Origin: an uncultured Gammaproteobacteria bacterium
GTDB taxonomy: Bacteria > Patescibacteriota > Patescibacteriia > Magasanikbacterales > GWA2-37-8
Length of the DNA: 64,000 bases
NCBI GenBank assembly: GCA_964478235.1
Contig: CAYZGX010000003.1
Span: forward strand, 5,914-69,913
Direction of reading: 5' to 3'
Below are positions 1 to 64,000 of this stretch, in pieces. The notes beneath the pieces were generated by a model. The model was not told where the DNA came from, ran no database searches, and saw only the letters and a list, made by a program, of their open reading frames with translations. Both the position numbers and the translations under genes were made by a program. The first letter of the stretch is position 1; each line of letters opens with the position of its first letter.

Positions 1-36
1 AAATATCGGGTTTTACTCCATTTCCTACGATTTTTA

Positions 37-1311
37 GTGTATAGTAAGCGGTTTTTCTGGTGGTTAGGAGCCAGATTTTCTTTTGTTTTTGGCCGTTTTT
101 TCTTCAAAATTGCTGGATTACTCGCCCTCCTTAAGTACAAAATTCAGTCTTTTTTTAAAAAAGTGGGCCTTCCCCACCAATGGCTCGTGAAGCGCGGCTT
201 TCTCCAAGCCGCTATTTTTGCTGTTTTGGGCGTCCTTAGTATTCCAGAATCAAAACTTTTAGCTAATCATAACCTGGCCTTTACTGGTCAAAAAACCCCA
301 GCCTACGTACTTCTTGGGGCTGATCAAGATATGGAAATTGAACAAGTAACCTCAGACGCGGTTGTCTACAGACAAGACGTTCCTTCGTGGAAAAGCGCGA
401 CACTAGATAGTCGTTTTATGGGGACGTCCGCCACTGTTCAGCCAATGACCACTGAATTAAGTGCGATTGTTGCGGGTGGTACAACATTATCTAAACCAAT
501 GATTTTACCAGGCACCACTTTAAATGATGTTCGTTTGAGTGAAGAAAACTATATTGTAGAAGCTGGCGACTCGATTAGTGTTATTGCTGAGTCATTTGGC
601 GTGAGTGTTGCTACTATTTTGTGGGAAAACAATTTAACCTCTCGCTCCTATATTAAACCAGGTGATGTACTACGTATTCCGCCAGTGACCGGAGTGATGC
701 ATTCGGTGAAAAAGGGTGATACTTTGAAAAAAATTGCCCTTACCTATGGGGCTGACGCTGAAAAAATTATTGCCTTCAATCATTTAAAAGAAGATGGTAG
801 TAATTTAACCGTAGGCGATCGTTTAATGATTCCTGATGGTGAGCGACAAGCCTCTGTCAGTGTGCCAAGAGTGCAACCAAAGAGCCCAGTGGTATCTCGC
901 GTGGCTACTCCACCATCTTCGCAGTCATCACCATCAGCTTCGGGCTTTGTTTGGCCATCTGGCGCCCGCACCATTACACAATACTACGGTATCAGACACC
1001 ACGCTCTCGATATTGCTGGTCCGTGGCAAACAGCGACGTATGCAGCCAAGGCCGGTACGGTTGAAAAGTCGCAATGTGGCTGGAACTCTGGTTATGGTTG
1101 TCAGATTATCATTGATCACGGCGGTGGTCTCAAGACGCTGTACGCGCATCATTCAAAATTACTCGTTTCAGTTGGTGATTATGTAGAAACCGGCCAGACC
1201 ATTGGTCTTATGGGTAATAGTGGTAATGTGCGCGGTGTTACGGGTATTCATTTACACTTTGAAGTTATCCGCAATGGTGTACGGGTTAACCCGCTCCAGT
1301 ACGTTCGTTAA
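37..1311 (+). CDS. LysM-domain M23 family metallopeptidase (membrane-anchored)
   Basis: N-terminal hydrophobic segment. Two LysM-like segments (GDSISVIAESFGVSVATILWENN; VKKGDTLKKIALTYGADAEKIIAFN). C-terminal M23 signature (HxxxD-like core, NSGNVRGVTGIHLHFEV). Start is GTG at 37. Confidence 0.8.
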   Translation: MYSKRFFWWLGARFSFVFGRFFFKIAGLLALLKYKIQSFFKKVGLPHQWLVKRGFLQAAIFAVLGVLSIPESKLLANHNLAFTGQKTPAYVLLGADQDMEIEQVTSDAVVYRQDVPSWKSATLDSRFMGTSATVQPMTTELSAIVAGGTTLSKPMILPGTTLNDVRLSEENYIVEAGDSISVIAESFGVSVATILWENNLTSRSYIKPGDVLRIPPVTGVMHSVKKGDTLKKIALTYGADAEKIIAFNHLKEDGSNLTVGDRLMIPDGERQASVSVPRVQPKSPVVSRVATPPSSQSSPSASGFVWPSGARTITQYYGIRHHALDIAGPWQTATYAAKAGTVEKSQCGWNSGYGCQIIIDHGGGLKTLYAHHSKLLVSVGDYVETGQTIGLMGNSGNVRGVTGIHLHFEVIRNGVRVNPLQYVR

Positions 1312-1361
1312 GACTTGAAAAGTTGTTTGAATGGTGATATACTATGGGTCACTATTCCAAT

Positions 1362-1433
1362 GGCCCAGTAGCCAAGTAGAAAGGCAGGAGTCTGCAAAAC
1401 TCTTATGCGCGGGTGCGATTCCCGCCTGGGCCT
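1362..1433 (+). tRNA. tRNA-Cys (anticodon GCA)
   Basis: Cloverleaf read by eye. Acceptor stem GGCCCAG/CTGGGCC (7 bp perfect). Anticodon stem GGAGT/ACTCT with loop CTGCAAA. T-arm GCGGG-TGCGATT-CCCGC. CCA not encoded. Confidence 0.85.
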
Positions 1434-1434
1434 C

Positions 1435-1470
1435 AATAACAAAACACCCCTAAAGGGGTGTTTTGTTATT
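1435..1470 (+). terminator. Perfect 16-bp stem hairpin immediately after tRNA-Cys
   Basis: AATAACAAAACACCCC-TAAA-GGGGTGTTTTGTTATT. Intrinsic terminator-like; U-rich within the stem. Confidence 0.55.
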
Positions 1471-1483
1471 GAGATTTATGACG

Positions 1484-1628
1484 AGGGAATCACACCGGGA
1501 GATGGTAAGAGGGCGATATAGCCCTCTTACCTGCTGAGGGTGACCGAACCCGCCTCTTGGCGGGGAGGACAAGAGGGGCGGAAGCCCCTATTGAGAGGAG
1601 TCCGCAGGACGACGAGTGCGATTCCCTG
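1484..1628 (+). ncRNA. Unclassified structured GC-rich RNA candidate (three perfect hairpins enclosed by a long-range helix)
   Basis: Long-range pairing GGGAATC (1485-1491) with GATTCCC (1620-1626). Hairpins GGTAAGAGGGC-gatata-GCCCTCTTACC (1504-1531), CCCGCC-tctt-GGCGGG (1549-1564) and AGGGGC-GGAA-GCCCCT (1574-1589). Locally GC-rich against AT-rich flanks. No ORF. Strand and class unknown. Confidence 0.3.
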
Positions 1629-1722
1629 TTTTTGCAGGCCGAAGGCCGAGCAGTGCGATCCCAATTCTTTGATTTCTATTTGACCAGGTAAGAAAGAGGA
1701 AAAGAATCGCCTCGTTCTATTA

Positions 1723-4473
1723 TTGCCCTCTATGCAAGAGGGTGCTACAATAAACTCGGTATTTTTTTTGGCTTATCTTACCTATTTTTACTCTGTGTCT
1801 CGATCAAAATTACTTATTATTGATGGTAATGCCATCATCCATCGCGCCTATCACGCTATTCCCCCACTCACTCGCAAAGATGGTGTGATGGTGAATGCTG
1901 TTTACGGCTTTGTCTCCATGCTCTTTAAAGCCATGAATGACCTCAAGCCGACCCATGTAGCCGTTACCTTCGATGTGAAGGGTGGTAGTAAGGCTCGCTT
2001 AGAAAAATTTGCTGACTACAAAGGTACTCGGGTTAAAGCTGATCAAGCGCTCTACGACCAGATTCCTTTGGCGCATGAAGTAATGGAAGGCTTAGGCCTA
2101 CCAATTTTTGAGCAAGCTGGATTTGAGGCTGATGACGTTATTGGCACAATTGCTAAACAGGTAGAAAAAAAAGATGACATCGACGTCTATATTATGACCG
2201 GTGATATGGATACACTCCAGCTGGTTGATGACACAATAAAGGTTTACACACTTCGCAAAGGCTTAAGTGATATTATTATTTACGACACAGCTGAAGTACA
2301 CAAGCGTTATGGTTTTGGTCCAGAGCGAGTAGTTGATTATAAAGCCATTCGCGGTGACGAATCTGATAACATTCCAGGTGTACCAGGTATTGGTGAAAAA
2401 GGCGCCACTGATTTGATTCAAAAAGTTGGTAGCTTAGAAGATATTTACAAAAAAATTGATCAGCTCAAAGAGTTGGGAATTAAAGATGGTGTTATTAAAA
2501 AGTTGGCAGCAGGCAAAGAGAGTGCTTTCATGAGTAAAGAATTAGCGACGATTGATTGTCACGTACCTGATCTCAATTTTTCATTAGCCAAAACACACAT
2601 CAAACCCTTTGATCGAGAAAGTATTGTTACTCTATTTAGCCGATTTGAATTTACTAGCCTGCTAAAGCGTTTGCCGGAAACTGCTGGGTTTGTTGCTGAG
2701 CCAGAAAAAAAATCTTCCAAGCGTGCTGCACATAAAGATTTAGTTTTTACCGAGGTAAAAAATAAAAAAGACGTTGCTGAAATTAAAGATCTTATTAAAA
2801 ACGAAGGTAGTTTTACAGCCCGAGCGGTGGTATCCGGAGATCTTTTTTCAGGGCAGATTGCTCATTTGGTGGTAGTAATTCAGCATCACGCTTTTGCACT
2901 TAGTTCTGAGGCAATTACCGCCTTTTTGCCGGTGTTTAGCGAAGAAAAATACACATTGATTGGGCATGATCTAAAGCAGCTCGTCAAAGCAGTGGAACAA
3001 ATTGGTAAAACTACAGTCAAAAATAAGTTATTTGACTGCATGATTGCGAGCTATCTATTGAATCCTGGCAATCGCTCTAACGATCCGGCTAGCATTATTC
3101 TCAAAGTCGTTGGTAAAGAATTACCAGCAGGCAGTGGCCAAGAAAGTTTGTTTGGTATTGATGTTCGCGTGGTCGCCCATGAATTATATTTGCTAGCACA
3201 AGCATCTTTTGAGCTTAAAAAAGATTTAACCGCTGTAGAAAATATCGGTTTGTTTGAAACACTCGAAATGCCACTCGTGAAGACGTTGTCGGCGATGGAG
3301 TTAGCTGGTGTGGCTGTAGACACCGCCATGCTCGCCACTATCTCTAAAAACGTGGCAACACAGGTGGCAAAATGTACAAAAACAATTTATGAAGAAGCTG
3401 GTGAAGAGTTTAATATTGCTTCCCCACTGCAACTTCGTGAAGTGTTGTTTGATCGTATGGCCATTCCAACCTTTGGTATTAAAAAAGGTAAGACTGGGCT
3501 CTCCACTTCAGCTGACGAGCTCGAAAAATTACGCGGACAGCATCCGATTATTGACTCTATTCTAGAATTTCGCGAACTCACCAAATTACAAAATACCTAT
3601 ATTGATGTTTTGCCAACCTTGATCAATAAAACCACCGGCCGTATCCACTCCACCTTTAATCAGGCAGTGGCAGCGACTGGTCGGCTATCTAGCTCTGATC
3701 CAAATTTACAAAATATTCCGATTCGCACCGCTCTTGGTAAAGAAATTCGTAACACCTTTATTGCGGAAAAAGGTTATTCACTGATTAGCGCCGATTATTC
3801 GCAAATTGAACTTCGTATTGTGGCTTCGCTCGCTAAAGATGCCAAAATGATGGCTATTTTTGAGAAAGATGAAGACATTCACCAAGCCACTGCGGCCGCC
3901 ATTCACGGTGTTCCGCTCAGTGAAGTAACCAAAGATATGCGTCGTTCAGCCAAAGAAGTAAACTTCGGGGTGCTCTATGGCATGGGGGCGCACGGCTTGT
4001 CATGGAGAGCGCAGATTCCACACGCTCAGGCACAAGCTTTTATTACCAAGTACTTCGAAGAGTTTAGTGGAGTGCGTCAGTACATGGATTCCACCCTCGC
4101 CTTTACCAAAAAAGAAGGCTACTGTGAAACATTATTCGGCCGTCGTCGCTATATTCCAGAGCTCAACTCATCTAATTATCAATTACGTGGTTCGGCAGAG
4201 CGTATGGCCATCAATCATCCAGTGCAAGGGACAGCGGCTGATCTGATGAAGATGGCGATGAACAAGGTGTATCAGGAAATGAGTCAAAAATACTCAACTG
4301 ATGAGGTAAAAGTTACCCTGCAAGTGCACGACGAATTGGTATTGGAAGTCAAAGAAGCCTTAGTCGACGAAGTTATGGCAAAAGTGAAAAAAACAATGGA
4401 GGAAGTAGTCACACTTCGTGTGCCAGTGAAAGTAGAAATTGGTGCAGGTAAGCGTTGGGGCGAAATTAAATAA
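1723..4473 (+). CDS. polA: DNA polymerase I (5'-3' exonuclease + Klenow polymerase domains)
   Basis: N-terminal KLLIIDGNAIIHRAYHA 5'-nuclease motif. C-terminal pol A family motifs (RRSAKEVNFGVLYG, QVHDELVLE). 916 aa. Start may be TTG 1723, ATG 1732 or GTG ~1794. Confidence 0.95.
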   Translation: MPSMQEGATINSVFFLAYLTYFYSVSRSKLLIIDGNAIIHRAYHAIPPLTRKDGVMVNAVYGFVSMLFKAMNDLKPTHVAVTFDVKGGSKARLEKFADYKGTRVKADQALYDQIPLAHEVMEGLGLPIFEQAGFEADDVIGTIAKQVEKKDDIDVYIMTGDMDTLQLVDDTIKVYTLRKGLSDIIIYDTAEVHKRYGFGPERVVDYKAIRGDESDNIPGVPGIGEKGATDLIQKVGSLEDIYKKIDQLKELGIKDGVIKKLAAGKESAFMSKELATIDCHVPDLNFSLAKTHIKPFDRESIVTLFSRFEFTSLLKRLPETAGFVAEPEKKSSKRAAHKDLVFTEVKNKKDVAEIKDLIKNEGSFTARAVVSGDLFSGQIAHLVVVIQHHAFALSSEAITAFLPVFSEEKYTLIGHDLKQLVKAVEQIGKTTVKNKLFDCMIASYLLNPGNRSNDPASIILKVVGKELPAGSGQESLFGIDVRVVAHELYLLAQASFELKKDLTAVENIGLFETLEMPLVKTLSAMELAGVAVDTAMLATISKNVATQVAKCTKTIYEEAGEEFNIASPLQLREVLFDRMAIPTFGIKKGKTGLSTSADELEKLRGQHPIIDSILEFRELTKLQNTYIDVLPTLINKTTGRIHSTFNQAVAATGRLSSSDPNLQNIPIRTALGKEIRNTFIAEKGYSLISADYSQIELRIVASLAKDAKMMAIFEKDEDIHQATAAAIHGVPLSEVTKDMRRSAKEVNFGVLYGMGAHGLSWRAQIPHAQAQAFITKYFEEFSGVRQYMDSTLAFTKKEGYCETLFGRRRYIPELNSSNYQLRGSAERMAINHPVQGTAADLMKMAMNKVYQEMSQKYSTDEVKVTLQVHDELVLEVKEALVDEVMAKVKKTMEEVVTLRVPVKVEIGAGKRWGEIK

Positions 4474-4481
4474 AAAGTAAT

Positions 4482-4513
4482 AAAAAAATAAGGCTTAGTA
4501 GCCTTATTTTTTT
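4482..4513. terminator. Bidirectional intrinsic terminator between polA and the convergent gene
   Basis: AAGGCT-TAGT-AGCCTT hairpin flanked by an A-run upstream and a T-run downstream. Confidence 0.6.
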
Positions 4514-4932
4514 GTTGTTTCCAAAGGTTCGTCGCCTTCAATAGCTGCCAGGCGAGCTTCGGGATCAAAGCCGAGCAACTTATCGCGGCGGATTTTTTCT
4601 GGGTCTTCCACCAAGAGTTCGCTATTGAGCGAGAGTGATTCATCGCCTTCAATATCTCGCAGGTTTTCTTCAGCTATTTCATCATCAAGCGCCTGCTCGT
4701 AAAAAACACTTTGTTCAGTTCGGGGGCGAGGTGTCGGTCTTTTTTCAATTTTAAAAGAAGTAGTGACCTCATCGTGTGGCAAAGCGTGCACCACTTGATT
4801 GGTAAGTTTGGTTAATTCACGCGACTCACCAGTAAACTGTTCGACATTTTCCGGGGCAACAGGTAGGCCGGTCTCTTTGTCGATAAGTGTTGTTTTTGGA
4901 AGGTCAAAACCCTCTGGTTTTTTTGGTGACAT
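4504..4932 (-). CDS. Hypothetical acidic protein (142 aa)
   Basis: ORF co-oriented with and immediately downstream of the TPP-enzyme gene (1-nt gap). No recognisable domain. Confidence 0.4.
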   Translation of the reverse strand: MSPKKPEGFDLPKTTLIDKETGLPVAPENVEQFTGESRELTKLTNQVVHALPHDEVTTSFKIEKRPTPRPRTEQSVFYEQALDDEIAEENLRDIEGDESLSLNSELLVEDPEKIRRDKLLGFDPEARLAAIEGDEPLETTKK

Positions 4933-4933
4933 A

Positions 4934-6565
4934 TTATAATCCCTTTAGTTCCTCATTAAAAACAGTGATATTTTCTGAATAATCAATTGGGCAATCAATA
5001 ATTGTTGGTCGACCACTGGCAAAGGCTGTAGCTAGTTTAGTTTTGAGGTCGTCAGCTGAGGTGACGCGAAGCCCGAGCGCCCCATAACTCTCGGCATATT
5101 TTACAAAGTCAGGGTTAGCAAGGCTCATACCAAACGACGGTAGCCCCATATTCTTTTGTTTCCAATCAATAAAGCCGTAGGCATTGTCATTCACAACCAA
5201 GACCACGACGGGAATATTTTCTTTCACACAAGTGATGAGCTCTTGTGAATTCATCATAAAACCACCATCACCACACACTGCTAGCACTTTTTTGTCGGGG
5301 TTAAGGAGCTTGGCTGTCATAGCGCTTGGCAGGCCAGCGCCCATAGTAGCCAAGGTATTATCTAACAAAAGCGTGTTTGGCGCAAAAGTGCGATACTGAC
5401 GAGCGAACCAGAGCTTGTAGATACCGTTATCAAGCGTGACAATATCTTCACGACCCATACTTGAGCGAACGTCAGAGACAATCCGCTGTGGAATAAGTGG
5501 AAACGCTCCACTGTCGGCTTTTTGAGCATGTTTTTGCACTAACAGTTCGCGCAGCATAGCAAACGGTGCAGTATCAAAGGTGATGCCGCGCAGTTTTTCT
5601 TGGAGCGCCCACAGGGTATGTGAAATATCCCCTACTACTTGGAAAACTGGTAAGTAGAATTCATCGGGTTTGACCGGCCCAAAATCAATATGCAGAATTT
5701 TTTTATCTTTATTTTTATTCCAGACGTAGGGCGGGTGTTCGTTGGTGCTGTAGCCAACGGTGATAATTAAATCACTATCATCAATTGCTTTGTTAATATA
5801 ATCGCGACGATGCATGCCGAGCGAAAAAAGTGATTGTGGATCATCATCAGGCAAGACACCCTTACCAAGCTGGGTGCCAATGACAAATAAGCCAGTCTGA
5901 TGAACTAAAGCACGCAGTTGGTTGGTCACCAGTTTGCGATTACCACCGCTCGAGACAATAATAATCGGACGCTGTGCTTGCGAAATAATGTCAGCAGCTT
6001 GGCGAATGGCTTTTTCATCAGCCACTGGGCGACGGTTGGGTAATGTTTCTATATCGTGGGTTTCTTCAAACTCGGTGCCAGCAATATCTTCGGGGATTTC
6101 AATGTGTACTGCCCCCGGTCGCTCTTCGGAAGCGATAGTGATGGCGTTGTGAGCGGCTTTGCTCATAGATCGAGGGGTCGGGACGCTCTCTGTCCATTTA
6201 GTAATCGGGCGCATGACCCCAACAATATCGACAATCTGAAATTGCGCCTGCCAATTTTCAAGCAAAGCTTTCTGGCCAGTAATAGCAATAAGTGGCATGC
6301 CACCAAGCTGGGCATAAGCCACGCCAGTTACCAGATTGAGCGCTCCGGGGCCAAGGGTGGCGAGACAAACACCTGGTTTGCCGGTGAGGCGGCCATAGGT
6401 CGCGGCCATAAAAGCTGCCGACTGCTCATGGCGAGTGACAATAAGTTTTATTTTTGATTTGCGTAGCGCCTCTAAGAAATCTAAATTTTCTTCACCGGGC
6501 AAAGCAAAACAATATTCAATCCCCTTTTGTTCTAAAATCTTTACGAAAATATCCGAAGTTGTCAT
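4934..6565 (-). CDS. Thiamine-pyrophosphate enzyme of the acetolactate synthase / 2-ketoacid decarboxylase family
   Basis: N-terminal TPP pyrimidine-binding region (CFALPGEENLDFLEAL...GPGALNLVTGVAYAQLGGMPLIAITGQ). C-terminal TPP motif GDGGFMMNSQEL...NDNAYG. 543 aa. Confidence 0.85.
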   Translation of the reverse strand: MTTSDIFVKILEQKGIEYCFALPGEENLDFLEALRKSKIKLIVTRHEQSAAFMAATYGRLTGKPGVCLATLGPGALNLVTGVAYAQLGGMPLIAITGQKALLENWQAQFQIVDIVGVMRPITKWTESVPTPRSMSKAAHNAITIASEERPGAVHIEIPEDIAGTEFEETHDIETLPNRRPVADEKAIRQAADIISQAQRPIIIVSSGGNRKLVTNQLRALVHQTGLFVIGTQLGKGVLPDDDPQSLFSLGMHRRDYINKAIDDSDLIITVGYSTNEHPPYVWNKNKDKKILHIDFGPVKPDEFYLPVFQVVGDISHTLWALQEKLRGITFDTAPFAMLRELLVQKHAQKADSGAFPLIPQRIVSDVRSSMGREDIVTLDNGIYKLWFARQYRTFAPNTLLLDNTLATMGAGLPSAMTAKLLNPDKKVLAVCGDGGFMMNSQELITCVKENIPVVVLVVNDNAYGFIDWKQKNMGLPSFGMSLANPDFVKYAESYGALGLRVTSADDLKTKLATAFASGRPTIIDCPIDYSENITVFNEELKGL

Positions 6566-6570
6566 ACACT

Positions 6571-8001
6571 TTAAAAATCTTTATTCACCACCAACACTTT
6601 AAGCTCGGTCATGTCTTCTATCGCATAGCGCACGCCTTCGCGGCCAAGCCCAGAATCTTTCACTCCACCATAAGGCATGTGGTCAGCTCGATAACTTGAA
6701 GCGTTATTTATCACCACACCACCAACCTCTAAATGCTCAAAGGCATAATAGATTTCTTCAGCGGTATTGGTGAAAATGCCACACTGAAGACCAAAAGTTG
6801 AAGTATTTACTTTGGCGACAGCATCTTTGAAGTCGGTGTACGATTCTACCACTACAATTGGCGCAAAGGCTTCTTCGGCGCACACCTGCATATCGCTCGT
6901 GGTGCCAGTGAGAATGGTTGGGCTGTAGCCAGTTCTAGCCACTCGCTGACCGCCATAGATAATTTTAGCTCCCTCAGAGAGTGCATCTTTGACCCAAGCA
7001 TCGATACGATCGGTGTTGGCGACATCAATCATGCTTGAGAACATCGTACCTTCAGTTAGCGGATCGTCATAGACAAATTTTTTAGCCTCTTCAACGAGAC
7101 CGGCCAAGAAAACATCTTTTATTTTTTCATGGACATAGATACGCTGCGTGTGGACACAGCTCTGCCCACTCTGCCCAAAGGCAGCCGTGCCAATTTTTTT
7201 AAATACCTTTGCTAAATTAGCTGTTGGGGTGATGATTACAGCAGCATTACCACCAAGCTCAAGTACTACTTTTTTCTTGCCAGCGCGGGCTTTCATCGCC
7301 CAGCCAACATGAGGCGATCCGGTGAAGGTGAGAAGTTTAAAACGATCATCAGTGACAAGCTGGTCACCCACTTCACGATCCATCGGAAGAATGGAAACGG
7401 CCCCTTTTGGTAATGTAGTTTCGGCGATTAATTCAGCGAGGAGGAGGGCGGATAATGGTGTTTTGGAAGCAGGTTTTAGAATGATTGGACAACCAACAGC
7501 AATCGCTGGGGCAAGCTTATGAGCCACTAAATTGAGTGGAAAATTAAAAGGGGCAATAGCCGAGACGAGGCCAACGGGAAAGCGGCGTACAGTCGCTTCA
7601 TGGTTGGCGCTACTTGGAGCTCTATCTAGTGCCAACCATTCGCCGTTTATGCGTTTTGCTTCTTCGGCTCCGTCGGTAAAGGTTTGAATAGCTCGGTCTA
7701 CCTCTAAGCGACCAAAAAAGAGTGGTTTGCCAGCTTCAATCGCCATGATTTCAGCAAACTCTTCTTTGCGAGCAGATAATCCACGAGCAATATGGAGTAA
7801 AGCTTCAGCTCGAATATGCACCGGGAGGGCGCGAAGCTCAGCTTCAATCGCTTGTGCCGCGAGAATAGCCTGTTCAAGCTGATCTTTGGTTGCTAAAAAG
7901 CTTTCAGCCTCAACCTGGTTGGTGTAGGGGCTAATAATTGGTAGTGGTGTCGGAGTTTCTACAAAATTTCCAGCCAGAAAAATAGGATAAGAGGCTTTCA
8001 T
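6571..8001 (-). CDS. NAD(P)-dependent aldehyde dehydrogenase family protein
   Basis: ALDH motifs LELGGNAAVII (ELGGK-like), catalytic Cys region GQSCVHTQRIYV, and EEAFAPIV. 476 aa. Confidence 0.9.
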   Translation of the reverse strand: MKASYPIFLAGNFVETPTPLPIISPYTNQVEAESFLATKDQLEQAILAAQAIEAELRALPVHIRAEALLHIARGLSARKEEFAEIMAIEAGKPLFFGRLEVDRAIQTFTDGAEEAKRINGEWLALDRAPSSANHEATVRRFPVGLVSAIAPFNFPLNLVAHKLAPAIAVGCPIILKPASKTPLSALLLAELIAETTLPKGAVSILPMDREVGDQLVTDDRFKLLTFTGSPHVGWAMKARAGKKKVVLELGGNAAVIITPTANLAKVFKKIGTAAFGQSGQSCVHTQRIYVHEKIKDVFLAGLVEEAKKFVYDDPLTEGTMFSSMIDVANTDRIDAWVKDALSEGAKIIYGGQRVARTGYSPTILTGTTSDMQVCAEEAFAPIVVVESYTDFKDAVAKVNTSTFGLQCGIFTNTAEEIYYAFEHLEVGGVVINNASSYRADHMPYGGVKDSGLGREGVRYAIEDMTELKVLVVNKDF

Positions 8002-8084
8002 ACGGATAAGGTAAAAGTAAAGAGAGTGTAAAGCCTATCTTAGCCCCTCGCCGAGCCTTTGTCTAGCACACTGCCTAAACAAAA

Positions 8085-8109
8085 AACCGATCGCCTGAAG
8101 CGACCGGTT
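8085..8109 (-). terminator. Intrinsic terminator downstream of the DoxX gene (minus strand)
   Basis: AACCGATCGC-ctgaa-GCGACCGGTT hairpin followed on the minus strand by a T-run. Confidence 0.5.
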
Positions 8110-8125
8110 TGAACTAAGAGATAGT

Positions 8126-8617
8126 TTATTTCTTTTCACAACCACCACAACCGCCACTGCCACAGCAATCATCTTTTTTTGCTTCTTCTGAAACAGCTTT
8201 ACAGCGTTTACAGCAACATTCACAGTCGAGTACGCGCCAAGCGCCAGCTCCACCAGTAGCGATAGAGAGAAGGCCTCCAAGAGCTAAGACAGGAACAAAT
8301 AAACCAGTCAAAGGTCCTTTGAGGTGAGCGATAAAGATGGCTACAAGCATGATAATTGCCAAGACACCAGCTGCATAGCGAGCAAAGAGGCCGAGAGCGA
8401 CCATAATACCGCCAGCTAATTCAAGACCGCCGATGAGGTAGGCCCAGAGTTCACCGCCACCAGGAAGACCCATGCTGCCAAACATGCCAGCAGTCATCGC
8501 ATGTCCAGCGGTGAGCTTCATCCAGCCAGCGTAGATAAATACAAAAGCCAAAGCTAAACGAAGAGCTAAGAGGCCAGCAGCCTTTACTCGGCCACTGTTA
8601 CATCCTTCTTTACACAT
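8126..8617 (-). CDS. DoxX-family membrane protein with metallothionein-like Cys-rich C-terminal tail
   Basis: DoxX-like TM core (LALRLALAFVFIYAGWMKL...). Tail CECCCKRCKAV...DDCCGSGGCGGCEKK has 11 Cys in ~36 aa. Confidence 0.8.
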   Translation of the reverse strand: MCKEGCNSGRVKAAGLLALRLALAFVFIYAGWMKLTAGHAMTAGMFGSMGLPGGGELWAYLIGGLELAGGIMVALGLFARYAAGVLAIIMLVAIFIAHLKGPLTGLFVPVLALGGLLSIATGGAGAWRVLDCECCCKRCKAVSEEAKKDDCCGSGGCGGCEKK

Positions 8618-8663
8618 AGTGTAGTAATTTATAGTTAATTAAAGGGCGAGCGTTACAAACTCG

Positions 8664-9920
8664 CTATTTTTTTTCTAAAGCAATTATATAGCCAAATCCA
8701 AAGAGGTGCAAGGTCCAATCAATAATGAGGGTAATTTTTCGGACAATACCAGGTATAAACAATAGATAGACAGTGCGGCGGATCCACCAAGCGAACAGCC
8801 CTTCAAACACAAAGCCGTATAAGACAGCGATAGCATAGCGGTCGCCAATCGGCATAAGTGTGCCGGCAGATTTAAAAATAAACGGTTTGAGGCGTGTTTG
8901 GCGAATACTCGCTACAATATGGCGAGCTACATAGAGGCCTTGATGATGAGCGACTTCGCCCAGTTGCGGATAGGGGCGTTCTGCTCCTGGAGCTTGAGCC
9001 AAAGCGACATCGCCGACACCGTAAAGAGTGGAAAAAGCAGTGTGCTGGAGAAAATCATTGACGCGAATACGGCCTTTTTCGCAAACTTCTTCGGGTAAAA
9101 TAGTGCTAGCGGTATTTCCAATGCCGGTACACCAAAAAGTAATATCACTTGGCAATGTTTCTCCAGTACCAAGCAATACTTCTTTTTCGCGAACCTCTTT
9201 AACAGCTGTGCCGGTTCGAACAGTAATCTGCAAACGCTGTAATTTCTTTAAAACTTTTTGTTGAGCTTTAACTGGTAGGACGCCAGCTACCGCTGGAGAT
9301 GATTCAACTACGGTAAGAGTGATAGCAGTTGTTGGAAATAATTTTTTAAGAGCATGTTCGCGCAAAAAAGCGAGCTGACCCACGACTTCGACCCCGGTGT
9401 AGCCACCACCGACCACAGTTAGGTGAAGCTTTTTAGGTTGTTTTTCTAAATGTTTAATGATTCTTTCGCGAAAATGCATGGCTTGAGTGAGGGTGCGGAC
9501 AGTTTCAGCATAGGTGTCGGCTCCAGGAACGCCAAAAAAATTCAAACCACTACCAATCGCCATAACACAGTAGTCGTAGGTGATAGTTCCTTCAGAGGTG
9601 GTGAGAGTTTTTGTTTTTGGATCAAGGGCTGTAATGGAAGCTTTAAGAAAACGATGAGGAGTGTTGTAAGTGAGCTCACGAAGTGGGACGGTCGCGTGAG
9701 ATGGTAAAACCGAACCAGTTGCTACCTCATGAAGGAGTGGGGTAAAAGTAAAATAATCATTTTCATCAATGATGGTTATGGTTTTATGGATACCGTGACG
9801 CTTGAACAGTTTGGAAAGTTCGCGAAATGTCTCAAAGCCACCAATACCGGCGCCGAGAATAACGACATCACTGTGTTGTTGAGGTAAAGACATATAATAA
9901 GGAAAAACTAATAGCTTCAT
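8664..9920 (-). CDS. Type II NADH dehydrogenase (NDH-2) / FAD-dependent pyridine nucleotide-disulfide oxidoreductase
   Basis: Two Rossmann dinucleotide motifs (VVILGAGIGGFE; LTVVGGGYTGVE). ~418 aa, typical of NDH-2. C-terminal membrane-associated helix. Confidence 0.8.
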   Translation of the reverse strand: MKLLVFPYYMSLPQQHSDVVILGAGIGGFETFRELSKLFKRHGIHKTITIIDENDYFTFTPLLHEVATGSVLPSHATVPLRELTYNTPHRFLKASITALDPKTKTLTTSEGTITYDYCVMAIGSGLNFFGVPGADTYAETVRTLTQAMHFRERIIKHLEKQPKKLHLTVVGGGYTGVEVVGQLAFLREHALKKLFPTTAITLTVVESSPAVAGVLPVKAQQKVLKKLQRLQITVRTGTAVKEVREKEVLLGTGETLPSDITFWCTGIGNTASTILPEEVCEKGRIRVNDFLQHTAFSTLYGVGDVALAQAPGAERPYPQLGEVAHHQGLYVARHIVASIRQTRLKPFIFKSAGTLMPIGDRYAIAVLYGFVFEGLFAWWIRRTVYLLFIPGIVRKITLIIDWTLHLFGFGYIIALEKK

Positions 9921-9989
9921 TATAGCAAGCAGAGTATAAAATAGATAGCTAAAGCAGTCTCCTTGTTTTTTGATTTCAAAAAAGGTACT

Positions 9990-10976
9990 ATGCCGTTACC
10001 AATCTCTATGATTTTATTTCTCTACGGCGAAGATACACTGCGCAGTCAGGTGTATGTACGACAATCTATCGAAAAGTTTCGTCGCGAGCGTGATCCGCAG
10101 GGGTATAATACCGCCCGGCTGGACGCCAAGACTGTTGATGCTGGAAAAATTATGGCCGAAATTACCTCGGCGCCCTTTTTGGCACAAAAACGAATGGTAG
10201 TGATTGAAAATATTGCTTCAACAACTAACAAAGAGCTTATCCGAGCCTTTAGCGAACGGCTAGATGTTGGCATTCCCGACAGTACTATTGTTGTTATTTG
10301 GCAACATGAGCCGGTTGGTAAGGCTAAAGAATGTAAAGAATTGTTTGAACGCCTAAAAAAAGAAAAATACGCGCAAGAATTTGAAGCATTGGCTGGAGAG
10401 ACGCTCGTTGCCTGGATTAAAAAAGAAGTTGCTACTGCTGGGGGTGCTATTGAGCTAGGCGCTGTGCCAGCTATTGCTGCTCTTGGTGGAAAAGATATGT
10501 GGTTGGTGTCTGGAGTGGTGGCTCAGCTTGCAGCCTATGCCAACGGCCGAATAATTACTGCGTCTGACGTGGCATTGTTTGTTCCTGAAAAGCTCGACGA
10601 TAATGTTTTTTCTTTAGTCGAGGCGCTGGTAAGTGGAAATAGGAAAAAAGCCAGCTTATTAATGTTTGAACAACGTCGCTTAGGGCAAGATGATATGCGC
10701 TTATTTAGCTTGATTGCCTGGCAGTTTCGTGTGTTAGTTGCGCTATCTGACGCCATGCTTCACGAGCCAGGTATTCCAAGCGAGGTCTTGGCTAAACAAT
10801 TAGAGATTCACCCTTTTGTCGTCAAAAAAAATCTACCGCTCATTAGACGGTTTTCGCCTCAGGCGCTGCTCCGTATTCACAACGAGCTCGTGGCAATAGA
10901 TGGCGCCACAAAAAATGGTCGAGCCGATCAAGGACTGCTCCTCGACCGACTAGTGGAAGTGGTGGCTGTAAAATAA
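9990..10976 (+). CDS. holA: DNA polymerase III delta subunit
   Basis: N-terminus ILFLYGEDTLRSQVY typical of HolA. ~330 aa. ORF opens at TTG 9963. ATG 9990 has AAAGG 6 nt upstream. Confidence 0.7.
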   Translation: MPLPISMILFLYGEDTLRSQVYVRQSIEKFRRERDPQGYNTARLDAKTVDAGKIMAEITSAPFLAQKRMVVIENIASTTNKELIRAFSERLDVGIPDSTIVVIWQHEPVGKAKECKELFERLKKEKYAQEFEALAGETLVAWIKKEVATAGGAIELGAVPAIAALGGKDMWLVSGVVAQLAAYANGRIITASDVALFVPEKLDDNVFSLVEALVSGNRKKASLLMFEQRRLGQDDMRLFSLIAWQFRVLVALSDAMLHEPGIPSEVLAKQLEIHPFVVKKNLPLIRRFSPQALLRIHNELVAIDGATKNGRADQGLLLDRLVEVVAVK

Positions 10977-11025
10977 AATATCCCGGCTGCCTCAAGCAGT
11001 CGGGATATTTTTTTGAAGTAACTAG

Positions 11026-11283
11026 TTATTTTTTCTTGCTGTTGATTTTTTTCATCAAGCGAGAAATTTTGCGAGCTGCAGTGTTCTTTTTGATAACACC
11101 GAGGCGAGCAGCTTTGTCGAGAGCTTTCTGAGCAGCTACCAATAATTTTTTGGCTTCAGCTGGAGTGGTAGCCTTGGTAACGTGCTTGATAGCAGTCTTG
11201 AAAGCGTCGCGGCGAAGTAAATTCGCAGCAGCATTCTTCTTGCTTTGGCGGAGAGCCTTAGCGGCATTTTGCTTATTTGGCAT
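11026..11283 (-). CDS. rpsT: 30S ribosomal protein S20
   Basis: MPNKQNAAKALRQSKKNAAANLLRRDAFKTAIKHV... is the S20 signature. 85 aa. Confidence 0.9.
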   Translation of the reverse strand: MPNKQNAAKALRQSKKNAAANLLRRDAFKTAIKHVTKATTPAEAKKLLVAAQKALDKAARLGVIKKNTAARKISRLMKKINSKKK

Positions 11284-11435
11284 AGTATATATGAGGTAAA
11301 CACTACCTATGTGAGAGAGCTACAAGGAGTGTGTAAAATAGTCCTGAGTCAAGCCCCTCGTGTGACAACAAGGGAACAAGGCTAGAATGGCGTCAGTATA
11401 GAGCAAAATCAGCGTTTCGTCAAGTGGTGGAGCGG

Positions 11436-12500
11436 TTATTCGAGGTTTGGTTTATCAAGCAAGATAGGTTCAACAGTCTTTTCCCCGTCAGTAATGCGAA
11501 TAACATCTTTATCAATCTTATTAAACTCTTTATAGGCGTTATTATAATGAGAGACGCTGGTACCAAGTGTATTGCCTAATTTTTTGAGATAATCTTCGTA
11601 GGCCAGGATATGTTTTCCTAAATCTTCCACTCGTTCACGGATCTCTTTGGCTGATTCTTCAATTTTCATCGCCCGCAAACCCTGCATGACTGTTTGCAGG
11701 TAGGCTAAAAACGAAGTTGGTGACACAATAATGACATGACGTTCGCGGAAAGCGTATTCAATCAAATCGTGAGTGTTGGCCTTGATAGCGCCGACTTGAT
11801 TAACAAGTAAATCATAATAAATACCTTCGGCTGGAATGAACATGAAAGCGAAATCCATCGTCCCCTCTTTTTGTTTGATATATTTACTTGTTTCGTCAAT
11901 GCGCTTCTTGAGGTCGTTTCTGAACAATGTTTCCAGCTCTTTTCGTCGTTCTGGATCTTTTTCTTGAGCGAGGCGATTATAGTTTTCGAGACTGAATTTG
12001 GAATCAACAGGAATAATTTGGTCTTTAATAAAGATAGCCGCGTCGACAATGTCGCCATCTTTAAAAGCATATTGCATTTGGTACGAACCAGGAGGTAAAA
12101 CATTTTTAAGAACATTTTCCAGGAGGTATTCGCCAAGAATACCGCGGTGTTTTGGGTTCTGAAGAACGTCTTCAATATTCTGCAACTGAGTTGCAAAACC
12201 AATGAGCTGCTTGTTGGTCTCGTCAATTTTGGTAAGACGCTCAGTAAGGTCGGCAACAATTTTAACATTTTGGCCAAACTGGTGCTGAACAGTCTGGTTG
12301 AGATCTCGCTTGGCTTCCGACACGGTTCGATTGGTGTCAGACATCTTTTGATCAATCAACCGGGTCAAATCCTGAAGCTGTTGCTGCATCATAAGAAACG
12401 ACTGGTCGTTTTCGCGCGAGTCCTTCTTTTTGAGGACAGTAACAAGTCCTACAGCGACTGCTATAAGGACAAGAACGAGAATAACAAAGGAAAGTTCCAT
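11436..12500 (-). CDS. rmuC: DNA recombination protein RmuC
   Basis: N-terminal TM, then coiled-coil, then C-terminal RmuC domain (VIIVSPTSFLAYLQTVMQGL). ORF extends to 12554. Likely start is MELSF at 12500. Confidence 0.8.
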   Translation of the reverse strand: MELSFVILVLVLIAVAVGLVTVLKKKDSRENDQSFLMMQQQLQDLTRLIDQKMSDTNRTVSEAKRDLNQTVQHQFGQNVKIVADLTERLTKIDETNKQLIGFATQLQNIEDVLQNPKHRGILGEYLLENVLKNVLPPGSYQMQYAFKDGDIVDAAIFIKDQIIPVDSKFSLENYNRLAQEKDPERRKELETLFRNDLKKRIDETSKYIKQKEGTMDFAFMFIPAEGIYYDLLVNQVGAIKANTHDLIEYAFRERHVIIVSPTSFLAYLQTVMQGLRAMKIEESAKEIRERVEDLGKHILAYEDYLKKLGNTLGTSVSHYNNAYKEFNKIDKDVIRITDGEKTVEPILLDKPNLE

Positions 12501-12609
12501 AGAAAAAGCATAAAAGTATGGCTTTAGTGTAGCATCACCTGGGCAAAAAGTCACTGAACAAGCCGAGGATAGACAGCTAAGCGCTCCGTAGGCTATACTT
12601 TGGACGTCT

Positions 12610-12681
12610 GCCCCCGTAGTTCAATGGATAGAACAGTCCCGTCCTAAGGGATAGATGTACGTTCGATTCGTGCTGGGGGCA
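12610..12681 (+). tRNA. tRNA-Arg (anticodon CCT)
   Basis: Acceptor GCCCCCG/TGGGGGC (one G-U). D-stem GTTC/GAAC. Anticodon loop GTCCTAA. T-arm GTACG-TTCGATT-CGTGC. Discriminator A. Confidence 0.85.
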
Positions 12682-12688
12682 CAAGATC

Positions 12689-12723
12689 AAAAGCCCGCCA
12701 CTTCTCGTGGTGGGCTTTTATTA
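12689..12723 (+). terminator. Intrinsic terminator after tRNA-Arg
   Basis: AAAGCCCGCCAC-ttctc-GTGGTGGGCTTT hairpin followed by TTATTAT. Confidence 0.65.
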
Positions 12724-12749
12724 TATCAGGATAAAGAAAAGATAAAGAC

Positions 12750-12923
12750 GTTTGTATAGATTATTGTATACAAACACAAAAACACCTTTGTAGAGGGAGG
12801 CGGACGATCACTTCTGAGCATCTTTTAGTCAAAAAAGTGGCTAAAATTAGCTAAGAGTGTGGATAACTTTGTGGGTAAGTGGATACTTTCTGTGTTTAAT
12901 TTGTATACACTAGTGTATACAAA
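12750..12923. promoter_or_regulatory. Cluster of palindromes and DnaA-box-like motifs in the tRNA-Arg / TrmB intergenic region
   Basis: Inverted repeat GTTTGTATA-n8-TATACAAAC (12750-12775). Perfect 24-bp palindrome TTTGTATACACTAGTGTATACAAA (12900-12923). Perfect DnaA box TGTGGATAA (12858-12866) with near-copies AGTGGATAC (12879-12887) and TTATCCACT (12953-12961). Confidence 0.4.
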
Positions 12924-12994
12924 GAAATCAAAAGAGACCATTCGTAATGGCTTTATCCACTGTTTTGTTGTCAGAATGTTTCCCGTGAAACACT

Positions 12995-13702
12995 CTAGAT
13001 ACTTTTCAGCATTCTAAAGAGTATCTGGAATGTTCTACCCACCTCTTTTTGCGTGATAACCGTGGCAAAAGCCGGCTCAAGTGCCGTAATGAGGGCAATT
13101 GTGTCGTTCCACTGTAAAATAATGGTCGCTGATAAGGCTTTTTCGTCCTTTTCAGCGCTTTCTTCGGCTATCGACCCACCAATTGTTTCACGTGAAACAA
13201 TTGGTAAGCCAATATGGGTATAGGTAATACCCCGTTGTTTTATTTGATCGGTAAAAAAAGTGTACAACTCCCCCGTAGCTGCCTGAAGTGGGCTTAGTTC
13301 ACCAAATAAGGTAATAATCGGCGCATCAAGCGCTTTGTAGAAAAGAGTTCGCACCGCCTCCCACCCCTCGAAAAAGCTAATCTGCGGTTTAAACTTTTGA
13401 GGAGTATACAGAGCTTGGAGATCTGGGATGATCTGTTGAGCTAAGGACTGTTGGCGCTCCAACATTTGAATAACTGATTCTGGATTTTTGGCACGATAGG
13501 CCTTTCGCTTACCATCGGGCATTTCTTCGATCAAACCTTTTTCTTGAAGGCTTTCAAAAATGTGGTAACAGTTGGTGCGGGCGATTTTTGTTTCACGTGA
13601 AACAATTGGTGGGGTAGTCAGACCGTTTGACAATAAAAAAAGATAGACAGTTGTTTCTGAAGGGGTGAGTCCAAGTTGGCGAAGTGTGGCTTGAATGTCC
13701 AT
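12995..13702 (-). CDS. TrmB-family winged-helix transcriptional regulator
   Basis: N-terminal HTH LGLTPSETTVYLFLLSNGLTTPPIVSRETKIARTNCYHIFESLQEKGLI matches the TrmB-type wHTH pattern. 235 aa. Confidence 0.7.
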   Translation of the reverse strand: MDIQATLRQLGLTPSETTVYLFLLSNGLTTPPIVSRETKIARTNCYHIFESLQEKGLIEEMPDGKRKAYRAKNPESVIQMLERQQSLAQQIIPDLQALYTPQKFKPQISFFEGWEAVRTLFYKALDAPIITLFGELSPLQAATGELYTFFTDQIKQRGITYTHIGLPIVSRETIGGSIAEESAEKDEKALSATIILQWNDTIALITALEPAFATVITQKEVGRTFQILFRMLKSI

Positions 13703-13938
13703 AATCTAATTGTCAAAAAAAAGTATACCATTAAATAAAATAAAAGTAAACAAAAAATAAAGTTTTTATCAAAAATAATATTGACAAAATTGACAAAATA
13801 AATAAACAGCGTACTATTAAGGCTGTGAAGCCCCTCTGGTTGCCATGCCTGGCCGGAGGGGTTCCGGTGTGGTACTCCACACCAAAATCGTGTATAATCT
13901 AAGGAGAAGAAGGGAAAATTTTAACGTTTCTTTATCCT

Positions 13939-16227
13939 ATGCTCTCACATTTTCGCGCCGCCCAATGGTTTGATAAAATTGCCTGGTTTTTACTCTGTGC
14001 CACCATCGTCGTTGTACCATTTGTGGTGGATAGTAGTCTCGCCAATGCCTTTGTTCTTCCTAAACAGTATTGGGCCTTCGGTTTAATCGCCGGCGCCTTG
14101 ATCGCTTGGGTATGCAAGATCGTGATGTTGCGCAAAGCAGGACTCTATCTTAGTCGGATTGATGCTGCTGTTGGAGCTTTCATTATAAGCGCAGTCATCG
14201 CCACTGTTTTTTCAGTCGCCAAATTCTCTAGCTTTATCGGGCGAGCCGACTACTTTAGTCTGAGCGCGCTTTTTTTTATCATGATGGGGTTCTTTTATTT
14301 CCTCATCATTCAAATGTGTCGTTCCCTCAAACAGTGGATGCTGCTTCTTGATGTAACTGTTTTAGTCAGTCTCACCGCTTCAATTATTTTTCTAGCTAAA
14401 GCATTATTTGACACTGATTTTTTTGCCTACTGGTTGCCGGATATTTGGAATAGTATTGATCAGGCTAATAGTTCGTTTGGTATTTGGCTTGTCGCCGCCC
14501 TTCTCTTATCTGCTGGGCAAATGATGCGCCGAAATATTTCTATTGCGCGAATTGCTCTCTACACGGCGACAACACTTCTTTCCTTCGTCGCTCTGATTAT
14601 TCTCAACTTCGGTATGATGTGGTGGTTGCTCCTTATTGGGGCAACGCTGTTATTATCGGTGGGAATTATTTTCTTGCGCGAAGTTCGTTTACCGTGGCTT
14701 TCAGCTATCTTTGTACTACTTTTAGCCTCAGCAATATTTATCGGCTTTGGTGCGCCACATTTAGTCTCCACAACGGTTCCATCAGAAGTGGTTCTCAACC
14801 GTGAAACATCGTGGTTTTTAGCAACTGAGAGTATTTTTTCAAGTGTTAAAAATACCGTTGTTGGCAACGGTCTCGGAACGTTTGGTCTCATCTTCTCACA
14901 ATATCGCGATCCAAGCTTTAATAACGATCCATACGCTTGGTCACTTCGCTTTAATCAACCGTTTAGCTCGGCCTTCACCTTGATTGGGGAGGGTGGTCTT
15001 CTTCTAACCTTGGTATTTATCGGCCTCATCCTATTTGTGGTTGGTATTATTATTACCACCATTAAAAAAGCCCGTGTAGAAATTGCCCGCCGTTCAGTGG
15101 TGCAGTTTTTTGACGAAGGTGTTCCTCCGCTGGAGACTCCGTTTATTGCGAGCGCCGCTGTCGCTGTGCCGTGGTTTGTTTTAACGCTTGCCATGGTCGT
15201 CTTCTATTTTGGCGCAGCGCTCTGGTTCTTGTGGTGGCTGCTTCTAGCTTTGGTGATGGTCAGTATCATCCTCTGTAATCCAAAAATGATCTCTTATAAA
15301 GAATTTGTTATTGAAGATTCTCCAGAATATACCTTATCATTTTCTTTTACCTTAATTGTTGTCCTTACCGCTGTGGTGGTGACTGGAGTATGGGGTGCTC
15401 GGATGTATTTAGCAGAACGTGCCTATGCAGGCAGTCTTCGTGCAACCACACTTGCCGAAGCGGAAGCTGGTTTTTTGAAAGCTTTGAGCTATCGATCAAA
15501 TAGCGAGGTTTATCACGCGGCTTTGGCGCAAGCCTACCTCCTTCAAGCGACTCAAGAAAGTCGTATGGAAAAACCAAATGTTGAAAAAATTGGGTTGTTG
15601 GTGCAAAAAGCCGTCAGTGAAGCGCGCTCCGCCACCGACAACGCCCCACGTTCAGTGGTGGTTTGGGAAAACTTAGCGGTGATGTATGAAAATGCCGCCG
15701 CTCTTATTCCAGAAGCTCGCGAGTGGGCTATCAAATCACTTCTCCAAGCTCGCTCACTTGAACCGAGTAACCCTGTGCTCTTGTGGCGCCTCGGTAATAA
15801 TTATATGCAAAGCAGTAATGTCGACGAGGGGATTAAGAGCTATCAAGAGGCGATTGCTCTGAAGCAAGATTATGTTACAGCCTACGATTCGCTCGCTAAA
15901 GCCTACGAACAAAAACAAGAAAATGATAAAGCTTTGGAAATTTATACCTTGCTTGTTCGTGCTCAGCCGACCAACAACGACTTCCTCTTTAATTATGCTC
16001 GCTTAGTCTATAATCGTGGTGCCAAAGATGATCGCGCGCTAGCCGAAGAGGTGTGGCTCGCTATTCTTGAACGTGAGCCAAATTACGCTAATGCTTTGTA
16101 TGGTTTAGCATCCCTCTATGAATTGCGCGGTAATCGTTCACAAGCTTTGGAGTACTATAAACGAGTGCTAGAGCTTAATCCGGGCAATAAAGATATTAAA
16201 ACTAAAGTCGATGCGCTTTCACGGTAA
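13939..16227 (+). CDS. Wzy_C (O-antigen ligase / O-oligosaccharyltransferase-like) polytopic membrane protein with C-terminal TPR repeats
   Basis: More than 10 predicted TM helices over ~480 aa. C-terminal ~250 aa has TPR-like repeats (AYDSLAKAYEQKQENDKALEIY..., ALYGLASLYELRGNRSQALEYYKRVLELNP). Preceded by an extended -10 TGTATAAT and AAGGAG RBS. Confidence 0.65.
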   Translation: MLSHFRAAQWFDKIAWFLLCATIVVVPFVVDSSLANAFVLPKQYWAFGLIAGALIAWVCKIVMLRKAGLYLSRIDAAVGAFIISAVIATVFSVAKFSSFIGRADYFSLSALFFIMMGFFYFLIIQMCRSLKQWMLLLDVTVLVSLTASIIFLAKALFDTDFFAYWLPDIWNSIDQANSSFGIWLVAALLLSAGQMMRRNISIARIALYTATTLLSFVALIILNFGMMWWLLLIGATLLLSVGIIFLREVRLPWLSAIFVLLLASAIFIGFGAPHLVSTTVPSEVVLNRETSWFLATESIFSSVKNTVVGNGLGTFGLIFSQYRDPSFNNDPYAWSLRFNQPFSSAFTLIGEGGLLLTLVFIGLILFVVGIIITTIKKARVEIARRSVVQFFDEGVPPLETPFIASAAVAVPWFVLTLAMVVFYFGAALWFLWWLLLALVMVSIILCNPKMISYKEFVIEDSPEYTLSFSFTLIVVLTAVVVTGVWGARMYLAERAYAGSLRATTLAEAEAGFLKALSYRSNSEVYHAALAQAYLLQATQESRMEKPNVEKIGLLVQKAVSEARSATDNAPRSVVVWENLAVMYENAAALIPEAREWAIKSLLQARSLEPSNPVLLWRLGNNYMQSSNVDEGIKSYQEAIALKQDYVTAYDSLAKAYEQKQENDKALEIYTLLVRAQPTNNDFLFNYARLVYNRGAKDDRALAEEVWLAILEREPNYANALYGLASLYELRGNRSQALEYYKRVLELNPGNKDIKTKVDALSR

Positions 16228-16867
16228 TATTACTGCTAGTCTAGTCATACTTGCGACGTTCGTCGCAAGTTTTGGTGCGCCACAAGCAGTTTTTGGTGAA
16301 ATGACATCTACTAATTATTCTATTTACGCAGACAGTGTTGGTTTTGGCGGGCTCAACAACAGTACAAGTACTTCATACACCCTAAGCGATACAGCCGGCG
16401 AAGCAGGGGCGGAGACAGCCACCAGCACCACGTATACTCTTCGAGGTGGTTTCCAGGCTATGGAACAAGATCAAAGTCTGTCGCTCACTATAAGCACCAG
16501 CTCGCTTAGTTTGGGGACGCTCAGTAAAACCGCCATCAGCAATGCCACCACCACATTTTCAGTTAGTACCAACTCGCTAACAGGTTACACCGTATCAATT
16601 AGTGGGGTTAGTGGTACATCGCCAGCCACCGTATCTGACGGTGCTGTCACCGCCGGATCTGATGAGTATGGTGTGGCAACAGTGGGAGATCATGGGGCAA
16701 TTTCTGGTGAAGCGTCAATTATCTTTGGTCGAGTTTTAGCTTCGTTTAACAATTCCACCAATGGGTATGCCACCACTACGCTCATATTTAGAGCCTCATA
16801 TGCAAGTGACGGGCTAGCTGGCGGGTATAGTCAGACCGTATCGCTTATTGCCTCGGCTAATTTTTAA
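16211..16867 (+). CDS. Secreted Ser/Thr-rich protein (signal peptide)
   Basis: Signal peptide MRFHGNITASLVILATFVASFGAPQAVFG. Mature part is dominated by S/T/G/A. Start overlaps the upstream gene end, so the true start may be internal. Confidence 0.5.
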   Translation: MRFHGNITASLVILATFVASFGAPQAVFGEMTSTNYSIYADSVGFGGLNNSTSTSYTLSDTAGEAGAETATSTTYTLRGGFQAMEQDQSLSLTISTSSLSLGTLSKTAISNATTTFSVSTNSLTGYTVSISGVSGTSPATVSDGAVTAGSDEYGVATVGDHGAISGEASIIFGRVLASFNNSTNGYATTTLIFRASYASDGLAGGYSQTVSLIASANF

Positions 16868-16870
16868 GCT

Positions 16871-17740
16871 ATGAAACGATTTGAGCTGGCGCTAGTTGGG
16901 ATAATAGGCATGTTGGCTATGAGTGTGCCATTTGGAGCGCAGGCTTTTTCTATCAAGCCAATAAAATATCGAGTGGTTGTTGATCCAGGGCTCGAGCAGA
17001 TTATTAGTGTGGACATCAGCAACACAGGAGCGGACACTCGTCGGTATACCATTCGGATGACTGGGGTAACCCAAGACACCGAAGGACGACCTATTTTTAA
17101 AGAGGGAAGTAGTCGGGCGGAAAACTGGCTCTATCCAGAAAAAAAAGAAATAACAATTGCCGCTCGCGAGACACAATCGCTCTTTATTACAGTTCGGCCA
17201 GACAAAAATGCTGAACCCGGGACACAGTACGCAGCTGTTTTGGTACAAGAAAATACGGCAGTACGCGGAAACATCGGGGTGCTTGCCGAAACAGCTTTGC
17301 TTGTCCAAGTTGATGTGGCGGGTGAAGTGCGTGAAGCGGTAAGCATTGAAAAGTGGGAAGCAATAAAAAATATTCAGGCCACCCCAGCCTGGGATAGTCA
17401 ATTTAGCATTAAAAACAACGGCACAATTTCGGTTCCGGTGAGCGGGGAAGTGGTCGTTACCAATTGGCGAGGTCGTGAAATCGCTCGTGTTCCGATTCAA
17501 GTTGGGTCAGATCTTTTACCAGCTACCCGTCGTGAGAAATTAGTTTCAACAGCGCTCCTCAAAGCATGGCCAGGCCCGTATCGTTTGGATGCTGTAGTGC
17601 GTTTTGGGGCAAGCCAGGCCGTTGCCAAAGCATCTTCAACGGTATGGTATATTCCAACGTGGAGTATCTCTGTTGTTCTGACCCTTGTTTTAGTAGCGCT
17701 TATATATCGAGGGTTACGACGTAGAAAGTATAGAGGTTAA
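16871..17740 (+). CDS. Cell-surface protein with signal peptide and C-terminal TM anchor plus basic tail
   Basis: N-terminal signal (LVGIIGMLAMSVPFGAQA). C-terminal WSISVVLTLVLVALIYRGLRRRKYRG. Beta-rich middle. Architecture recalls the membrane-anchored partner proteins of Firmicute surface-protein loci (inference). Confidence 0.5.
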   Translation: MKRFELALVGIIGMLAMSVPFGAQAFSIKPIKYRVVVDPGLEQIISVDISNTGADTRRYTIRMTGVTQDTEGRPIFKEGSSRAENWLYPEKKEITIAARETQSLFITVRPDKNAEPGTQYAAVLVQENTAVRGNIGVLAETALLVQVDVAGEVREAVSIEKWEAIKNIQATPAWDSQFSIKNNGTISVPVSGEVVVTNWRGREIARVPIQVGSDLLPATRREKLVSTALLKAWPGPYRLDAVVRFGASQAVAKASSTVWYIPTWSISVVLTLVLVALIYRGLRRRKYRG

Positions 17741-17746
17741 GTATAT

Positions 17747-20700
17747 ATGGTAAGGAGTTTTCGTACATTTTTTATACTCACACTCATCGCCCTGCTTGGT
17801 TTTAACCAAGCGTCTTTTGCTGTTGCGCAAACAACAACTAGTATTGATATTGGAATGACTATTCCAGGCACCGCTGGTGGCGGAGGTGGTGGAGGCGGTG
17901 GTAATAGTGATCCATTGCCAGAAACAGATAATTCGCCGTCTATCGGATCCGTGGTGGCGACTCCAGGATCAGTCTCGGCACAGATTACTTGGACAGCCAG
18001 TGACGATAAAGGCATTAGTGGTGTTACGTTGGAATACGGAACAACCGAATCATACGGCTCAAATGGTACGGTCAGCGGAGCCTACCTCGCCAATCTCGCC
18101 GGCTTAAGTGCTAGTACACAATATTTTTTTAGAATTAGAGTAACCGACAGTATTGGCCAGGTGGCTAGTTATACCGGCTCATTTACCACTAGCGCAGCTG
18201 CAGATACAACCGCTCCCAATGTGAGTGGAATTGTGGCAACAACTAATGTTACTACTGCCACGATACGGTGGGTGCTCAGCGAAACTGGAACCAGCGAAGT
18301 AGCCTATGGTCTGACAACAAGCTATGGTCAGAATAGTAGTTCTGAATCAGGTTCAGCAACGAATCACCTAACAACACTGAGCGGTTTGGTTGCCAACACA
18401 ACCTATCATTTTAGAATTTCAGCCACCGACAGTAGTGGTAACAGCACAACCACAATTGATGCGGTATTTACCACGCTCGCCGACACCGTGGCGCCAGCCA
18501 ACCCAACCAACGTCTCAGCTGTCACTTCAACCAGCGATATCACACTCGCCTGGACCAATCCACCAGACGGTGATTTTACAAGTATTACCATCGTGCGCAA
18601 AACTGGTAGTGCCCCAACCGCAATTGGTGATGGTACCAGTGTCTATGTCGGCAGTGGTCAAACTTTTGTTGATGCCACTGTTTCTTCGGGCGTCCTATAC
18701 TATTACACACTGTTTGCTTCTGACAGTTCGGGCAATGTAAGTGGTGGTGTGTCAGTAAACGGCCGCGTGACTGCTCCGGTGGTAAATGAAATTTGTAACA
18801 ACAACATTGACGACAATAGTAACGGCCAAACTGATTGTAGTGACTCGGCGTGTACCGCCTCTGCTATTTGTCAGCCACAGATAGAAATTTGTACCAATAG
18901 TATTGATGACGATAGCGATGGATTAATTGATTGCGCTGATTCAACCTGTACTGGGGCAAGTGTTTGCGCGGTTACGACCGAAATTTGTACCAATAGTATT
19001 GATGATAATAATAACGGGCAAACTGATTGTGCTGATGTTGCCTGTTTTGGTGTTTTGGCTTGTCAAAAAGATGATGACGGCTATGTTCCGCCAACCAGCA
19101 CGGTACCAGGAGGGGCTCGTCTCAATATTGGCGACCTCTTATTTTGGGGCGACGGCCGAAGAGTAGCTTTGCAGGTTAATAATGGGGTTGTGACGAGCTT
19201 AGCCGCCCACACAGTATCAGTTGGGCTTCGTAAATCATCGCTCGTGGACACAACTCCAATAAGTGTTATTTTAAAAAACGATAGTGCAAGCTATAGAATG
19301 GTATATGATTCGGGGAGCGAGGCTTACTACACTGACATTGTCTTTCCGCCTGTTGGTCGCCATAGCGTAGGTGTAGAAGTAAATTACGGTGCCGGACAAG
19401 TAGATGTCATTCCGTTTGTTTTTGAGAGTTTGCCTTTTGGTATAGTCCAAAGCGGCGGTCGTTTGGTCAAGGAAGCAACGGTGACCCTCACCACCGAGAG
19501 CGGGCAAGTGGTAGCTGTCGCGGGGAATCCCCACACCACTACTGTTAACGGGTCATATGGTTGGGTAGTACAAAACGGCAGATATATATTGCGGGTAACT
19601 GGCGAAGATTATTATCCACGAGTGACGACGGTTTTTCAGGTAAGCAATAATGTCGTCAATCAAACATTAGAGCTAGTTGAGCGACCACCAGATCTGCTAG
19701 ATGATATTAGCACCACCTCAACCTTGGCTGAAAACGCTACAGCCATTGCTAAAAACTTGGGTAAACAAGCCGGCGCTGTCGCTGAGCTCGGTGTTCAGCG
19801 CGCTAAAGATGCCGCTCAAGCAGTACGGGTCATCAAAAACGACCCAGCTGTTCAACAGGCCGCGAGTCAGGTTGTCGCCCCAACCGCCGTTGGTATCTTT
19901 GCTTTGAGCACCTTTACGGTCGTGAGTTGGAGCAGTATCTTGCCGTTCTTGCGCTTCCTCTTCTTGCAGCCACTCATGCTGCTTGGTTTACGTCGACGCG
20001 CTAAATGGGGTCAAGTCTATAACACCCTTACCAAATTACCGATTGATTTAGCCACTATTCGTTTGTTTGATGCCGAGAAAAATCGTGTACTGCAGGCAAA
20101 AGTGACCGATAAAGAAGGACGTTACGCTTTTGTGGTTAATCCGGGTAAATATCGCATGGAAGTTATTAAAAACGGTTTTGCCTTCCCCTCTGTTCTTTTG
20201 GCTGGAGTCAAAAGCGATGGTCGTCGACCAGATATTTATCATGGTGAAATTATTGAAGTGTCCGAGCAGGGGGCGGTTATCACCGCTAGCATTCCGCTTG
20301 ACCCAGCTGGTGAATATAAAAAGCCAACTCGTTTGATATTTCAAAAAATTGGTCGGGTGTTTCAAGCGGCCTTGTCTTGGCTTGGTCTCATCGTCACTCT
20401 CGCCTCATTATATATTTCCCCACGTTGGTATGTTTGGGTTTTGGCAGTGGTACATATTCTGTTCTTCTTCATGTTCCGTCGCTTGGCAGTGCCACCAAAG
20501 GTAAAAAGTTGGGGTATTGTCTACGATGCGGCCACCAAAAAGCCAATCGGTCGCGCTGTGGCTCGCTTGTTCAATTCCGAATTTAACAAGTTGGTCTCAA
20601 CCCAAGTCACCGACGGCAGTGGTCGCTATTACTTCTTAGCGAGTGATGATAAATATTATGTCACCTATGATCATCCGGAATACAAACAAGAAAAAACTGG

Positions 20701-21067
20701 TGTACTTGATCTAACTGGTCAGAAAACCGACCATATCGCTGTTGATATTGGTTTGGTAAAAGGCCAAGATGAACCAAGAGCGCCCCTCGCTCCGTCGGCA
20801 CCAGTTGTTACTCCAGCACCCGAAGTGCCTCCGCCAGCAACCAATCAGAAACTGCCGGAAGCCCCACCGAGCGCTCCGGTAGTGTCAGAAACTGCATCAG
20901 CTGTAGCTACACCGATTGATCTGAATAACCCGCCTGAGCCCACCCCAGAAGCAGTGGTTTCGCACATTGATTTGGCTAATCCACCCGAACCATCAGCCCC
21001 AAACTCATTACCACATATTGATTTAGCCAACCCACCAGAACCAGGCGAAGAAAAAAAAGCACCATAA
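17747..21067 (+). CDS. Giant multidomain surface protein
   Basis: Signal peptide, then a poly-Gly run. Three FN3-like repeats (…TQYFFRIRVTDS…, …TTYHFRISATDS…). Three ~36-aa repeats CTNSIDD(D/N)x(D/N)GxxDCADxxC. Three regulatory-like beta-sandwich domains (e.g. IRLFDAEKNRVLQAKVTDKEGRYAFVVNPGKYRMEV) alternating with hydrophobic TM segments. C-terminal IDL(A/N)NPPEP x3 at 20920-21050. Confidence 0.75.
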   Translation: MVRSFRTFFILTLIALLGFNQASFAVAQTTTSIDIGMTIPGTAGGGGGGGGGNSDPLPETDNSPSIGSVVATPGSVSAQITWTASDDKGISGVTLEYGTTESYGSNGTVSGAYLANLAGLSASTQYFFRIRVTDSIGQVASYTGSFTTSAAADTTAPNVSGIVATTNVTTATIRWVLSETGTSEVAYGLTTSYGQNSSSESGSATNHLTTLSGLVANTTYHFRISATDSSGNSTTTIDAVFTTLADTVAPANPTNVSAVTSTSDITLAWTNPPDGDFTSITIVRKTGSAPTAIGDGTSVYVGSGQTFVDATVSSGVLYYYTLFASDSSGNVSGGVSVNGRVTAPVVNEICNNNIDDNSNGQTDCSDSACTASAICQPQIEICTNSIDDDSDGLIDCADSTCTGASVCAVTTEICTNSIDDNNNGQTDCADVACFGVLACQKDDDGYVPPTSTVPGGARLNIGDLLFWGDGRRVALQVNNGVVTSLAAHTVSVGLRKSSLVDTTPISVILKNDSASYRMVYDSGSEAYYTDIVFPPVGRHSVGVEVNYGAGQVDVIPFVFESLPFGIVQSGGRLVKEATVTLTTESGQVVAVAGNPHTTTVNGSYGWVVQNGRYILRVTGEDYYPRVTTVFQVSNNVVNQTLELVERPPDLLDDISTTSTLAENATAIAKNLGKQAGAVAELGVQRAKDAAQAVRVIKNDPAVQQAASQVVAPTAVGIFALSTFTVVSWSSILPFLRFLFLQPLMLLGLRRRAKWGQVYNTLTKLPIDLATIRLFDAEKNRVLQAKVTDKEGRYAFVVNPGKYRMEVIKNGFAFPSVLLAGVKSDGRRPDIYHGEIIEVSEQGAVITASIPLDPAGEYKKPTRLIFQKIGRVFQAALSWLGLIVTLASLYISPRWYVWVLAVVHILFFFMFRRLAVPPKVKSWGIVYDAATKKPIGRAVARLFNSEFNKLVSTQVTDGSGRYYFLASDDKYYVTYDHPEYKQEKTGVLDLTGQKTDHIAVDIGLVKGQDEPRAPLAPSAPVVTPAPEVPPPATNQKLPEAPPSAPVVSETASAVATPIDLNNPPEPTPEAVVSHIDLANPPEPSAPNSLPHIDLANPPEPGEEKKAP

Positions 21068-21082
21068 GGGTGCTTTTTTGTT
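21052..21082. terminator. Bidirectional terminator between the surface-protein gene and tRNA-Ala
   Basis: AAAAGCACC-ataag-GGTGCTTTT followed by TTTG. Confidence 0.6.
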
Positions 21083-21159
21083 TGGTGGACCTGAGGGGAT
21101 TTGAACCCCTGACCTTTCCCATGCCATGGGAACGCTCTAGCCAGCTGAGCTACAGGCCC
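21083..21159 (-). tRNA. tRNA-Ala (anticodon GGC), CCA encoded
   Basis: Reverse complement GGGCCTGTAGCTCAGCTGGCTAGAGCGTTCCCATGGCATGGGAAAGGTCAGGGGTTCAAATCCCCTCAGGTCCACCA. G3:U70 Ala identity pair. Anticodon loop ATGGCAT. Confidence 0.9.
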
Positions 21160-21264
21160 GTTTAAGGCAGGGGCATTATAAAAACTTTTTGGGCGGCTGT
21201 CAACGGAGAGCCTTGCTTTTTAAGCCATTTTCAGCTATAGTGAGGCTACTTATTATCTTTTCTT

Positions 21265-22335
21265 ATGTCATTTTCCATTGGTATCGTCGGCTTGCCGAAT
21301 GTTGGCAAATCAACCCTTTTTAACGCCCTCACCCGCAGTAAGCAGGCGCTCGCCGCCAACTATCCGTTTGCGACCATCGACCCTAATGTTGGGGTGGTAG
21401 AAGTCCCTGATGCTCGTTTGTCGGCCCTCACCAAGACTTCTAGTTCAGTCAAAACTATCCCAACTACAATTGAATTTATCGATATCGCCGGCATTGTGAA
21501 GGGTGCTTCTGAAGGCGAAGGTTTGGGTAATAAATTTTTATCACACATTCGCGAGGTTGATGCTATCGCTCAAGTTGTGCGCGCTTTTTCTGATGATAAT
21601 ATCATCCATGTTCATAATCGCGTTGATCCCAAAGACGATGCAGCGATTATCAATACCGAATTGGCTCTCGCTGATCTGCAAACTGTGGAAAAACGCTTGG
21701 AAAATGCTAAACGCATGATGAAGGGTGTTGGTGCTAAAGAATATGGGCCACAAGCTGAGCTTTTTCAGCGTGTCAACGACCATTTACAGCAAGGTTTGCC
21801 AGCCCGTGAACTCTCCTATACTGATGAAGAGATGGTTTTAATGCGTGACCTGCATCTCCTTACGATGAAACCGATGCTTTACGTCGTCAATGTTGACGAA
21901 GGAGCAAGTAATACACCAAAAATTAGTGAAGCCGCTGCTCAAATTGAAATCTCAGCTAAAATTGAAGCTGAAGTGGCCGACCTGTCTCCAGAAGAAGCGA
22001 CCGCTTTTCTCAAAGAGCTTGGTATTACTCAAACCGGTCTTGATAAACTTATTGTTGCTGGCTATAAACTTCTTAATCTCGTTACTTATTTCACCTCTGG
22101 CCCCGAAGAAACTCGCGCTTGGACAGTTAAAGAAAATACAACCGCACCAAATGCTGCTGGGGTAATTCACACTGACTTCATTAAAGGCTTTGTTAAGGCG
22201 GATGTTATTAACTGGAAAGACTTCGTTGATAACGCTGGCTGGAGTAAAGTCAAAGAAACTGGTAAACTACGTCTAGAGGGCAAAGACTATATCGTCAAAG
22301 ATGGCGATGTTTGTTACTTCCATATTGCTAAATAA
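21265..22335 (+). CDS. ychF: Ribosome-binding ATPase YchF (Obg-family GTPase)
   Basis: G1 motif [18 protein letters not shown]. 356 aa. C-terminal TGS-like domain. Confidence 0.95.
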
Positions 22336-22347
22336 CAATACTTTATT

Positions 22348-23070
22348 GTGGGCATGCACCATAACCCTAATTTTATCCATCACAAAAAAGATACGCTCGC
22401 TACATCAGTAGTGCGCGAGATTATTTTTGGAATGGAAGATGGTTTGGTGTCGACGATGGGTGCTGTCACCGGCATTGCGGCTGCGAGCCAAGATCATTTT
22501 ATCGTGGTGTTATCAGGTCTGGTTATTATTGCTGTTGAGTCAGTATCAATGGGTGTCGGTTCGTATTTATCGACCAAATCAGAAAAAGAAATTGACGAAC
22601 GAAAATTACACGAAGAAAAAATCGAGCTTAAAAAATTTCCTGAAGAAGAAGAAATTGAGTTGGCGGAGATGTATGTGGCTGACGGTTGGCCAAAAACTCT
22701 CGCCAAAGATATGGCTGCAACAGCTGCAAAAAACAAAAAATTATTTTTACAAGAAATGGCCTATCGCGAGCTCAAAGTGTTCCCCGACCAAATGGAACAC
22801 CCGCTTCAGAACGGCATCTCTATGGGAGTGGCCTATGTAATTGGTGGTACTATCGCTTTACTGCCGTATATTTTTATTAAAAACGTTCCGACAGCCATCA
22901 CCTACTCCGTCATAATTACTCTAATTAGTTTATTTATGCTGGGGGCTGGTACAACCAGGTTTTCTAAGCGCAGTTGGTGGAAAGCAGGCCTTGAAATGCT
23001 CATTCTCGCGAGCGTCGCCGCTGGGTTTGGGTATGGAGCAGGTCAATTAGCAGAACTGATTTTGCAGTAA
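22348..23070 (+). CDS. VIT1/CCC1-family (vacuolar iron transporter-like) membrane protein
   Basis: FGMEDGLVSTMGAVTGIAAASQD...VESVSMGVGSYLS is the VIT family signature. Acidic central loop. C-terminal TM bundle. Confidence 0.75.
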   Translation: MGMHHNPNFIHHKKDTLATSVVREIIFGMEDGLVSTMGAVTGIAAASQDHFIVVLSGLVIIAVESVSMGVGSYLSTKSEKEIDERKLHEEKIELKKFPEEEEIELAEMYVADGWPKTLAKDMAATAAKNKKLFLQEMAYRELKVFPDQMEHPLQNGISMGVAYVIGGTIALLPYIFIKNVPTAITYSVIITLISLFMLGAGTTRFSKRSWWKAGLEMLILASVAAGFGYGAGQLAELILQ

Positions 23071-23086
23071 TACTAATTTTTTTACT

Positions 23087-23620
23087 ATGCAAATAAAACC
23101 AGCAGCCATAGGCGGCATAACAGCACTTTTATTGGTTGGTGCTGGATGTGAAATGCAAAACACTGTACCAAATAATGCTACCCAACAAGAAGAAGCGCAA
23201 GCAGAAACCGCCCCAGCAGTAGGCACAGAGCGGCGCGCTACGCAGCCAACAGCTCCAGCTAGTCGCCAGGCAACACCAGACAATGGTGATAGTGAAGAGT
23301 TAAAAACCAACCCAGGTCTCACACAAGCTGAAAACCTCTTTGAGCAGTACCGAACGCGCATGACTCTGGCAGCAGTTGCAGCAGCACCAAAAATCGCCCC
23401 TTTGTACGATAAGCCAGATTGGGCGAATTATGAACCCTACGCCAAAGCTATGTATGACGAGGGTTTAGTTGCCTCCAAAGCTTTGCTTGAGGCCACTAAC
23501 GCCTTTGAGAATAAAGAATCAGGGGCAGAAGTGCTCATTGCCAAAGCAAACACAGCAATGAAATTATTTTTAGAAAAAATTCAGGCCTTTGAAGCGCGTT
23601 GGGCGGTTTCTGGTCAATAA
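23087..23620 (+). CDS. Hypothetical lipoprotein
   Basis: Signal plus lipobox LLVGAGC. Low-complexity Q/A/E-rich N-terminal region. Confidence 0.5.
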   Translation: MQIKPAAIGGITALLLVGAGCEMQNTVPNNATQQEEAQAETAPAVGTERRATQPTAPASRQATPDNGDSEELKTNPGLTQAENLFEQYRTRMTLAAVAAAPKIAPLYDKPDWANYEPYAKAMYDEGLVASKALLEATNAFENKESGAEVLIAKANTAMKLFLEKIQAFEARWAVSGQ

Positions 23621-23629
23621 ATATACTCT

Positions 23630-24013
23630 ATGAAAAAATTAGCGACAGTACTAGTGGGGCTTGTGTTGTTAGGTGGTGGTTGTGCTCCAACAGCACCAAC
23701 CCCAGTCTCAGAAAATACCGAAGAAGCTGTTCAGGCAAGAATGTCAGGGCAGATTACTCAGATTGTTGATGATAGCACCTTTATTATTCTCAAAAAGAGC
23801 CCAGAAACCGGTGAAGACACTACTGAAAAAATTAGCGTTACCTATAATGAAAAAACACGTTTTGCAGTACCTGATGGATCGGGTATTGGGGCACCGATTG
23901 CCAAGCCGCAGATTGAAGCGGGGATGGTGGTTGAAGTGCAAGGTGAGCTAGAAGTTGGCTTAGACCCGTACGCAATGCTGTTTGCTAATAATATTATCTT
24001 CAACGCCGAATAA
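23630..24013 (+). CDS. Hypothetical lipoprotein
   Basis: Signal plus lipobox LLGGGC. 127 aa. Confidence 0.5.
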   Translation: MKKLATVLVGLVLLGGGCAPTAPTPVSENTEEAVQARMSGQITQIVDDSTFIILKKSPETGEDTTEKISVTYNEKTRFAVPDGSGIGAPIAKPQIEAGMVVEVQGELEVGLDPYAMLFANNIIFNAE

Positions 24014-24023
24014 AGAAAAAACA

Positions 24024-24052
24024 AAAAACCGACCACGAAGGTCGGTTTTTTT
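24024..24052. terminator. Bidirectional intrinsic terminator
   Basis: AAAAACCGACC-acgaa-GGTCGGTTTTTTT. Confidence 0.65.
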
Positions 24053-24054
24053 AT

Positions 24055-25251
24055 TTAACCCTTGTAGATAAATTTCCAAATTTCACGCCCGACATGCTGG
24101 CCGGGACGATCGTAGAGAACATAAGGCTCACGGGAAATGTCGCTTGGTAAAAGCGGTTGTGGTTTGAAGCCAAGCGAGGCAATCGCGGGTACTGTTTTTT
24201 CGGCAGTACGAACAAGATCTTTGCCGGCACGAAAGCGCGGTAAAATAAAAACAATTTGAGCACCGGGCTTTAGTATGGAGACAAGAGAAGAAAATGTTTT
24301 TTGGTACAGTACAACTAATTCAGCAGTATTTTTTTTGAGTGCCTCTGCTGTTTCAAAACCCTTGAGTGGTGGGCCAAGAAACGGTTCAGTCATAACACCG
24401 TCGATGCTATGAGCTGGAATGTTTTTTGGAACCGAGCGAATATCATGTTCAAAAACGGTCATAGCTGGAGAAGTGTGTGGGGCAATATGAGTATGCAACC
24501 AAGTGTTGTTGGTGTTGGTGTCGGCAATCGCTTTGGCGCTAATATCGCTGCCAAATAGCTTAGTATAACCAAGTAAAGTCGCCTCCATAAGCGTGGTGCC
24601 AGAACCACACGATGGGTCGTAGAGTGTAGCGGTTTTTGGCAAGCCAAGACAATTAATCATCATGATGGCTAGTTTGGGCGGAAGCATTCCGCTCACATCA
24701 TCGCGCCCTGGGCGGCCAAAATCGCGAGCACTAAGCGCTTCAAACGGCTGAACAGCGCGAGTTTGGGCAAGAGAAAACGTTGTGCCGGTTGGTAAAATGA
24801 TAAACTCTGCTCCGCGCGAAAGAAGACCATTTTTTTCCACGGACACCGATGATAAATCAAGTTTTCCACGATTATCAACATAACGCACCGACCGTCCTTC
24901 GGCTTTAAGTTTCTTTTTAATTTCTTTACCAAAATCCTCCAGTAATTTTCCGCTCAAGGTAAGTTTTTCACCAGGATAACTACTCAGACCAAAAATAATT
25001 TTGCTATCTTGAACAAGCAGGCGTTCAAAAATAGTACTCAGCAACTCTTCGCGAGTGAGACCGAGAGCAATTTCTTGGGCAATTTTTACTGTACCACCAA
25101 GCTCGGTGATTAATTTCTTTGGTTCACAAGTAAGCGTAGAGCCAAAAACAGCGTTCGCGAGCGGGGTAAACGTAGCAGTAGGAAATAAGCCAAACAACTC
25201 AGCCAAAGATAGCTTCGGCTCGTGTCCGGTGATAAACCAATAAGAGGACAT
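24055..25251 (-). CDS. THUMP-domain class I SAM-dependent RNA methyltransferase (Trm14/TrmN/RlmL-like)
   Basis: N-terminal THUMP-like region. SAM motif LYDPSCGSGTTLMEA and downstream MTase motifs. ORF opens at 25344. Likely start is MSSYWF at 25251. Confidence 0.65.
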   Translation of the reverse strand: MSSYWFITGHEPKLSLAELFGLFPTATFTPLANAVFGSTLTCEPKKLITELGGTVKIAQEIALGLTREELLSTIFERLLVQDSKIIFGLSSYPGEKLTLSGKLLEDFGKEIKKKLKAEGRSVRYVDNRGKLDLSSVSVEKNGLLSRGAEFIILPTGTTFSLAQTRAVQPFEALSARDFGRPGRDDVSGMLPPKLAIMMINCLGLPKTATLYDPSCGSGTTLMEATLLGYTKLFGSDISAKAIADTNTNNTWLHTHIAPHTSPAMTVFEHDIRSVPKNIPAHSIDGVMTEPFLGPPLKGFETAEALKKNTAELVVLYQKTFSSLVSILKPGAQIVFILPRFRAGKDLVRTAEKTVPAIASLGFKPQPLLPSDISREPYVLYDRPGQHVGREIWKFIYKG

Positions 25252-25258
25252 ATAATGC

Positions 25259-25591
25259 TTAGGATCGCGGAGTAGGAGTGGTAGTAGCTGGTCGAGGCAC
25301 CGGAACAAAGACATTCCGAAGCGTTGAGGAGGGAACACTAGCATTATTCTTGAGAAGTATCAAGGTTCTAGCCTGATCAAAGGAATTTTGGTTAATAACG
25401 GTAATAACGGTGGCAAAATTAAGCACAGCAATAGTATCAGCGTCTTCCAGTGTTCGATAAATTTTAAGATAGATAAAATAGATACTACCAACAGCGCTGG
25501 CGAGCAAAAAAGCCAGTGTCAAAATACTGACAATTCGCCAGCCAAGATAGGCGGTGGTTTTTTGTAGTTTTGGAAATTTAATTGACAGCAT
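25259..25591 (-). CDS. Small membrane protein at the end of the pil operon (possible minor assembly component)
   Basis: Single TM (VSILTLAFLLASAVGSIYFIYL). Pro/Thr-rich C-terminus. Co-oriented with and 13 nt overlapping pilO. Confidence 0.4.
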   Translation of the reverse strand: MLSIKFPKLQKTTAYLGWRIVSILTLAFLLASAVGSIYFIYLKIYRTLEDADTIAVLNFATVITVINQNSFDQARTLILLKNNASVPSSTLRNVFVPVPRPATTTPTPRS

Positions 25592-26126
25592 AGAGACTCA
25601 TTTCAATGGTAGCGTTAATAAGTTGTTCAGTCGGACGATTTCTGTCTGACACACTACTCATTGTTAGGCGGTTAATAGAGATAAAATAGGGAACTCGCTC
25701 CAGAGCGGTTATATAGGTAAGAACATTGGTGTAGCCGCCCGAGACAGATATAGAGAAAGTAATCTTTTTGTCAGTGATAGTATCGAGATTGGAAGAAAGA
25801 ACTTTGTAACTTAGTTTATTGTGAGAAGCGGTTTCTTCAAGCAGGGTAATCAAAGCGAGCTCGTTACCAAGAGTATAGAGATGATCGTCGAACGTCTCAA
25901 GCTGGTCTTTAATTTCGGCAATTTTTTTGACGGAAACTTTAGCGTTAGCACTTCGAGCGTAGCGCTGCTCAAGATAGAAGCGAAGATTGTACGTTTCTTT
26001 ATCGGCTTCATAAATCGCTTTGACCGTTGGCACCAAGATAAACCCAATAATAATCAACAAAATAACGCCAAAACTAGCTACCAGAGCCTGTATTTTCTGC
26101 CCAGTTGTCAGATGTGGTAATGGCAT
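25578..26126 (-). CDS. pilO: Type IV pilus assembly protein PilO-like
   Basis: N-terminal TM plus coiled coil. Position after pilN in the operon. ~180 aa. Confidence 0.55.
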   Translation of the reverse strand: MPLPHLTTGQKIQALVASFGVILLIIIGFILVPTVKAIYEADKETYNLRFYLEQRYARSANAKVSVKKIAEIKDQLETFDDHLYTLGNELALITLLEETASHNKLSYKVLSSNLDTITDKKITFSISVSGGYTNVLTYITALERVPYFISINRLTMSSVSDRNRPTEQLINATIEMSLYAVN

Positions 26127-26130
26127 AAGG

Positions 26131-26682
26131 TTATGATTTTTTTAGCGGTGACGGTAAAGCAATCGATCCTTTAATTTCAAAACCAACATTCTCCTTTTGG
26201 AATAGCTGTGATTTTGGAGTAGAAACATTCTTGATCCAAGGGATAGTGGCTAAAATTTGCTGGAAATTAAGGAGGGCTGGGCGAGATTCAGCGTTGCCAG
26301 TAATAAGAATCGTGTTATTTTTTCGATCAATATCAAGCACTTGAAGAGTAATAGTTGAAGGAATAACAGCAAACAGCTCCTGGAGACGTTCAGAAATGAT
26401 AGTGAAATCAGCTCCTGATAACGTCACTGATTTGGTCAGGCTGTTAATACGACGGACTTCTTGGTCGACCGCTGTTTGTTCACGATTAATAAGCAAGGTG
26501 CTGGTGGAAAGATCGGCCAAAGTTTGACTGATGATTAAAAGACCAAGTAAGTGGATGACGGTGATAAAAGAAAAAACCAAAATAGTTATTTCCAAAAGTT
26601 CTTTAACGAAAATAAAACGCACTAAGTTTAAAAACTTTTTTCGTTTGTCTGGTGATAGTAAATTGAGGTGGAGAGTCTTCAT
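26131..26682 (-). CDS. pilN: Type IV pilus assembly protein PilN
   Basis: N-terminal LNLLSPDKRKKF (INLLP-type PilN motif) followed by a TM helix. Overlaps pilM by 4 nt. Confidence 0.7.
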   Translation of the reverse strand: MKTLHLNLLSPDKRKKFLNLVRFIFVKELLEITILVFSFITVIHLLGLLIISQTLADLSTSTLLINREQTAVDQEVRRINSLTKSVTLSGADFTIISERLQELFAVIPSTITLQVLDIDRKNNTILITGNAESRPALLNFQQILATIPWIKNVSTPKSQLFQKENVGFEIKGSIALPSPLKKS

Positions 26683-27767
26683 ACGCCGTCGTCGTGTAAT
26701 GGATTATGAGCAGCTCGAAGAGCGAGGCCAAGCGGAAGGGCGAGTGATAGGTCACTATCTTTTACAGGGGTATTTTTGTAAGTAACATTTTTCCAAATAT
26801 GACCGGGGTGGGTGGAAATTTTCAGTTTTTGGGATAAAATCAGATCTAAATTAGCAAGACCAGCAGCTGGCCCAGCCATAGTTCCGTGTGAAATGGTATT
26901 GGTGCTGGAGAAATGATCTTGGTAGAAGGTTATAGCGTTTTGAATATCGTCAACCAAGCGTTTTAGCATGCCATCAACAACGTTAATATATTTAGGGTAT
27001 TTTTTGGAATGAACACATCCTTGTTCTTTGATAAAAGATAATGCTTCATCATGAGTAATTTTGAGGCCTTGAGACACCGCTGTGGTGAGAAGAGATAGCG
27101 AAAACGGTAGGGAAGCGCTAAATTGAATAGTATCATGGTCATAGACCACCAAACTGGAGCGGTCGTAGCCCAAATGAAACAAAGCACGAGCTTGCCCCGT
27201 ATAGTCTTTGTCTTCAGTGATAAGGACGCGGGTGAGAGCGGCCGCTTCCATATCCAATGCAAGCGGATTAAGGCCTGCCGCCTCAAGAAGATAGGTGTAG
27301 GAGTCAGAAGCAATTTTAGTGACGCTGGTGAGCAAAAATTGCGTCTCTTTTTCTGAGGTAGTAATCATTTGCCAGTCAAAATAGGCCTCATCTTCGCTGA
27401 AAGGCAAGTGTTTGGAGGCGTGGTAATGAATATCGTCGGTGGTAATTTCTTTGTCTGAGCCTGGAATAGTAATCAAAGTAATAAAGGTCTTTGGCTCAGG
27501 AATGTTAGCTACTACCCAGGGGCTTTTAATTTTTTTATAAGCCCCATCTTCTCCAAGAAGATGTAAAATTTTTCGACGAACGACTTCCGGTTGTTCGATT
27601 TCTCCGTTTACAATACAGCCTGGCGGAAGAGTGGTAGTGCGCAAATTAGCAACCGAAAAATACTCCTTGCCAAATAAAGGAGAGTGGTGATTAAGTTGGA
27701 GCAGGGTCAAGGACAAATCATCGATGTAGAGACCGAACGCCCCAGGAAATGGGTTGCTTAAAAACAT
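26679..27767 (-). CDS. pilM: Type IV pilus assembly ATPase-like protein PilM (actin-fold)
   Basis: ~360 aa actin-like fold protein directly upstream of pilN, the typical pilMNO order. Confidence 0.75.
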   Translation of the reverse strand: MFLSNPFPGAFGLYIDDLSLTLLQLNHHSPLFGKEYFSVANLRTTTLPPGCIVNGEIEQPEVVRRKILHLLGEDGAYKKIKSPWVVANIPEPKTFITLITIPGSDKEITTDDIHYHASKHLPFSEDEAYFDWQMITTSEKETQFLLTSVTKIASDSYTYLLEAAGLNPLALDMEAAALTRVLITEDKDYTGQARALFHLGYDRSSLVVYDHDTIQFSASLPFSLSLLTTAVSQGLKITHDEALSFIKEQGCVHSKKYPKYINVVDGMLKRLVDDIQNAITFYQDHFSSTNTISHGTMAGPAAGLANLDLILSQKLKISTHPGHIWKNVTYKNTPVKDSDLSLALPLGLALRAAHNPLHDDGV

Positions 27768-27773
27768 ATTTTT

Positions 27774-28883
27774 TTAGAAACTTTGAGCCAGCGAGTACAT
27801 CGGCATGATAACAGCCACCGCCACACCCATAATAAGAATCATAACCGGCTCAACAATCGTTGAAAAATTACGCATGGTAGCGTCAACCTCTTCGCCATAA
27901 TATTCGGACAATTCTGACAGCATGTGGTCTACCTGACCCGATTGTTCACCCACCATAATCATCTGCACCACCATTGGGGGGAAGTACATCGGGTATTTAG
28001 CCAGTGTTTCAGATAGTGGGGAACCCTTTTTGAGATCCTCAGCCATCACTAGAACACTTTCGCGGTAGCGAACGTTACCTAACACCTGAGCGGTAATTTT
28101 TACCGCTTCAATAATTGGCAAGGCACTTTGGAGAAGTGAAGATAGCGTGAGAGTGAAGCGGGCAATATTAATTTTCTTCATAATAATACCAAACACCGGT
28201 AGTTTGAGAAGAAAAGCATGAACTTGGTATTTGACCGGTGGTTTGCGCAAGAGCCAGATACAAAAACTAACAAAAGCAACAAGACCAAGAGCGACAAGCA
28301 GAGCGTACTTTTCAGAAAAATTGACCACGCCCATTAAGATGCGAGTTGGCAGTGGTAGCTCAGCGTTAAAATCGTTGAACATCACTAAGATTTTTGGTAA
28401 TACAAAGACCACCATTTCAATACCGATACCAGTCATAGCGGTCATAATTACTGCCGGGTAAATGAGTGCACCACGAATACGGCTGGTCAGCTCATGGCTC
28501 TTTTTCATCTGATTATAGACTTGCTCGAGCGATTCCTGCATTTTACCAGCCGATTCACCGGCAGCAATCATGCTCACATAAATTGGAGGGAACACTGCTG
28601 GGTAATCAGCCAGCACTTCGCTCAGCTGACGGCCTTTTTCAACTTGGAGCTTGATTTCACCTAAAATGCCTTGAAGACGTTTATTGTCCACCTGCTCAGC
28701 TAGAATACGCAAGCCATCAATAATCGACAGGCCGGCTTTGACCATGATCGACAAGTTGTGAACAAATAACATTTTCTGAACAAACGGAATACGAACCAGA
28801 TGATCATTAATCCAGGCAGTAAATTTATCCGGTGGCGGAGCTGTTTTTGTCGCCGATAGTTGTTTTTTGGTAGCAACTCGCAT
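27774..28883 (-). CDS. pilC: Type IV pilus / T2SS platform protein PilC (GspF family)
   Basis: Two T2SSF-type repeats each with cytoplasmic domain plus TM helices. 369 aa. Confidence 0.9.
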   Translation of the reverse strand: MRVATKKQLSATKTAPPPDKFTAWINDHLVRIPFVQKMLFVHNLSIMVKAGLSIIDGLRILAEQVDNKRLQGILGEIKLQVEKGRQLSEVLADYPAVFPPIYVSMIAAGESAGKMQESLEQVYNQMKKSHELTSRIRGALIYPAVIMTAMTGIGIEMVVFVLPKILVMFNDFNAELPLPTRILMGVVNFSEKYALLVALGLVAFVSFCIWLLRKPPVKYQVHAFLLKLPVFGIIMKKINIARFTLTLSSLLQSALPIIEAVKITAQVLGNVRYRESVLVMAEDLKKGSPLSETLAKYPMYFPPMVVQMIMVGEQSGQVDHMLSELSEYYGEEVDATMRNFSTIVEPVMILIMGVAVAVIMPMYSLAQSF

Positions 28884-28885
28884 AC

Positions 28886-30679
28886 TTATTCTTTGGTCAC
28901 GCGTAAGATCTCACTAATTGTAGTGATACCCATTTTAGCTTTGAGGAGCGCATCCTCAAGCATCGTTAACATACCGTTTTTACGAGCAGCCGCAGCAATT
29001 TCATCAGCTGAAGCGCGCTTATTGACCATAGTTACAATGTCTGGGGTGATTTCCAGCACTTCATAAATACCCTGACGGCCTTTGTAGCCAGTGTCACCAC
29101 AGCGTCGGCAGCCTTCGCCTTGAAAAAAAGTAGTTGGGTCAGTATTTCGTCCTTTATCTTTTGGAATATTATTTTTGAAAAGGGTGACTAGTTTTTCGGT
29201 GGCAAACAAGCGGGCTAAATCATCAGCTGCTGTTTTTTCTAGTTTGTATTCTTTTTTACAAAACGTACAAATTTTGCGGACTAAACGCTGAGCCACGATG
29301 ATATTAGCAGTGTAAGCTACTAAAAATGGTGGCACGCCCATATCCAAAAGGCGAGGTAGGGAAGTAGCTGCATCATTGGTGTGGAGGGTGGAGAGCACCA
29401 AGTGGCCAGTCATAGCGGCGTTGATGGCGATTTCAGCAGTTTCTTGGTCGCGGATTTCACCGACCATGATAATATTTGGGTCTTGGCGAAGAAGCGCGCG
29501 AAGGCCAGAGGCAAAAGTGAAGCCAACCTTTGGATTAATCTGTGATTGGTTGACGCCCGGCATGCGATATTCAATTGGATCCTCAACAGTGGAAATATTC
29601 ACGCCTGGTTGGTTCAAAATACCAAGTACTGAATAGAGGGTGGTAGTTTTACCGCTACCAGTTGGGCCGGTAACCAAAATCATTCCGTGCGGTTTGGTGA
29701 TGGCACGCTCTACTTTTTGGCGAGCGTCATCAAGGAAGCCGAGCTGATCAAGGGTGAGAGCATTCGTACCTTCATGCAAGATACGCATAACCACTTTTTC
29801 ACCATCATAGACTGGTAAAATAGAGACACGGAAGGCTACTCGTTCGTCGCCAGCCTGGATTTTGAAGCGACCATCTTGTGGAATCATATGCTCGTCGAGC
29901 TTGGCATTACAGAGAATTTTGAGACGAGCAATAACACCACTCTGAATACTCTTTGGCAGGGTCATGATTTGCTTCAAAATACCATCAATACGATAGCGGA
30001 CACTAATATCTTTTTCAGTTGGCTCAATATGGATATCGGAAGCACCTTCAAAAACAGCATTTTCTAAAATACTGTTGACGACGTTGATAACATTGACGGC
30101 TTCGGCCGCTTTTTTGAGATCACTACCGCCTTCGCCACCTTCGCTGTCTTGGATAACTTTGAGTTGTTCGCTTTCGAGCTCGGCATGATAGCGACGAAGC
30201 GCTTCGCGGAGATCAGACGGAGCGGTGACATAGACTTTCGGTTCAAGACCAGTTTTACGACGCAAAAATTCAATCGTCTGAATATCTGACGGGTCGGTCA
30301 TGGCGATTTTAATCTCACTCGCCGATTTTTCAAAAATAACTACTTGATGAGTGCCAGCAACCGGGCCAGGAATAAGGGCCAGCACCTCTTTTTTAATCTC
30401 ACGCCCTTTGAGGGGGATAAAGGTGACCCCAGCGTCAGCGCCGATTTTGGTGTAGAGTTCTTTTTCGTCAATAAGATTATCGGTAATCAGAACCTCCTCC
30501 AAAGTTTTGTTGAGTTTGACCGCTTTAGCCTCAGCTTTGCGCAGTTCAGCGGCGGGTATTTTAAAAGTTGTCTTAAGAAGCTTCTTAAGATTTGCCGTAG
30601 TTGGCATAGAAGTATGCGGAAATGTACCGGACAAGACGGTACATACCGTCAGTATAGCATACTTTAGGGATTTTTTCAC
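28886..30679 (-). CDS. pilB: Type IV pilus assembly ATPase PilB (GspE family)
   Basis: Walker A GPTGSGKTTT. Asp/His boxes. C-terminal tetracysteine CTFCKK...CRRCGDTGYKGRQGIYE. N-terminal GSPII_E_N-like domain. Confidence 0.95.
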   Translation of the reverse strand: MKKSLKYAILTVCTVLSGTFPHTSMPTTANLKKLLKTTFKIPAAELRKAEAKAVKLNKTLEEVLITDNLIDEKELYTKIGADAGVTFIPLKGREIKKEVLALIPGPVAGTHQVVIFEKSASEIKIAMTDPSDIQTIEFLRRKTGLEPKVYVTAPSDLREALRRYHAELESEQLKVIQDSEGGEGGSDLKKAAEAVNVINVVNSILENAVFEGASDIHIEPTEKDISVRYRIDGILKQIMTLPKSIQSGVIARLKILCNAKLDEHMIPQDGRFKIQAGDERVAFRVSILPVYDGEKVVMRILHEGTNALTLDQLGFLDDARQKVERAITKPHGMILVTGPTGSGKTTTLYSVLGILNQPGVNISTVEDPIEYRMPGVNQSQINPKVGFTFASGLRALLRQDPNIIMVGEIRDQETAEIAINAAMTGHLVLSTLHTNDAATSLPRLLDMGVPPFLVAYTANIIVAQRLVRKICTFCKKEYKLEKTAADDLARLFATEKLVTLFKNNIPKDKGRNTDPTTFFQGEGCRRCGDTGYKGRQGIYEVLEITPDIVTMVNKRASADEIAAAARKNGMLTMLEDALLKAKMGITTISEILRVTKE

Positions 30680-30727
30680 TAAAAACGGGGGTCGGAGAGG
30701 TGGTTATCCCCAGACGGTATCAAAACC

Positions 30728-30755
30728 TTGACAATCCCGTCTTTTGTGCTACAAT
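30728..30755 (+). promoter_or_regulatory. Sigma-70-type promoter upstream of rpsF-ssb-rpsR
   Basis: TTGACA (30728-30733), 16-nt spacer, TACAAT (30750-30755). Confidence 0.5.
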
Positions 30756-30950
30756 AAGCCCACTTTAGGCTCTAAGCCAAAAGTCTTCTGGCAGCTAGCT
30801 CCTGCCCGAACAACGCGTTCACTTTATCTTTTATTTATCGTTCATACCTTAGACTATACTCCGAAGTATCTAACGGCTCGGTATAGCTATCCATTTTGCC
30901 CTTAAGCACTTACGCGCGAGTGGCGAAAGGTGTGGATTTAGTAAGCATTT

Positions 30951-31469
30951 ATGCAGAAATACGAATTATTGTTGATCTTGCCGGGCACGCTCGACGAAAA
31001 AGAAGTTGAAGCTCGCTCACAAGAGATTCTCGCAATCGTCAAAGAACACGGTTCTGATGTGACTGTTGAGAATATGGGTAAAAATCGCTTGGCCTACCCA
31101 ATCAAGCAAATCCGCTACGGTTATTACTTTGCCGTCACCTTCAAGGCTGAGTCCAAGGATGTGAAAACATTGGAGCAAAAGTTTAGCTTGATGCGCGATG
31201 TTCTCCGAGCGATCATCAGTTACTACAACACTGATATCACCGCTCAGCAAAAATTAGCCTACACCACCGCACAAGCTAGTGCGATGACAGTAGTCGCTGA
31301 TAAAGAAGTTGCTCCATCATTTGAGCCAGCACCACGCAAAGCTGCTCCTATCGAAGAAAAAGTCGAAGAAGTCGCTCCTGTTGAGAAAGCTGAAAAGCAA
31401 CTCGATATCGAGCAAATCACCAAAAAACTGGACGATCTGATGAGTGGTGATGTAATTCCTGGTGTTTAA
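30951..31469 (+). CDS. rpsF: 30S ribosomal protein S6 (with acidic C-terminal extension)
   Basis: MQKYELLLILPGTLDEKEVE...NMGKNRLAYPIKQIRYGYYF is the S6 signature. Confidence 0.9.
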   Translation: MQKYELLLILPGTLDEKEVEARSQEILAIVKEHGSDVTVENMGKNRLAYPIKQIRYGYYFAVTFKAESKDVKTLEQKFSLMRDVLRAIISYYNTDITAQQKLAYTTAQASAMTVVADKEVAPSFEPAPRKAAPIEEKVEEVAPVEKAEKQLDIEQITKKLDDLMSGDVIPGV

Positions 31470-31498
31470 CACTTCATCCATCTTTAACTCTTACGTCT

Positions 31499-31945
31499 AT
31501 GGACCTCAATCGCGCAACGATTATTGGACGCCTCACTCGAGACCCGGAACTCCGCAGTCTCCCAAGTGGTCGCTCTGTTGCCTCCTTCTCGGTGGCTACC
31601 AACCGCATGTGGACTGACCCACAAGGTCAAAAACAAAAGCAGGTTGAATATCATAATATCGTGGTCTGGTCCAAATTGGCGGAAACCGCTAGTCAGTATC
31701 TGAAAAAAGGCTCACGTGTCTACGTCGAAGGACGTCTCCAGACTCGTGAATGGGCCGGACAAGACGGCGTCAAACGAACCCGCACCGAAATCATCTCTGA
31801 CAACTTCATCATGCTTGATGGTCGTCCGTCAGAAGGTGGCGCTTTCGTCTCGGCTAGTAACGCCTCGTTCCCTCCAAGCGCACCAAGCGCTGCCCCACAA
31901 GAAGTGGTAGAAGAAGAGATTAAAGTGGAAGATATTCCTTTTTAA
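31499..31945 (+). CDS. ssb: Single-stranded DNA-binding protein
   Basis: OB-fold motifs LNRATIIGRLTRDPELR...NIVVWSKLAE. C-terminal acidic tip ending DIPF. Confidence 0.95.
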   Translation: MDLNRATIIGRLTRDPELRSLPSGRSVASFSVATNRMWTDPQGQKQKQVEYHNIVVWSKLAETASQYLKKGSRVYVEGRLQTREWAGQDGVKRTRTEIISDNFIMLDGRPSEGGAFVSASNASFPPSAPSAAPQEVVEEEIKVEDIPF

Positions 31946-31948
31946 AAT

Positions 31949-32194
31949 ATGATTCCAACTACAAAACCAGCTCCAGCCTTGAATAAAAATGGCCAGAAAG
32001 CTTGTTTATATTGCACCAACCCAAAAATGGTTGTTGACTATAAAGATATCGCTGTTCTCCGCCGTTTCGTATCTTCCTACATGAAGATCGCTCCACGCCG
32101 TCGCTCTGGCTTATGTGCTAAGCATCAGCGTCAGGTGGCTGGCGAAATCAAAAAAGCTCGTCAAGCTTGTTTGATGCCTTACGTCGCTCGCTAA
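31949..32194 (+). CDS. rpsR: 30S ribosomal protein S18
   Basis: CLYCT...VDYKDIAVLRRFVSSYMKIAPRRRSGLCAKHQRQVAGEIKKARQ is the S18 signature. Confidence 0.9.
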   Translation: MIPTTKPAPALNKNGQKACLYCTNPKMVVDYKDIAVLRRFVSSYMKIAPRRRSGLCAKHQRQVAGEIKKARQACLMPYVAR

Positions 32195-32256
32195 TCCGAC
32201 TACTTCATAAGTGATAAGAGAGTGTCTAAACGCACTCTCTTATTGTTTAAAGCCCT

Positions 32257-33288
32257 ATGTCTACCTGGCAAGATCTCAAAGACAATCCGCGATTAAAAAA
32301 AATCTACGAAGATCGCTCCACTATTATTCGAGCAGTTCGAGATTTTTTTTGGTCAAAAGATTTTTTAGAGACTGACTCGCCGTTGGCAGTAAAATATCCC
32401 GGACAAGAGCCATATCTTAATCCTATTTCACTGACTATTCACGACCCACACGGCAAAGCAGAAACCTTACACCTTATCACCTCGCCAGAGTTTAGTTTGA
32501 AAAAAATACTGTCAGCCGGATTCGAAAAGATTTTTTCCATCACTAAATGCTTTCGCGATTATGAAAGTTTTGGGGGCAACCACAATACCGAGTTCACTAT
32601 GATAGAGTGGTATCGTGCTCCAGGAACTCTTACGGCTATAATGGATGATACCGAAGAGTTGTTTAAGGCGGTTGGCGCTCGTCTCGGGCGAGAGAGTGTG
32701 GTTTATAAAAACACTACTGTCCCAATCAACGACGCTTGGGATCGAAAGACGATGAAACAATTGTGGGCTGAGTATCTTGGAGTAAATCTTGATGACTATC
32801 TGGAAAGCGAGCCTATAAAAAAGTTAGCTCAAGATAAACAACTATCAGTTGGTGACAACGATGAGTATGAAGATGTTTTTTTCAAACTATTTCTCAATCT
32901 CATCGAGCCAAAGCTTGGATTTTCTCGCCCGCTCTTTGTCTACGACTATCCTAAACGGATGTCGTCGCTCTCCAAAGCATGTGCTCACGATTCGCGCTAC
33001 GCTGAGCGCTTCGAGCTCTACATCGCCGGCTTAGAAATCGCCAATGCCTTTGGTGAGCTCACTGATCCGGTGGAGCAAGCCAGCCGGCTGGAAGCCGACA
33101 GGGCTCTTCGAGCCAAGCTTGGTCGAAGTACTTGGCCGGTAGACCCCTCTTTTATAGCTGCGCTGCAGTCAGGAATGCCCGAAGCCGGGGGTATTGCCTT
33201 GGGGATTGACCGTATGGTAGTATTGTTTACCAGCGCAAAGGATATAAATGAGGTTATTTTTCAATCTATTAGTGATCAATTAGCTTAA
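32257..33288 (+). CDS. epmA: Elongation factor P--(R)-beta-lysine ligase (EpmA/PoxA/GenX; truncated class II LysRS paralog)
   Basis: Class II aaRS catalytic core without anticodon-binding domain (FRDYESFGGNHNTEFTMIEWY; ERFELYIAGLEIANAFGELTDP; GMPEAGGIALGIDRMVVL). Immediately upstream of efp. Confidence 0.75.
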   Translation: MSTWQDLKDNPRLKKIYEDRSTIIRAVRDFFWSKDFLETDSPLAVKYPGQEPYLNPISLTIHDPHGKAETLHLITSPEFSLKKILSAGFEKIFSITKCFRDYESFGGNHNTEFTMIEWYRAPGTLTAIMDDTEELFKAVGARLGRESVVYKNTTVPINDAWDRKTMKQLWAEYLGVNLDDYLESEPIKKLAQDKQLSVGDNDEYEDVFFKLFLNLIEPKLGFSRPLFVYDYPKRMSSLSKACAHDSRYAERFELYIAGLEIANAFGELTDPVEQASRLEADRALRAKLGRSTWPVDPSFIAALQSGMPEAGGIALGIDRMVVLFTSAKDINEVIFQSISDQLA

Positions 33289-33293
33289 ACTCT

Positions 33294-33866
33294 ATGGCAG
33301 TTACAACCAGTGATATTCGTAAAGGAGCAGTTATTCGCCACAACGGCAATTTGTATGTTGTGGTTGATTTTCAACACGTCAACCCAGGTAAAGGCGCCGC
33401 CTTTACTCGTACCCGTATGAAAGACTTGGGTACTGGCAAGGTGATTGAAATTACCTATAAGTCAGGTGAAACTATTGATATTGTGAACGTCGATTTCCGC
33501 ACCATGCAATATCTCTACAAAACTGGCGACAACTTCGCTTTCATGAATATGACCTCCTACGAGCAGGTAGAAATGAATGGCGACCTCGTTGGTGAAGACG
33601 CTAAATATTTAAAAGAAGGTTTGGAAGTTATCATTGGTTTGTTTGAAGAACAGCCAGTAAACCTCCAGCTTCCAAAGAAAATTCAGTATACCGTAGTTGA
33701 AGCGCCGCCAGCAGTAAAAGGCGACAGTGCTGCCGGTAACGTTACTAAAGAAATCAAACTCGACAATGGCCTCTTGATTCAAGCTCCAATCTTTATCAAA
33801 GATGGAGAAGAAGTCTTGGTCAATACCGAAACTGGGGAATACTCCGCCCGCGCTAGTAAAGAATAG
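33294..33866 (+). CDS. efp: Elongation factor P
   Basis: KOW-like N-domain with the modified-loop Lys (NPGKGAAFTRTRMKDL). 190 aa. Confidence 0.95.
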   Translation: MAVTTSDIRKGAVIRHNGNLYVVVDFQHVNPGKGAAFTRTRMKDLGTGKVIEITYKSGETIDIVNVDFRTMQYLYKTGDNFAFMNMTSYEQVEMNGDLVGEDAKYLKEGLEVIIGLFEEQPVNLQLPKKIQYTVVEAPPAVKGDSAAGNVTKEIKLDNGLLIQAPIFIKDGEEVLVNTETGEYSARASKE

Positions 33867-33904
33867 CTGTTTAAAAAAGACCCACGAAACGGGTCTTTTT
33901 TGTT

Positions 33905-34180
33905 TTAGGAGAAGAAATAGAGGAGTCCAGCAATCTGTATCAAGAGGACAAGAGCCAACAGAGCTAAAAAAGAATCTTTTCTAGTTTTGTGGCGGAATAT
34001 TTTGATAGCAAGGATGGCACCAGGGCTGCCACCGAGGAGCGCTAGCAAGAGAAGAGTGCGCTCGCGTATTCGCCAAGCGTGTGAGGCGGCCGAAGCTTTA
34101 TCAACTCCAAAAAAAATTAGGGTCAGGAGGTTTATGGCAATAAGATAGCCGGCAAGAAGTGGTGATACCTCCATAGACAA
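33905..34180 (-). CDS. DUF1294-family small membrane protein
   Basis: YLIAINLLTLIFFGVDKASAASHAWRIRERTLLLLALLGGSPGAILAIKIFRHKTRK matches the DUF1294 pattern. Confidence 0.7.
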   Translation of the reverse strand: MSMEVSPLLAGYLIAINLLTLIFFGVDKASAASHAWRIRERTLLLLALLGGSPGAILAIKIFRHKTRKDSFLALLALVLLIQIAGLLYFFS

Positions 34181-34187
34181 AGACCGA

Positions 34188-34760
34188 TTAGTCTAGTTTA
34201 AGGCTTGGTTGACGGTTGGGCGAGACAAAACAGTCGCGACACATTGGTTGATAGGTAAAGGTGCCGTCTTCAGGGATAACTGGTGGCATACCACTTGTAA
34301 GCGGGACATTTTCACGGTAAACCTGTGTGTAGATAGCATCAAATTTTTTACATCCTTCACAAGCGGCGCGTTTGTAGCGAACTTCTTTGGGGCCAAGCTC
34401 CAAAAGCTGACCAATAATACTAAATAGTTTACCGCGATAGTCAGTATCAAGACCGGAAATAACGACCTTAGTACCTTCGCGCATTAATTGTTCAATAATC
34501 GCCACATCAGAATCGGGGAACATGTGGATTTCATCTACGCCGATTATAGAATACCCTTTGCCAAGTGCCTCTTTGAGTGAGTCAACCTTTTGAGCTGAGA
34601 GATTAACACCGTTACGAGATTGAATATGCTCGTCACGAACGTTGCGTGATGATTGAAAGAGAGCAAAACTAGTTGAGGAGTAGCGGAGTGGGGCAAAAAA
34701 ATTGATCAGATCAAATGATTTGCCGCTTTTCATTGGTCCTAAAATGAGAATTAATTCCAT
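34188..34760 (-). CDS. tdk: Thymidine kinase
   Basis: P-loop GPMKSGKS. IGVDEIHMF. C-terminal zinc ribbon CEGC...CRDC. Confidence 0.9.
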   Translation of the reverse strand: MELILILGPMKSGKSFDLINFFAPLRYSSTSFALFQSSRNVRDEHIQSRNGVNLSAQKVDSLKEALGKGYSIIGVDEIHMFPDSDVAIIEQLMREGTKVVISGLDTDYRGKLFSIIGQLLELGPKEVRYKRAACEGCKKFDAIYTQVYRENVPLTSGMPPVIPEDGTFTYQPMCRDCFVSPNRQPSLKLD

Positions 34761-34891
34761 AAGAAAAATATCTCCTTGGGTAAGCTATCGGTCGTCATCA
34801 TAACACCTTTTTTTACTTCGTCATAGAGCCTACGTCTGTTGATAAGTGGCTAATAAAAAACCACTCGAAATGAATGAGTGGTTTAGGGCTA

Positions 34892-37255
34892 TTAGCGAGT
34901 GGCGTGGCCACCAAATTGTCCACGAAGAGCGGATAAAACCTTGCCGGTGTAGCTTGGTTTTTTCTCAGATTGTTTGCGGAATTTGACCGAGCCTTCAATA
35001 ATAGGTGCGGCAATCTTTAGCGCTTTAGCAGTGGCCGCTGTCCAGGCGCCTTCGCCGGTTTGAGCCACACTACCAGTTATTTTAGATAGGTCGTTACCAT
35101 GTTCTAGGAAAGCTTTCTCAAGCCATTTGGTGAGGCGCGATTCAATCACACTACCGTTGTTGTAGATAGAAGCAACTTCGGTGAGATCGAGTTTAAAATG
35201 AGCTTTTTTGAGGAGAGCAAACCCTTCGGCAATTGCCTGCATCATACCGTATTCAATACCATTGTGAACCATTTTTACAAAGTGTCCAGCGCCAGTGCCT
35301 GAGAAGAATTGGTAAGCAGTACCATTACTCAAATCGCGGAAGAGGGGGCGAAGCTCTTCAAATACTTTGGCGTTACCACCAATCATGAGACAAGCACCGT
35401 GAAGCGCGCCACGCGGCCCACCAGACGTACCGACATCAAAGAGGTGGATGCCTTTTTTGGCCAAGCGTTTGGCGCGAACAATAGTATCTTTGTAAAACGA
35501 ATTCCCGCCATCAATAATAATATCGCCACGCTTTAAATGGTGCACCAAACCATCGGCTCCAAACAGCATGTCATCAACCGGTTTGCCAGCTGGCACCATG
35601 AGCCAAATAATTTTACGAGGTGGAAGCTTGGCGGTCATCTCAGCCAGGGAAAAAGTTGGGGTGAGCCCCTCTTTGGCTAGCTCTGTAGTGACGCTGGCAG
35701 TGCGGTTGTAGGCGGACACGGTCCAGCCATGAGCGACCAGGCGTCGGCCAACATTAGCCCCCATTTTTCCAAGACCAATCAGGCCGATAGTTTTTGGAAA
35801 CGCTGGTTCATCAACAGAAGGAATATGTTTTTCAGCTGTTAGTACTAATGTTTTTGAATCTGGCTCGTAACTAACCATTGGAACTAGATTTTTTTGCCAC
35901 GCTTCGATAATTGGATCAGTAAATTTCCAAGCAGCTACAACCTCGTCTTTGCTAACAAAAATAGTTTGATCGCCACGGACACAGGAATCAATGAGTTGGG
36001 CATATTCTTCAGCGTATTCTAGCTTGCTCGTCTTCTCGCGAACAAAGAAAGTGAAGGCACGTTCTTCAATCACTGGTTCAAAGCCAGGTTTTTTGGTCCA
36101 AAAACGAATGTTGATCTGGTCGTCGGGGGTGAGGGAAAAAGTTACTGTATTTTTAACGTGGGAATCAGCGGTGCAACCAACGCATGGGGTCGGGTGTTTA
36201 AAAGTAACTACAATATCTTTCTGCATCTCCGGACAGCGTTTGCCAGCTTCAATAATAATCGGTACTCCACGCCAAAGCGGATGATCGAGCTCAGTTTTAA
36301 GACGGAAATAAGTTTCGGTGTCAGAATGAGGGTGTACATTTTCAATTGATTGGTAGCCAGTATGTTGCGCGCGATAGGTATGCTTGCGGAGGGTTTCTTT
36401 GGTCCACGGTACTAATTTGGATAAAAGCTTAGCGCGCTCTTTGCGGAGCCCATCGGCGTTCATCTGAGTTGGGCAATCCATAGTGATAAGCGCGAGCATT
36501 TCGAGCAGGTGATTCTGGCCGACGTCCCGCAGAGCGCCAACCGCATCATAAAACGATCCGCGTTTTTCAACACCGATAGTTTCTAAAATACGCAACTCAA
36601 TTTTTTCAATAGCGCGGTTGTCCCACGATTTTTCCAGTAAATTATTAGAAAAACGGAAATGCAAAATACCTTGGATAAGCTCTTTACCAAGATAATGATC
36701 CAGACGATAAATTTGTTCTTCCTTAAAATAACGACTAATGGTTTTTTCCAGCTGAAGAGCAGTTTTAAGATTGTCGCCAAAAGGTTTTTCAATCATAATG
36801 CGTGTCCAGCCAGCTGGGCCACCGCAGGGTGTATGAAGATTAACCTTAGCAATATTATGAGAAATCGTTTCGTAGGCAGTTGGCGGAACAGCTAAGTAAA
36901 AAAGTTTATTAGTACAAACTTTCCATTGTCCTTCGATGAGCTCAATCTTCTCAACCATGGTCTGGTAGGCCTTGGCCTCGTCAAACGTCCCTTGCTGATA
37001 GGTAAATAATGATAAAAACTTCTCAAATTGCTCAGGAGTTTTGGCGATATGCGTCTGCAGAGAAAACATTTTTTCAACTTCAGCACGAAAATCAAGGTCG
37101 CTATAGGGGCGACGAGCAAAACCGATAATCTTAAAATCTTCTGGCAAGCGCTTGTTTTGGAATAAGTGCCAAAGAGCGGGGATAATTTTTCGCTTCATAA
37201 GGTCGCCTGTCGCGCCCATGATGATAAAAATAGTTGGAGCTTTAGTAATAGGCAT
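34892..37255 (-). CDS. Bifunctional fusion: glucose-6-phosphate 1-dehydrogenase (N) + NAD(P)-dependent 6-phosphogluconate dehydrogenase, short Gnd-like form (C)
   Basis: N-terminal IFIIMGATGDLMKRKIIPALW (G6PD dinucleotide motif) and G6PD C-domain. From ~aa 490, IGLIGLGKMGANVGRRL Rossmann plus 6PGDH catalytic region. Single uninterrupted 787-aa ORF. Confidence 0.85.
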   Translation of the reverse strand: MPITKAPTIFIIMGATGDLMKRKIIPALWHLFQNKRLPEDFKIIGFARRPYSDLDFRAEVEKMFSLQTHIAKTPEQFEKFLSLFTYQQGTFDEAKAYQTMVEKIELIEGQWKVCTNKLFYLAVPPTAYETISHNIAKVNLHTPCGGPAGWTRIMIEKPFGDNLKTALQLEKTISRYFKEEQIYRLDHYLGKELIQGILHFRFSNNLLEKSWDNRAIEKIELRILETIGVEKRGSFYDAVGALRDVGQNHLLEMLALITMDCPTQMNADGLRKERAKLLSKLVPWTKETLRKHTYRAQHTGYQSIENVHPHSDTETYFRLKTELDHPLWRGVPIIIEAGKRCPEMQKDIVVTFKHPTPCVGCTADSHVKNTVTFSLTPDDQINIRFWTKKPGFEPVIEERAFTFFVREKTSKLEYAEEYAQLIDSCVRGDQTIFVSKDEVVAAWKFTDPIIEAWQKNLVPMVSYEPDSKTLVLTAEKHIPSVDEPAFPKTIGLIGLGKMGANVGRRLVAHGWTVSAYNRTASVTTELAKEGLTPTFSLAEMTAKLPPRKIIWLMVPAGKPVDDMLFGADGLVHHLKRGDIIIDGGNSFYKDTIVRAKRLAKKGIHLFDVGTSGGPRGALHGACLMIGGNAKVFEELRPLFRDLSNGTAYQFFSGTGAGHFVKMVHNGIEYGMMQAIAEGFALLKKAHFKLDLTEVASIYNNGSVIESRLTKWLEKAFLEHGNDLSKITGSVAQTGEGAWTAATAKALKIAAPIIEGSVKFRKQSEKKPSYTGKVLSALRGQFGGHATR

Positions 37256-37265
37256 AGAGTATCAG

Positions 37266-38393
37266 CTATTTTTTAGTTTGATGAATAGTAAAATAATATG
37301 CGGCAATAAAAGTGGTTACTGGCACGGCGATAATGAGAGTAGAGCTGCCAACCAAGGTACGAACAATTTCTTCGGCAATAAAATTACTGTTGAGGAGTAG
37401 GGATAACGACTGTGTTTTGTTGAGATTAAATAAAAGAAGAAGAGGGAAGGAGACGCCAACGTACGCTAAAACCAGCGTATTAACTAAGGAGGCAATATGT
37501 TCGCGACCAATAGACAAGCCGCTTTTCCAAAGTTCACGAAAAGTCAGGCGGTTGTTGGCACTATAGATTTCTTCAATGGCGGCAGTTTGGCTAGTGGTAA
37601 TATCATCAAGCACGCCCAAAACCCCAATAATAATAGAGCCGAGAAGTAGGCCCCGTAAGTTAAGTGAAGTATTATCAAGCTGAAGATAAAAAGCTTCCTC
37701 GGTGCCTCCGCCGGTGAGACCAGCCAGCCAGACAAAAACAACATCGAGCCCCACAGCCACGGCGAGACATAAAAGCGTTGAAATAAGAGCTAAGGTGGTG
37801 CGACGATTAAAACCATGCGACAAATAAAGTGAAATAAACGAGATAGCTACGGCTCCAAGAAGACAGGCGATGAACGGGTCAGCGCCGGCGAGAATACGCG
37901 GAACAACACCATAGAAAATAACGAATACGGTAAAGACCAGACCGAGAATAGAAGTAAGGCCACGAGTTCGCCCAAAGATTATAGCCAGGGCAAAAAAGAA
38001 AAGCACTAATAAAATAAGTCGAGGGGTGCGATAGATGTCAGTAATGTAATAAAAATCAGGACGTGATCCTTCGGTGGGGGCAGGTTTGGCCACAATGACT
38101 GTGTCATCAACAGAAAAAGTTCGAAACTGACCAATAATAAACGAGCCGCCATGATCAATAGTGATGGTTTTGCCTTTTTCGGCTCCGCTTTGAATGATTA
38201 ATTTGAGGAGTTGGCGTTTTTGAAGGGCGCCATCTACCTCATAGGTAGATTCTTCTACAAGTTCAACTACCCGAGCTGTCGCATAGGTATCGGATTGTGG
38301 CTCAGTCGGGCCTTCAACAGCTGAGGCTCGGGATAGTGGGATACTAAGAAGGGTAAAAACAGTTAAAAACAGAAAAATGGGGCGGAAACGCAT
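37266..38393 (-). CDS. YibE/F-family membrane protein
   Basis: Signal plus extracytoplasmic N-domain followed by a multi-TM core. Pattern consistent with the YibE/F family. Confidence 0.6.
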   Translation of the reverse strand: MRFRPIFLFLTVFTLLSIPLSRASAVEGPTEPQSDTYATARVVELVEESTYEVDGALQKRQLLKLIIQSGAEKGKTITIDHGGSFIIGQFRTFSVDDTVIVAKPAPTEGSRPDFYYITDIYRTPRLILLVLFFFALAIIFGRTRGLTSILGLVFTVFVIFYGVVPRILAGADPFIACLLGAVAISFISLYLSHGFNRRTTLALISTLLCLAVAVGLDVVFVWLAGLTGGGTEEAFYLQLDNTSLNLRGLLLGSIIIGVLGVLDDITTSQTAAIEEIYSANNRLTFRELWKSGLSIGREHIASLVNTLVLAYVGVSFPLLLLFNLNKTQSLSLLLNSNFIAEEIVRTLVGSSTLIIAVPVTTFIAAYYFTIHQTKK

Positions 38394-38514
38394 AGGGGAA
38401 AGGCTAGAATATATACTTCACTGTAGCACACCAAAGCTTTCTAAGAAAGATGCCTGAAGGCTGGACTTTTAGCTGGAAAGTGGATAGTATGGAAGCACTA
38501 GTTATCAAGGTTTT

Positions 38515-38958
38515 ATGCTTTCAGCCGTCACCAACAATCCAATCTTTGATGGGTCTGCTAAACGGGTAGGTATTGTTGTTGCCCGCTTTAATCAGGCTAT
38601 TACCGACGCCCTCCTGGCTTCGGCTAAAAGCTATTTGGCTGACTGCGGGGTTCCGGAGAGTTCAATTGCTATTATTTCAGTCGCTGGTTGTGGGGAAGTG
38701 CCGTTTGCTCTGCAAAAATTAGCCAAAACTAAGCAATTTGATTGTCTCGTCGCCCTTGGTTGTGTTATTAGGGGTGAAACACCTCATTTTGACTATGTCT
38801 GCAAAATGGTACAAGAAGGGGTGCTGCAGGTGTCGCTCGATGAGAGTATTCCAGTTGGTTTTGGGGTTATAACGGTTCTCACTATGGAGCAGGCGGAGGC
38901 TCGTACCGGGCTTGGCGCCCAAGCGACAAGCGCTGCTTTGGAACTTGCCCTATTATAA
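38515..38958 (+). CDS. ribH: 6,7-dimethyl-8-ribityllumazine synthase
   Basis: RVGIVVARFNQAITDALL...VPGAFE-like core (ISVAGCGEVPFA...GCVIRGETPHFDYVC). 147 aa. Confidence 0.9.
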   Translation: MLSAVTNNPIFDGSAKRVGIVVARFNQAITDALLASAKSYLADCGVPESSIAIISVAGCGEVPFALQKLAKTKQFDCLVALGCVIRGETPHFDYVCKMVQEGVLQVSLDESIPVGFGVITVLTMEQAEARTGLGAQATSAALELALL

Positions 38959-38990
38959 AAAACCACCCAGTAGTCGGGTGGTTTTTTAGT
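38957..38990 (+). terminator. Intrinsic terminator after ribH
   Basis: AACCACCC-agtagtc-GGGTGGTT followed by TTTTAGTTTTATTTTTT. Confidence 0.65.
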
Positions 38991-38991
38991 T

Positions 38992-39645
38992 TTATTTTTT
39001 TAGCACCGTCGGCAAGCGAATTTTTGTGCCAGCAAAATGAAGATAGAGCATGGTACTTAAGACGGCCGCATAGAAACACCAGACCGAAGAAAAATTGACC
39101 GCATAAAAATATCCGGCGATAAGAGCAAAAGCAGATAGTACTAAAGAAAAAATATTCATGATGCGCTTGCTTGAAAAAATACCCGCACCAAGAGCGGTGA
39201 AAGTGTAGAGAAGCAGCATTACCCCTGGGAGCGGGCTGGTGTAATTGTAATATACACAGCGATTAACGATTGTCGCTGGCTCAGGATTAATTAAAAACGA
39301 TCCGTAGATAGTAATCCCAACCACCAGACCAAGGCCAAGAAGGCCGAGCATAATTTTTTTACGTGGTGGGTCGTCTTCGAGAGCATAGGCAACTATCGGC
39401 ATGTATACCGGCCACCAAAAAAAAGCAAAAAACAAAAATAAATAGGTCATGACCATGGTGTCTTCGGTCATTCGACCACCAATGGTAAGCCACAAAATCC
39501 CCTCAATCGCTTGTTGAAGAGCAAAAACCAAAGGAATGACTGCGAGTGGTAATTCCCGTCTATCTTTAGCGTGAGACAGTGTTGCTGCCCCGATTATTCC
39601 GAGTGCGGCGCTGGCGGTAAAACTAGCTGTAGCTGAAAAACACAT
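38992..39645 (-). CDS. Hypothetical polytopic membrane protein
   Basis: ~7 predicted TM helices. No recognisable motif. Confidence 0.45.
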   Translation of the reverse strand: MCFSATASFTASAALGIIGAATLSHAKDRRELPLAVIPLVFALQQAIEGILWLTIGGRMTEDTMVMTYLFLFFAFFWWPVYMPIVAYALEDDPPRKKIMLGLLGLGLVVGITIYGSFLINPEPATIVNRCVYYNYTSPLPGVMLLLYTFTALGAGIFSSKRIMNIFSLVLSAFALIAGYFYAVNFSSVWCFYAAVLSTMLYLHFAGTKIRLPTVLKK

Positions 39646-39647
39646 AG

Positions 39648-40178
39648 TTAAACTAATAAATGGGCGTAACTCTGGCGCAGCTTGGTAAGTTTAGGATTGA
39701 TAACTGCTTGGCAGTAGCCCATCTCACTATTATTCTTATAATAATTTTGATGGTAGTCTTCAGCTTTATAAAAATCAGTTGCTGGAGTAATTTCAGTGAC
39801 GATGGGTTTTTGAAAAACACCGGCTCGCGTTAGTTCGGCAATATACTCGCGGATAATCTGTTCTTGTTCAGCCGAGGTATAAAAAATACTCGAGCGATAT
39901 TGTGTACCGACATCATTACCTTGGCGGTTGAGACTGGTTGGGTCATGAGTGGTAAAAAAAACCGCTAACAAATCGCGAAGGGAAACTATCTCTGGATCAA
40001 ACGTCACACGGACCACTTCAGCATGGAGAGAGGTGCCAGTTGAAACTTCTTCGTAAGTAGGGTGTGGCTTGGTTCCGCCCATATAGCCAGAGGTGACACT
40101 CGTGACCCCACGAAGCATTTGAAAAACCGCTTCCATACACCAAAAACAACCACCGCCGAAAATAATTGCATTAGACAT
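39648..40178 (-). CDS. msrA: Peptide methionine-S-sulfoxide reductase MsrA
   Basis: Active site GGGCFWCME. 176 aa. Confidence 0.95.
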
Positions 40179-40545
40179 GTTCTTTTTCTTCAGGAATAAA
40201 CTTCAGAGACAGTGAATTGACGCAGTGGCGAGTATTTTTGGCGGTAAAACCTTCGCCTTCAAAAACATGGCCGAGATGTCCGCCGCAGGTGGCGCACGTA
40301 ATTTCGATACGGTGACCGTCGGCATCGGTAAGGCGCTTCACAGCGCCAGAAATTTCTTGATCAAAGCTTGGCCACCCGCAACCAGAATGAAATTTGGCTG
40401 TGGAAGTGTAGAGGGGAGAGCTGCAGCGACGACACGTATAGGTGCCGGGAACAAAAAAATCATCATACTCACCGGTGCCAGGAGCTTCGGTGCCTTTGTG
40501 AACAATGACTTTTTCTTCCTCAGGGGTGAGTGGGTTGAGTTGCAT
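40171..40545 (-). CDS. msrB: Peptide methionine-R-sulfoxide reductase MsrB
   Basis: Zn-binding CxxC pairs (RCSSPLY...; [12 protein letters not shown]). Catalytic region [10 protein letters not shown]. Overlaps msrA by 8 nt. Confidence 0.95.
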
Positions 40546-40606
40546 ACCAACAAAAGAGAACTGCTGGTAGTTTAGCAGAAAAAAGAGGTATGGACAATGC
40601 GAAGTC

Positions 40607-41326
40607 TTACTTCGAGCGCCGCACTAAGCGAACAAAATGACGAAAGATGCCAGTTTTTTCAATGAGTGGATTAATCCAGCCGTTCGTAATGCAGAAATAG
40701 GAAGCAAACGGAGCGGTATGGTGTAATTCGTGACGAGCAGGGGATAAAATAACGTTGTATTTTTGAAGAATGGTGACAAAAGTTGGTCGAGTCGTCGCGT
40801 GTGCCCACTTATGAATTTGGTTAGTTAAAAAAATAAACAAAACAAACAGAGCGACAAATAATCCTAAGAGCCAATAAAAGAGAGAGGTAGTAAAAGGCAC
40901 ATAATAATAAGTGGGAACAAGAGCTGACAAAGAAATGAGGCAGTTGTTGCCGTTCACTTGAAGAAAGCCGTGTCGGGTGATAGCCATTTGGTCAACATGA
41001 TGTTCTCGAAATGGAAAAATAAAATGCGGCCCCAAAAAAGGCGTTTTCGGGTCACCAAAAGTGTCACCAAGAAAATGAACCAAACCAGAAACAAAGTCGG
41101 CCGTCAGATAGCCGAGAACAATAGTGAGCAAGGATGACCATAAAATAGTGTACCAAGAAGAGTTTGGGAGAGTTGCTCCAAGCGCGAGCACCAGACGAAT
41201 GAGATAGTAGAAAAAAGCCATGACAGCACTAATTTCGATGAGTTGATAGGGGTGAAAACGAGATAAAGACATAAAAAAAGCCGTAAGTACGCTAATGAGC
41301 GTAACATACGGCTCCATTGTTTTCAA
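40607..41326 (-). CDS. His-box integral membrane protein, fatty-acid desaturase/hydroxylase-like (possibly TMEM189/CarF-type)
   Basis: Histidine clusters FREHHVDQ...TRH, HKWAH and ARHELHH within a 4-6 TM protein. Family assignment tentative. Confidence 0.4.
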
Positions 41327-41341
41327 GCCCGAAAAGTCTAG

Positions 41342-41734
41342 CTAATTGAAGTTGATAATGAAGTTATACATGCCCATTGAGCAGGTGCCTTGGAGGGCTG
41401 TGCCAGGCTGCTGAGGAGGAATAATCATTTCTTTTTCGCCGGTTGATGGTAAAAAAGCCTGTAGTTTTAGACTGGGAATTCGGACGGCTGAAGAGCAATC
41501 AAAAGTACCGTTAGTTTTAAAAATCAGAGTGGTTGGCATGTTGGCTTTGGCAAATGAGGTGCGAGGAAAGTAGCCACCCTTAACATTCAAGGTGATACTT
41601 TGGGCACCGTCGGCTTCTGTAACATTAGATCCCCCAGTAGTATTTGTTGGTGACTCATTTTTGTTACCTGAGAAAAGCAAAAAACCAAGCAGGGCAACTA
41701 AAAAGATGGTAATAAGAGAAGCAGTATATTTCAT
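41342..41734 (-). CDS. Exported cupredoxin-like domain protein (CopA-associated small protein family)
   Basis: Signal/anchor, then ITLNVKGGYFPRTSFAKANMPTTLIFKTNGTFDCSS...LQGTCSMGMYNFIINF. Matches the 'KGG.F.P…C…C.MGM' pattern of cupredoxin_1-type proteins that accompany Cu-ATPases. Confidence 0.5.
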   Translation of the reverse strand: MKYTASLITIFLVALLGFLLFSGNKNESPTNTTGGSNVTEADGAQSITLNVKGGYFPRTSFAKANMPTTLIFKTNGTFDCSSAVRIPSLKLQAFLPSTGEKEMIIPPQQPGTALQGTCSMGMYNFIINFN

Positions 41735-41736
41735 AG

Positions 41737-42771
41737 TTAAAAAGTGATAAGTGATGGAAGTATTCCTGCACCTGCTAAGCTAGTTAGGATGTTGAGGATA
41801 GCGAAAGCGATAACGATAAGACCAGCACTTTTGAAAAACACCCCAGCATGACGACTTTCTTTGATGCTAAGAGAGCTGAAGCTTACTAATGCTAACACAG
41901 GCAGTGTCCCCAGAGCAAAAGCAAACATGGTGAGAGCGCCGGTCAAAAAAGTACCAGTCGAAAGAGCAAAGACCTGCATTGATTGGGTGAAACCACATGG
42001 CAGGAAGAAAGTTGCTGTCCCAACAAGAAGCGGAGTAAGGGTGTGATTTATTTTTACCAAATTAAGAGCTCGTGTACCAATAAACTTTGGCATAGAGAGC
42101 TGTAGTTTTTTGGCCGCTGGAGTGATGTCTAATAAATTAAAACCTAAGAGCAACATCACTACCCCGACAAACAGGGATAGTATGAGTGTGCCGGTAATAC
42201 CGAGCTGAAAAAGCGAACCAATAGATCCAAGCGCCCCACCAAGAATAAAGAACGAAATAAGGCGCCCTAGGTGGAAAAGCATTTGCGGTCGAACAGAGTC
42301 TCCTTTTTTCGCAAAAGTCGCCGACATAGATAAGACAAGACCGCCAACAATTGCCATACAAGTGGATAGTGAGGCGACAATTCCTATAACAAAAGCTGTT
42401 CCATAGGTGACACGACTGGTATCTACCAGCTGGACAACGCCTAATTTTTGTAAAATAATGAAAAGAATAATAAAACCCAAGGCAATAGGGACTGCTTTAG
42501 AAAAATCTTTCCAGTTATTTTTTGTAAGCTCAGGTTGTGTGGCGAGTGTGTAGCCGTGCTTGGTAAGAAGTGGTGAAAGCTCTCGAGCAATTTCATCTGG
42601 AGACATGCCGGGAAAATTTCCGTAGATATCAACAGTGCGAGAAGCGAGATCAGAAGTCGCTGAGACGACTTTAGCGTGTTCGGCGAGTTCGCTTTCGGTC
42701 AAAATAACACAAGCCTGACAGTGCATGCCGTGGACATAGAGAGTGCATTTTTGTGGAGCAGTATCTGACAT
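41737..42771 (-). CDS. HMA (heavy-metal-associated) domain fused to a DsbD_2/CcdA-like polytopic membrane protein
   Basis: N-terminal LYVHGMHCQACV (GMxCxxC). About 8 TM helices with Cys in TM segments (LSTCMAIV; FFLPCGF). Confidence 0.6.
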   Translation of the reverse strand: MSDTAPQKCTLYVHGMHCQACVILTESELAEHAKVVSATSDLASRTVDIYGNFPGMSPDEIARELSPLLTKHGYTLATQPELTKNNWKDFSKAVPIALGFIILFIILQKLGVVQLVDTSRVTYGTAFVIGIVASLSTCMAIVGGLVLSMSATFAKKGDSVRPQMLFHLGRLISFFILGGALGSIGSLFQLGITGTLILSLFVGVVMLLLGFNLLDITPAAKKLQLSMPKFIGTRALNLVKINHTLTPLLVGTATFFLPCGFTQSMQVFALSTGTFLTGALTMFAFALGTLPVLALVSFSSLSIKESRHAGVFFKSAGLIVIAFAILNILTSLAGAGILPSLITF

Positions 42772-42773
42772 AG

Positions 42774-45038
42774 TTATAACTTTTTAGCTTTTAAACGAAG
42801 CGAATTAGAAACAACGGACACGCTGGAAAAAGCCATGGCTAAACCAGCAAAGATTGGGTTGAGCAGCCAACCAAAGAGGGGGTAAAAAGCCCCGCCAGCT
42901 AAAGGGATACCAACGACATTAAAGATAAAAGCCCAGAATAGATTTTGTTTGACGGTTCGCATGGTTGCTTTGGAGAGAGTGATAACCTGAGCGATTTTAT
43001 GAATATCACCGTGGAGTAAGGTTACCCCAGCCGACTCAATCGCCACATCAGTGCCGGTGGCCATAGCAATACCAACATTAGCTTGTGCCAAAGCTGGTGC
43101 GTCGTTGACGCCATCGCCGGCCATAGCGACGATTTGACCACGCGATTGCAACTCTTTAATTTTAAGAGCCTTTTCTTGGGGGGTCACTTCTGAAAAAACG
43201 GTTGTAATACCAGCTTGGTTCGCAATAAAGTTGGCTGCCAGGGCGTTATCGCCAGTAAGAAGAACGAGAGACAGTCCTTTTTTGCGAAGTGTGGCGATTT
43301 CTTCGGCAATGCCTTTTTTGAGAGTGTCGCTCAGAGCGATATAGCCAATAACGGTATCATTTTTTTCTACCACCACAACTGTTTTTCCTTGTTTTTGTAA
43401 TTCTGTCATTTGAGTCGAGCTGTCTTTTGCGGAAGGTTTGCGAACTCGTACTGTCGCGCCCTCGATCTTGGCAGTCACACCAACCCCAGCCTCGGACATA
43501 AAATCAGAAGCGCTGGCAAGAAGGAGAGATTTTTTATAAGCGTCAAGAACAATCGCTTCAGCCAGTGGATGTTCAGATTTTTTTTCTACACTAGCTGCCA
43601 AACGAATAATTTCTTGCTCAGTAAACGATGAAGTCAGAGAAATACTATCGGTTACCTCGGGAACACCTTTGGTCAGAGTACCTGTTTTATCAAAAACAAT
43701 AGTGGTAACTGTACTTAAACGTTGAAGCGATTCGGCATCTTTAATGAGAATACCATACTCCGCCCCTTTGCCAACGCCGACAATAATTGCGGTTGGAGTG
43801 GCGAGCCCGAGAGCGCATGGGCAGGCAATGATTAAGATACCAACAAAAGAAACGATAGCGTAAGACAAAGCCACTTGCTGTCCAAAAATAGGGATGCCGA
43901 TGAGTAGCCAAAGAATAAACGAAAGGAGGGCTAAGCCGAGCACTACTGGCACAAAAACACCAGAAATAGTATCAGCTAGAGCTTGAATAGGAGCCTTTGA
44001 CCCTTGGGCTTCTTGAACAAAACGAATAATCTGTGAAAGCAGAGTATTCTCGCCAACCTTGGTTGCTTTAAAGATAATATGCCCCTGTTTATTAATGGTT
44101 GAACCGATCACCATGTTGCCAACAGTTTTATCAACCGGAATAGATTCGCCAGTCACCATCGCTTCATCAACCGAGGTTGCCCCCTCAAGAATAATTCCGT
44201 CAACAGGAATTTTAGAGCCTGGTTTTACAATAATGCTATCACCAACGATGACTTGGTCGATAGGCAACTCAATTTCCTTGCCATCTCGCAGAACGAGAGC
44301 AGTTTTTGCCTGAAGACCGAGTAATTTTTCAATCGCTTCACCAGTTTGAAGTTTGGAGCGAGCTTCCAAATATTTTCCGAGCGTGACAAAACCAATAACT
44401 ACGATAACTACATCAAAATAAGTGTACTCAGGTAAACGAATAAGCTGTCGTACCGACGGCAGAAGGGTGATAATAGTGCTATAGAGAAAAGCTGACAGAG
44501 TGCCGATGCCAATCAAGGTGTCCATATTCGCGACACGAAAGCGAATAAACCGAGAGACACCAAGAATAAATGGCTGGCCCACCCAAAACAATACAATACT
44601 AGAAAGAATAAGAGAGATAGTGTTAAACAAATCCATTGGAATAGGTAGATTCGGCACACTCAAAAAAGTACGAGCCGAAATATCCCACATCATGAGGAAA
44701 AAAACGAGAAGAGTAACAGGTAAAACAAAATGAGTTTTTGCCTGGAGGAGCTCCAGCTCTTGTTTTTTGACTTCTTTAGTCGTGGTAAGGCCAGTATGTT
44801 GGCTGTGATCCATCTGAGCTTGTTGATTGGCAGGGGAGAGGGTGTAGCCGAGCTGTTGAATCTCGGCGTTCATAGCTTCAAGCGATATTTTTTCAGGAGA
44901 AAAATCAACATGAGCTTTTTCGGTAGCGTAATTTACCTCGGCGCTTGCTACGCCGGGAAGCTTGCGTAATTTTTTGCCGATGACCAGCGAACAGCTGGCA
45001 CAGTGCATGCCTCGGACATCAAAAATATGTTCCGACAT
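42774..45038 (-). CDS. copA: Copper-translocating P1B-type ATPase
   Basis: N-terminal HMA GMHCASC. CPC motif ACPCALGLATP. DKTGTLT. GDGVNDAPAL. ORF opens at 45095. Likely start is MSEHIF at 45038. Confidence 0.95.
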   Translation of the reverse strand: MSEHIFDVRGMHCASCSLVIGKKLRKLPGVASAEVNYATEKAHVDFSPEKISLEAMNAEIQQLGYTLSPANQQAQMDHSQHTGLTTTKEVKKQELELLQAKTHFVLPVTLLVFFLMMWDISARTFLSVPNLPIPMDLFNTISLILSSIVLFWVGQPFILGVSRFIRFRVANMDTLIGIGTLSAFLYSTIITLLPSVRQLIRLPEYTYFDVVIVVIGFVTLGKYLEARSKLQTGEAIEKLLGLQAKTALVLRDGKEIELPIDQVIVGDSIIVKPGSKIPVDGIILEGATSVDEAMVTGESIPVDKTVGNMVIGSTINKQGHIIFKATKVGENTLLSQIIRFVQEAQGSKAPIQALADTISGVFVPVVLGLALLSFILWLLIGIPIFGQQVALSYAIVSFVGILIIACPCALGLATPTAIIVGVGKGAEYGILIKDAESLQRLSTVTTIVFDKTGTLTKGVPEVTDSISLTSSFTEQEIIRLAASVEKKSEHPLAEAIVLDAYKKSLLLASASDFMSEAGVGVTAKIEGATVRVRKPSAKDSSTQMTELQKQGKTVVVVEKNDTVIGYIALSDTLKKGIAEEIATLRKKGLSLVLLTGDNALAANFIANQAGITTVFSEVTPQEKALKIKELQSRGQIVAMAGDGVNDAPALAQANVGIAMATGTDVAIESAGVTLLHGDIHKIAQVITLSKATMRTVKQNLFWAFIFNVVGIPLAGGAFYPLFGWLLNPIFAGLAMAFSSVSVVSNSLRLKAKKL

Positions 45039-45042
45039 ATAA

Positions 45043-45603
45043 TTATAGTTTATACCAAGCCTTGCGCCAATCGCCGAGCATAGTAATACCACCACTTAAA
45101 AAGGCTTCCACCGCATCAGCGTTGTTCAGAATTTCTGAACGAGTGGATTTAAGACGAGCGTCTTTGGTCATTAAGACCCCAACCTGATGATGGCTAATAA
45201 CAGCATTAAGAAAACGAAGATCAAAAGTTGTGTCATAGGCGCCCAAGCGAGGGACGATTGGGTCAGCTACCGCGCGAGTGTCGTTGTACCAGTCTTTTTT
45301 CCATTGGTAGAGCTCAGCAATCGCCTTTGGCTCATCAACTAGAATCGCTGTAGCGAGATTTTTAACCTCAGGGCGTTCGCTTTTAAGAGCCTGTTCAGCG
45401 ACAAGCATCGCTCCACGATGGTGGGCAATCATAGCGTTGATATAGCGCAAATCAAGCCATTTATCAGCTGGACCTAAATCCATAGTGTTTTTATCGTACA
45501 TCGCCAATCGATATTCAGGAGTGAGATAATAGCCAATACCAATTCCGAGCACTAATGAAACAACCATGAGCGAAGCGGCAAGGTAGAGCGAGATTTTTGC
45601 CAT
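45043..45603 (-). CDS. DUF305-family (CopM-like) protein with signal/anchor
   Basis: Two repeats with the HH motif (MIAHHRGAM; VISHHQVGV), typical of DUF305. Confidence 0.75.
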   Translation of the reverse strand: MAKISLYLAASLMVVSLVLGIGIGYYLTPEYRLAMYDKNTMDLGPADKWLDLRYINAMIAHHRGAMLVAEQALKSERPEVKNLATAILVDEPKAIAELYQWKKDWYNDTRAVADPIVPRLGAYDTTFDLRFLNAVISHHQVGVLMTKDARLKSTRSEILNNADAVEAFLSGGITMLGDWRKAWYKL

Positions 45604-45620
45604 AGAAGTATAGTTAAAAA

Positions 45621-45884
45621 TTATTTTCGTTTAAGACGATAGACTTTTAAAATTTCGGTGATAGCTTTGGTTTCTTTGCCAGCTTTCATTTGATCGACAA
45701 CGCATCCGCCAAGATGGTTTTCCATAATAGCATCTTCAATATTGGAGAGTGCTTGTTTGGCGGCTGAGGTTTGGGTGATGATATCGATACAATATGCTCC
45801 TTTGGTGAGCATGTCTTGAAGGCCGCGAATTTGACCTTCGACAATTTTGAGACGACGAATAAGTTTTGGGTTAGTAGTTTTCAT
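45621..45884 (-). CDS. csoR: CsoR-family copper-sensing transcriptional repressor
   Basis: Metal-ligand triad Cys (AYCIDI)...His...Cys (ENHLGGC) at CsoR spacing. 87 aa from MKTTNPK. ORF track extends to 45956 but 45884 has the native N-terminus. Confidence 0.85.
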   Translation of the reverse strand: MKTTNPKLIRRLKIVEGQIRGLQDMLTKGAYCIDIITQTSAAKQALSNIEDAIMENHLGGCVVDQMKAGKETKAITEILKVYRLKRK

Positions 45885-45898
45885 AGTGAATGTACTGT

Positions 45899-45916
45899 AT
45901 ACCCCCAGGGGGGTAT
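45899..45916 (-). promoter_or_regulatory. Putative CsoR operator (GC-rich pseudo-palindrome) 15 nt upstream of csoR
   Basis: ATACCCCC-AG-GGGGGTAT (8-2-8 inverted repeat). Resembles known CsoR operators of the form TACCC…GGGTA. Confidence 0.55.
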
Positions 45917-45978
45917 TGTCAAACACACCAAGTGGATAACTAAAAACAGCCTTCAAAATGAAAGCTGTTTTTAGTGTT

Positions 45979-46052
45979 TGGAGCGGGCGACGGGAGTCGA
46001 ACCCGTGTCACCAGTTTGGAAAACTGGGATAATAGCCGTTATATGACGCCCG
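45979..46052 (-). tRNA. tRNA-Gly (anticodon TCC), CCA encoded
   Basis: Reverse complement GCGGGCGTCATATAACGGCTATTATCCCAGTTTTCCAAACTGGTGACACGGGTTCGACTCCCGTCGCCCGCTCCA. Anticodon stem CCAGT/ACTGG, loop TTTCCAA. T-loop TTCGACT. Discriminator U. Confidence 0.85.
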
Positions 46053-46286
46053 CAGTGAGTGAAAAGTAAGTTTACTTACTTTTCTGAACGAAGAGGTGCG
46101 CATACACCTGAGCATATGACACCCGCACTATTCGTGAAGACAGTATACTAAATTAGCCTGTTATGTCAATCAGTCGTTGGCTTCTGTGCATAAACCACCC
46201 ACAAAACCCTTGTCATTTAGGATTCTTTTTTCTATAATGCTTCGCAAGTAGTTTTTTCTAACCTCTATCCCAGGCTGGAGGCCTGC

Positions 46287-46538
46287 ATGCGAAATCTTGG
46301 CACAGAAGTCCTCGCAAGTGTTATTGTGGTGGTAGTTCTCTCCGAAGAGGTTCCGTCACCCGAAGAAGTCGTCGAGTTTGCTCGTCGGGAAAATGCTGTC
46401 TTCAAGCGCTCGGACAAAAAACAAGGCTCGGAATATGTGATGCTCAAGCGAGCTCATGAGGCCGAGCCGGCCAAGTGGGGAGTGCAAACGCTCTTGAGTC
46501 GACACGGTCGCCACCTGTGGTCGAGCCGTAGCGGCTAA
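46287..46538 (+). CDS. Hypothetical small protein (83 aa) in a locally GC-rich segment; could alternatively be a structured RNA
   Basis: ORF preceded by TTGTCA-17-TATAAT (46210-46238). No recognisable domain. Composition differs from neighbours. Confidence 0.25.
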   Translation: MRNLGTEVLASVIVVVVLSEEVPSPEEVVEFARRENAVFKRSDKKQGSEYVMLKRAHEAEPAKWGVQTLLSRHGRHLWSSRSG

Positions 46539-46790
46539 TAAAGCTGCACTCTATGAACTACTGACGGACGGATATGCGATTATGCTTGTTTTTTTGGCAA
46601 ACCCGCCCGTCCCGTCACCAGTGTACACAAATAAATTGCGTATACCGGGGACAAAACATCCGGTCACTCAGATAGTGCCGGATTTTTTAATTGTTGCCTT
46701 TAGGCTCGACGTGTTACCATAGAGTAATGTTACTTTTTAGCCGGTCAACTCGTAGTACATTATAGAGAAGAACGTTACTATCTCCCACGT

Positions 46791-47363
46791 ATGCATACAA
46801 CCGACGAACAAGCCTTGGTGGCAGCTGCCCAAAAAGGCGACAAACAGGCCTTTGGTGTGCTCTATGAAGCCTACCTCAAGGCTATCTATACGTTTATCTA
46901 CTACAAAACACACCACAAAGAAACTGCCGAAGATGTGACTAGTCAGGCGTTTATAAAAGCCTACGACAACCTCACTTCGTATTCGCCGGACAAAGGAACT
47001 TTTTCCGCCTGGCTCTATCGCATTGCCCGCAATACTGTTTTTGATCATTTCCGCGCTATAAAGACAACACAAGATGTGGAAGATGCTTGGGATCTCTCAA
47101 GCGGTGAAGATGTCCTGCGCGACACCCACCACCGAACACTGCTCGAAGATGTTCAAAAATACTTAAAGACCCTCTCAGCCGAACAGCGAGAAATTATCAT
47201 CCTCCGCTTGTGGCAGGAAAAAAGTTTTGCTGAAATCGCTGAAATTCTTGGTAAAAGCGAAGCTGGTTGCAAGATGATGTTCGGTCGAACGATTCTAAAA
47301 CTTCGCGAAACAATGCCGCCAGCTATCCTCACCCTCCTCCTATCCAACGCCTTATTCAGATAA
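46791..47363 (+). CDS. ECF-subfamily RNA polymerase sigma-70 factor
   Basis: Region 2 (FGVLYEAYLKAIYTFIYYKTHHKETAEDVTSQAFIKAY) and region 4 HTH (SFAEIAEILGKSEAGCKMMFGRT). 190 aa. Confidence 0.9.
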   Translation: MHTTDEQALVAAAQKGDKQAFGVLYEAYLKAIYTFIYYKTHHKETAEDVTSQAFIKAYDNLTSYSPDKGTFSAWLYRIARNTVFDHFRAIKTTQDVEDAWDLSSGEDVLRDTHHRTLLEDVQKYLKTLSAEQREIIILRLWQEKSFAEIAEILGKSEAGCKMMFGRTILKLRETMPPAILTLLLSNALFR

Positions 47364-47374
47364 GCCTTTATTGT

Positions 47375-48928
47375 ATGAAAACACCATTAGATACCCTGCT
47401 CGACGAACTCTACGCTATTGACGCAACACTGCGTGAGCACGAGCCGGCTCTTAAAAAATTATTAGAAAAAATGTTAGTTAGTCGTCCGTTAATTCAACCT
47501 GATGAAGTTTTTGCTCGTCGGCTTAAAGCTGAGCTCCTGGCTCGGCCACTGGCCACTTCGGCAGAGGCACATCAATCTTTCTTTACTCGGTTTATGTCAC
47601 AAAAAACAATGTTTGCTCTGGCTGGATCAGCCTTGGCGCTGGTACTCGTCGTAACCGTGGTCACCAAACAAGGTACCACCAAAAATGCCCTTCATTTTGG
47701 TAGTATGGCTGTTGCTCGTTTGGACAACAATGCCTTTGGAACACTCGGCAGTGCTGGCGGTGACGCCTCCGCTCCAATGCTTGGCGCCCCCGAAGCTATG
47801 TCGGCGCGAGTTGGTGGTGGCACTGCTCCGATTGCCTCTTTTGCTGTCGAAAGCTCTGGTATGGTTGATAGTAAAATGGCTATCATGGCTCCGTATTACA
47901 ACTATTCATTTGTCTATGTCGGCGAAAAGCTCGAATTGACTGATGAAAAATTAGATGTTTTGAAACGTATCAAAAGCGACAGTGGAGATCGCTCACTCGC
48001 TCAGGCTTTAAACAGTGTTTCCTTCGGTGGAATTAATCTTGGTAACTTTAGAAATGCCGGGGTGACGTCGTTTGAACTTTCCGAAGATGCTGATGAAGGT
48101 TATCAGGCGAGTGTTAATTTGCGCGAAGGCACAATGAGTATCAACCAAAACTGGACTCGTTGGATTAAACCAATGGTTCTGCCAGTTGATTGCGCTCCAG
48201 GTGTCGCTTGTGCTCAATCAAATGTTCAACAACAGCTAGCGTTGGCCGATATACCAGCTGACAGCGAAGTTATCGCTTTGAGCGATAGTTTCCTCAAAAA
48301 ATATGGTATCAATCTTTCTTCGTATGGTGCGCCAGAGGTAGAAAATGAATGGCGCCGAACGTATGAAGCGCAAAGCAGTCAGCCAGGCTTTATGCCTTAC
48401 ATTCCAGAAGTTTTGACCGTGACGTATCCACTCACTTTACGTGGCGCCGACGTGTACGATCAAGGTGGTAGTAAAAATGGGCTGCGCGTGAGTGTTAATA
48501 TCCGCGACAAAAAAGTCTTGAGTGTTTGGCAAATTCAAAATCAGGATTATCAAGCATCAGCCTACGACGCCGAAACTGACGCTAGCCGTATCTTGAAATT
48601 TGCTGAAAACGGTGGCTATACTGGCATCTATTATCTGCGAGAAGGTGGCAAAGAAAAAAAGGTAGAACTCGGCACACCTGAGCGCATTCATGTGGTGATG
48701 TGGCACTATGATAACGGAGTGTCCCACGAGCTCTATGTTCCAGCTCTCAGATTCCCAATCAAAAATCAACCAGCCGAACTCTATCAGAAAAATGTTATTG
48801 TCCCACTCGTCAAAGAAATGTTGAAAGATGGACAAGGTAATTATCCGATCATGTATATGAAAGGATCAGCTGGTAGTGGTGTCGCTGAGCCAGCGGTTAT
48901 GATGACCGCCCCGGCCTCTCCACGTTAA
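47375..48928 (+). CDS. Putative membrane-anchored anti-sigma factor with large extracytoplasmic domain
   Basis: Immediately downstream of the ECF sigma (11-nt gap). ~85-aa cytoplasmic N-domain, single TM (MFALAGSALALVLVVTVVT), ~400-aa external domain. Confidence 0.5.
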   Translation: MKTPLDTLLDELYAIDATLREHEPALKKLLEKMLVSRPLIQPDEVFARRLKAELLARPLATSAEAHQSFFTRFMSQKTMFALAGSALALVLVVTVVTKQGTTKNALHFGSMAVARLDNNAFGTLGSAGGDASAPMLGAPEAMSARVGGGTAPIASFAVESSGMVDSKMAIMAPYYNYSFVYVGEKLELTDEKLDVLKRIKSDSGDRSLAQALNSVSFGGINLGNFRNAGVTSFELSEDADEGYQASVNLREGTMSINQNWTRWIKPMVLPVDCAPGVACAQSNVQQQLALADIPADSEVIALSDSFLKKYGINLSSYGAPEVENEWRRTYEAQSSQPGFMPYIPEVLTVTYPLTLRGADVYDQGGSKNGLRVSVNIRDKKVLSVWQIQNQDYQASAYDAETDASRILKFAENGGYTGIYYLREGGKEKKVELGTPERIHVVMWHYDNGVSHELYVPALRFPIKNQPAELYQKNVIVPLVKEMLKDGQGNYPIMYMKGSAGSGVAEPAVMMTAPASPR

Positions 48929-49005
48929 GCAAAGTAAGCACGACAAACCCTGTACGAAAGTGACAGGGTTTGTTATTGTTGAGGAGTTACACGTAATTGT
49001 TTTTT

Positions 49006-49404
49006 ATGAAAATTATTGCTGAGTTTAAAGAGTTTATTGCCAAAGGCAATGTGTTTGATCTGGCCATTGGCATCGTGGTGGGTGGTGGATTTGGTAAAGT
49101 TGTTTCGTCGCTCGTGAACGACATTATTATGCCACCAGTTGGCATGCTGGTTCGTGGAATAGATTTTAAAAATTTGAAAGTACTGCTCGTGCGCGGAGCC
49201 GAAGGTGCGCCTGATGTTACGCTTAATTATGGAAATTTTATTCAAACCATTATTGAGTTTGTGATTATTGCTGGTGCCGTCTTCGCGGTCATTAAAGGAA
49301 TTAATACCATGCGTCGAGCTAAGGCGGAAAAAACAAATGCTCCACCAGCTCCGTCTCGAGAAGAAAAATTGCTGACTGAAATTCGGGATTTACTGAAAAA
49401 ATAA
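49006..49404 (+). CDS. mscL: Large-conductance mechanosensitive channel
   Basis: KEFIAKGNVFDLAIGIVVGGGFGKVVSSLVNDIIMPP is the MscL signature. ORF opens at 48997. Confidence 0.9.
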   Translation: MKIIAEFKEFIAKGNVFDLAIGIVVGGGFGKVVSSLVNDIIMPPVGMLVRGIDFKNLKVLLVRGAEGAPDVTLNYGNFIQTIIEFVIIAGAVFAVIKGINTMRRAKAEKTNAPPAPSREEKLLTEIRDLLKK

Positions 49405-49418
49405 CGTCCAAAAATGAT

Positions 49419-49451
49419 TCGAGGGTGGCCGCATGTTGCGACCACCCTCGA
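49419..49451 (-). terminator. Perfect 10-bp hairpin between mscL and the convergent GC-rich gene
   Basis: TCGAGGGTGG-n13-CCACCCTCGA. On the minus strand it is followed by ATCATTTTTGG. Confidence 0.5.
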
Positions 49452-49486
49452 GTGTTATTGAGTCTCCGCCGATTGCTCGGTCGAGA

Positions 49487-50716
49487 CTACTTCTTCTTGT
49501 TCTTGTCGTTCTTCTTGCCGCTCTGCTCCTTGTTCTTCTTGGCCTTGGCCTCGGCGGCGAGGCGGGCCTTCTCCTTGGCCGAGAGCTTCTTCTCCACGCC
49601 CTCGGTGTTGTTGGCGAACGCGTCCGCCTTGGCCTTCTCGGCCTCCTCGGCGCGCTTCTTCGCGCGCTCCTCGGTGAGCATCTTGAGCTCCTCGAGGGTG
49701 AGGCCGCCGGCCTTGCCGTACATCTCCGCCTCGGCCGTCTCGCCGTTGTCGAGCTTGTTCATGGCCGCCGTCGTGAGCTTGTCGACGACCGTCTCGCCCG
49801 GGACCTTGTTCATCAGGCGGTCGATGCGCTTGTCGATGGTGTCGGCCACGACACCTGCCTCGGTGAGGCGCCGCTTGAGCTCGTCGAGCATCGGCTGCCG
49901 CTCCTCAGCCTTCTTCTTGGCGATCGCCAGCTTCTCCTCTTCGAGGCGCTTCGCTTCGGCGGCCTGCGCGGCCTCCTCGGCGATCTCCTCGGGGGTCTTC
50001 ATCATCGGGATCTTGAAGATCCAGAGGAAATCGCTCCCGAGGATGTTGCCCTTGATCCGGCTCATGACCTCCTTCGAGGTGCGGGCCTCGCGCGGGTCGT
50101 CGAAGCTGTAGACCTTCGTCAGCAGCTCATCGGCCGCGTCCTTGTAGGGCTGGAGCTTGCCCTTGTACGTGTTGAGCTCCTCCATGTACCCCGGGTTCTC
50201 CGCGGCCTGGGGGGACTTGCGCGCGTTCACGACCGCCGTGATCTGGCTGAGGAGCCAGTAGCGGAAGGCCGAGACGTTCTCCCAGTTCACGAACAGGAAT
50301 GCCGGGAGGACGATCTTGAACTTCTTCGCGATCGTCGTGGCGATGGCCTCGGCGTTCACGTGCTTCTCGTGGCTCTTCGGCGCGGCGGGCTTCGCGGGCT
50401 CGTCCTTCTTCTCCTCGGTCGGCGGCTTCAGCTCCTCCGCGGGCGCGGGGGTGGGCGTGGGCTGGACGAGGGTGAGGACGTTCGCGGACGCCGGCTCGGG
50501 CTCGGGGGGCTTCGCGCCCTCCATGCGCTCGAGCAGCTTCTTGACCTTGTCCGCACGCTCCTGGATCTTCCCTTCCGCCTTGCGACGGACGAGGTCGATC
50601 TCGTAGAGCTCGGTGGCCGGGGGGTCGCCCTCGGTGCGGAAGGTCTCAATCATCTTTTCGACCTCCTCGCGGGTGGGGGCAGGCAATTCGGTGCTCTTCG
50701 CGGCTTCGGCGGACAT
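49487..50716 (-). CDS. Lys/Glu/Ala/Pro-rich protein with a conserved-looking central domain, encoded in a GC-rich compositional island; function unknown
   Basis: Start ATG 50714-50716 preceded by GGAG. Alternative ATG at 50726-50728. Third codon positions almost exclusively G/C (Lys = AAG throughout, versus AAA in flanking genes). Histone-H1/AlgP-like AKPAAPK and KAKKNKEQSGKKNDKNKKK tails. Central W/F-rich region (…FLFVNWENVSAFRYWLLSQITAVVNARK…). Confidence 0.6.
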   Translation of the reverse strand: MSAEAAKSTELPAPTREEVEKMIETFRTEGDPPATELYEIDLVRRKAEGKIQERADKVKKLLERMEGAKPPEPEPASANVLTLVQPTPTPAPAEELKPPTEEKKDEPAKPAAPKSHEKHVNAEAIATTIAKKFKIVLPAFLFVNWENVSAFRYWLLSQITAVVNARKSPQAAENPGYMEELNTYKGKLQPYKDAADELLTKVYSFDDPREARTSKEVMSRIKGNILGSDFLWIFKIPMMKTPEEIAEEAAQAAEAKRLEEEKLAIAKKKAEERQPMLDELKRRLTEAGVVADTIDKRIDRLMNKVPGETVVDKLTTAAMNKLDNGETAEAEMYGKAGGLTLEELKMLTEERAKKRAEEAEKAKADAFANNTEGVEKKLSAKEKARLAAEAKAKKNKEQSGKKNDKNKKK

Positions 50717-50996
50717 AGGACGCTCCATTCGGTCGAACAGGGTCGACCGTGAGAAAATTTTTTTACAACACCACACCATGTGGCCAAAAGAGGTCCATCA
50801 AAGGATGAAACGCTTGTGGCCACACAGTAAAATGGTGTTTTTACGACAAAAAGGTAGTTGTAAAAGAACGGTTGATTATACCAAAAAAAAGCCCTTTTGT
50901 CAAGGGTAAAAAGGAGTATTTTGGCTAATATAAGGTATTTATTCACGGTTTAGGCAGATTATTTTTTGCTAAAGTGCATAGAATAAAGGGGATTTA

Positions 50997-51025
50997 TTGA
51001 CAAACTCTAGATTCCTTTGTATAAT
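50997..51025 (+). promoter_or_regulatory. Consensus sigma-70 promoter of the tRNA-Gly/tRNA-Met operon
   Basis: TTGACA (50997-51002), 17-nt spacer, TATAAT (51020-51025). tRNA starts 13 nt downstream. Confidence 0.7.
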
Positions 51026-51037
51026 GCTCACACTAAT

Positions 51038-51111
51038 GCGGTAGTAGTTCAGTTGGCTAGAACGTCTCCTTGCCAAGGAGAAGGTCGCCGGTTCGAATCC
51101 GGTCTGCCGCT
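51038..51111 (+). tRNA. tRNA-Gly (anticodon GCC)
   Basis: Acceptor GCGGTAG/CTGCCGC (one G-U). D-stem GTTC/GAAC. Anticodon loop TTGCCAA. T-arm GCCGG-TTCGAAT-CCGGT. Confidence 0.85.
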
Positions 51112-51173
51112 CTCATTAACAATGTATAAAGCCCAGAACTCTGTGGCTTTTTACATTTATAATGGACACATAT

Positions 51174-51247
51174 AGCGGGGTAGAGCAGCCCGGCAGCTCG
51201 CTTGGCTCATAACCAAGAGGTCATTGGTTCAAATCCAATCCCCGCAA
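51174..51247 (+). tRNA. tRNA-Met (anticodon CAT) with initiator-like features
   Basis: Anticodon stem CTTGG/CCAAG, loop CTCATAA. T-arm ATTGG-TTCAAAT-CCAAT. A11:U24 and an unpaired 1:72 (A·A) resemble initiator tRNA, but only 2 of 3 G-C pairs at 29-31:39-41. Confidence 0.7.
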
Positions 51248-51249
51248 CA

Positions 51250-51287
51250 AAATCTAAAGACACCCCACAAGGGTGTCTTTAGATTTT
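51250..51287 (+). terminator. Intrinsic terminator after the tRNA operon
   Basis: AAATCTAAAGACACCC-cacaa-GGGTGTCTTTAGATTT followed by T. Confidence 0.65.
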
Positions 51288-51444
51288 ATAGCAGGCGGGG
51301 ATTAGATTAAGGGGGTGGTGGGCCTGTGCCCCGAGGGGTAGGAAGTATTCCCCCATATTGCTGAGGATGAGTATTGAGAAACCCGAAAGGTTTCTCAAGG
51401 AGGAACGAAGTGACGACTTCCAATCCCACTCCTATCTCATCGCA

Positions 51445-51486
51445 CAAAAAAATACCACCCAATCGGGTGGTATTGTGTTTTTCACA
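51445..51486. terminator. Bidirectional intrinsic terminator (serves the AI-2E gene on the minus strand)
   Basis: ACAAAAAAA-ATACCACCC-aatc-GGGTGGTAT-TGTGTTTTT. Confidence 0.65.
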
Positions 51487-51487
51487 A

Positions 51488-52537
51488 TTAATTTTTTGTC
51501 AGCTCTTCACGATAATGGTGTTCGTACATTTCCCAAAACGACTGGAAGAGAGCGGCAATAATCGGACCCATCACAAAACCAGAGACTCCGAAGAAGGCGA
51601 TGCCTCCAAGCGTGGAGAAGAGAATAATAATCGGGTGCATGTGGAGATCTTGGCCAACCAGAATTGGGCGAAGGAAATTATCAATAATACTAATGAATGC
51701 TGCGCCCACTAAAATGAGAATTGCTGATCTGACATTGCCCATAAGGAGCATAACTACTCCAGCTGGAAATAAGACGATAAACGAACTAGTGGCTGGAATG
51801 ACCGACAAAACCATCATAATAATACTCCAGATAAAAGCTCCGGGAATACCGGTGACAGCGAATAGAATGCCGCCGAGCGCACCTTGAAGAACGCCGATAA
51901 CCAGAGTGCTTTTAATCGCTGCTTGCGCTGTTGCGGTAAACTTTTTATAGAGCATCATTTCGTAGCGATCGCCCAACGGCAGAAGGTACATAATTTTTTT
52001 GAGCATCTCTTCACCGTCTTTGAGGAAATAGAATAGTGTGTAGAGCATGATAATAAACATTACCATGAAAATAAGCGAGTTCTGGGTGAGGGTGGTGATG
52101 ACGTTAATACTAAATGTGGCAATAGCTTGGCTCGCTTCCGCAGCTTTTTGCACAAGTGTGTCTGAGTTAATCGGTAAGTCAGAGAAGATAGGGCGAGAAT
52201 TAATATAGGCGCCGGCACTTTTTACAAAAGCAATAATTGAATTTTGGTTGTTAGTTAAAGTTTTGTATAAATCTTTTGATTCGTTCACCAGCAAAAATGA
52301 AGCAAAAGTGAGTGGAACAAGAATCATGATGGTGACAATGCCAATCGTAATAAGAGCGCTTACGTTACGGTTTTTAATTTTATGATTAATTCGTTTGAAC
52401 GCTGGATAGAATAGCGCTGCCACCACTGCTGCCCAAAAAATTGGATAGGCAAATGGGCGAAGGAGAGCGAGGAGCATCGCGGTGACCGACAGCAAAATAC
52501 CCAAAAATAGGTAGTTGCGGAGTTTGGTAAAATCCAT
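51488..52537 (-). CDS. AI-2E family transporter (PerM/YhhT-like, UPF0118)
   Basis: 8-TM topology. 349 aa. Pattern typical of the AI-2E family. Confidence 0.8.
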   Translation of the reverse strand: MDFTKLRNYLFLGILLSVTAMLLALLRPFAYPIFWAAVVAALFYPAFKRINHKIKNRNVSALITIGIVTIMILVPLTFASFLLVNESKDLYKTLTNNQNSIIAFVKSAGAYINSRPIFSDLPINSDTLVQKAAEASQAIATFSINVITTLTQNSLIFMVMFIIMLYTLFYFLKDGEEMLKKIMYLLPLGDRYEMMLYKKFTATAQAAIKSTLVIGVLQGALGGILFAVTGIPGAFIWSIIMMVLSVIPATSSFIVLFPAGVVMLLMGNVRSAILILVGAAFISIIDNFLRPILVGQDLHMHPIIILFSTLGGIAFFGVSGFVMGPIIAALFQSFWEMYEHHYREELTKN

Positions 52538-52572
52538 ACGAGAAAGGTTAATATGGGGGTACTATAGCAAAT

Positions 52573-54006
52573 CTAAGGGGTCTCGACAACGCGGGCGCGA
52601 GTTAAGAGCTCGGAGATGCTTGCCCAGGAGGTCACGCGAAGAGCGATAAGTGTGAGAGTGTAAACAAATGCTCCAAGGAGAATGGAAATCAAAAGGGGGA
52701 GTGGTTGAAGGGCGAAGAGTAGCCCGCCCATCACCACGCTCGCCAAAGTGACCTTGGTAAAGACACTCAATGAAAAACGGGTTTTGCTGTAGTACATAGT
52801 GAGGAGGGTGTGGCCAAGGCCAGCGTAACATTCTGAAAAAAGTGTCACCATAACCGCGCCCCACCAGCCAAAGCGTGGAATAAAGATAAGGTAGCCAACA
52901 ATACTCAAGACAGCATCAGAGGCATAAATCCATAAAGCTTCACGCTGGCGGTCGATCGCTAAAATAATATGACCAAAGACCATCCCAAAGCAAATACCGA
53001 CAATGCATAAACTAAGCCAACGAAGCATAGTGCCCGCTTCGGCAAAGGTAGCTCCAGCGGTAAAGCGCATAATTGGCTCGGCCAAGACAAAAATACCAGC
53101 GAGCATTGGGAATATAATTATGGTGAGGGCATTAAACCCTAATTCTGCTCGTTCTTTGAAGAGTTGCTTGTCACCACGCGCCCACGCAAAGGTGATAAGA
53201 GGCATAATCATCCCCATCACAATCGCAGCGATTTGTATGACGACGTCAATGACGCGATAAGCAGCGCCATAGAGGCCAACTTCAGTTTGTGAAACAAAGA
53301 GTGGAAGAATAACTCGGTCGCCTTGAAGATAAAAAGCATTAAAAATAATGGAGAGCGCTGTTGGCCACATTTTATGAAAAATCGCTTTGGAAATAGCGCG
53401 ATCAAACGAGAGAGATACCGCTGGCATTCGCGAAAAAAGAAAGATAGTAGCAATCGTGGAGGCTAGCGTGACAGCCCCCATCATTGCAAAAAAGCCCAGA
53501 CGCGTGTAGGCGGCGAGCGCGACGCCAAAGACAAGAAGTAAACGCGCTAGAACGTCGGCAAAAGTTGGAACACGCATTTGGAGGCGTTCGCGGTAATAGC
53601 CAAGACAAATTTGTTGCATGGTGAGGGCAAAAAACGAAGCGGCGAGAATTCCAACAGCCAACTTAATTTCAGCCGGATAGGGGAAGAGAAGAAAAACCAG
53701 TGGTGCTAGGCCTTGGATAACTACAGCAGTGATAAGCCGCCAGGTAAAAAGCGTATTGAGCAGTTTGGTGCGATCAAATTTTGTTTCGGCGAGCATGTTG
53801 GAAGTGGTCACTGTGAAGCCAAAATCGCTAATAATTCCAACAAACTGCAAAAAACCACTGGCAGTAATATACCAGCCAAATTGGGCCACACCGAGCGTAC
53901 GGGTCATGATAGCGATCGCCACAAAACCAAGCACGGTACTAATGCTTTTACCGATAATTTGAAGAATCGTGCTGTGCGCTAAGGCGCGATGGAGTGACAT
54001 AAACAA
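52573..54006 (-). CDS. MOP-superfamily flippase (Wzx / MurJ-like polysaccharide or lipid-II flippase)
   Basis: ~14 TM helices. 477 aa. N-terminal region matches the Polysacc_synt/MurJ pattern. Confidence 0.75.
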   Translation of the reverse strand: MFMSLHRALAHSTILQIIGKSISTVLGFVAIAIMTRTLGVAQFGWYITASGFLQFVGIISDFGFTVTTSNMLAETKFDRTKLLNTLFTWRLITAVVIQGLAPLVFLLFPYPAEIKLAVGILAASFFALTMQQICLGYYRERLQMRVPTFADVLARLLLVFGVALAAYTRLGFFAMMGAVTLASTIATIFLFSRMPAVSLSFDRAISKAIFHKMWPTALSIIFNAFYLQGDRVILPLFVSQTEVGLYGAAYRVIDVVIQIAAIVMGMIMPLITFAWARGDKQLFKERAELGFNALTIIIFPMLAGIFVLAEPIMRFTAGATFAEAGTMLRWLSLCIVGICFGMVFGHIILAIDRQREALWIYASDAVLSIVGYLIFIPRFGWWGAVMVTLFSECYAGLGHTLLTMYYSKTRFSLSVFTKVTLASVVMGGLLFALQPLPLLISILLGAFVYTLTLIALRVTSWASISELLTRARVVETP

Positions 54007-54035
54007 ACATTTTACTCTCGGCCAGAGGAGAAGCG

Positions 54036-54602
54036 CTAGCGGGTATTTTGATATTTTCTATCTTCTACAGACAGGTCAAGAATGGCTTGGCGCAACATCT
54101 CTGGGCGGGCAATATGAGGGAAAGTGAATCGTTCCACAGCGCTGGCCGTCTGAATTCGTAAAGTGCCGTAGTGAAAAAACGACGGAAAAAATCCATGAAC
54201 ATCAGAGGTGACATCTTGAACATTGCACAGGTCGAGTTCTGATATGGTACGAGCAAATAATCCCTGCTGATCAATTTTGAGCAAGCGATCGTTGGTTACA
54301 ATCAGAAGATCGAGATAAAACGTCACGAAATAGGTGTAGAGAAATAGTCCGATAGATAGATAGTAGGCGCTGGTGAGGACAACTACTAGCGGAAAGGTAT
54401 ACGATCCAGTTAAAAAATCTGGAGAAGCTGCTTGAAGCAGAAAACGTACACCTAAAGGAGCAAGAGCTAAAAGTATAAACATAAGAAGCGCAGGCACAAG
54501 AGTAATCGGGTGTCGGCGTACCTGGTATTCAATCTTTTCGTATGATTTTTGGTGGATAAAAGCCGAAAGATGCATACGTTTAGAAGTTAGTTTGTTCACC
54601 AA
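54036..54602 (-). CDS. Bacterial PH-domain (bPH_2 / YdbS-like) membrane protein
   Basis: Two TM helices followed by a PH-like domain, the DUF304 pattern. 188 aa. Confidence 0.45.
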   Translation of the reverse strand: MVNKLTSKRMHLSAFIHQKSYEKIEYQVRRHPITLVPALLMFILLALAPLGVRFLLQAASPDFLTGSYTFPLVVVLTSAYYLSIGLFLYTYFVTFYLDLLIVTNDRLLKIDQQGLFARTISELDLCNVQDVTSDVHGFFPSFFHYGTLRIQTASAVERFTFPHIARPEMLRQAILDLSVEDRKYQNTR

Positions 54603-54897
54603 GACCAGTAAAAAGGGAGATCCAATCGTTATTCCAAATAGTCACCGGCTGAGTCCAGTCAATACCAGCTAATTGACTCAAGGTGAGACCAATAACAATG
54701 ACAGTATAAGCTCCAAACAAAAATGTTGCTGTAAAGCTGGCAGCGGTGAGGGTGCCGGTTTTAATAAGATGACCAACATTAACCAAAGCAAAAATCAAAG
54801 CGGTCAGCAAAAAAACACCGAAAACAATAAGGAGAACGTATAAAGGAATAATGATCATAGGTGAGAGTAGTGTAGCAGAAACAGCAGGATTTCGCAA
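54580..54897 (-). CDS. Hypothetical small membrane protein
   Basis: Three predicted TM helices. No motif. Confidence 0.35.
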   Translation of the reverse strand: MRNPAVSATLLSPMIIIPLYVLLIVFGVFLLTALIFALVNVGHLIKTGTLTAASFTATFLFGAYTVIVIGLTLSQLAGIDWTQPVTIWNNDWISLFTGLGEQTNF

Positions 54898-54919
54898 AAT
54901 TGCCTAGGAGGAAAGAGAG

Positions 54920-55483
54920 GTGCTACACTGTCTATCTATGACTGTCGAAACACTAATCGACCACACCGTTAAACGTTCCACCAAAAGTCGCCGGATGAGC
55001 ATCAGTGTTCGTCCAAACGGCGAGGTGGTTTTGTCATTGCCGCACTTTGTTCCGCTCCACGTTGGTCGTTCATTTTTGCACAGTCGACTCGCTTGGGTGC
55101 GCCGAGCAATTGAGCGCGCCGGTCGTCGGCCCAAGGCCTTTGCCCCGCTCACCAAAGCAGAGTATAGCCGTCTTCGAAAAACCGCTCTTACGTTAGTTCA
55201 AAAACAGCTTGAGTTGAGTAACCAGCAGTATGGGTTTAGCTATCGTCGAGTCAGCATCCGCAATCAGTCAACTCGTTGGGGGAGTTGTTCAACTCAGAAA
55301 ACCTTAAGTTTTAATGTCCGCTTGGCTCTGATAGATCCACGATTGGTTGAATATGTAGTTGTGCACGAGCTCTGTCATCTCAAGCAGATGAATCACAGTA
55401 TCGCCTTTTGGGACCTGGTCAAAAAAACTATCCCAGATTTTAAAGCTCGCCGACGAGCTTTAAAAGCCCTACATTTGGGCTAA
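54920..55483 (+). CDS. YgjP/DUF45-family metal-dependent hydrolase (SprT-like HExxH)
   Basis: C-terminal VVVHELCHLKQMNHS motif. ~180 aa, typical of the family. Confidence 0.75.
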   Translation: MLHCLSMTVETLIDHTVKRSTKSRRMSISVRPNGEVVLSLPHFVPLHVGRSFLHSRLAWVRRAIERAGRRPKAFAPLTKAEYSRLRKTALTLVQKQLELSNQQYGFSYRRVSIRNQSTRWGSCSTQKTLSFNVRLALIDPRLVEYVVVHELCHLKQMNHSIAFWDLVKKTIPDFKARRRALKALHLG

Positions 55484-55657
55484 ACAACAACGCCAACCGG
55501 GATGTAAGCGGTTGGCGTTTGGCTTTTGAATCCAAGCAGATTGTAACGATCTACTAGATACGGTAGTTAGTATACGCAACTGAGTTGCGTTTGTCAAGAA
55601 GCTGCGTGTGGATATAAAAACGGTCACCTATTTGGCGACCGTTTACTATTTGGAAAG

Positions 55658-56245
55658 TTATTTTGTATGGATAAGTTGGGCGATATATTTGGCAAGCATG
55701 TCAAATTCAACCGTCACAGCATCGCCAGCCTTTTTGTGACCCCACGTGGTATTTTCAAGTGTGAAAGGGAGTAGTTTTACCTGAAATGTTTTACCAGAGA
55801 CTTTGGTAATGGTGAGGCTAATACCATCGAGCGCCACTGAACCTTTTTCAGCTATAAAACGGACTTGAGAAGCTTTGGGAAGGGCAATGGTGAAGACTGT
55901 AGAGTTGCCTTCATTCTTGATAGAGCGAATTATTCCAGCAGTGTCGGCGTGACCTTGCACCATATGTCCGCTTAAGCGATCGCCGAGGCGAAGTGATTGT
56001 TCTAAATTCACTAAATCACCAGTTTTTACCTGGCCAATCGCGCTTCGGGCGAGCGATTCAGGCATGTACTCAAAGACTAATCGACTGGTGCCAGACACGA
56101 CGGTGGAGCATACACCACTTAGAGCAATACTTTCTCCTTGATACGTTTTCCAACCACGCGGACGAGCCAGTACGAGCGTCATCCCAGAAGGTTTTTTTTC
56201 AACGGACAGCACGCGCCCAACAGCAGTAATAATTCCAGTGAACAT
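55658..56245 (-). CDS. ribE: Riboflavin synthase alpha chain
   Basis: MFTGIITAVGRV...GESIALSGVCSTVV is the lumazine-binding repeat signature. 195 aa. Confidence 0.9.
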   Translation of the reverse strand: MFTGIITAVGRVLSVEKKPSGMTLVLARPRGWKTYQGESIALSGVCSTVVSGTSRLVFEYMPESLARSAIGQVKTGDLVNLEQSLRLGDRLSGHMVQGHADTAGIIRSIKNEGNSTVFTIALPKASQVRFIAEKGSVALDGISLTITKVSGKTFQVKLLPFTLENTTWGHKKAGDAVTVEFDMLAKYIAQLIHTK

Positions 56246-56248
56246 AGT

Positions 56249-56716
56249 TTAGAGAACGAAATCTTTTCGGAGTCGGCGAAGGGTGTATATGCCAAAAGTG
56301 AAAAGGGTAAATGAGGTGAGCGCTGAGAGAAGACAAAATTGACACCAAGCTTCAAGGATTTGCCATTGAACAATAATAAAATAGAGAGAAGCTAAGAGGC
56401 CAATAGTGGTCGCCCGAGCGGTGAGAACCAGAATATCTCGTCGTTTGGTATCGAGATAAGCAGTGACACCAATAATAATAGCTAAATAATAGAGAGCGCC
56501 AAGAAAGGCGACGGGCACAGGGCCAACGGCCGAAAATGAGCTGGTAAGCACTGTGTCACAACCCTTAACAAGACTACAAGGGGGGATAGTCCCTCGAATA
56601 TGACTCAAGGTAAGGTATGCCGAATCAAGGAGTCCGATAAGAGCGACCACTAAGAAGCCGGCGATGAGTAGTTTACTCACCAAGCGCGGATTTGATAGCG
56701 AGTTCGAGGTCTCCAT
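56249..56716 (-). CDS. Vitamin K epoxide reductase (VKOR) family protein
   Basis: Loop Cys pair (PPCSLVKGC) and TM4 CxxC (WCQFC). 4-5 TM helices. Confidence 0.8.
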   Translation of the reverse strand: METSNSLSNPRLVSKLLIAGFLVVALIGLLDSAYLTLSHIRGTIPPCSLVKGCDTVLTSSFSAVGPVPVAFLGALYYLAIIIGVTAYLDTKRRDILVLTARATTIGLLASLYFIIVQWQILEAWCQFCLLSALTSFTLFTFGIYTLRRLRKDFVL

Positions 56717-57311
56717 AGGAAGACAAGTTAGTGAGTTTGGAACCGTTCAAATAAAAAGTTGGGGTAGCATCGACATTGGCGCGGTTACCGCTCGCAATAT
56801 CATCATTTACCGATTTTTTATTTTCAAAACTATCAAGATCTTTTTTGAATTGATCAATATTCAAGCCAAGAGTGGTGGCGTATTGAGTAAAAATAACCAT
56901 CGGATCACGACTGCCGCTCCAGGTAGCTTGGCCTTCGAAAAGTAGATCATGCATTTCCCAAAATTTGCTTTGTTTGCCAGCTGCTTCGGCTACTCGAGAA
57001 GCAAGGTCAGCATGCTCGTGTTGAGGAAGAGGGAAGTGGCGGAAAACAATCGTTAAGCGGTTGCCGTAGGTTTTTTTAATTTCTTTAAGGAGAATATGAT
57101 AACTGGCACAGGCTGGACATTGAAAATCAGCATACTCAACCAAAGTATTTTTTGCCATGAGATTACCGGTGGCCCAATCGCTAGCTGAAACTGGATCAAT
57201 AAGAGTGCCAGCAGATGACTGGCCGGCTGGTTTGGAGCTTAAAACGGCCAGACCCCAAATCATCGCTATGAGTCCTAGGCCCAAACCTCCCCAAATAAGT
57301 AATCGCTTCAT
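56673..57311 (-). CDS. DsbA-like thioredoxin-fold thiol:disulfide oxidoreductase
   Basis: N-terminal TM anchor. CxxC active site FQCPACASYH. Confidence 0.8.
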   Translation of the reverse strand: MKRLLIWGGLGLGLIAMIWGLAVLSSKPAGQSSAGTLIDPVSASDWATGNLMAKNTLVEYADFQCPACASYHILLKEIKKTYGNRLTIVFRHFPLPQHEHADLASRVAEAAGKQSKFWEMHDLLFEGQATWSGSRDPMVIFTQYATTLGLNIDQFKKDLDSFENKKSVNDDIASGNRANVDATPTFYLNGSKLTNLSSYGDLELAIKSALGE

Positions 57312-57322
57312 AGAGGTTGGTG

Positions 57323-57937
57323 TTATTGAGCGAGGGCCTGATCAACAGCTTGTTTGAAAACACTGTATGGTTGAGCGCCGCTCACCAAAACACCGTTCAC
57401 AAAAGTGGCTGGTGTGCCTTGTACCCCCAAAGCTACGCCAGCTTGGTAGTCGGTAGTTACTTTGGCAGCGTATTTACCACTATCAAGACAAGAATCGTAG
57501 GCGCTGGTGTTGAGTTTAAGTTCGCGACCCCACTGTTTGAGGGCTTCGAGGCTAAGAGTATCTTGGTGAGCAAAGGCGTAGTCATGAAATTCCCAAAACT
57601 TACCTTGTTCAGCAGCACACTCTGAAGCTTCAGCAGCTTTTTGAGCAAAAGGATGGAAGCTGAGAGGGAAATGTTTATACTCTAGACTAACTTTGTCGCC
57701 ATAGTCAGCCAGAATTTGTTTGATAGCTGGAAGAGCTCGCTCACAAAACGGACATTGGAAATCGGAATATTCAACCAAAGCAACTTTAGCATTTTTGTTG
57801 CCAAGGATGTGGCGTTCTTCGGTGGTGATACCAATAGATCGAACAACCATCACCAAACCAGCGATCAAAGCACCAGCGATGATCGGCGCGAGAAACCCAC
57901 CAAGAAGAAGTTGTTTAGTGGAATAGTTTTGCATCAT
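57323..57937 (-). CDS. DsbA-like thioredoxin-fold thiol:disulfide oxidoreductase (second copy)
   Basis: TM anchor. CxxC FQCPFCERALP. ORF opens at 58138 but that would overlap recA. MMQNY start ~57937 is more likely. Confidence 0.7.
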   Translation of the reverse strand: MMQNYSTKQLLLGGFLAPIIAGALIAGLVMVVRSIGITTEERHILGNKNAKVALVEYSDFQCPFCERALPAIKQILADYGDKVSLEYKHFPLSFHPFAQKAAEASECAAEQGKFWEFHDYAFAHQDTLSLEALKQWGRELKLNTSAYDSCLDSGKYAAKVTTDYQAGVALGVQGTPATFVNGVLVSGAQPYSVFKQAVDQALAQ

Positions 57938-58061
57938 ACAAACGTATACTAGAAATAGATAAATAAAATACTGTCTTTTCAGTATAACATATCGTGTCGA
58001 GAGGGCAAGGGGAGGGGTTAAAAAAACACCTCCGGTTGAGCCAGAGGTGTTTTTGGATAGA

Positions 58062-59147
58062 TTATTCAAGTGGTGGTGGAAGTTCTTCGTCAGTTGGAGC
58101 GCCAGCGTCTGGAGCCTCTTCTTCTGGTGGAAGCTCACCTTTTTCTACCGCTTCGAGCACTTGTTTGCGGATGCGCTCTAGAAGTTTTGGATTTTCACGG
58201 AGGAATTTTTTCGCTGCTTCGCGACCAACACCAAGTTTTTCTTCGCCGTAGATATAAGAGTTGCCTTTTTTATCAATCACACGAAGATTGGTTGCGGTGT
58301 CGAGCACATCACCCGAGACAGAGATACCTTCGTTGTACATGATATCAAATTCACAGGTGCGGAATGGGGCGGCGACTTTATTTTTAACAATTTTAACCTT
58401 GACGCGGTTGCCGATAATTTTATCACCTTGTTTAATCTGAGCGGCGCGACGAATTTCGATGCGCACGGAGGAGTAAAATTTAAGAGCGACACCACCAGTG
58501 GTTGTTTCTGGGTTGCCAAACACAATACCGATCTTCATACGAGTCTGGTTGATGAAGAGGACAATCGTTTTGGATTTACTGACAATGCCGGTGAGCTTGC
58601 GGAGGGCTTGGCTCATTAGGCGAGCTTGAAGACCCATGTGGGAATCGCCCATTTCGCCTTCAATTTCGGCTTTTGGCACGAGAGCGGCGACCGAGTCGAT
58701 AACTACAATATCAACAGCGTTGGAGCGCACGAGCGTTTCCACGATTTCAAGCGCTTGTTCGCCAGTGTCTGGCTGAGAGATCAGTAATTCATCAACATGA
58801 ACCCCGATTTTACGAGCGTAATCCGGGTCGAGCGCATGTTCAGCGTCGACATAGGCAGCAATACCGCCTAATTTCTGGACTTCAGCGACGATGTGTTGAG
58901 CTAGAGTGGTTTTACCACTAGCTTCCGGGCCGTACACTTCAATCACGCGACCACGCGGCACACCCCTAACGCCAAGTGCGATGTCGAGCGATAAACTTCC
59001 GGTGGAAACAGTATCCACTTCCATGGCTTTGGCTTCCCCAAACTTCATGATAGCGCCGTCCCCAAAACGACTTTTGATCTGATCGATGGCACTTTCCGCG
59101 GCCTTCAAGCGGTGTCGAACCTCCTCATTCGTCTGTGTCTTAGCCAT
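58062..59147 (-). CDS. recA: Recombinase A
   Basis: Walker [13 protein letters not shown]1/L2 loops, acidic C-terminal tail. ~360 aa. Confidence 0.97.
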
Positions 59148-59225
59148 ACCCAAGATGTTACTCTGAATAAAAATAATGAATAAACAGTATGCTACACCAC
59201 CCTAGATAAAGAAAAAATAAAGTCA

Positions 59226-59930
59226 CTACTGAATTGGCATTTTTTCTCCATTCACCGCTGTGGCATTTTGTTTAACCACTATGTGGCGGGTAATCGCCGT
59301 GGTTTTTCCGTGCTTCTTCGTTGCTAAGATAGTAATCGTATTAAGCCCAGTCGTCAAATCAACTTTGGTTTCAAAGTGGCCTTGCTCGTTAACCATAATA
59401 TCTTGTCCATTGACGGTGAGGCGGGTTTCTTTTTCTGTTTCGCCTTGGAGAGTGACAGCTGGTTGGTTATACACCAAACCTTCTTCAGGGGCATAGACCG
59501 CCAGAAATGGTGGCTCAACAATACCTTTGACTTGCCACATCAGATAGACCACAAACAAACTCGTCAAAGCAATCGCTGCTGAATTGCGAACAAAAATAGA
59601 GATAGAAGCAAAAGGGAAGAGGCGGACACCACGTGAAGGGTGTTTGGTGTAGACGCCATCAAGGCCGTCTTCGCAAGTGAGCTGAGCTAAACAGGCTTCT
59701 GGAGACAGGCCGACTGCTAAGGCAAACTCTTTGATGTAGGCCAGGCGATGCGCTTTGGCTTTGGGAAGGGCTTGAAAATCGCCGGCTTCAATCGCTGTGA
59801 CATATTTGAGAGGAAGACGAGTTTCGGCAGCGATGTCATTTAAAGATTTCTGCTTTTTTTCTCGAGCAACACGAAACTGTGTGCCGAGACACACTGTCGG
59901 GTCAATCTTTTTGTAGCAGAAAACAGTCAT
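59226..59930 (-). CDS. RodZ-like cytoskeletal protein (XRE-type HTH + TM + C-terminal domain)
   Basis: HTH SLNDIAAETRLPLKYVTAIEAGDFQALP, then a TM helix, then a beta-rich C-domain. ORF opens at 60017. Confidence 0.65.
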   Translation of the reverse strand: MTVFCYKKIDPTVCLGTQFRVAREKKQKSLNDIAAETRLPLKYVTAIEAGDFQALPKAKAHRLAYIKEFALAVGLSPEACLAQLTCEDGLDGVYTKHPSRGVRLFPFASISIFVRNSAAIALTSLFVVYLMWQVKGIVEPPFLAVYAPEEGLVYNQPAVTLQGETEKETRLTVNGQDIMVNEQGHFETKVDLTTGLNTITILATKKHGKTTAITRHIVVKQNATAVNGEKMPIQ

Positions 59931-59949
59931 AGGTTGCGACAAGCAATTG

Positions 59950-62298
59950 TTAGCGGGCGATTTCTTCAGGTTCTTCCTCTTCATCTTCGGACTCTTCTTC
60001 GTCTTCAGCTGGCTCATCTTCTTCAGTTTCTTCTACCACTTTTTCTTTTGAAGGTGGGTTTAAAATAGTGCCGCCAGCGTCCATAGTCTGTTCATCGTCA
60101 GATAATTCTTGCTCAACTGGACGTAGATGTTCGGTAAAAATTTCACGTGGTTTAGCACCATCAGCTGGGCCTACTATACCAGCTTCTTCGAGCTCGTCAA
60201 GCAAGCGAGCAGCGCGAGCATAGCCCACTTTCATACGACGCTGGAGCAAAGAGGCTGAAGCTTTGCCAGATTCAATGACCACTCGTTTAGCTTCTTCAAA
60301 CATTGGGTCTTGATCGTCGTTGGTGGCAAACATATTAAGGCTACCTTGGGTACCACCACCTTTAGAAACAACAGCATCATCGTATTGAGGAGGTTCATCG
60401 CCCTTTAAGAAGTTGATAACCTCTTTCATTTCTTCTTCGGATACATAGGCGCCTTGGAAACGTTTTGGTTTAGAGAGTTCAGAGGTGAGATATAACATAT
60501 CACCACGACCCAGTAATTTTTCAGCACCAGGACCATCAAGAATAGTGCGTGAATCAATCACTGAAGCCACTGAGAAGGCGATACGGCCTGGGATATTAGC
60601 TTTCATGAGACCGGTGATAACCTCGACGCTTGGGCGTTGTGTGGCGACGATAAGGTGGATACCAACAGCGCGCGACATTTGAGCCAGGCGAATAATACCA
60701 GCTTCTACTTCGGAAGCGGCAGTAGCCATGAGGTCAGCCAACTCATCGATGATAAAGACGATGTACGGAAGTTTGTCAGTCGCTGTTTTGTTGTACGATC
60801 CAATATCACGCTTGCCGGCAGCGGCCAAGACATCAAAACGACGTTCCATTTCGGTGATTGTCCATTTGAGAGCGTTCACTGTTTTGGCTGAGTCGGTGAT
60901 AACTGGGGTGAGCAGGTGAGGAATGCCGTTGTAGAGGGTGAGCTCAACACGTTTTGGATCAACCATGATAAAGCGCAATGTTTCTGGGGTGTTTTGGTAG
61001 AGCAAACTCAAAATAATCGTGTTCATACACACGGTTTTACCAGAACCAGTGGTGCCGGCGACGAGAAGGTGAGGCATTTTTGGCAAGTCACCCATGTAGA
61101 CATTGCCAGCAACATCTTTACCAATCGCAATCTGCATATTATGATCGCGATTTTTAAATTGCGTACTTTCGAGTAGTTCGCGCAAACTGACCATGGCTAC
61201 TTTTTGGTTTGGTACTTCAATACCAACCAGTGACTGACCAGGGATTGGAGCTTCAATACGGATAGGATGAGCGGCCAAAGCCAAAGCAATATCGTTACTA
61301 AGCGCAGTAATGCGGGTGAGTTTCACACCCTTAGATGGTTTGAGAGAATATTGAGTGACTGTTGGGCCAACACGTACTTCGCCCATATCAACTTCAATAC
61401 CGAAATTCTGCAAGGTGTCGCGGATAACCTCGGCGATGCTTTGAATATCGCCACTTGTTGGCTTACTTTTGTTTTGAACAAGTAAATCAGTAGTCGGTAG
61501 CTCAAAATTAGAAAAATCTGGTTTGGAAACAGCCATTTTTTCTTCTTCAACTTCGGGCGCTTCTTCAGTTTCTTCTTTTTGAACTTCTTGTTTTTTTACA
61601 ACAGTGCGATGCTGAAACACCGGAGCGTCATCTTCCTCTTCTTCAACTTCTGGTTCTTCTTCGTCGTCAGCTTCTTCGCTTTCGGTGCGAGAAGATTGAT
61701 ACTCGCCTTTGATGGTGACGTTGCCAGAAGATTTTTTCTTGAAAATACTAGCGACAAACGACCCAATACCAGCAAAAAGCTGTTTGTTGAGGTTGACGAT
61801 GCGCGATAGGGAAGTGTTGAACAAGAAAATGATCGAAACAAGGAGTAAACCAATGAGTACAATGAGACTACCCCAGTAACCGGCATACAGAGCTCCAGGA
61901 TAACTAAGAGCTAGACCAGCCAAACCACCACCGTAGCCTTGCATCGCCAAGGTATACATCTCAGCAACAGGTTTTTGGAGGTGGATTAAACCGTTGAAAC
62001 TCAGAAAAAAAAGCAGTGCGCCGATAATGTGTGTCGGGCGATATTCATACTCCAAGTCTTTGATAATCGTCACCGCTATCATTAGGATAATAAACGGGAA
62101 AACATAGCGAACTTGGCCAAAAGTGAGGGCAAGAAGCGAATCAATGAACTGCCCTACCACCCCAGCCATAGAAAAAAAACTAAGGATGGATAAAGCGCCG
62201 ATTATGAATAATAAAATCGAGATGAGCCCTCGACTTATTTCCGGGTTGAGATTGATTCTCTCTGAGAGAGATGGTTGAGATAATCGTTTTCGAGACAT
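59950..62298 (-). CDS. ftsK: DNA translocase FtsK/SpoIIIE
   Basis: N-terminal 4-TM domain. Acidic linker. Motor domain with Walker A GTTGSGKTV. C-terminal gamma-like domain. ORF opens at 62415. Likely start is MSRKRL at 62298. Confidence 0.95.
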   Translation of the reverse strand: MSRKRLSQPSLSERINLNPEISRGLISILLFIIGALSILSFFSMAGVVGQFIDSLLALTFGQVRYVFPFIILMIAVTIIKDLEYEYRPTHIIGALLFFLSFNGLIHLQKPVAEMYTLAMQGYGGGLAGLALSYPGALYAGYWGSLIVLIGLLLVSIIFLFNTSLSRIVNLNKQLFAGIGSFVASIFKKKSSGNVTIKGEYQSSRTESEEADDEEEPEVEEEEDDAPVFQHRTVVKKQEVQKEETEEAPEVEEEKMAVSKPDFSNFELPTTDLLVQNKSKPTSGDIQSIAEVIRDTLQNFGIEVDMGEVRVGPTVTQYSLKPSKGVKLTRITALSNDIALALAAHPIRIEAPIPGQSLVGIEVPNQKVAMVSLRELLESTQFKNRDHNMQIAIGKDVAGNVYMGDLPKMPHLLVAGTTGSGKTVCMNTIILSLLYQNTPETLRFIMVDPKRVELTLYNGIPHLLTPVITDSAKTVNALKWTITEMERRFDVLAAAGKRDIGSYNKTATDKLPYIVFIIDELADLMATAASEVEAGIIRLAQMSRAVGIHLIVATQRPSVEVITGLMKANIPGRIAFSVASVIDSRTILDGPGAEKLLGRGDMLYLTSELSKPKRFQGAYVSEEEMKEVINFLKGDEPPQYDDAVVSKGGGTQGSLNMFATNDDQDPMFEEAKRVVIESGKASASLLQRRMKVGYARAARLLDELEEAGIVGPADGAKPREIFTEHLRPVEQELSDDEQTMDAGGTILNPPSKEKVVEETEEDEPAEDEEESEDEEEEPEEIAR

Positions 62299-63254
62299 AG
62301 TACCGATTAGTATAGCATGTTTATGGGAAAAATAAAAAATCCGCCTGGCTGGCGGAGGTATTTTTTTCTTCCACTCCACTGCGAGTAGAACTGTAGGTAC
62401 CAAATGACGCACCAAATCTAGAAAACGCTACCCCATTAACGCATGAAACATGGTTAGGGGTAAGAGAGAGATTGTTTTTTAGAATCTGATCCGGTTGGAA
62501 CATCAGTGCTATCGCAGTGGAGTAGAAAAAAAGTAAAGAACATTTTTTTGATGTACTCATTTTAATTTTAGTGCAGGATAGTGTCAAGCGCACTTTCGGT
62601 GCATAAGTTTTTATTGCAACTCATTTGCGTATAAAAGCAAGGTGTTGTTTACAATAAAAAATAAATACACGGTGATATTTTTTTTTATGATCACCAAAGT
62701 AGTAGAGGTCTAAGTGGCCGGTGGTGTCGTGGTTTGTGGTTGAGCTGGCTTGTAGCAGAAGAGGGGGGGGGTGCCTACCCAGTTGAGCAGGAGCAGGTAG
62801 GGTCTAAAAGGAAAAAGGTGTGGTTGAAGCTGTGGATAGAAAAACAGGCAAAGAGGCTATAAAAATACTTTTTGGCTAAGATAAGCAATTTATAGAGCAT
62901 TGCTTGACATTTTTTGTACACAGTCCTTTATTTGACAAAAAGCCTAATTTTAAGTAAAATCCAACTACTTTCAATCTAACAGCAGTCAGCATTCGCTCAT
63001 TTTGGCTTATATTAGCTAAAAGAGGCGATAGCATCTCGCGTTGTTTTACACCAACGCAAGGTAACCAATCCTTACCATGTCAAAATTGCTGTCAATTACG
63101 CTCTTTTTCGCTCAGAATAGAGCTAAATAACAAAAAGTCTTCCCACGAAGATGTTTTTTTGTTGTCAGCAGGTCATTTTTAAGGGGTTTGACCAGTAACG
63201 AGGAAGCCAGATTGAAGTCCTTTTTAAAAAATTTAAGCATTTTGTAACCGCCCT

Positions 63255-64000
63255 ATGCCTATTTTCAAGCATCAAAAGGTCAAAAGCGAAGAACGTAAGT
63301 TCTTGAGTGAGGTCAAACCAGTACCAGAAACCGATCTCATCGAGATTCAAAAAAATTCCTATGCCTGGTTTTTGAAACACGGCATCAAAGAATTGTTTGA
63401 AGAAGTTTCCCCAATCACCGACTTCTCTGGTCGCGATTTGGAACTCTCTCTCGAAGATTATTATCTCGACGAGCCTCGCTTTGACGAAGTCACCTGTCGT
63501 GAACGCAACATTACCTACGAAGCTCCCCTTCGTGTTACTGCTAAGTTGGCCAACAAACGCACCAATCAAGTAAAAGCTCAAGAAATTTATTTGGGCGATA
63601 TCCCAGCGATGACTGAACGCGGGACGTTTGTGATTAACGGTATTGAACGTGTTGTTGTGTCTCAGCTTATTCGCTCAGCTGGTGCTTTTTTCACTGCTGA
63701 AAATGTTCGCGGTCGTCGTTATTATGGCGCGAAAATTATTCCAAACCGCGGTGCTTGGATTGAAGTAGAAACTGACAGTAACAACGTTCTCTGGATCAAA
63801 GTTGATCGCAAACGCAAGGTGGCAGCAACATCACTTCTCCGTGCATTTGGTTATGAATCCGACGAACAAATCATGGAGCTCTTCAAAGACGTGAACAAGC
63901 ATCCAAACATTGATTTTGTTGATGCAACTATCAAAAAAGATTTAGCTAAAACCATGGACGAAGGCTTAATTGAAGTCTACAAACGTATTCGTCCAGGTGA
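63255..64000 (+). CDS. rpoB: DNA-directed RNA polymerase beta subunit, N-terminal part (continues past the window end)
   Basis: MPIFKHQKVK...TDLIEIQKNSYAWFL...RVTAKL...GTFVINGIERVVVSQLIRS is the RpoB N-terminus. No stop in the window, so absent from the ORF track. Confidence 0.9.
   Translation, partial: MPIFKHQKVKSEERKFLSEVKPVPETDLIEIQKNSYAWFLKHGIKELFEEVSPITDFSGRDLELSLEDYYLDEPRFDEVTCRERNITYEAPLRVTAKLANKRTNQVKAQEIYLGDIPAMTERGTFVINGIERVVVSQLIRSAGAFFTAENVRGRRYYGAKIIPNRGAWIEVETDSNNVLWIKVDRKRKVAATSLLRAFGYESDEQIMELFKDVNKHPNIDFVDATIKKDLAKTMDEGLIEVYKRIRPG

Follow-up and report, generated by a model that had tools for sequence, protein, structure and literature searches.

The locus considered here raises the question of what a polytopic membrane protein and three exported proteins, encoded one directly behind the other, do together in an uncultured ultrasmall CPR bacterium of the Magasanikbacteria. 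It lies within the 64,000-nucleotide stretch of DNA that was analysed (the window), in which four plus-strand ORFs nearly abut one another over positions 13939-21067, with a 17 nt overlap between ORF1 and ORF2 and gaps of 3 nt between ORF2 and ORF3 and of 6 nt between ORF3 and ORF4 (Table 1); the first-pass annotation had described four co-directional genes with very short gaps, and its coordinates proved exact. A promoter-like site upstream of ORF1 is a candidate start of a four-gene transcript, judged by its match to the consensus, and no convincing terminator-like site was seen at the ORF junctions. Sec-type signal peptides can be read directly from the start of ORF2, ORF3 and ORF4. The first-pass annotation took the locus for a dedicated glycosylation and display system built around a Wzy_C-type enzyme; the core of the locus is, however, ORF2-ORF4, which that annotation overlooked. 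A minimal, divergent form of the chaperone-assisted, usher-less donor-strand surface-fibre systems is the reading that fits the locus best. More specifically, we favour, with moderate confidence, the view that ORF2, ORF3 and ORF4 form a minimal module of this type, of the Pam pilus/WxL-cluster kind, to which ORF1 has been added as an accessory.

Table 1. Features of the four-gene locus (nucleotide positions in the window; residues of the respective protein).
Feature	Position (nt)	Strand	Residues (aa)	Basis or remark
Promoter-like site TTGACA-16-TACTAT	13790..13817	+		Upstream of ORF1; 10/12 by consensus scan, consensus match only
ORF1	13939-16227	+	762	
Membrane domain	13939..15453	+	1-505	~13 TM helices, AF2 model
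Conserved extracytoplasmic loop, ~75 aa	14746-14970	+	270-344	Between helices 9 and 10
C-terminal TPR domain	15454..16227	+	~506-762	Many Pfam TPR families; predicted extracytoplasmic
ORF2, Pam-family pilin-like subunit	16211-16867	+	218	NCBIfam PamT and Pam_pilin_C models
Signal peptide			1-29	
Conserved N-terminal strands			30-93	MTSTNYxIxAD, SxSYxL, YxLxGGFQ
C-terminal Ig-like domain			94-218	Ends in ANF
ORF3, membrane-anchored chaperone-like protein, WxLIP / PamC-D type	16871-17740	+	289	AF2, Foldseek, profile
Signal peptide			1-25	
Ig-like domain 1			26-149	
Ig-like domain 2			157-260	
TM helix, RRRK tail			263-288	
ORF4, large anchored stalk protein	17747-21067	+	1106	
N-terminus	17747..17905	+		Candidate donor strand region
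Signal peptide			1-27	
Conserved alternating-hydrophobic strand			28-41	SIDIGMTIPG
Poly-Gly linker			42-53	
Ectodomain	17930..19696	+		Pfam fn3, NCBIfam NF033662
Three FnIII domains			~62-345	32% S+T; three Pfam fn3 stretches
Three acidic double-disulfide repeats			346-445	12 Cys; NF033662 acid_disulf_rpt, three stretches
Further beta domains			446-650	
Conserved C-terminal membrane module	19844..20776	+	~700-1010	Hydropathy, homologue alignment
Pro-rich C-terminal tail	20777..21067	+		28% Pro, three IDL(A/N)NPPEP repeats

The AF2 model of ORF3 (pLDDT 93.5) confidently predicts two Ig domains followed by a C-terminal membrane anchor and, together with the signal peptide, bears out the earlier description of a secreted, beta-rich protein with a C-terminal TM segment and an RRRK tail. 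Its top Foldseek matches in the PDB are the E. faecium WxLIP structures 9i1y and 9i25 (E=7e-13), the latter a WxLIP-WxL complex, followed by CfaA, CsuC, FimC, Caf1M, PapD and FaeE, all with a probability of 1.00. The relationship extends to the sequence, as the ORF3-family profile matches EfmWxLIP1 (E=3e-5) and the Pfam model PF06030 (WxLIP_PGBD) matches 34 of 45 ORF3 relatives, in a family of 4919 cluster representatives at E<=1e-3; NCBIfam gave no match to a model for Pam chaperones, should it contain any. The Firmicute WxLIP protein (DUF916) and the chaperones of chaperone-usher systems are homologues of ORF3, and the loose resemblance to Firmicute multi-component surface-protein loci that had been remarked upon proved to be the point on which the first-pass annotation was most accurate. 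The description of S/T-rich exported substrates does not extend to ORF3, whose S+T content is only 13.5%.

ORF2 matches the NCBIfam model NF058579 (PamT) with E=1.4e-17 and 63.9 bits, far under the equivalog cut-off of 240, and NF058581 (Pam_pilin_C) with 26.8 bits against a cut-off of 55; by these scores it is a relative of PamT and not an equivalog. Across the ORF2 family, PamT is matched by 37 of 39 members and Pam_pilin_C by 30, and the 155 homologues, of about 210 aa, carry no Pfam annotation. Sequence comparison thus makes ORF2 a homologue of the Pam pilin family of CPR bacteria. A comparison with WxL domains revealed no sequence relation, and no W-x-L motifs were detected. The signal peptide attributed to ORF2 is present, but "mostly Ser/Thr" overstated a composition of 31% S+T (34% in the mature protein); relative to the window mean of 13.5%, this is still an excess of 4.6 SD. 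Since ORF2 is a Pam-pilin homologue and ORF3 is pilus-chaperone-like, the S/T-rich proteins would be fibre subunits and not generic glycosylation substrates.

ORF4 had been described as a multidomain surface protein, which is correct for its FnIII and disulfide-repeat ectodomain but incomplete, as the protein also carries a conserved C-terminal membrane module, in which hydropathy analysis shows two hydrophobic stretches (aa 709-748 and aa 872-910). Behind each of these follow a basic cluster and then a CarboxypepD_reg/SdrD_B-like domain (WGxVY...RLF...VTD..GRY.F), with Pfam SdrD_B/CarboxypepD_reg matches in ORF4 and its homologues; by the positive-inside rule both small domains would be cytoplasmic. 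No part of ORF4 is better conserved among the homologues than this module, and the Pro-rich tail is specific to the present genome, being absent from the homologues of loci L003 and L004. At the other end of the protein, 19 of the 20 distinct homologues carry a Phi-x-Phi-x-Phi-T-Phi-P motif immediately behind the signal peptide, and the linker behind this strand is hypervariable in the alignment. Its likeness to the N-terminal strand of PamR makes the strand a candidate donor strand.

More than 20 related loci share the order of the four genes, with protein identities of only 36-56%. Each related locus examined that was long enough has all four in this order, far more than chance would give. 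This co-conservation agrees with the earlier proposal of a dedicated cell-surface display module as opposed to LPS synthesis. All related loci keep the genes for pilin, chaperone and large anchored protein in this order, and in one of them (L026) the four-gene block lies in a different genomic neighbourhood. In Magasanikbacteria ORF1 always adjoins the triad, sometimes overlapping it, whereas other CPR lineages have the triad without an ORF1-like gene, which argues that ORF1 is a lineage-specific accessory rather than the enzyme around which the locus is organised. The window holds one pilin-like and one chaperone-like gene and no two-domain major pilin of the PamA/B/E type, so that a long filament as in M. 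amalyticus is not assured. No glycan-synthesis, glycosyltransferase or sugar-synthesis genes were found near the locus; the earlier remark that no other LPS genes are present is essentially right, the exception being a lone Wzx/MOP-type flippase at 52573-54006.

In the fibre model, ORF2, ORF3 and ORF4 would be exported by Sec, and ORF3 would be held on the outside of the cytoplasmic membrane by its C-terminal helix, where its two Ig-like domains may hold fresh ORF2 by lending a strand, as PapD/FimC and WxLIP do; for WxLIP, AF2 predicts the insertion of a strand into WxL (PMC10599100). By donor-strand exchange ORF2 would then pass to the strand that is conserved at the N-terminus of ORF4 and might also take up the N-terminal strand of a second ORF2, so that a short polymer would form. 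The C-terminal module would root ORF4 in the membrane with the FnIII and disulfide-repeat stalk pointing outward, so that one or more ORF2 subunits would form the tip or a fibre at its far end. ORF1, the Magasanikbacteria add-on with a putative WaaL-like fold and a probably external TPR domain, would most likely modify the S/T-rich fibre proteins, for example by transfer of a lipid-linked glycan; scaffolding of the assembly appears less likely. Its constant position beside the triad, the WaaL fold match, the TPR domain, the modified Ser of PamA and the precedent of TfpW (see below) speak for such a role.

The first-pass annotation was right that ORF1 is polytopic with C-terminal TPR repeats: the AF2 model (pLDDT 61, pTM 0.62) has about 13 helices, and TPR families are the only Pfam matches. 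The TPR region also matches OGT- and consensus-TPR proteins among PDB sequences and has weak NCBIfam similarities to the TPR assembly factors PilW, Tgl and GltE; given the odd number of helices (13) and their consistent positive-inside pattern in the model, it is probably located outside the cell. The assignment to the Wzy_C/PglL/TfpO O-oligosaccharyltransferases, by contrast, is not established. ORF1 has no Pfam Wzy_C match at E<=1, and its membrane domain matches no Pfam or NCBIfam family; a precomputed Wzy_C match is found in 0 of 40 homologues, and a direct Pfam search gave a marginal one in 1 of 12 (E=0.0026). The comparison with WaaL is divided: WaaL (7tpg_B) is the sole specific fold match in Foldseek (E=0.037, prob 0.99, TM 0.38/0.44, for a model with pLDDT 61), but hhalign shows no significant similarity to E. 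coli WaaL (prob 0.12) and the ORF1-family profile finds nothing among PDB sequences. The family keeps R250, R323, R337, E351 and a GxGxGTF...AWSLRFNQP motif invariant, and the charged residues D31, D174, E283, R323, D330, R337 and E351 of the external loops are strongly kept. WaaL and PglL share an R-R-H catalytic set (PMC3643930); the ORF1 family has no conserved His, and none that corresponds to WaaL H338 or PglL H349. The Wzy_C identity of ORF1 is therefore weak and a sugar-attaching role plausible, and the lack of a Pfam Wzy_C match, the marginal hit in a single homologue, the low-confidence fold match and the absent catalytic His together leave dedicated O-glycosylation as a hypothesis.

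It is possible, if doubtful, that the locus is primarily an O-glycosylation system, in which a PglL/TfpO-like ORF1 attaches a lipid-linked glycan to Ser/Thr residues in ORF2 and ORF4 and the downstream proteins are chiefly substrates. Such a role would suit the strict adjacency and overlap of ORF1 with S/T-rich ORF2, the S+T content of 31-34% in ORF2 and the FnIII region of ORF4, the WaaL fold match, the large conserved external loop with its invariant Arg residues and the external position inferred for the TPR domain. PamA carries an unexplained modification on Ser356, O-OTase genes often adjoin those of their targets (PMC3643930), and TfpW, an enzyme that glycosylates pilin and is encoded beside the pilin gene, is polytopic as well and has a TPR domain in the periplasm. 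Besides the sequence results and the missing His, the low model confidence in the putative catalytic loop, the triads that lack ORF1 and the absence of glycosyltransferase or sugar-synthesis genes nearby speak against it. The fibre model can accommodate O-glycosylation as an add-on, but not as what the locus is organised around.

A static complex like that of the WxL clusters, in which ORF3 stays permanently on ORF2 and/or ORF4, tethers an adhesin to the membrane or wall, and no donor-strand polymerisation takes place, is rather unlikely. WxLIP, the closest relative of ORF3 in structure and sequence, was solved with a long WxL protein, and a stable, stabilising interaction has been proposed (PMC10599100). 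The single pilin-like gene and the one-small, one-WxLIP, one-large pattern of ORF2-ORF3-ORF4, which mirrors the commonest WxL cluster, would also fit. Against this, the Pam pilins to which ORF2 is akin polymerise by donor-strand exchange, ORF2 has no detectable WxL domain or motif, ORF4 has its own membrane anchor and would not need tethering by ORF3, and its conserved free N-terminal strand with a flexible linker is better explained as a donated strand.

That ORF1 does not act enzymatically on the fibre proteins, being a WaaL/Wzy-like polymerase or ligase of an envelope glycopolymer that is co-transcribed by coincidence, or a non-catalytic membrane platform that replaces the usher by docking chaperone-subunit complexes on its TPR domain, is improbable. 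The lost His (Wzy polymerases are not known to have the WaaL His), the TPR domain as a generic docking module with weak similarity to PilW, Tgl and GltE, and the movement of the block as a unit (L026) would agree with it, but the triad stands alone in other lineages, the Pam model requires no platform and the conserved external charged residues look more like an active site than a passive scaffold.

The usher-less fibre module that we favour resembles two known systems. Through its chaperone it is akin to the WxL clusters of Firmicutes, from which it differs by the lack of a detectable WxL domain in ORF2. In the recently described Pam pilus of CPR bacteria, which needs no platform, PamC and PamD are PapD-like in fold and end in a TM helix, and PamR combines FnIII domains and a C-terminal TM helix with an additional strand at its N-terminus, which is inserted into a pilin (preprint 10.64898/2026.03.03.709456). 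ORF3 has precisely the architecture of PamC and PamD, and ORF4 is PamR-like in its FnIII domains, C-terminal membrane anchor and conserved N-terminal strand.

The window is a CPR genome fragment whose nearest protein relatives come from Candidatus Magasanikbacteria MAGs, and its probable surface-fibre locus comprises four genes, encoding a polytopic membrane protein with a TPR domain (ORF1), a pilin-like protein (ORF2), a chaperone-like protein (ORF3) and a giant anchored stalk protein (ORF4). The coordinates proposed for these genes in the first-pass annotation, all on the plus strand, agreed exactly with the ORF call. ORF1 and ORF2 overlap by 17 nt, while gaps of 3 nt and 6 nt separate ORF2 from ORF3 and ORF3 from ORF4, respectively; a promoter-like site precedes ORF1, and a scan, in itself weak evidence, returned no convincing terminator between ORF1 and ORF4. 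The secreted proteins had also been described as Ser/Thr-rich and ORF2 as mostly Ser/Thr, which overstates a real enrichment: these residues make up 31% of ORF2 (34% of the mature protein), compared with 13.5% on average over the window (SD 3.8%). They also account for 32% of the FnIII third of ORF4, and ORF3 is ordinary in this respect (13.5%). Directly upstream of ORF1 lies a divergent gene for a TrmB-family regulator, found at the same position in three related loci (L002, L004 and L022) and not in L026, which is a possible regulator of the locus.

Genes and features of the window and of related loci (window coordinates; for related loci, marked L, their own coordinates)
Feature	Coordinates	Strand	Remark
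TrmB-family regulator gene	12995-13702	-	divergent
Promoter-like site ahead of ORF1	13790-13817		consensus match, weak evidence
ORF1	13939-16227	+	762 aa
ORF2	16211-16867	+	218 aa
ORF3	16871-17740	+	289 aa
ORF4	17747-21067	+	1106 aa
ORF4 acidic double-disulfide repeats	aa 346-445		12 Cys
ORF4 proline-rich tail	20900-21064		
PilM/N/O-like genes	25578-27767	-	
Further gene of the type IV pilus set	27774-28883	-	
PilB-type T2SSE ATPase gene	28886-30679	-	
Dehydrogenase fusion ORF	34892-37255	-	787 aa
ECF-type sigma factor-like ORF	46791-47363		
Membrane protein gene	47267-48928		553 aa
L/R/G-rich ORF	49433-50752	+	439 aa; spurious
K/E/A-rich gene	49487-50779	-	430 aa
Wzx/MOP flippase gene	52573-54006	-	
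VKOR and two DsbA-like thioredoxin genes	56249-58138	-	
Giant secreted protein gene	L003:16076-20304		
Giant secreted protein gene	L004:15959-20289		
Giant secreted protein gene	L017:3210-7757		
Giant secreted protein gene	L020:4429-5748		
Giant secreted protein gene	L021:12296-13513		
Giant secreted protein gene	L024:12888-16283		
Giant secreted protein gene	L025:12206-16706		
Giant secreted protein gene	L026:13872-14280		
T4SS_pilin gene array	L021:260-5409		
T4SS_pilin gene array	L024:1-4360		
ORF4 homologue	L026:9865-13761		1298 aa

The order and strand of the whole block, a membrane/TPR protein followed by proteins of ~210 aa, ~290-310 aa and ~970-1300 aa, are kept in every related locus that is sufficiently long. 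These loci were reached through ORF1 homologues (three, plus two more), through ORF4 homologues (thirteen further, in Magasanikbacteria genomes, checked by local HMMs) and through distant ORF3 relatives (two), and protein identities across them are only 36-56%. The block moves as a unit, as indicated by locus L026, where it sits in a different neighbourhood with trigger factor, H+-PPase and a LysM peptidase. Four loci of other lineages (L020, L021, L024 and L025) carry ORF2, ORF3 and ORF4 without any ORF1-like gene, and one of them, L025, shares the PolA-holA-S20-RmuC flanking synteny and yet has no ORF1; the ORF2-ORF3-ORF4 triad is therefore the conserved core, and ORF1 is a lineage-specific addition.

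ORF2 has no match in Pfam. It matches the NCBIfam models NF058579 ("CPR-type pilus protein PamT"; E=1.4e-17, 63.9 bits, cut-off 240) and NF058581 ("Pam pilus system pilin subunit", Pam_pilin_C; E=4.7e-6, 26.8 bits, cut-off 55), which describe a pilus of CPR bacteria. Its family has 155 detected members, mostly of ~210 aa and unannotated; the PamT model matched 37 of 39 members (best E=1e-21) and the Pam pilin C-domain 30 of the 39 (best E=4e-12). On account of these matches of the protein and its family, ORF2 is, judged from its sequence, a genuine but divergent Pam pilin relative that stays below the curated cut-offs and is not a PamT equivalog. The mature protein begins with a highly conserved strand (M-T-S-x-N-Y-x-I-x-x-D), followed by two short strands and an Ig-like domain, and some relatives of ~300-344 aa carry an inserted domain of ~90-130 aa. 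Neither the single sequence nor the 39-sequence profile found a meaningful match among PDB sequences, and at that level the profile retrieved no released PamA/B or WxL chain, the long WxL of 9i25 included. ORF2 has no W-x-L motif and none of the 39 relatives a Pfam WxL match; a local HMM search found no second pilin-like gene in the 64 kb window. An LPXTG-like motif is absent from both ORF2 and ORF4, by which a sortase pilus is ruled out.

Close homologues of ORF3 are few; a profile search of 1.84 billion representatives recovered 4919 relatives at E<=1e-3 (171 of them at E<=1e-30), with lengths of 280-300 aa in nearly every case. The AlphaFold2 model built from a 45-member alignment (pLDDT 93.5) displays two beta-sandwich domains between a signal peptide and a C-terminal helix (aa 263-288). 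When it was compared with the PDB by Foldseek, the top matches were the Enterococcus faecium WxLIP structures 9i1y and 9i25 ("bound to long WxL"; E=7e-13 to about 1e-12), followed by the chaperone-usher chaperones CfaA, CsuC, FimC, Caf1M, PapD and FaeE (E=1e-10 to 1e-7). In searches of PDB sequences the single sequence found nothing, and the 45-member profile alone reached WxLIP, with EfmWxLIP1 (9i25_C, E=3.2e-5) as its sole significant match. Pfam PF06030 (WxLIP_PGBD, DUF916) matched 34 of the 45 relatives, ORF3 itself lying below the Pfam threshold, and neither ORF3 nor its relatives matched a Pam chaperone model in NCBIfam, which may hold none. Within the modelled ectodomain, confidence is low only at aa ~129-139, between the two final strands of domain 1, a position that would match that of the F1-G1 donor region in chaperone-usher chaperones. 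In the public annotation ORF3 (P0041, 276 aa) starts at 16910, 13 codons after the ATG at 16871. The deposited start probably makes the protein too short, since the upstream one provides a normal signal peptide and agrees in length with the 289-aa homologues.

The signal peptide of ORF4 is followed by a conserved strand (…SIDIGMTIPG) and a poly-Gly linker; next come three FnIII domains, three acidic double-disulfide repeats and further beta domains, and, ahead of the Pro-rich tail, a strongly conserved C-terminal module with two hydrophobic regions, behind each of which lie a basic cluster and a domain of CarboxypepD_reg/SdrD_B-like type. By the positive-inside rule, both of these small domains, as well as the tail, would be cytoplasmic, an unusual location for such folds. 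Directly after the signal peptide, the pattern Phi-x-Phi-x-Phi-T-Phi-P is found in 19 of 20 distinct homologues, and the linker behind it is hypervariable, being poly-G, poly-P or Cys-rich. The donor strand of chaperone-usher pilins is a free N-terminal strand of alternating hydrophobicity on a flexible tether, and the alternating-hydrophobic N-terminal strand of ORF4 resembles this extension. A pilin-like domain within ORF4, comparable to the WxL domain in large WxL proteins, was sought by aligning the ORF2 and ORF4 families with hhalign, which revealed no shared domain; a local HMM search found none either.

Several features of the stalk protein and its surroundings are worth recording. The tail of ORF4 contains three IDL(A/N)NPPEP repeats within a segment of 28% proline that is genome-specific, being absent from the homologues of loci L003 and L004. 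The homologue of L026 has PT-HINT and intein-splicing matches, which suggests an intein or Hint domain inserted in that protein. Elsewhere in the window, a VKOR gene and two DsbA-like thioredoxin genes stand in a row, a predicted extracytoplasmic disulfide-forming system that fits the Cys-rich repeats of ORF4. In most related loci the triad is accompanied by a giant secreted protein of 1100-2500 aa, whose gene in L017 separates the ORF3 homologue from the ORF4 homologue; the window lacks it, the gene after ORF4 being ychF. Its N-terminus is conserved (…P-x-[IV]-I-T-Y-Q-G-K-[LV]…), and it bears either LVIVD repeats or a tail-fibre, Peptidase_G2 or S74-chaperone-like C-terminus. This protein is probably the "tail fibre-like protein" of the Pam preprint (10.64898/2026.03.03.709456) and may be a further strand-donating adhesin.

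The TPR half of ORF1 is unambiguous from Pfam and PDB sequence matches, and the membrane half defines a CPR-restricted family of proteins of ~760 aa. The first-pass annotation had interpreted ORF1 as a Wzy_C/PglL-type enzyme serving an O-glycosylation and display module, an identity that was not established. Pfam Wzy_C (PF04932) gave no match to ORF1 at E<=1, nor at E<=10 on the membrane domain; it matched one of 12 homologues only, marginally (E=0.0026), and precomputed matches were found in none of 40. No NCBIfam ligase model matched ORF1, PDB sequence searches with the single sequence and the profile returned TPR matches only or nothing for the membrane domain, and hhalign of the ORF1 family with E. 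coli K-12 WaaL was not significant (prob 0.12). Structure prediction partly favours the proposed relationship, in that WaaL (7TPG) is the sole specific fold match (prob 0.99, TM 0.38/0.44, 481 aligned columns), all other Foldseek matches having prob <=0.18; however, its E value is 0.037 and the AlphaFold2 model is mediocre (pLDDT 61, pTM 0.62), with the conserved loop aa 260-356 poorly defined. In this low-confidence model the helix pattern appears to fit the WaaL plan of nine helices, a large conserved loop and further helices. Functional residues have been reported as R215, R288 and H338 in E. coli WaaL and R224, R298 and H349 in PglL (PMC3643930). In the ORF1 family R250, R323, R337 and E351 are invariant and D31, D174, E283 and D330 nearly so, and the catalytic His has no conserved counterpart: none of the His residues is conserved among the 12 homologues, the membrane domain of ORF1 itself containing H4 and H274 only. 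The TPR domain is predicted to lie outside the cell, because of the thirteen helices and a consistent positive-inside pattern, and the best description of ORF1, from its model, is a WaaL-fold-like membrane protein that may be catalytic and carries a domain for protein binding outside the cell. An LPS or O-antigen locus is ruled out by the monoderm CPR host and by the lack of glycan-synthesis genes nearby, no glycosyltransferase or sugar-nucleotide genes being present in the window. A lone Wzx/MOP flippase gene (Polysacc_synt / Polysacc_synt_3), without neighbouring glycosyltransferases, is the sole lipid-linked-glycan gene seen in the window and may equally encode a lipid II flippase.

A component of a type IV pilus is ruled out by the signal peptides of ORF2, ORF3 and ORF4, which are of the ordinary AxA-type Sec class and not class III (prepilin), and by the separate type IV pilus cluster of the window (25578-30679, minus strand). 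With this set, the genome has two unrelated appendage systems encoded within 10 kb. In L021 and L024, the triads lacking ORF1 are immediately preceded by arrays of 4-9 small T4SS_pilin (PF18895) genes.

A minimal, usher-less chaperone/donor-strand module is the most economical reading of the locus. From the homologies, folds and gene linkage described here we infer strand exchange between partners as follows: the membrane-tethered ORF3 would cap newly exported ORF2, which would then be handed on to ORF4, at its N-terminal strand, and possibly to further copies of ORF2, decorating a stalk rooted in the membrane by ORF4 or extending it, with a short polymer as a possible outcome. ORF1, where present, would most plausibly modify the S/T-rich exposed parts, perhaps by glycosylation; alternatively, its TPR domain could dock assembly intermediates. 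A more ambitious reading, which we consider doubtful, would make the triad a minimal, ancestral-looking form of a monoderm-wide, usher-less chaperone/donor-strand fibre system uniting CPR Pam pili and Firmicute WxL clusters, in which giant ORF4 donates its tethered N-terminal strand to the PamT-like subunit. On this reading, the module would in Magasanikbacteria have recruited a His-less WaaL-fold/TPR protein, to serve as an inner-membrane platform for assembly or to modify donor-strand pilins specifically, as a pilin-directed glycan transferase of a new class.

Three other regions of the window were recorded. In one ORF, both domains (N- and C-) of glucose-6-phosphate dehydrogenase are joined to 6-phosphogluconate dehydrogenase. 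An ECF-type sigma factor-like ORF overlaps the gene of a membrane protein with no family match, an arrangement that looks like a sigma/anti-sigma pair. The L/R/G-rich ORF was rejected as a spurious mirror of the K/E/A-rich gene on the opposite strand; neither has a Pfam match, and it is here that the GC content of the window is highest (0.50-0.52 at 48-52 kb).

Attachment to host cells is the presumed way of life of CPR bacteria, and to our knowledge most of the structures involved are poorly understood. The description of the Pam pilus dates only from 2026 and concerns one cultivated Saccharimonadia species (10.64898/2026.03.03.709456). Throughout Magasanikbacteria and related lineages a stripped-down version is conserved, with one pilin-like subunit, a tethered chaperone and a giant anchored stalk. 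The chaperone family is very large (~4900 clusters at 50% identity), and its homology to the WxLIP of the virulence-associated WxL clusters of Firmicutes suggests a common principle of chaperone-assisted assembly in bacteria without an outer membrane. In one lineage the module has become linked with a WaaL-fold-like membrane protein with a TPR domain, which provides a concrete candidate enzyme for the unexplained Ser modification on Pam pilins. As predicted from sequence and models, the locus offers a well-defined and testable minimal system.

Among known systems, WaaL (7TPG) may share with ORF1 the nine helices that the model of the latter places ahead of a large external loop with conserved Arg. 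However, the identity is 15% and the TM-score ~0.4 with a low-confidence model, ORF1 has an extra 13th helix and a TPR domain and no conserved His, and its host is a monoderm CPR bacterium without LPS. Pilin-glycosylating enzymes are encoded next to pilin genes, TfpO/PilO and PglL belonging to the Wzy_C family and TfpW to GT-C; TfpW is a pilin arabinosyltransferase with a periplasmic TPR domain, whose gene adjoins pilA (bioRxiv 10.1101/2020.04.19.049825). Like them, ORF1 is polytopic and encoded beside a pilin-like gene, which directly follows it; its large C-terminal TPR domain, probably extra-membrane according to the predicted topology, recalls that of TfpW; and its sole specific fold match, WaaL, is the structural relative of TfpO and PglL. 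Unlike TfpO and PglL, it falls below the Pfam Wzy_C threshold and has no conserved counterpart of the catalytic His of WaaL/PglL, and unlike TfpW, it has no DDX motif, loop 1 having just one Asp (D31) that is nearly invariant; its Foldseek matches included no ArnT, PMT or Emb structure, and PMT_2, DUF2723 and DUF1736 were not found by Pfam in 12 family members. Its target would be a donor-strand pilin, in contrast to the type IV pilins served by these enzymes.

With the chaperone-usher pili (Pap, Fim, Caf1, Csu, CFA/I) the locus shares the two-domain Ig-like chaperone fold and, presumably, donor-strand complementation and exchange. It differs in having a membrane-tethered chaperone, no outer membrane, which CPR bacteria lack (10.64898/2026.03.03.709456), and no usher, Pfam and NCBIfam scans of ORF1 to ORF4 finding no usher family; no sequence similarity to chaperone-usher pilins was found. 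WxL clusters encode a small WxL, a large WxL and a WxLIP, the latter consisting of DUF916, DUF3324 and a TM helix (PMC10599100; PDB 9i1y, 9i25), and AF2 predicts insertion of a DUF916 strand of WxLIP into the WxL domain (PMC10599100). ORF3 is a WxLIP homologue in sequence and fold, and the three-gene logic of small secreted subunit, WxLIP and large multidomain protein is the same. In contrast to WxL clusters, which have at least two WxL-domain proteins with dual W-x-L motifs, no WxL domain or W-x-L motif is detectable in ORF2 or ORF4; ORF3 is shorter than WxLIP (289 aa against 337-365 aa), ORF4 is held by its own TM module instead of a peptidoglycan-binding WxL domain, and the host is a CPR bacterium, not a Firmicute. 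Through the clear WxLIP homology of the chaperone, CPR Pam-type systems are connected with the WxL clusters of Firmicutes, of which the Pam preprint (10.64898/2026.03.03.709456) makes no mention.

The closest system is the Pam pilus of Ca. Mycosynbacter amalyticus (CPR, Saccharimonadia; NCBIfam NF058579/NF058581), in which PamA and PamB form a polymer through donor-strand exchange, PamT has been proposed as a single-domain subunit at the tip, PamC and PamD are PapD/FimC-like with a C-terminal TM helix, PamR combines FnIII domains and a C-terminal TM helix with an extra N-terminal strand predicted to enter the pilin, and PamA carries an unexplained adduct on Ser356 (10.64898/2026.03.03.709456). 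Both are CPR systems in which all components are Sec-exported and no usher is present; ORF2 shares homology with PamT and with the C-domain of Pam pilins, ORF3 resembles PamC and PamD by their described architecture as a two-domain PapD/FimC-like chaperone with a C-terminal TM helix, and ORF4 may be a counterpart of PamR, also judged by description, as an FnIII-containing, membrane-anchored protein with an extra N-terminal strand. Whereas the Pam operon encodes PamA/B/E/T together with PamC and PamD, the locus has one short PamT-like pilin gene and one chaperone gene, and a local HMM search of the 64 kb window found no gene for a two-domain major pilin (PamA/B/E). PamR is a small 2xFnIII single-helix protein, unlike ORF4, which is ~4-5x larger (~1100 aa) and in which three FnIII domains and Cys repeats precede a polytopic C-terminal module; the host lineage, Magasanikbacteria, is also different, and the Pam preprint makes no mention of an ORF1-like membrane/TPR gene for the pam operon. 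The class of system is thus already known from the Pam pilus (2026 preprint and NCBIfam models) and the WxL/WxLIP clusters; new are the reduced gene set of one PamT-like subunit and one chaperone, the much larger, polytopic PamR-like partner, the host range in Magasanikbacteria and the conserved coupling to a His-less WaaL-fold-like/TPR protein.
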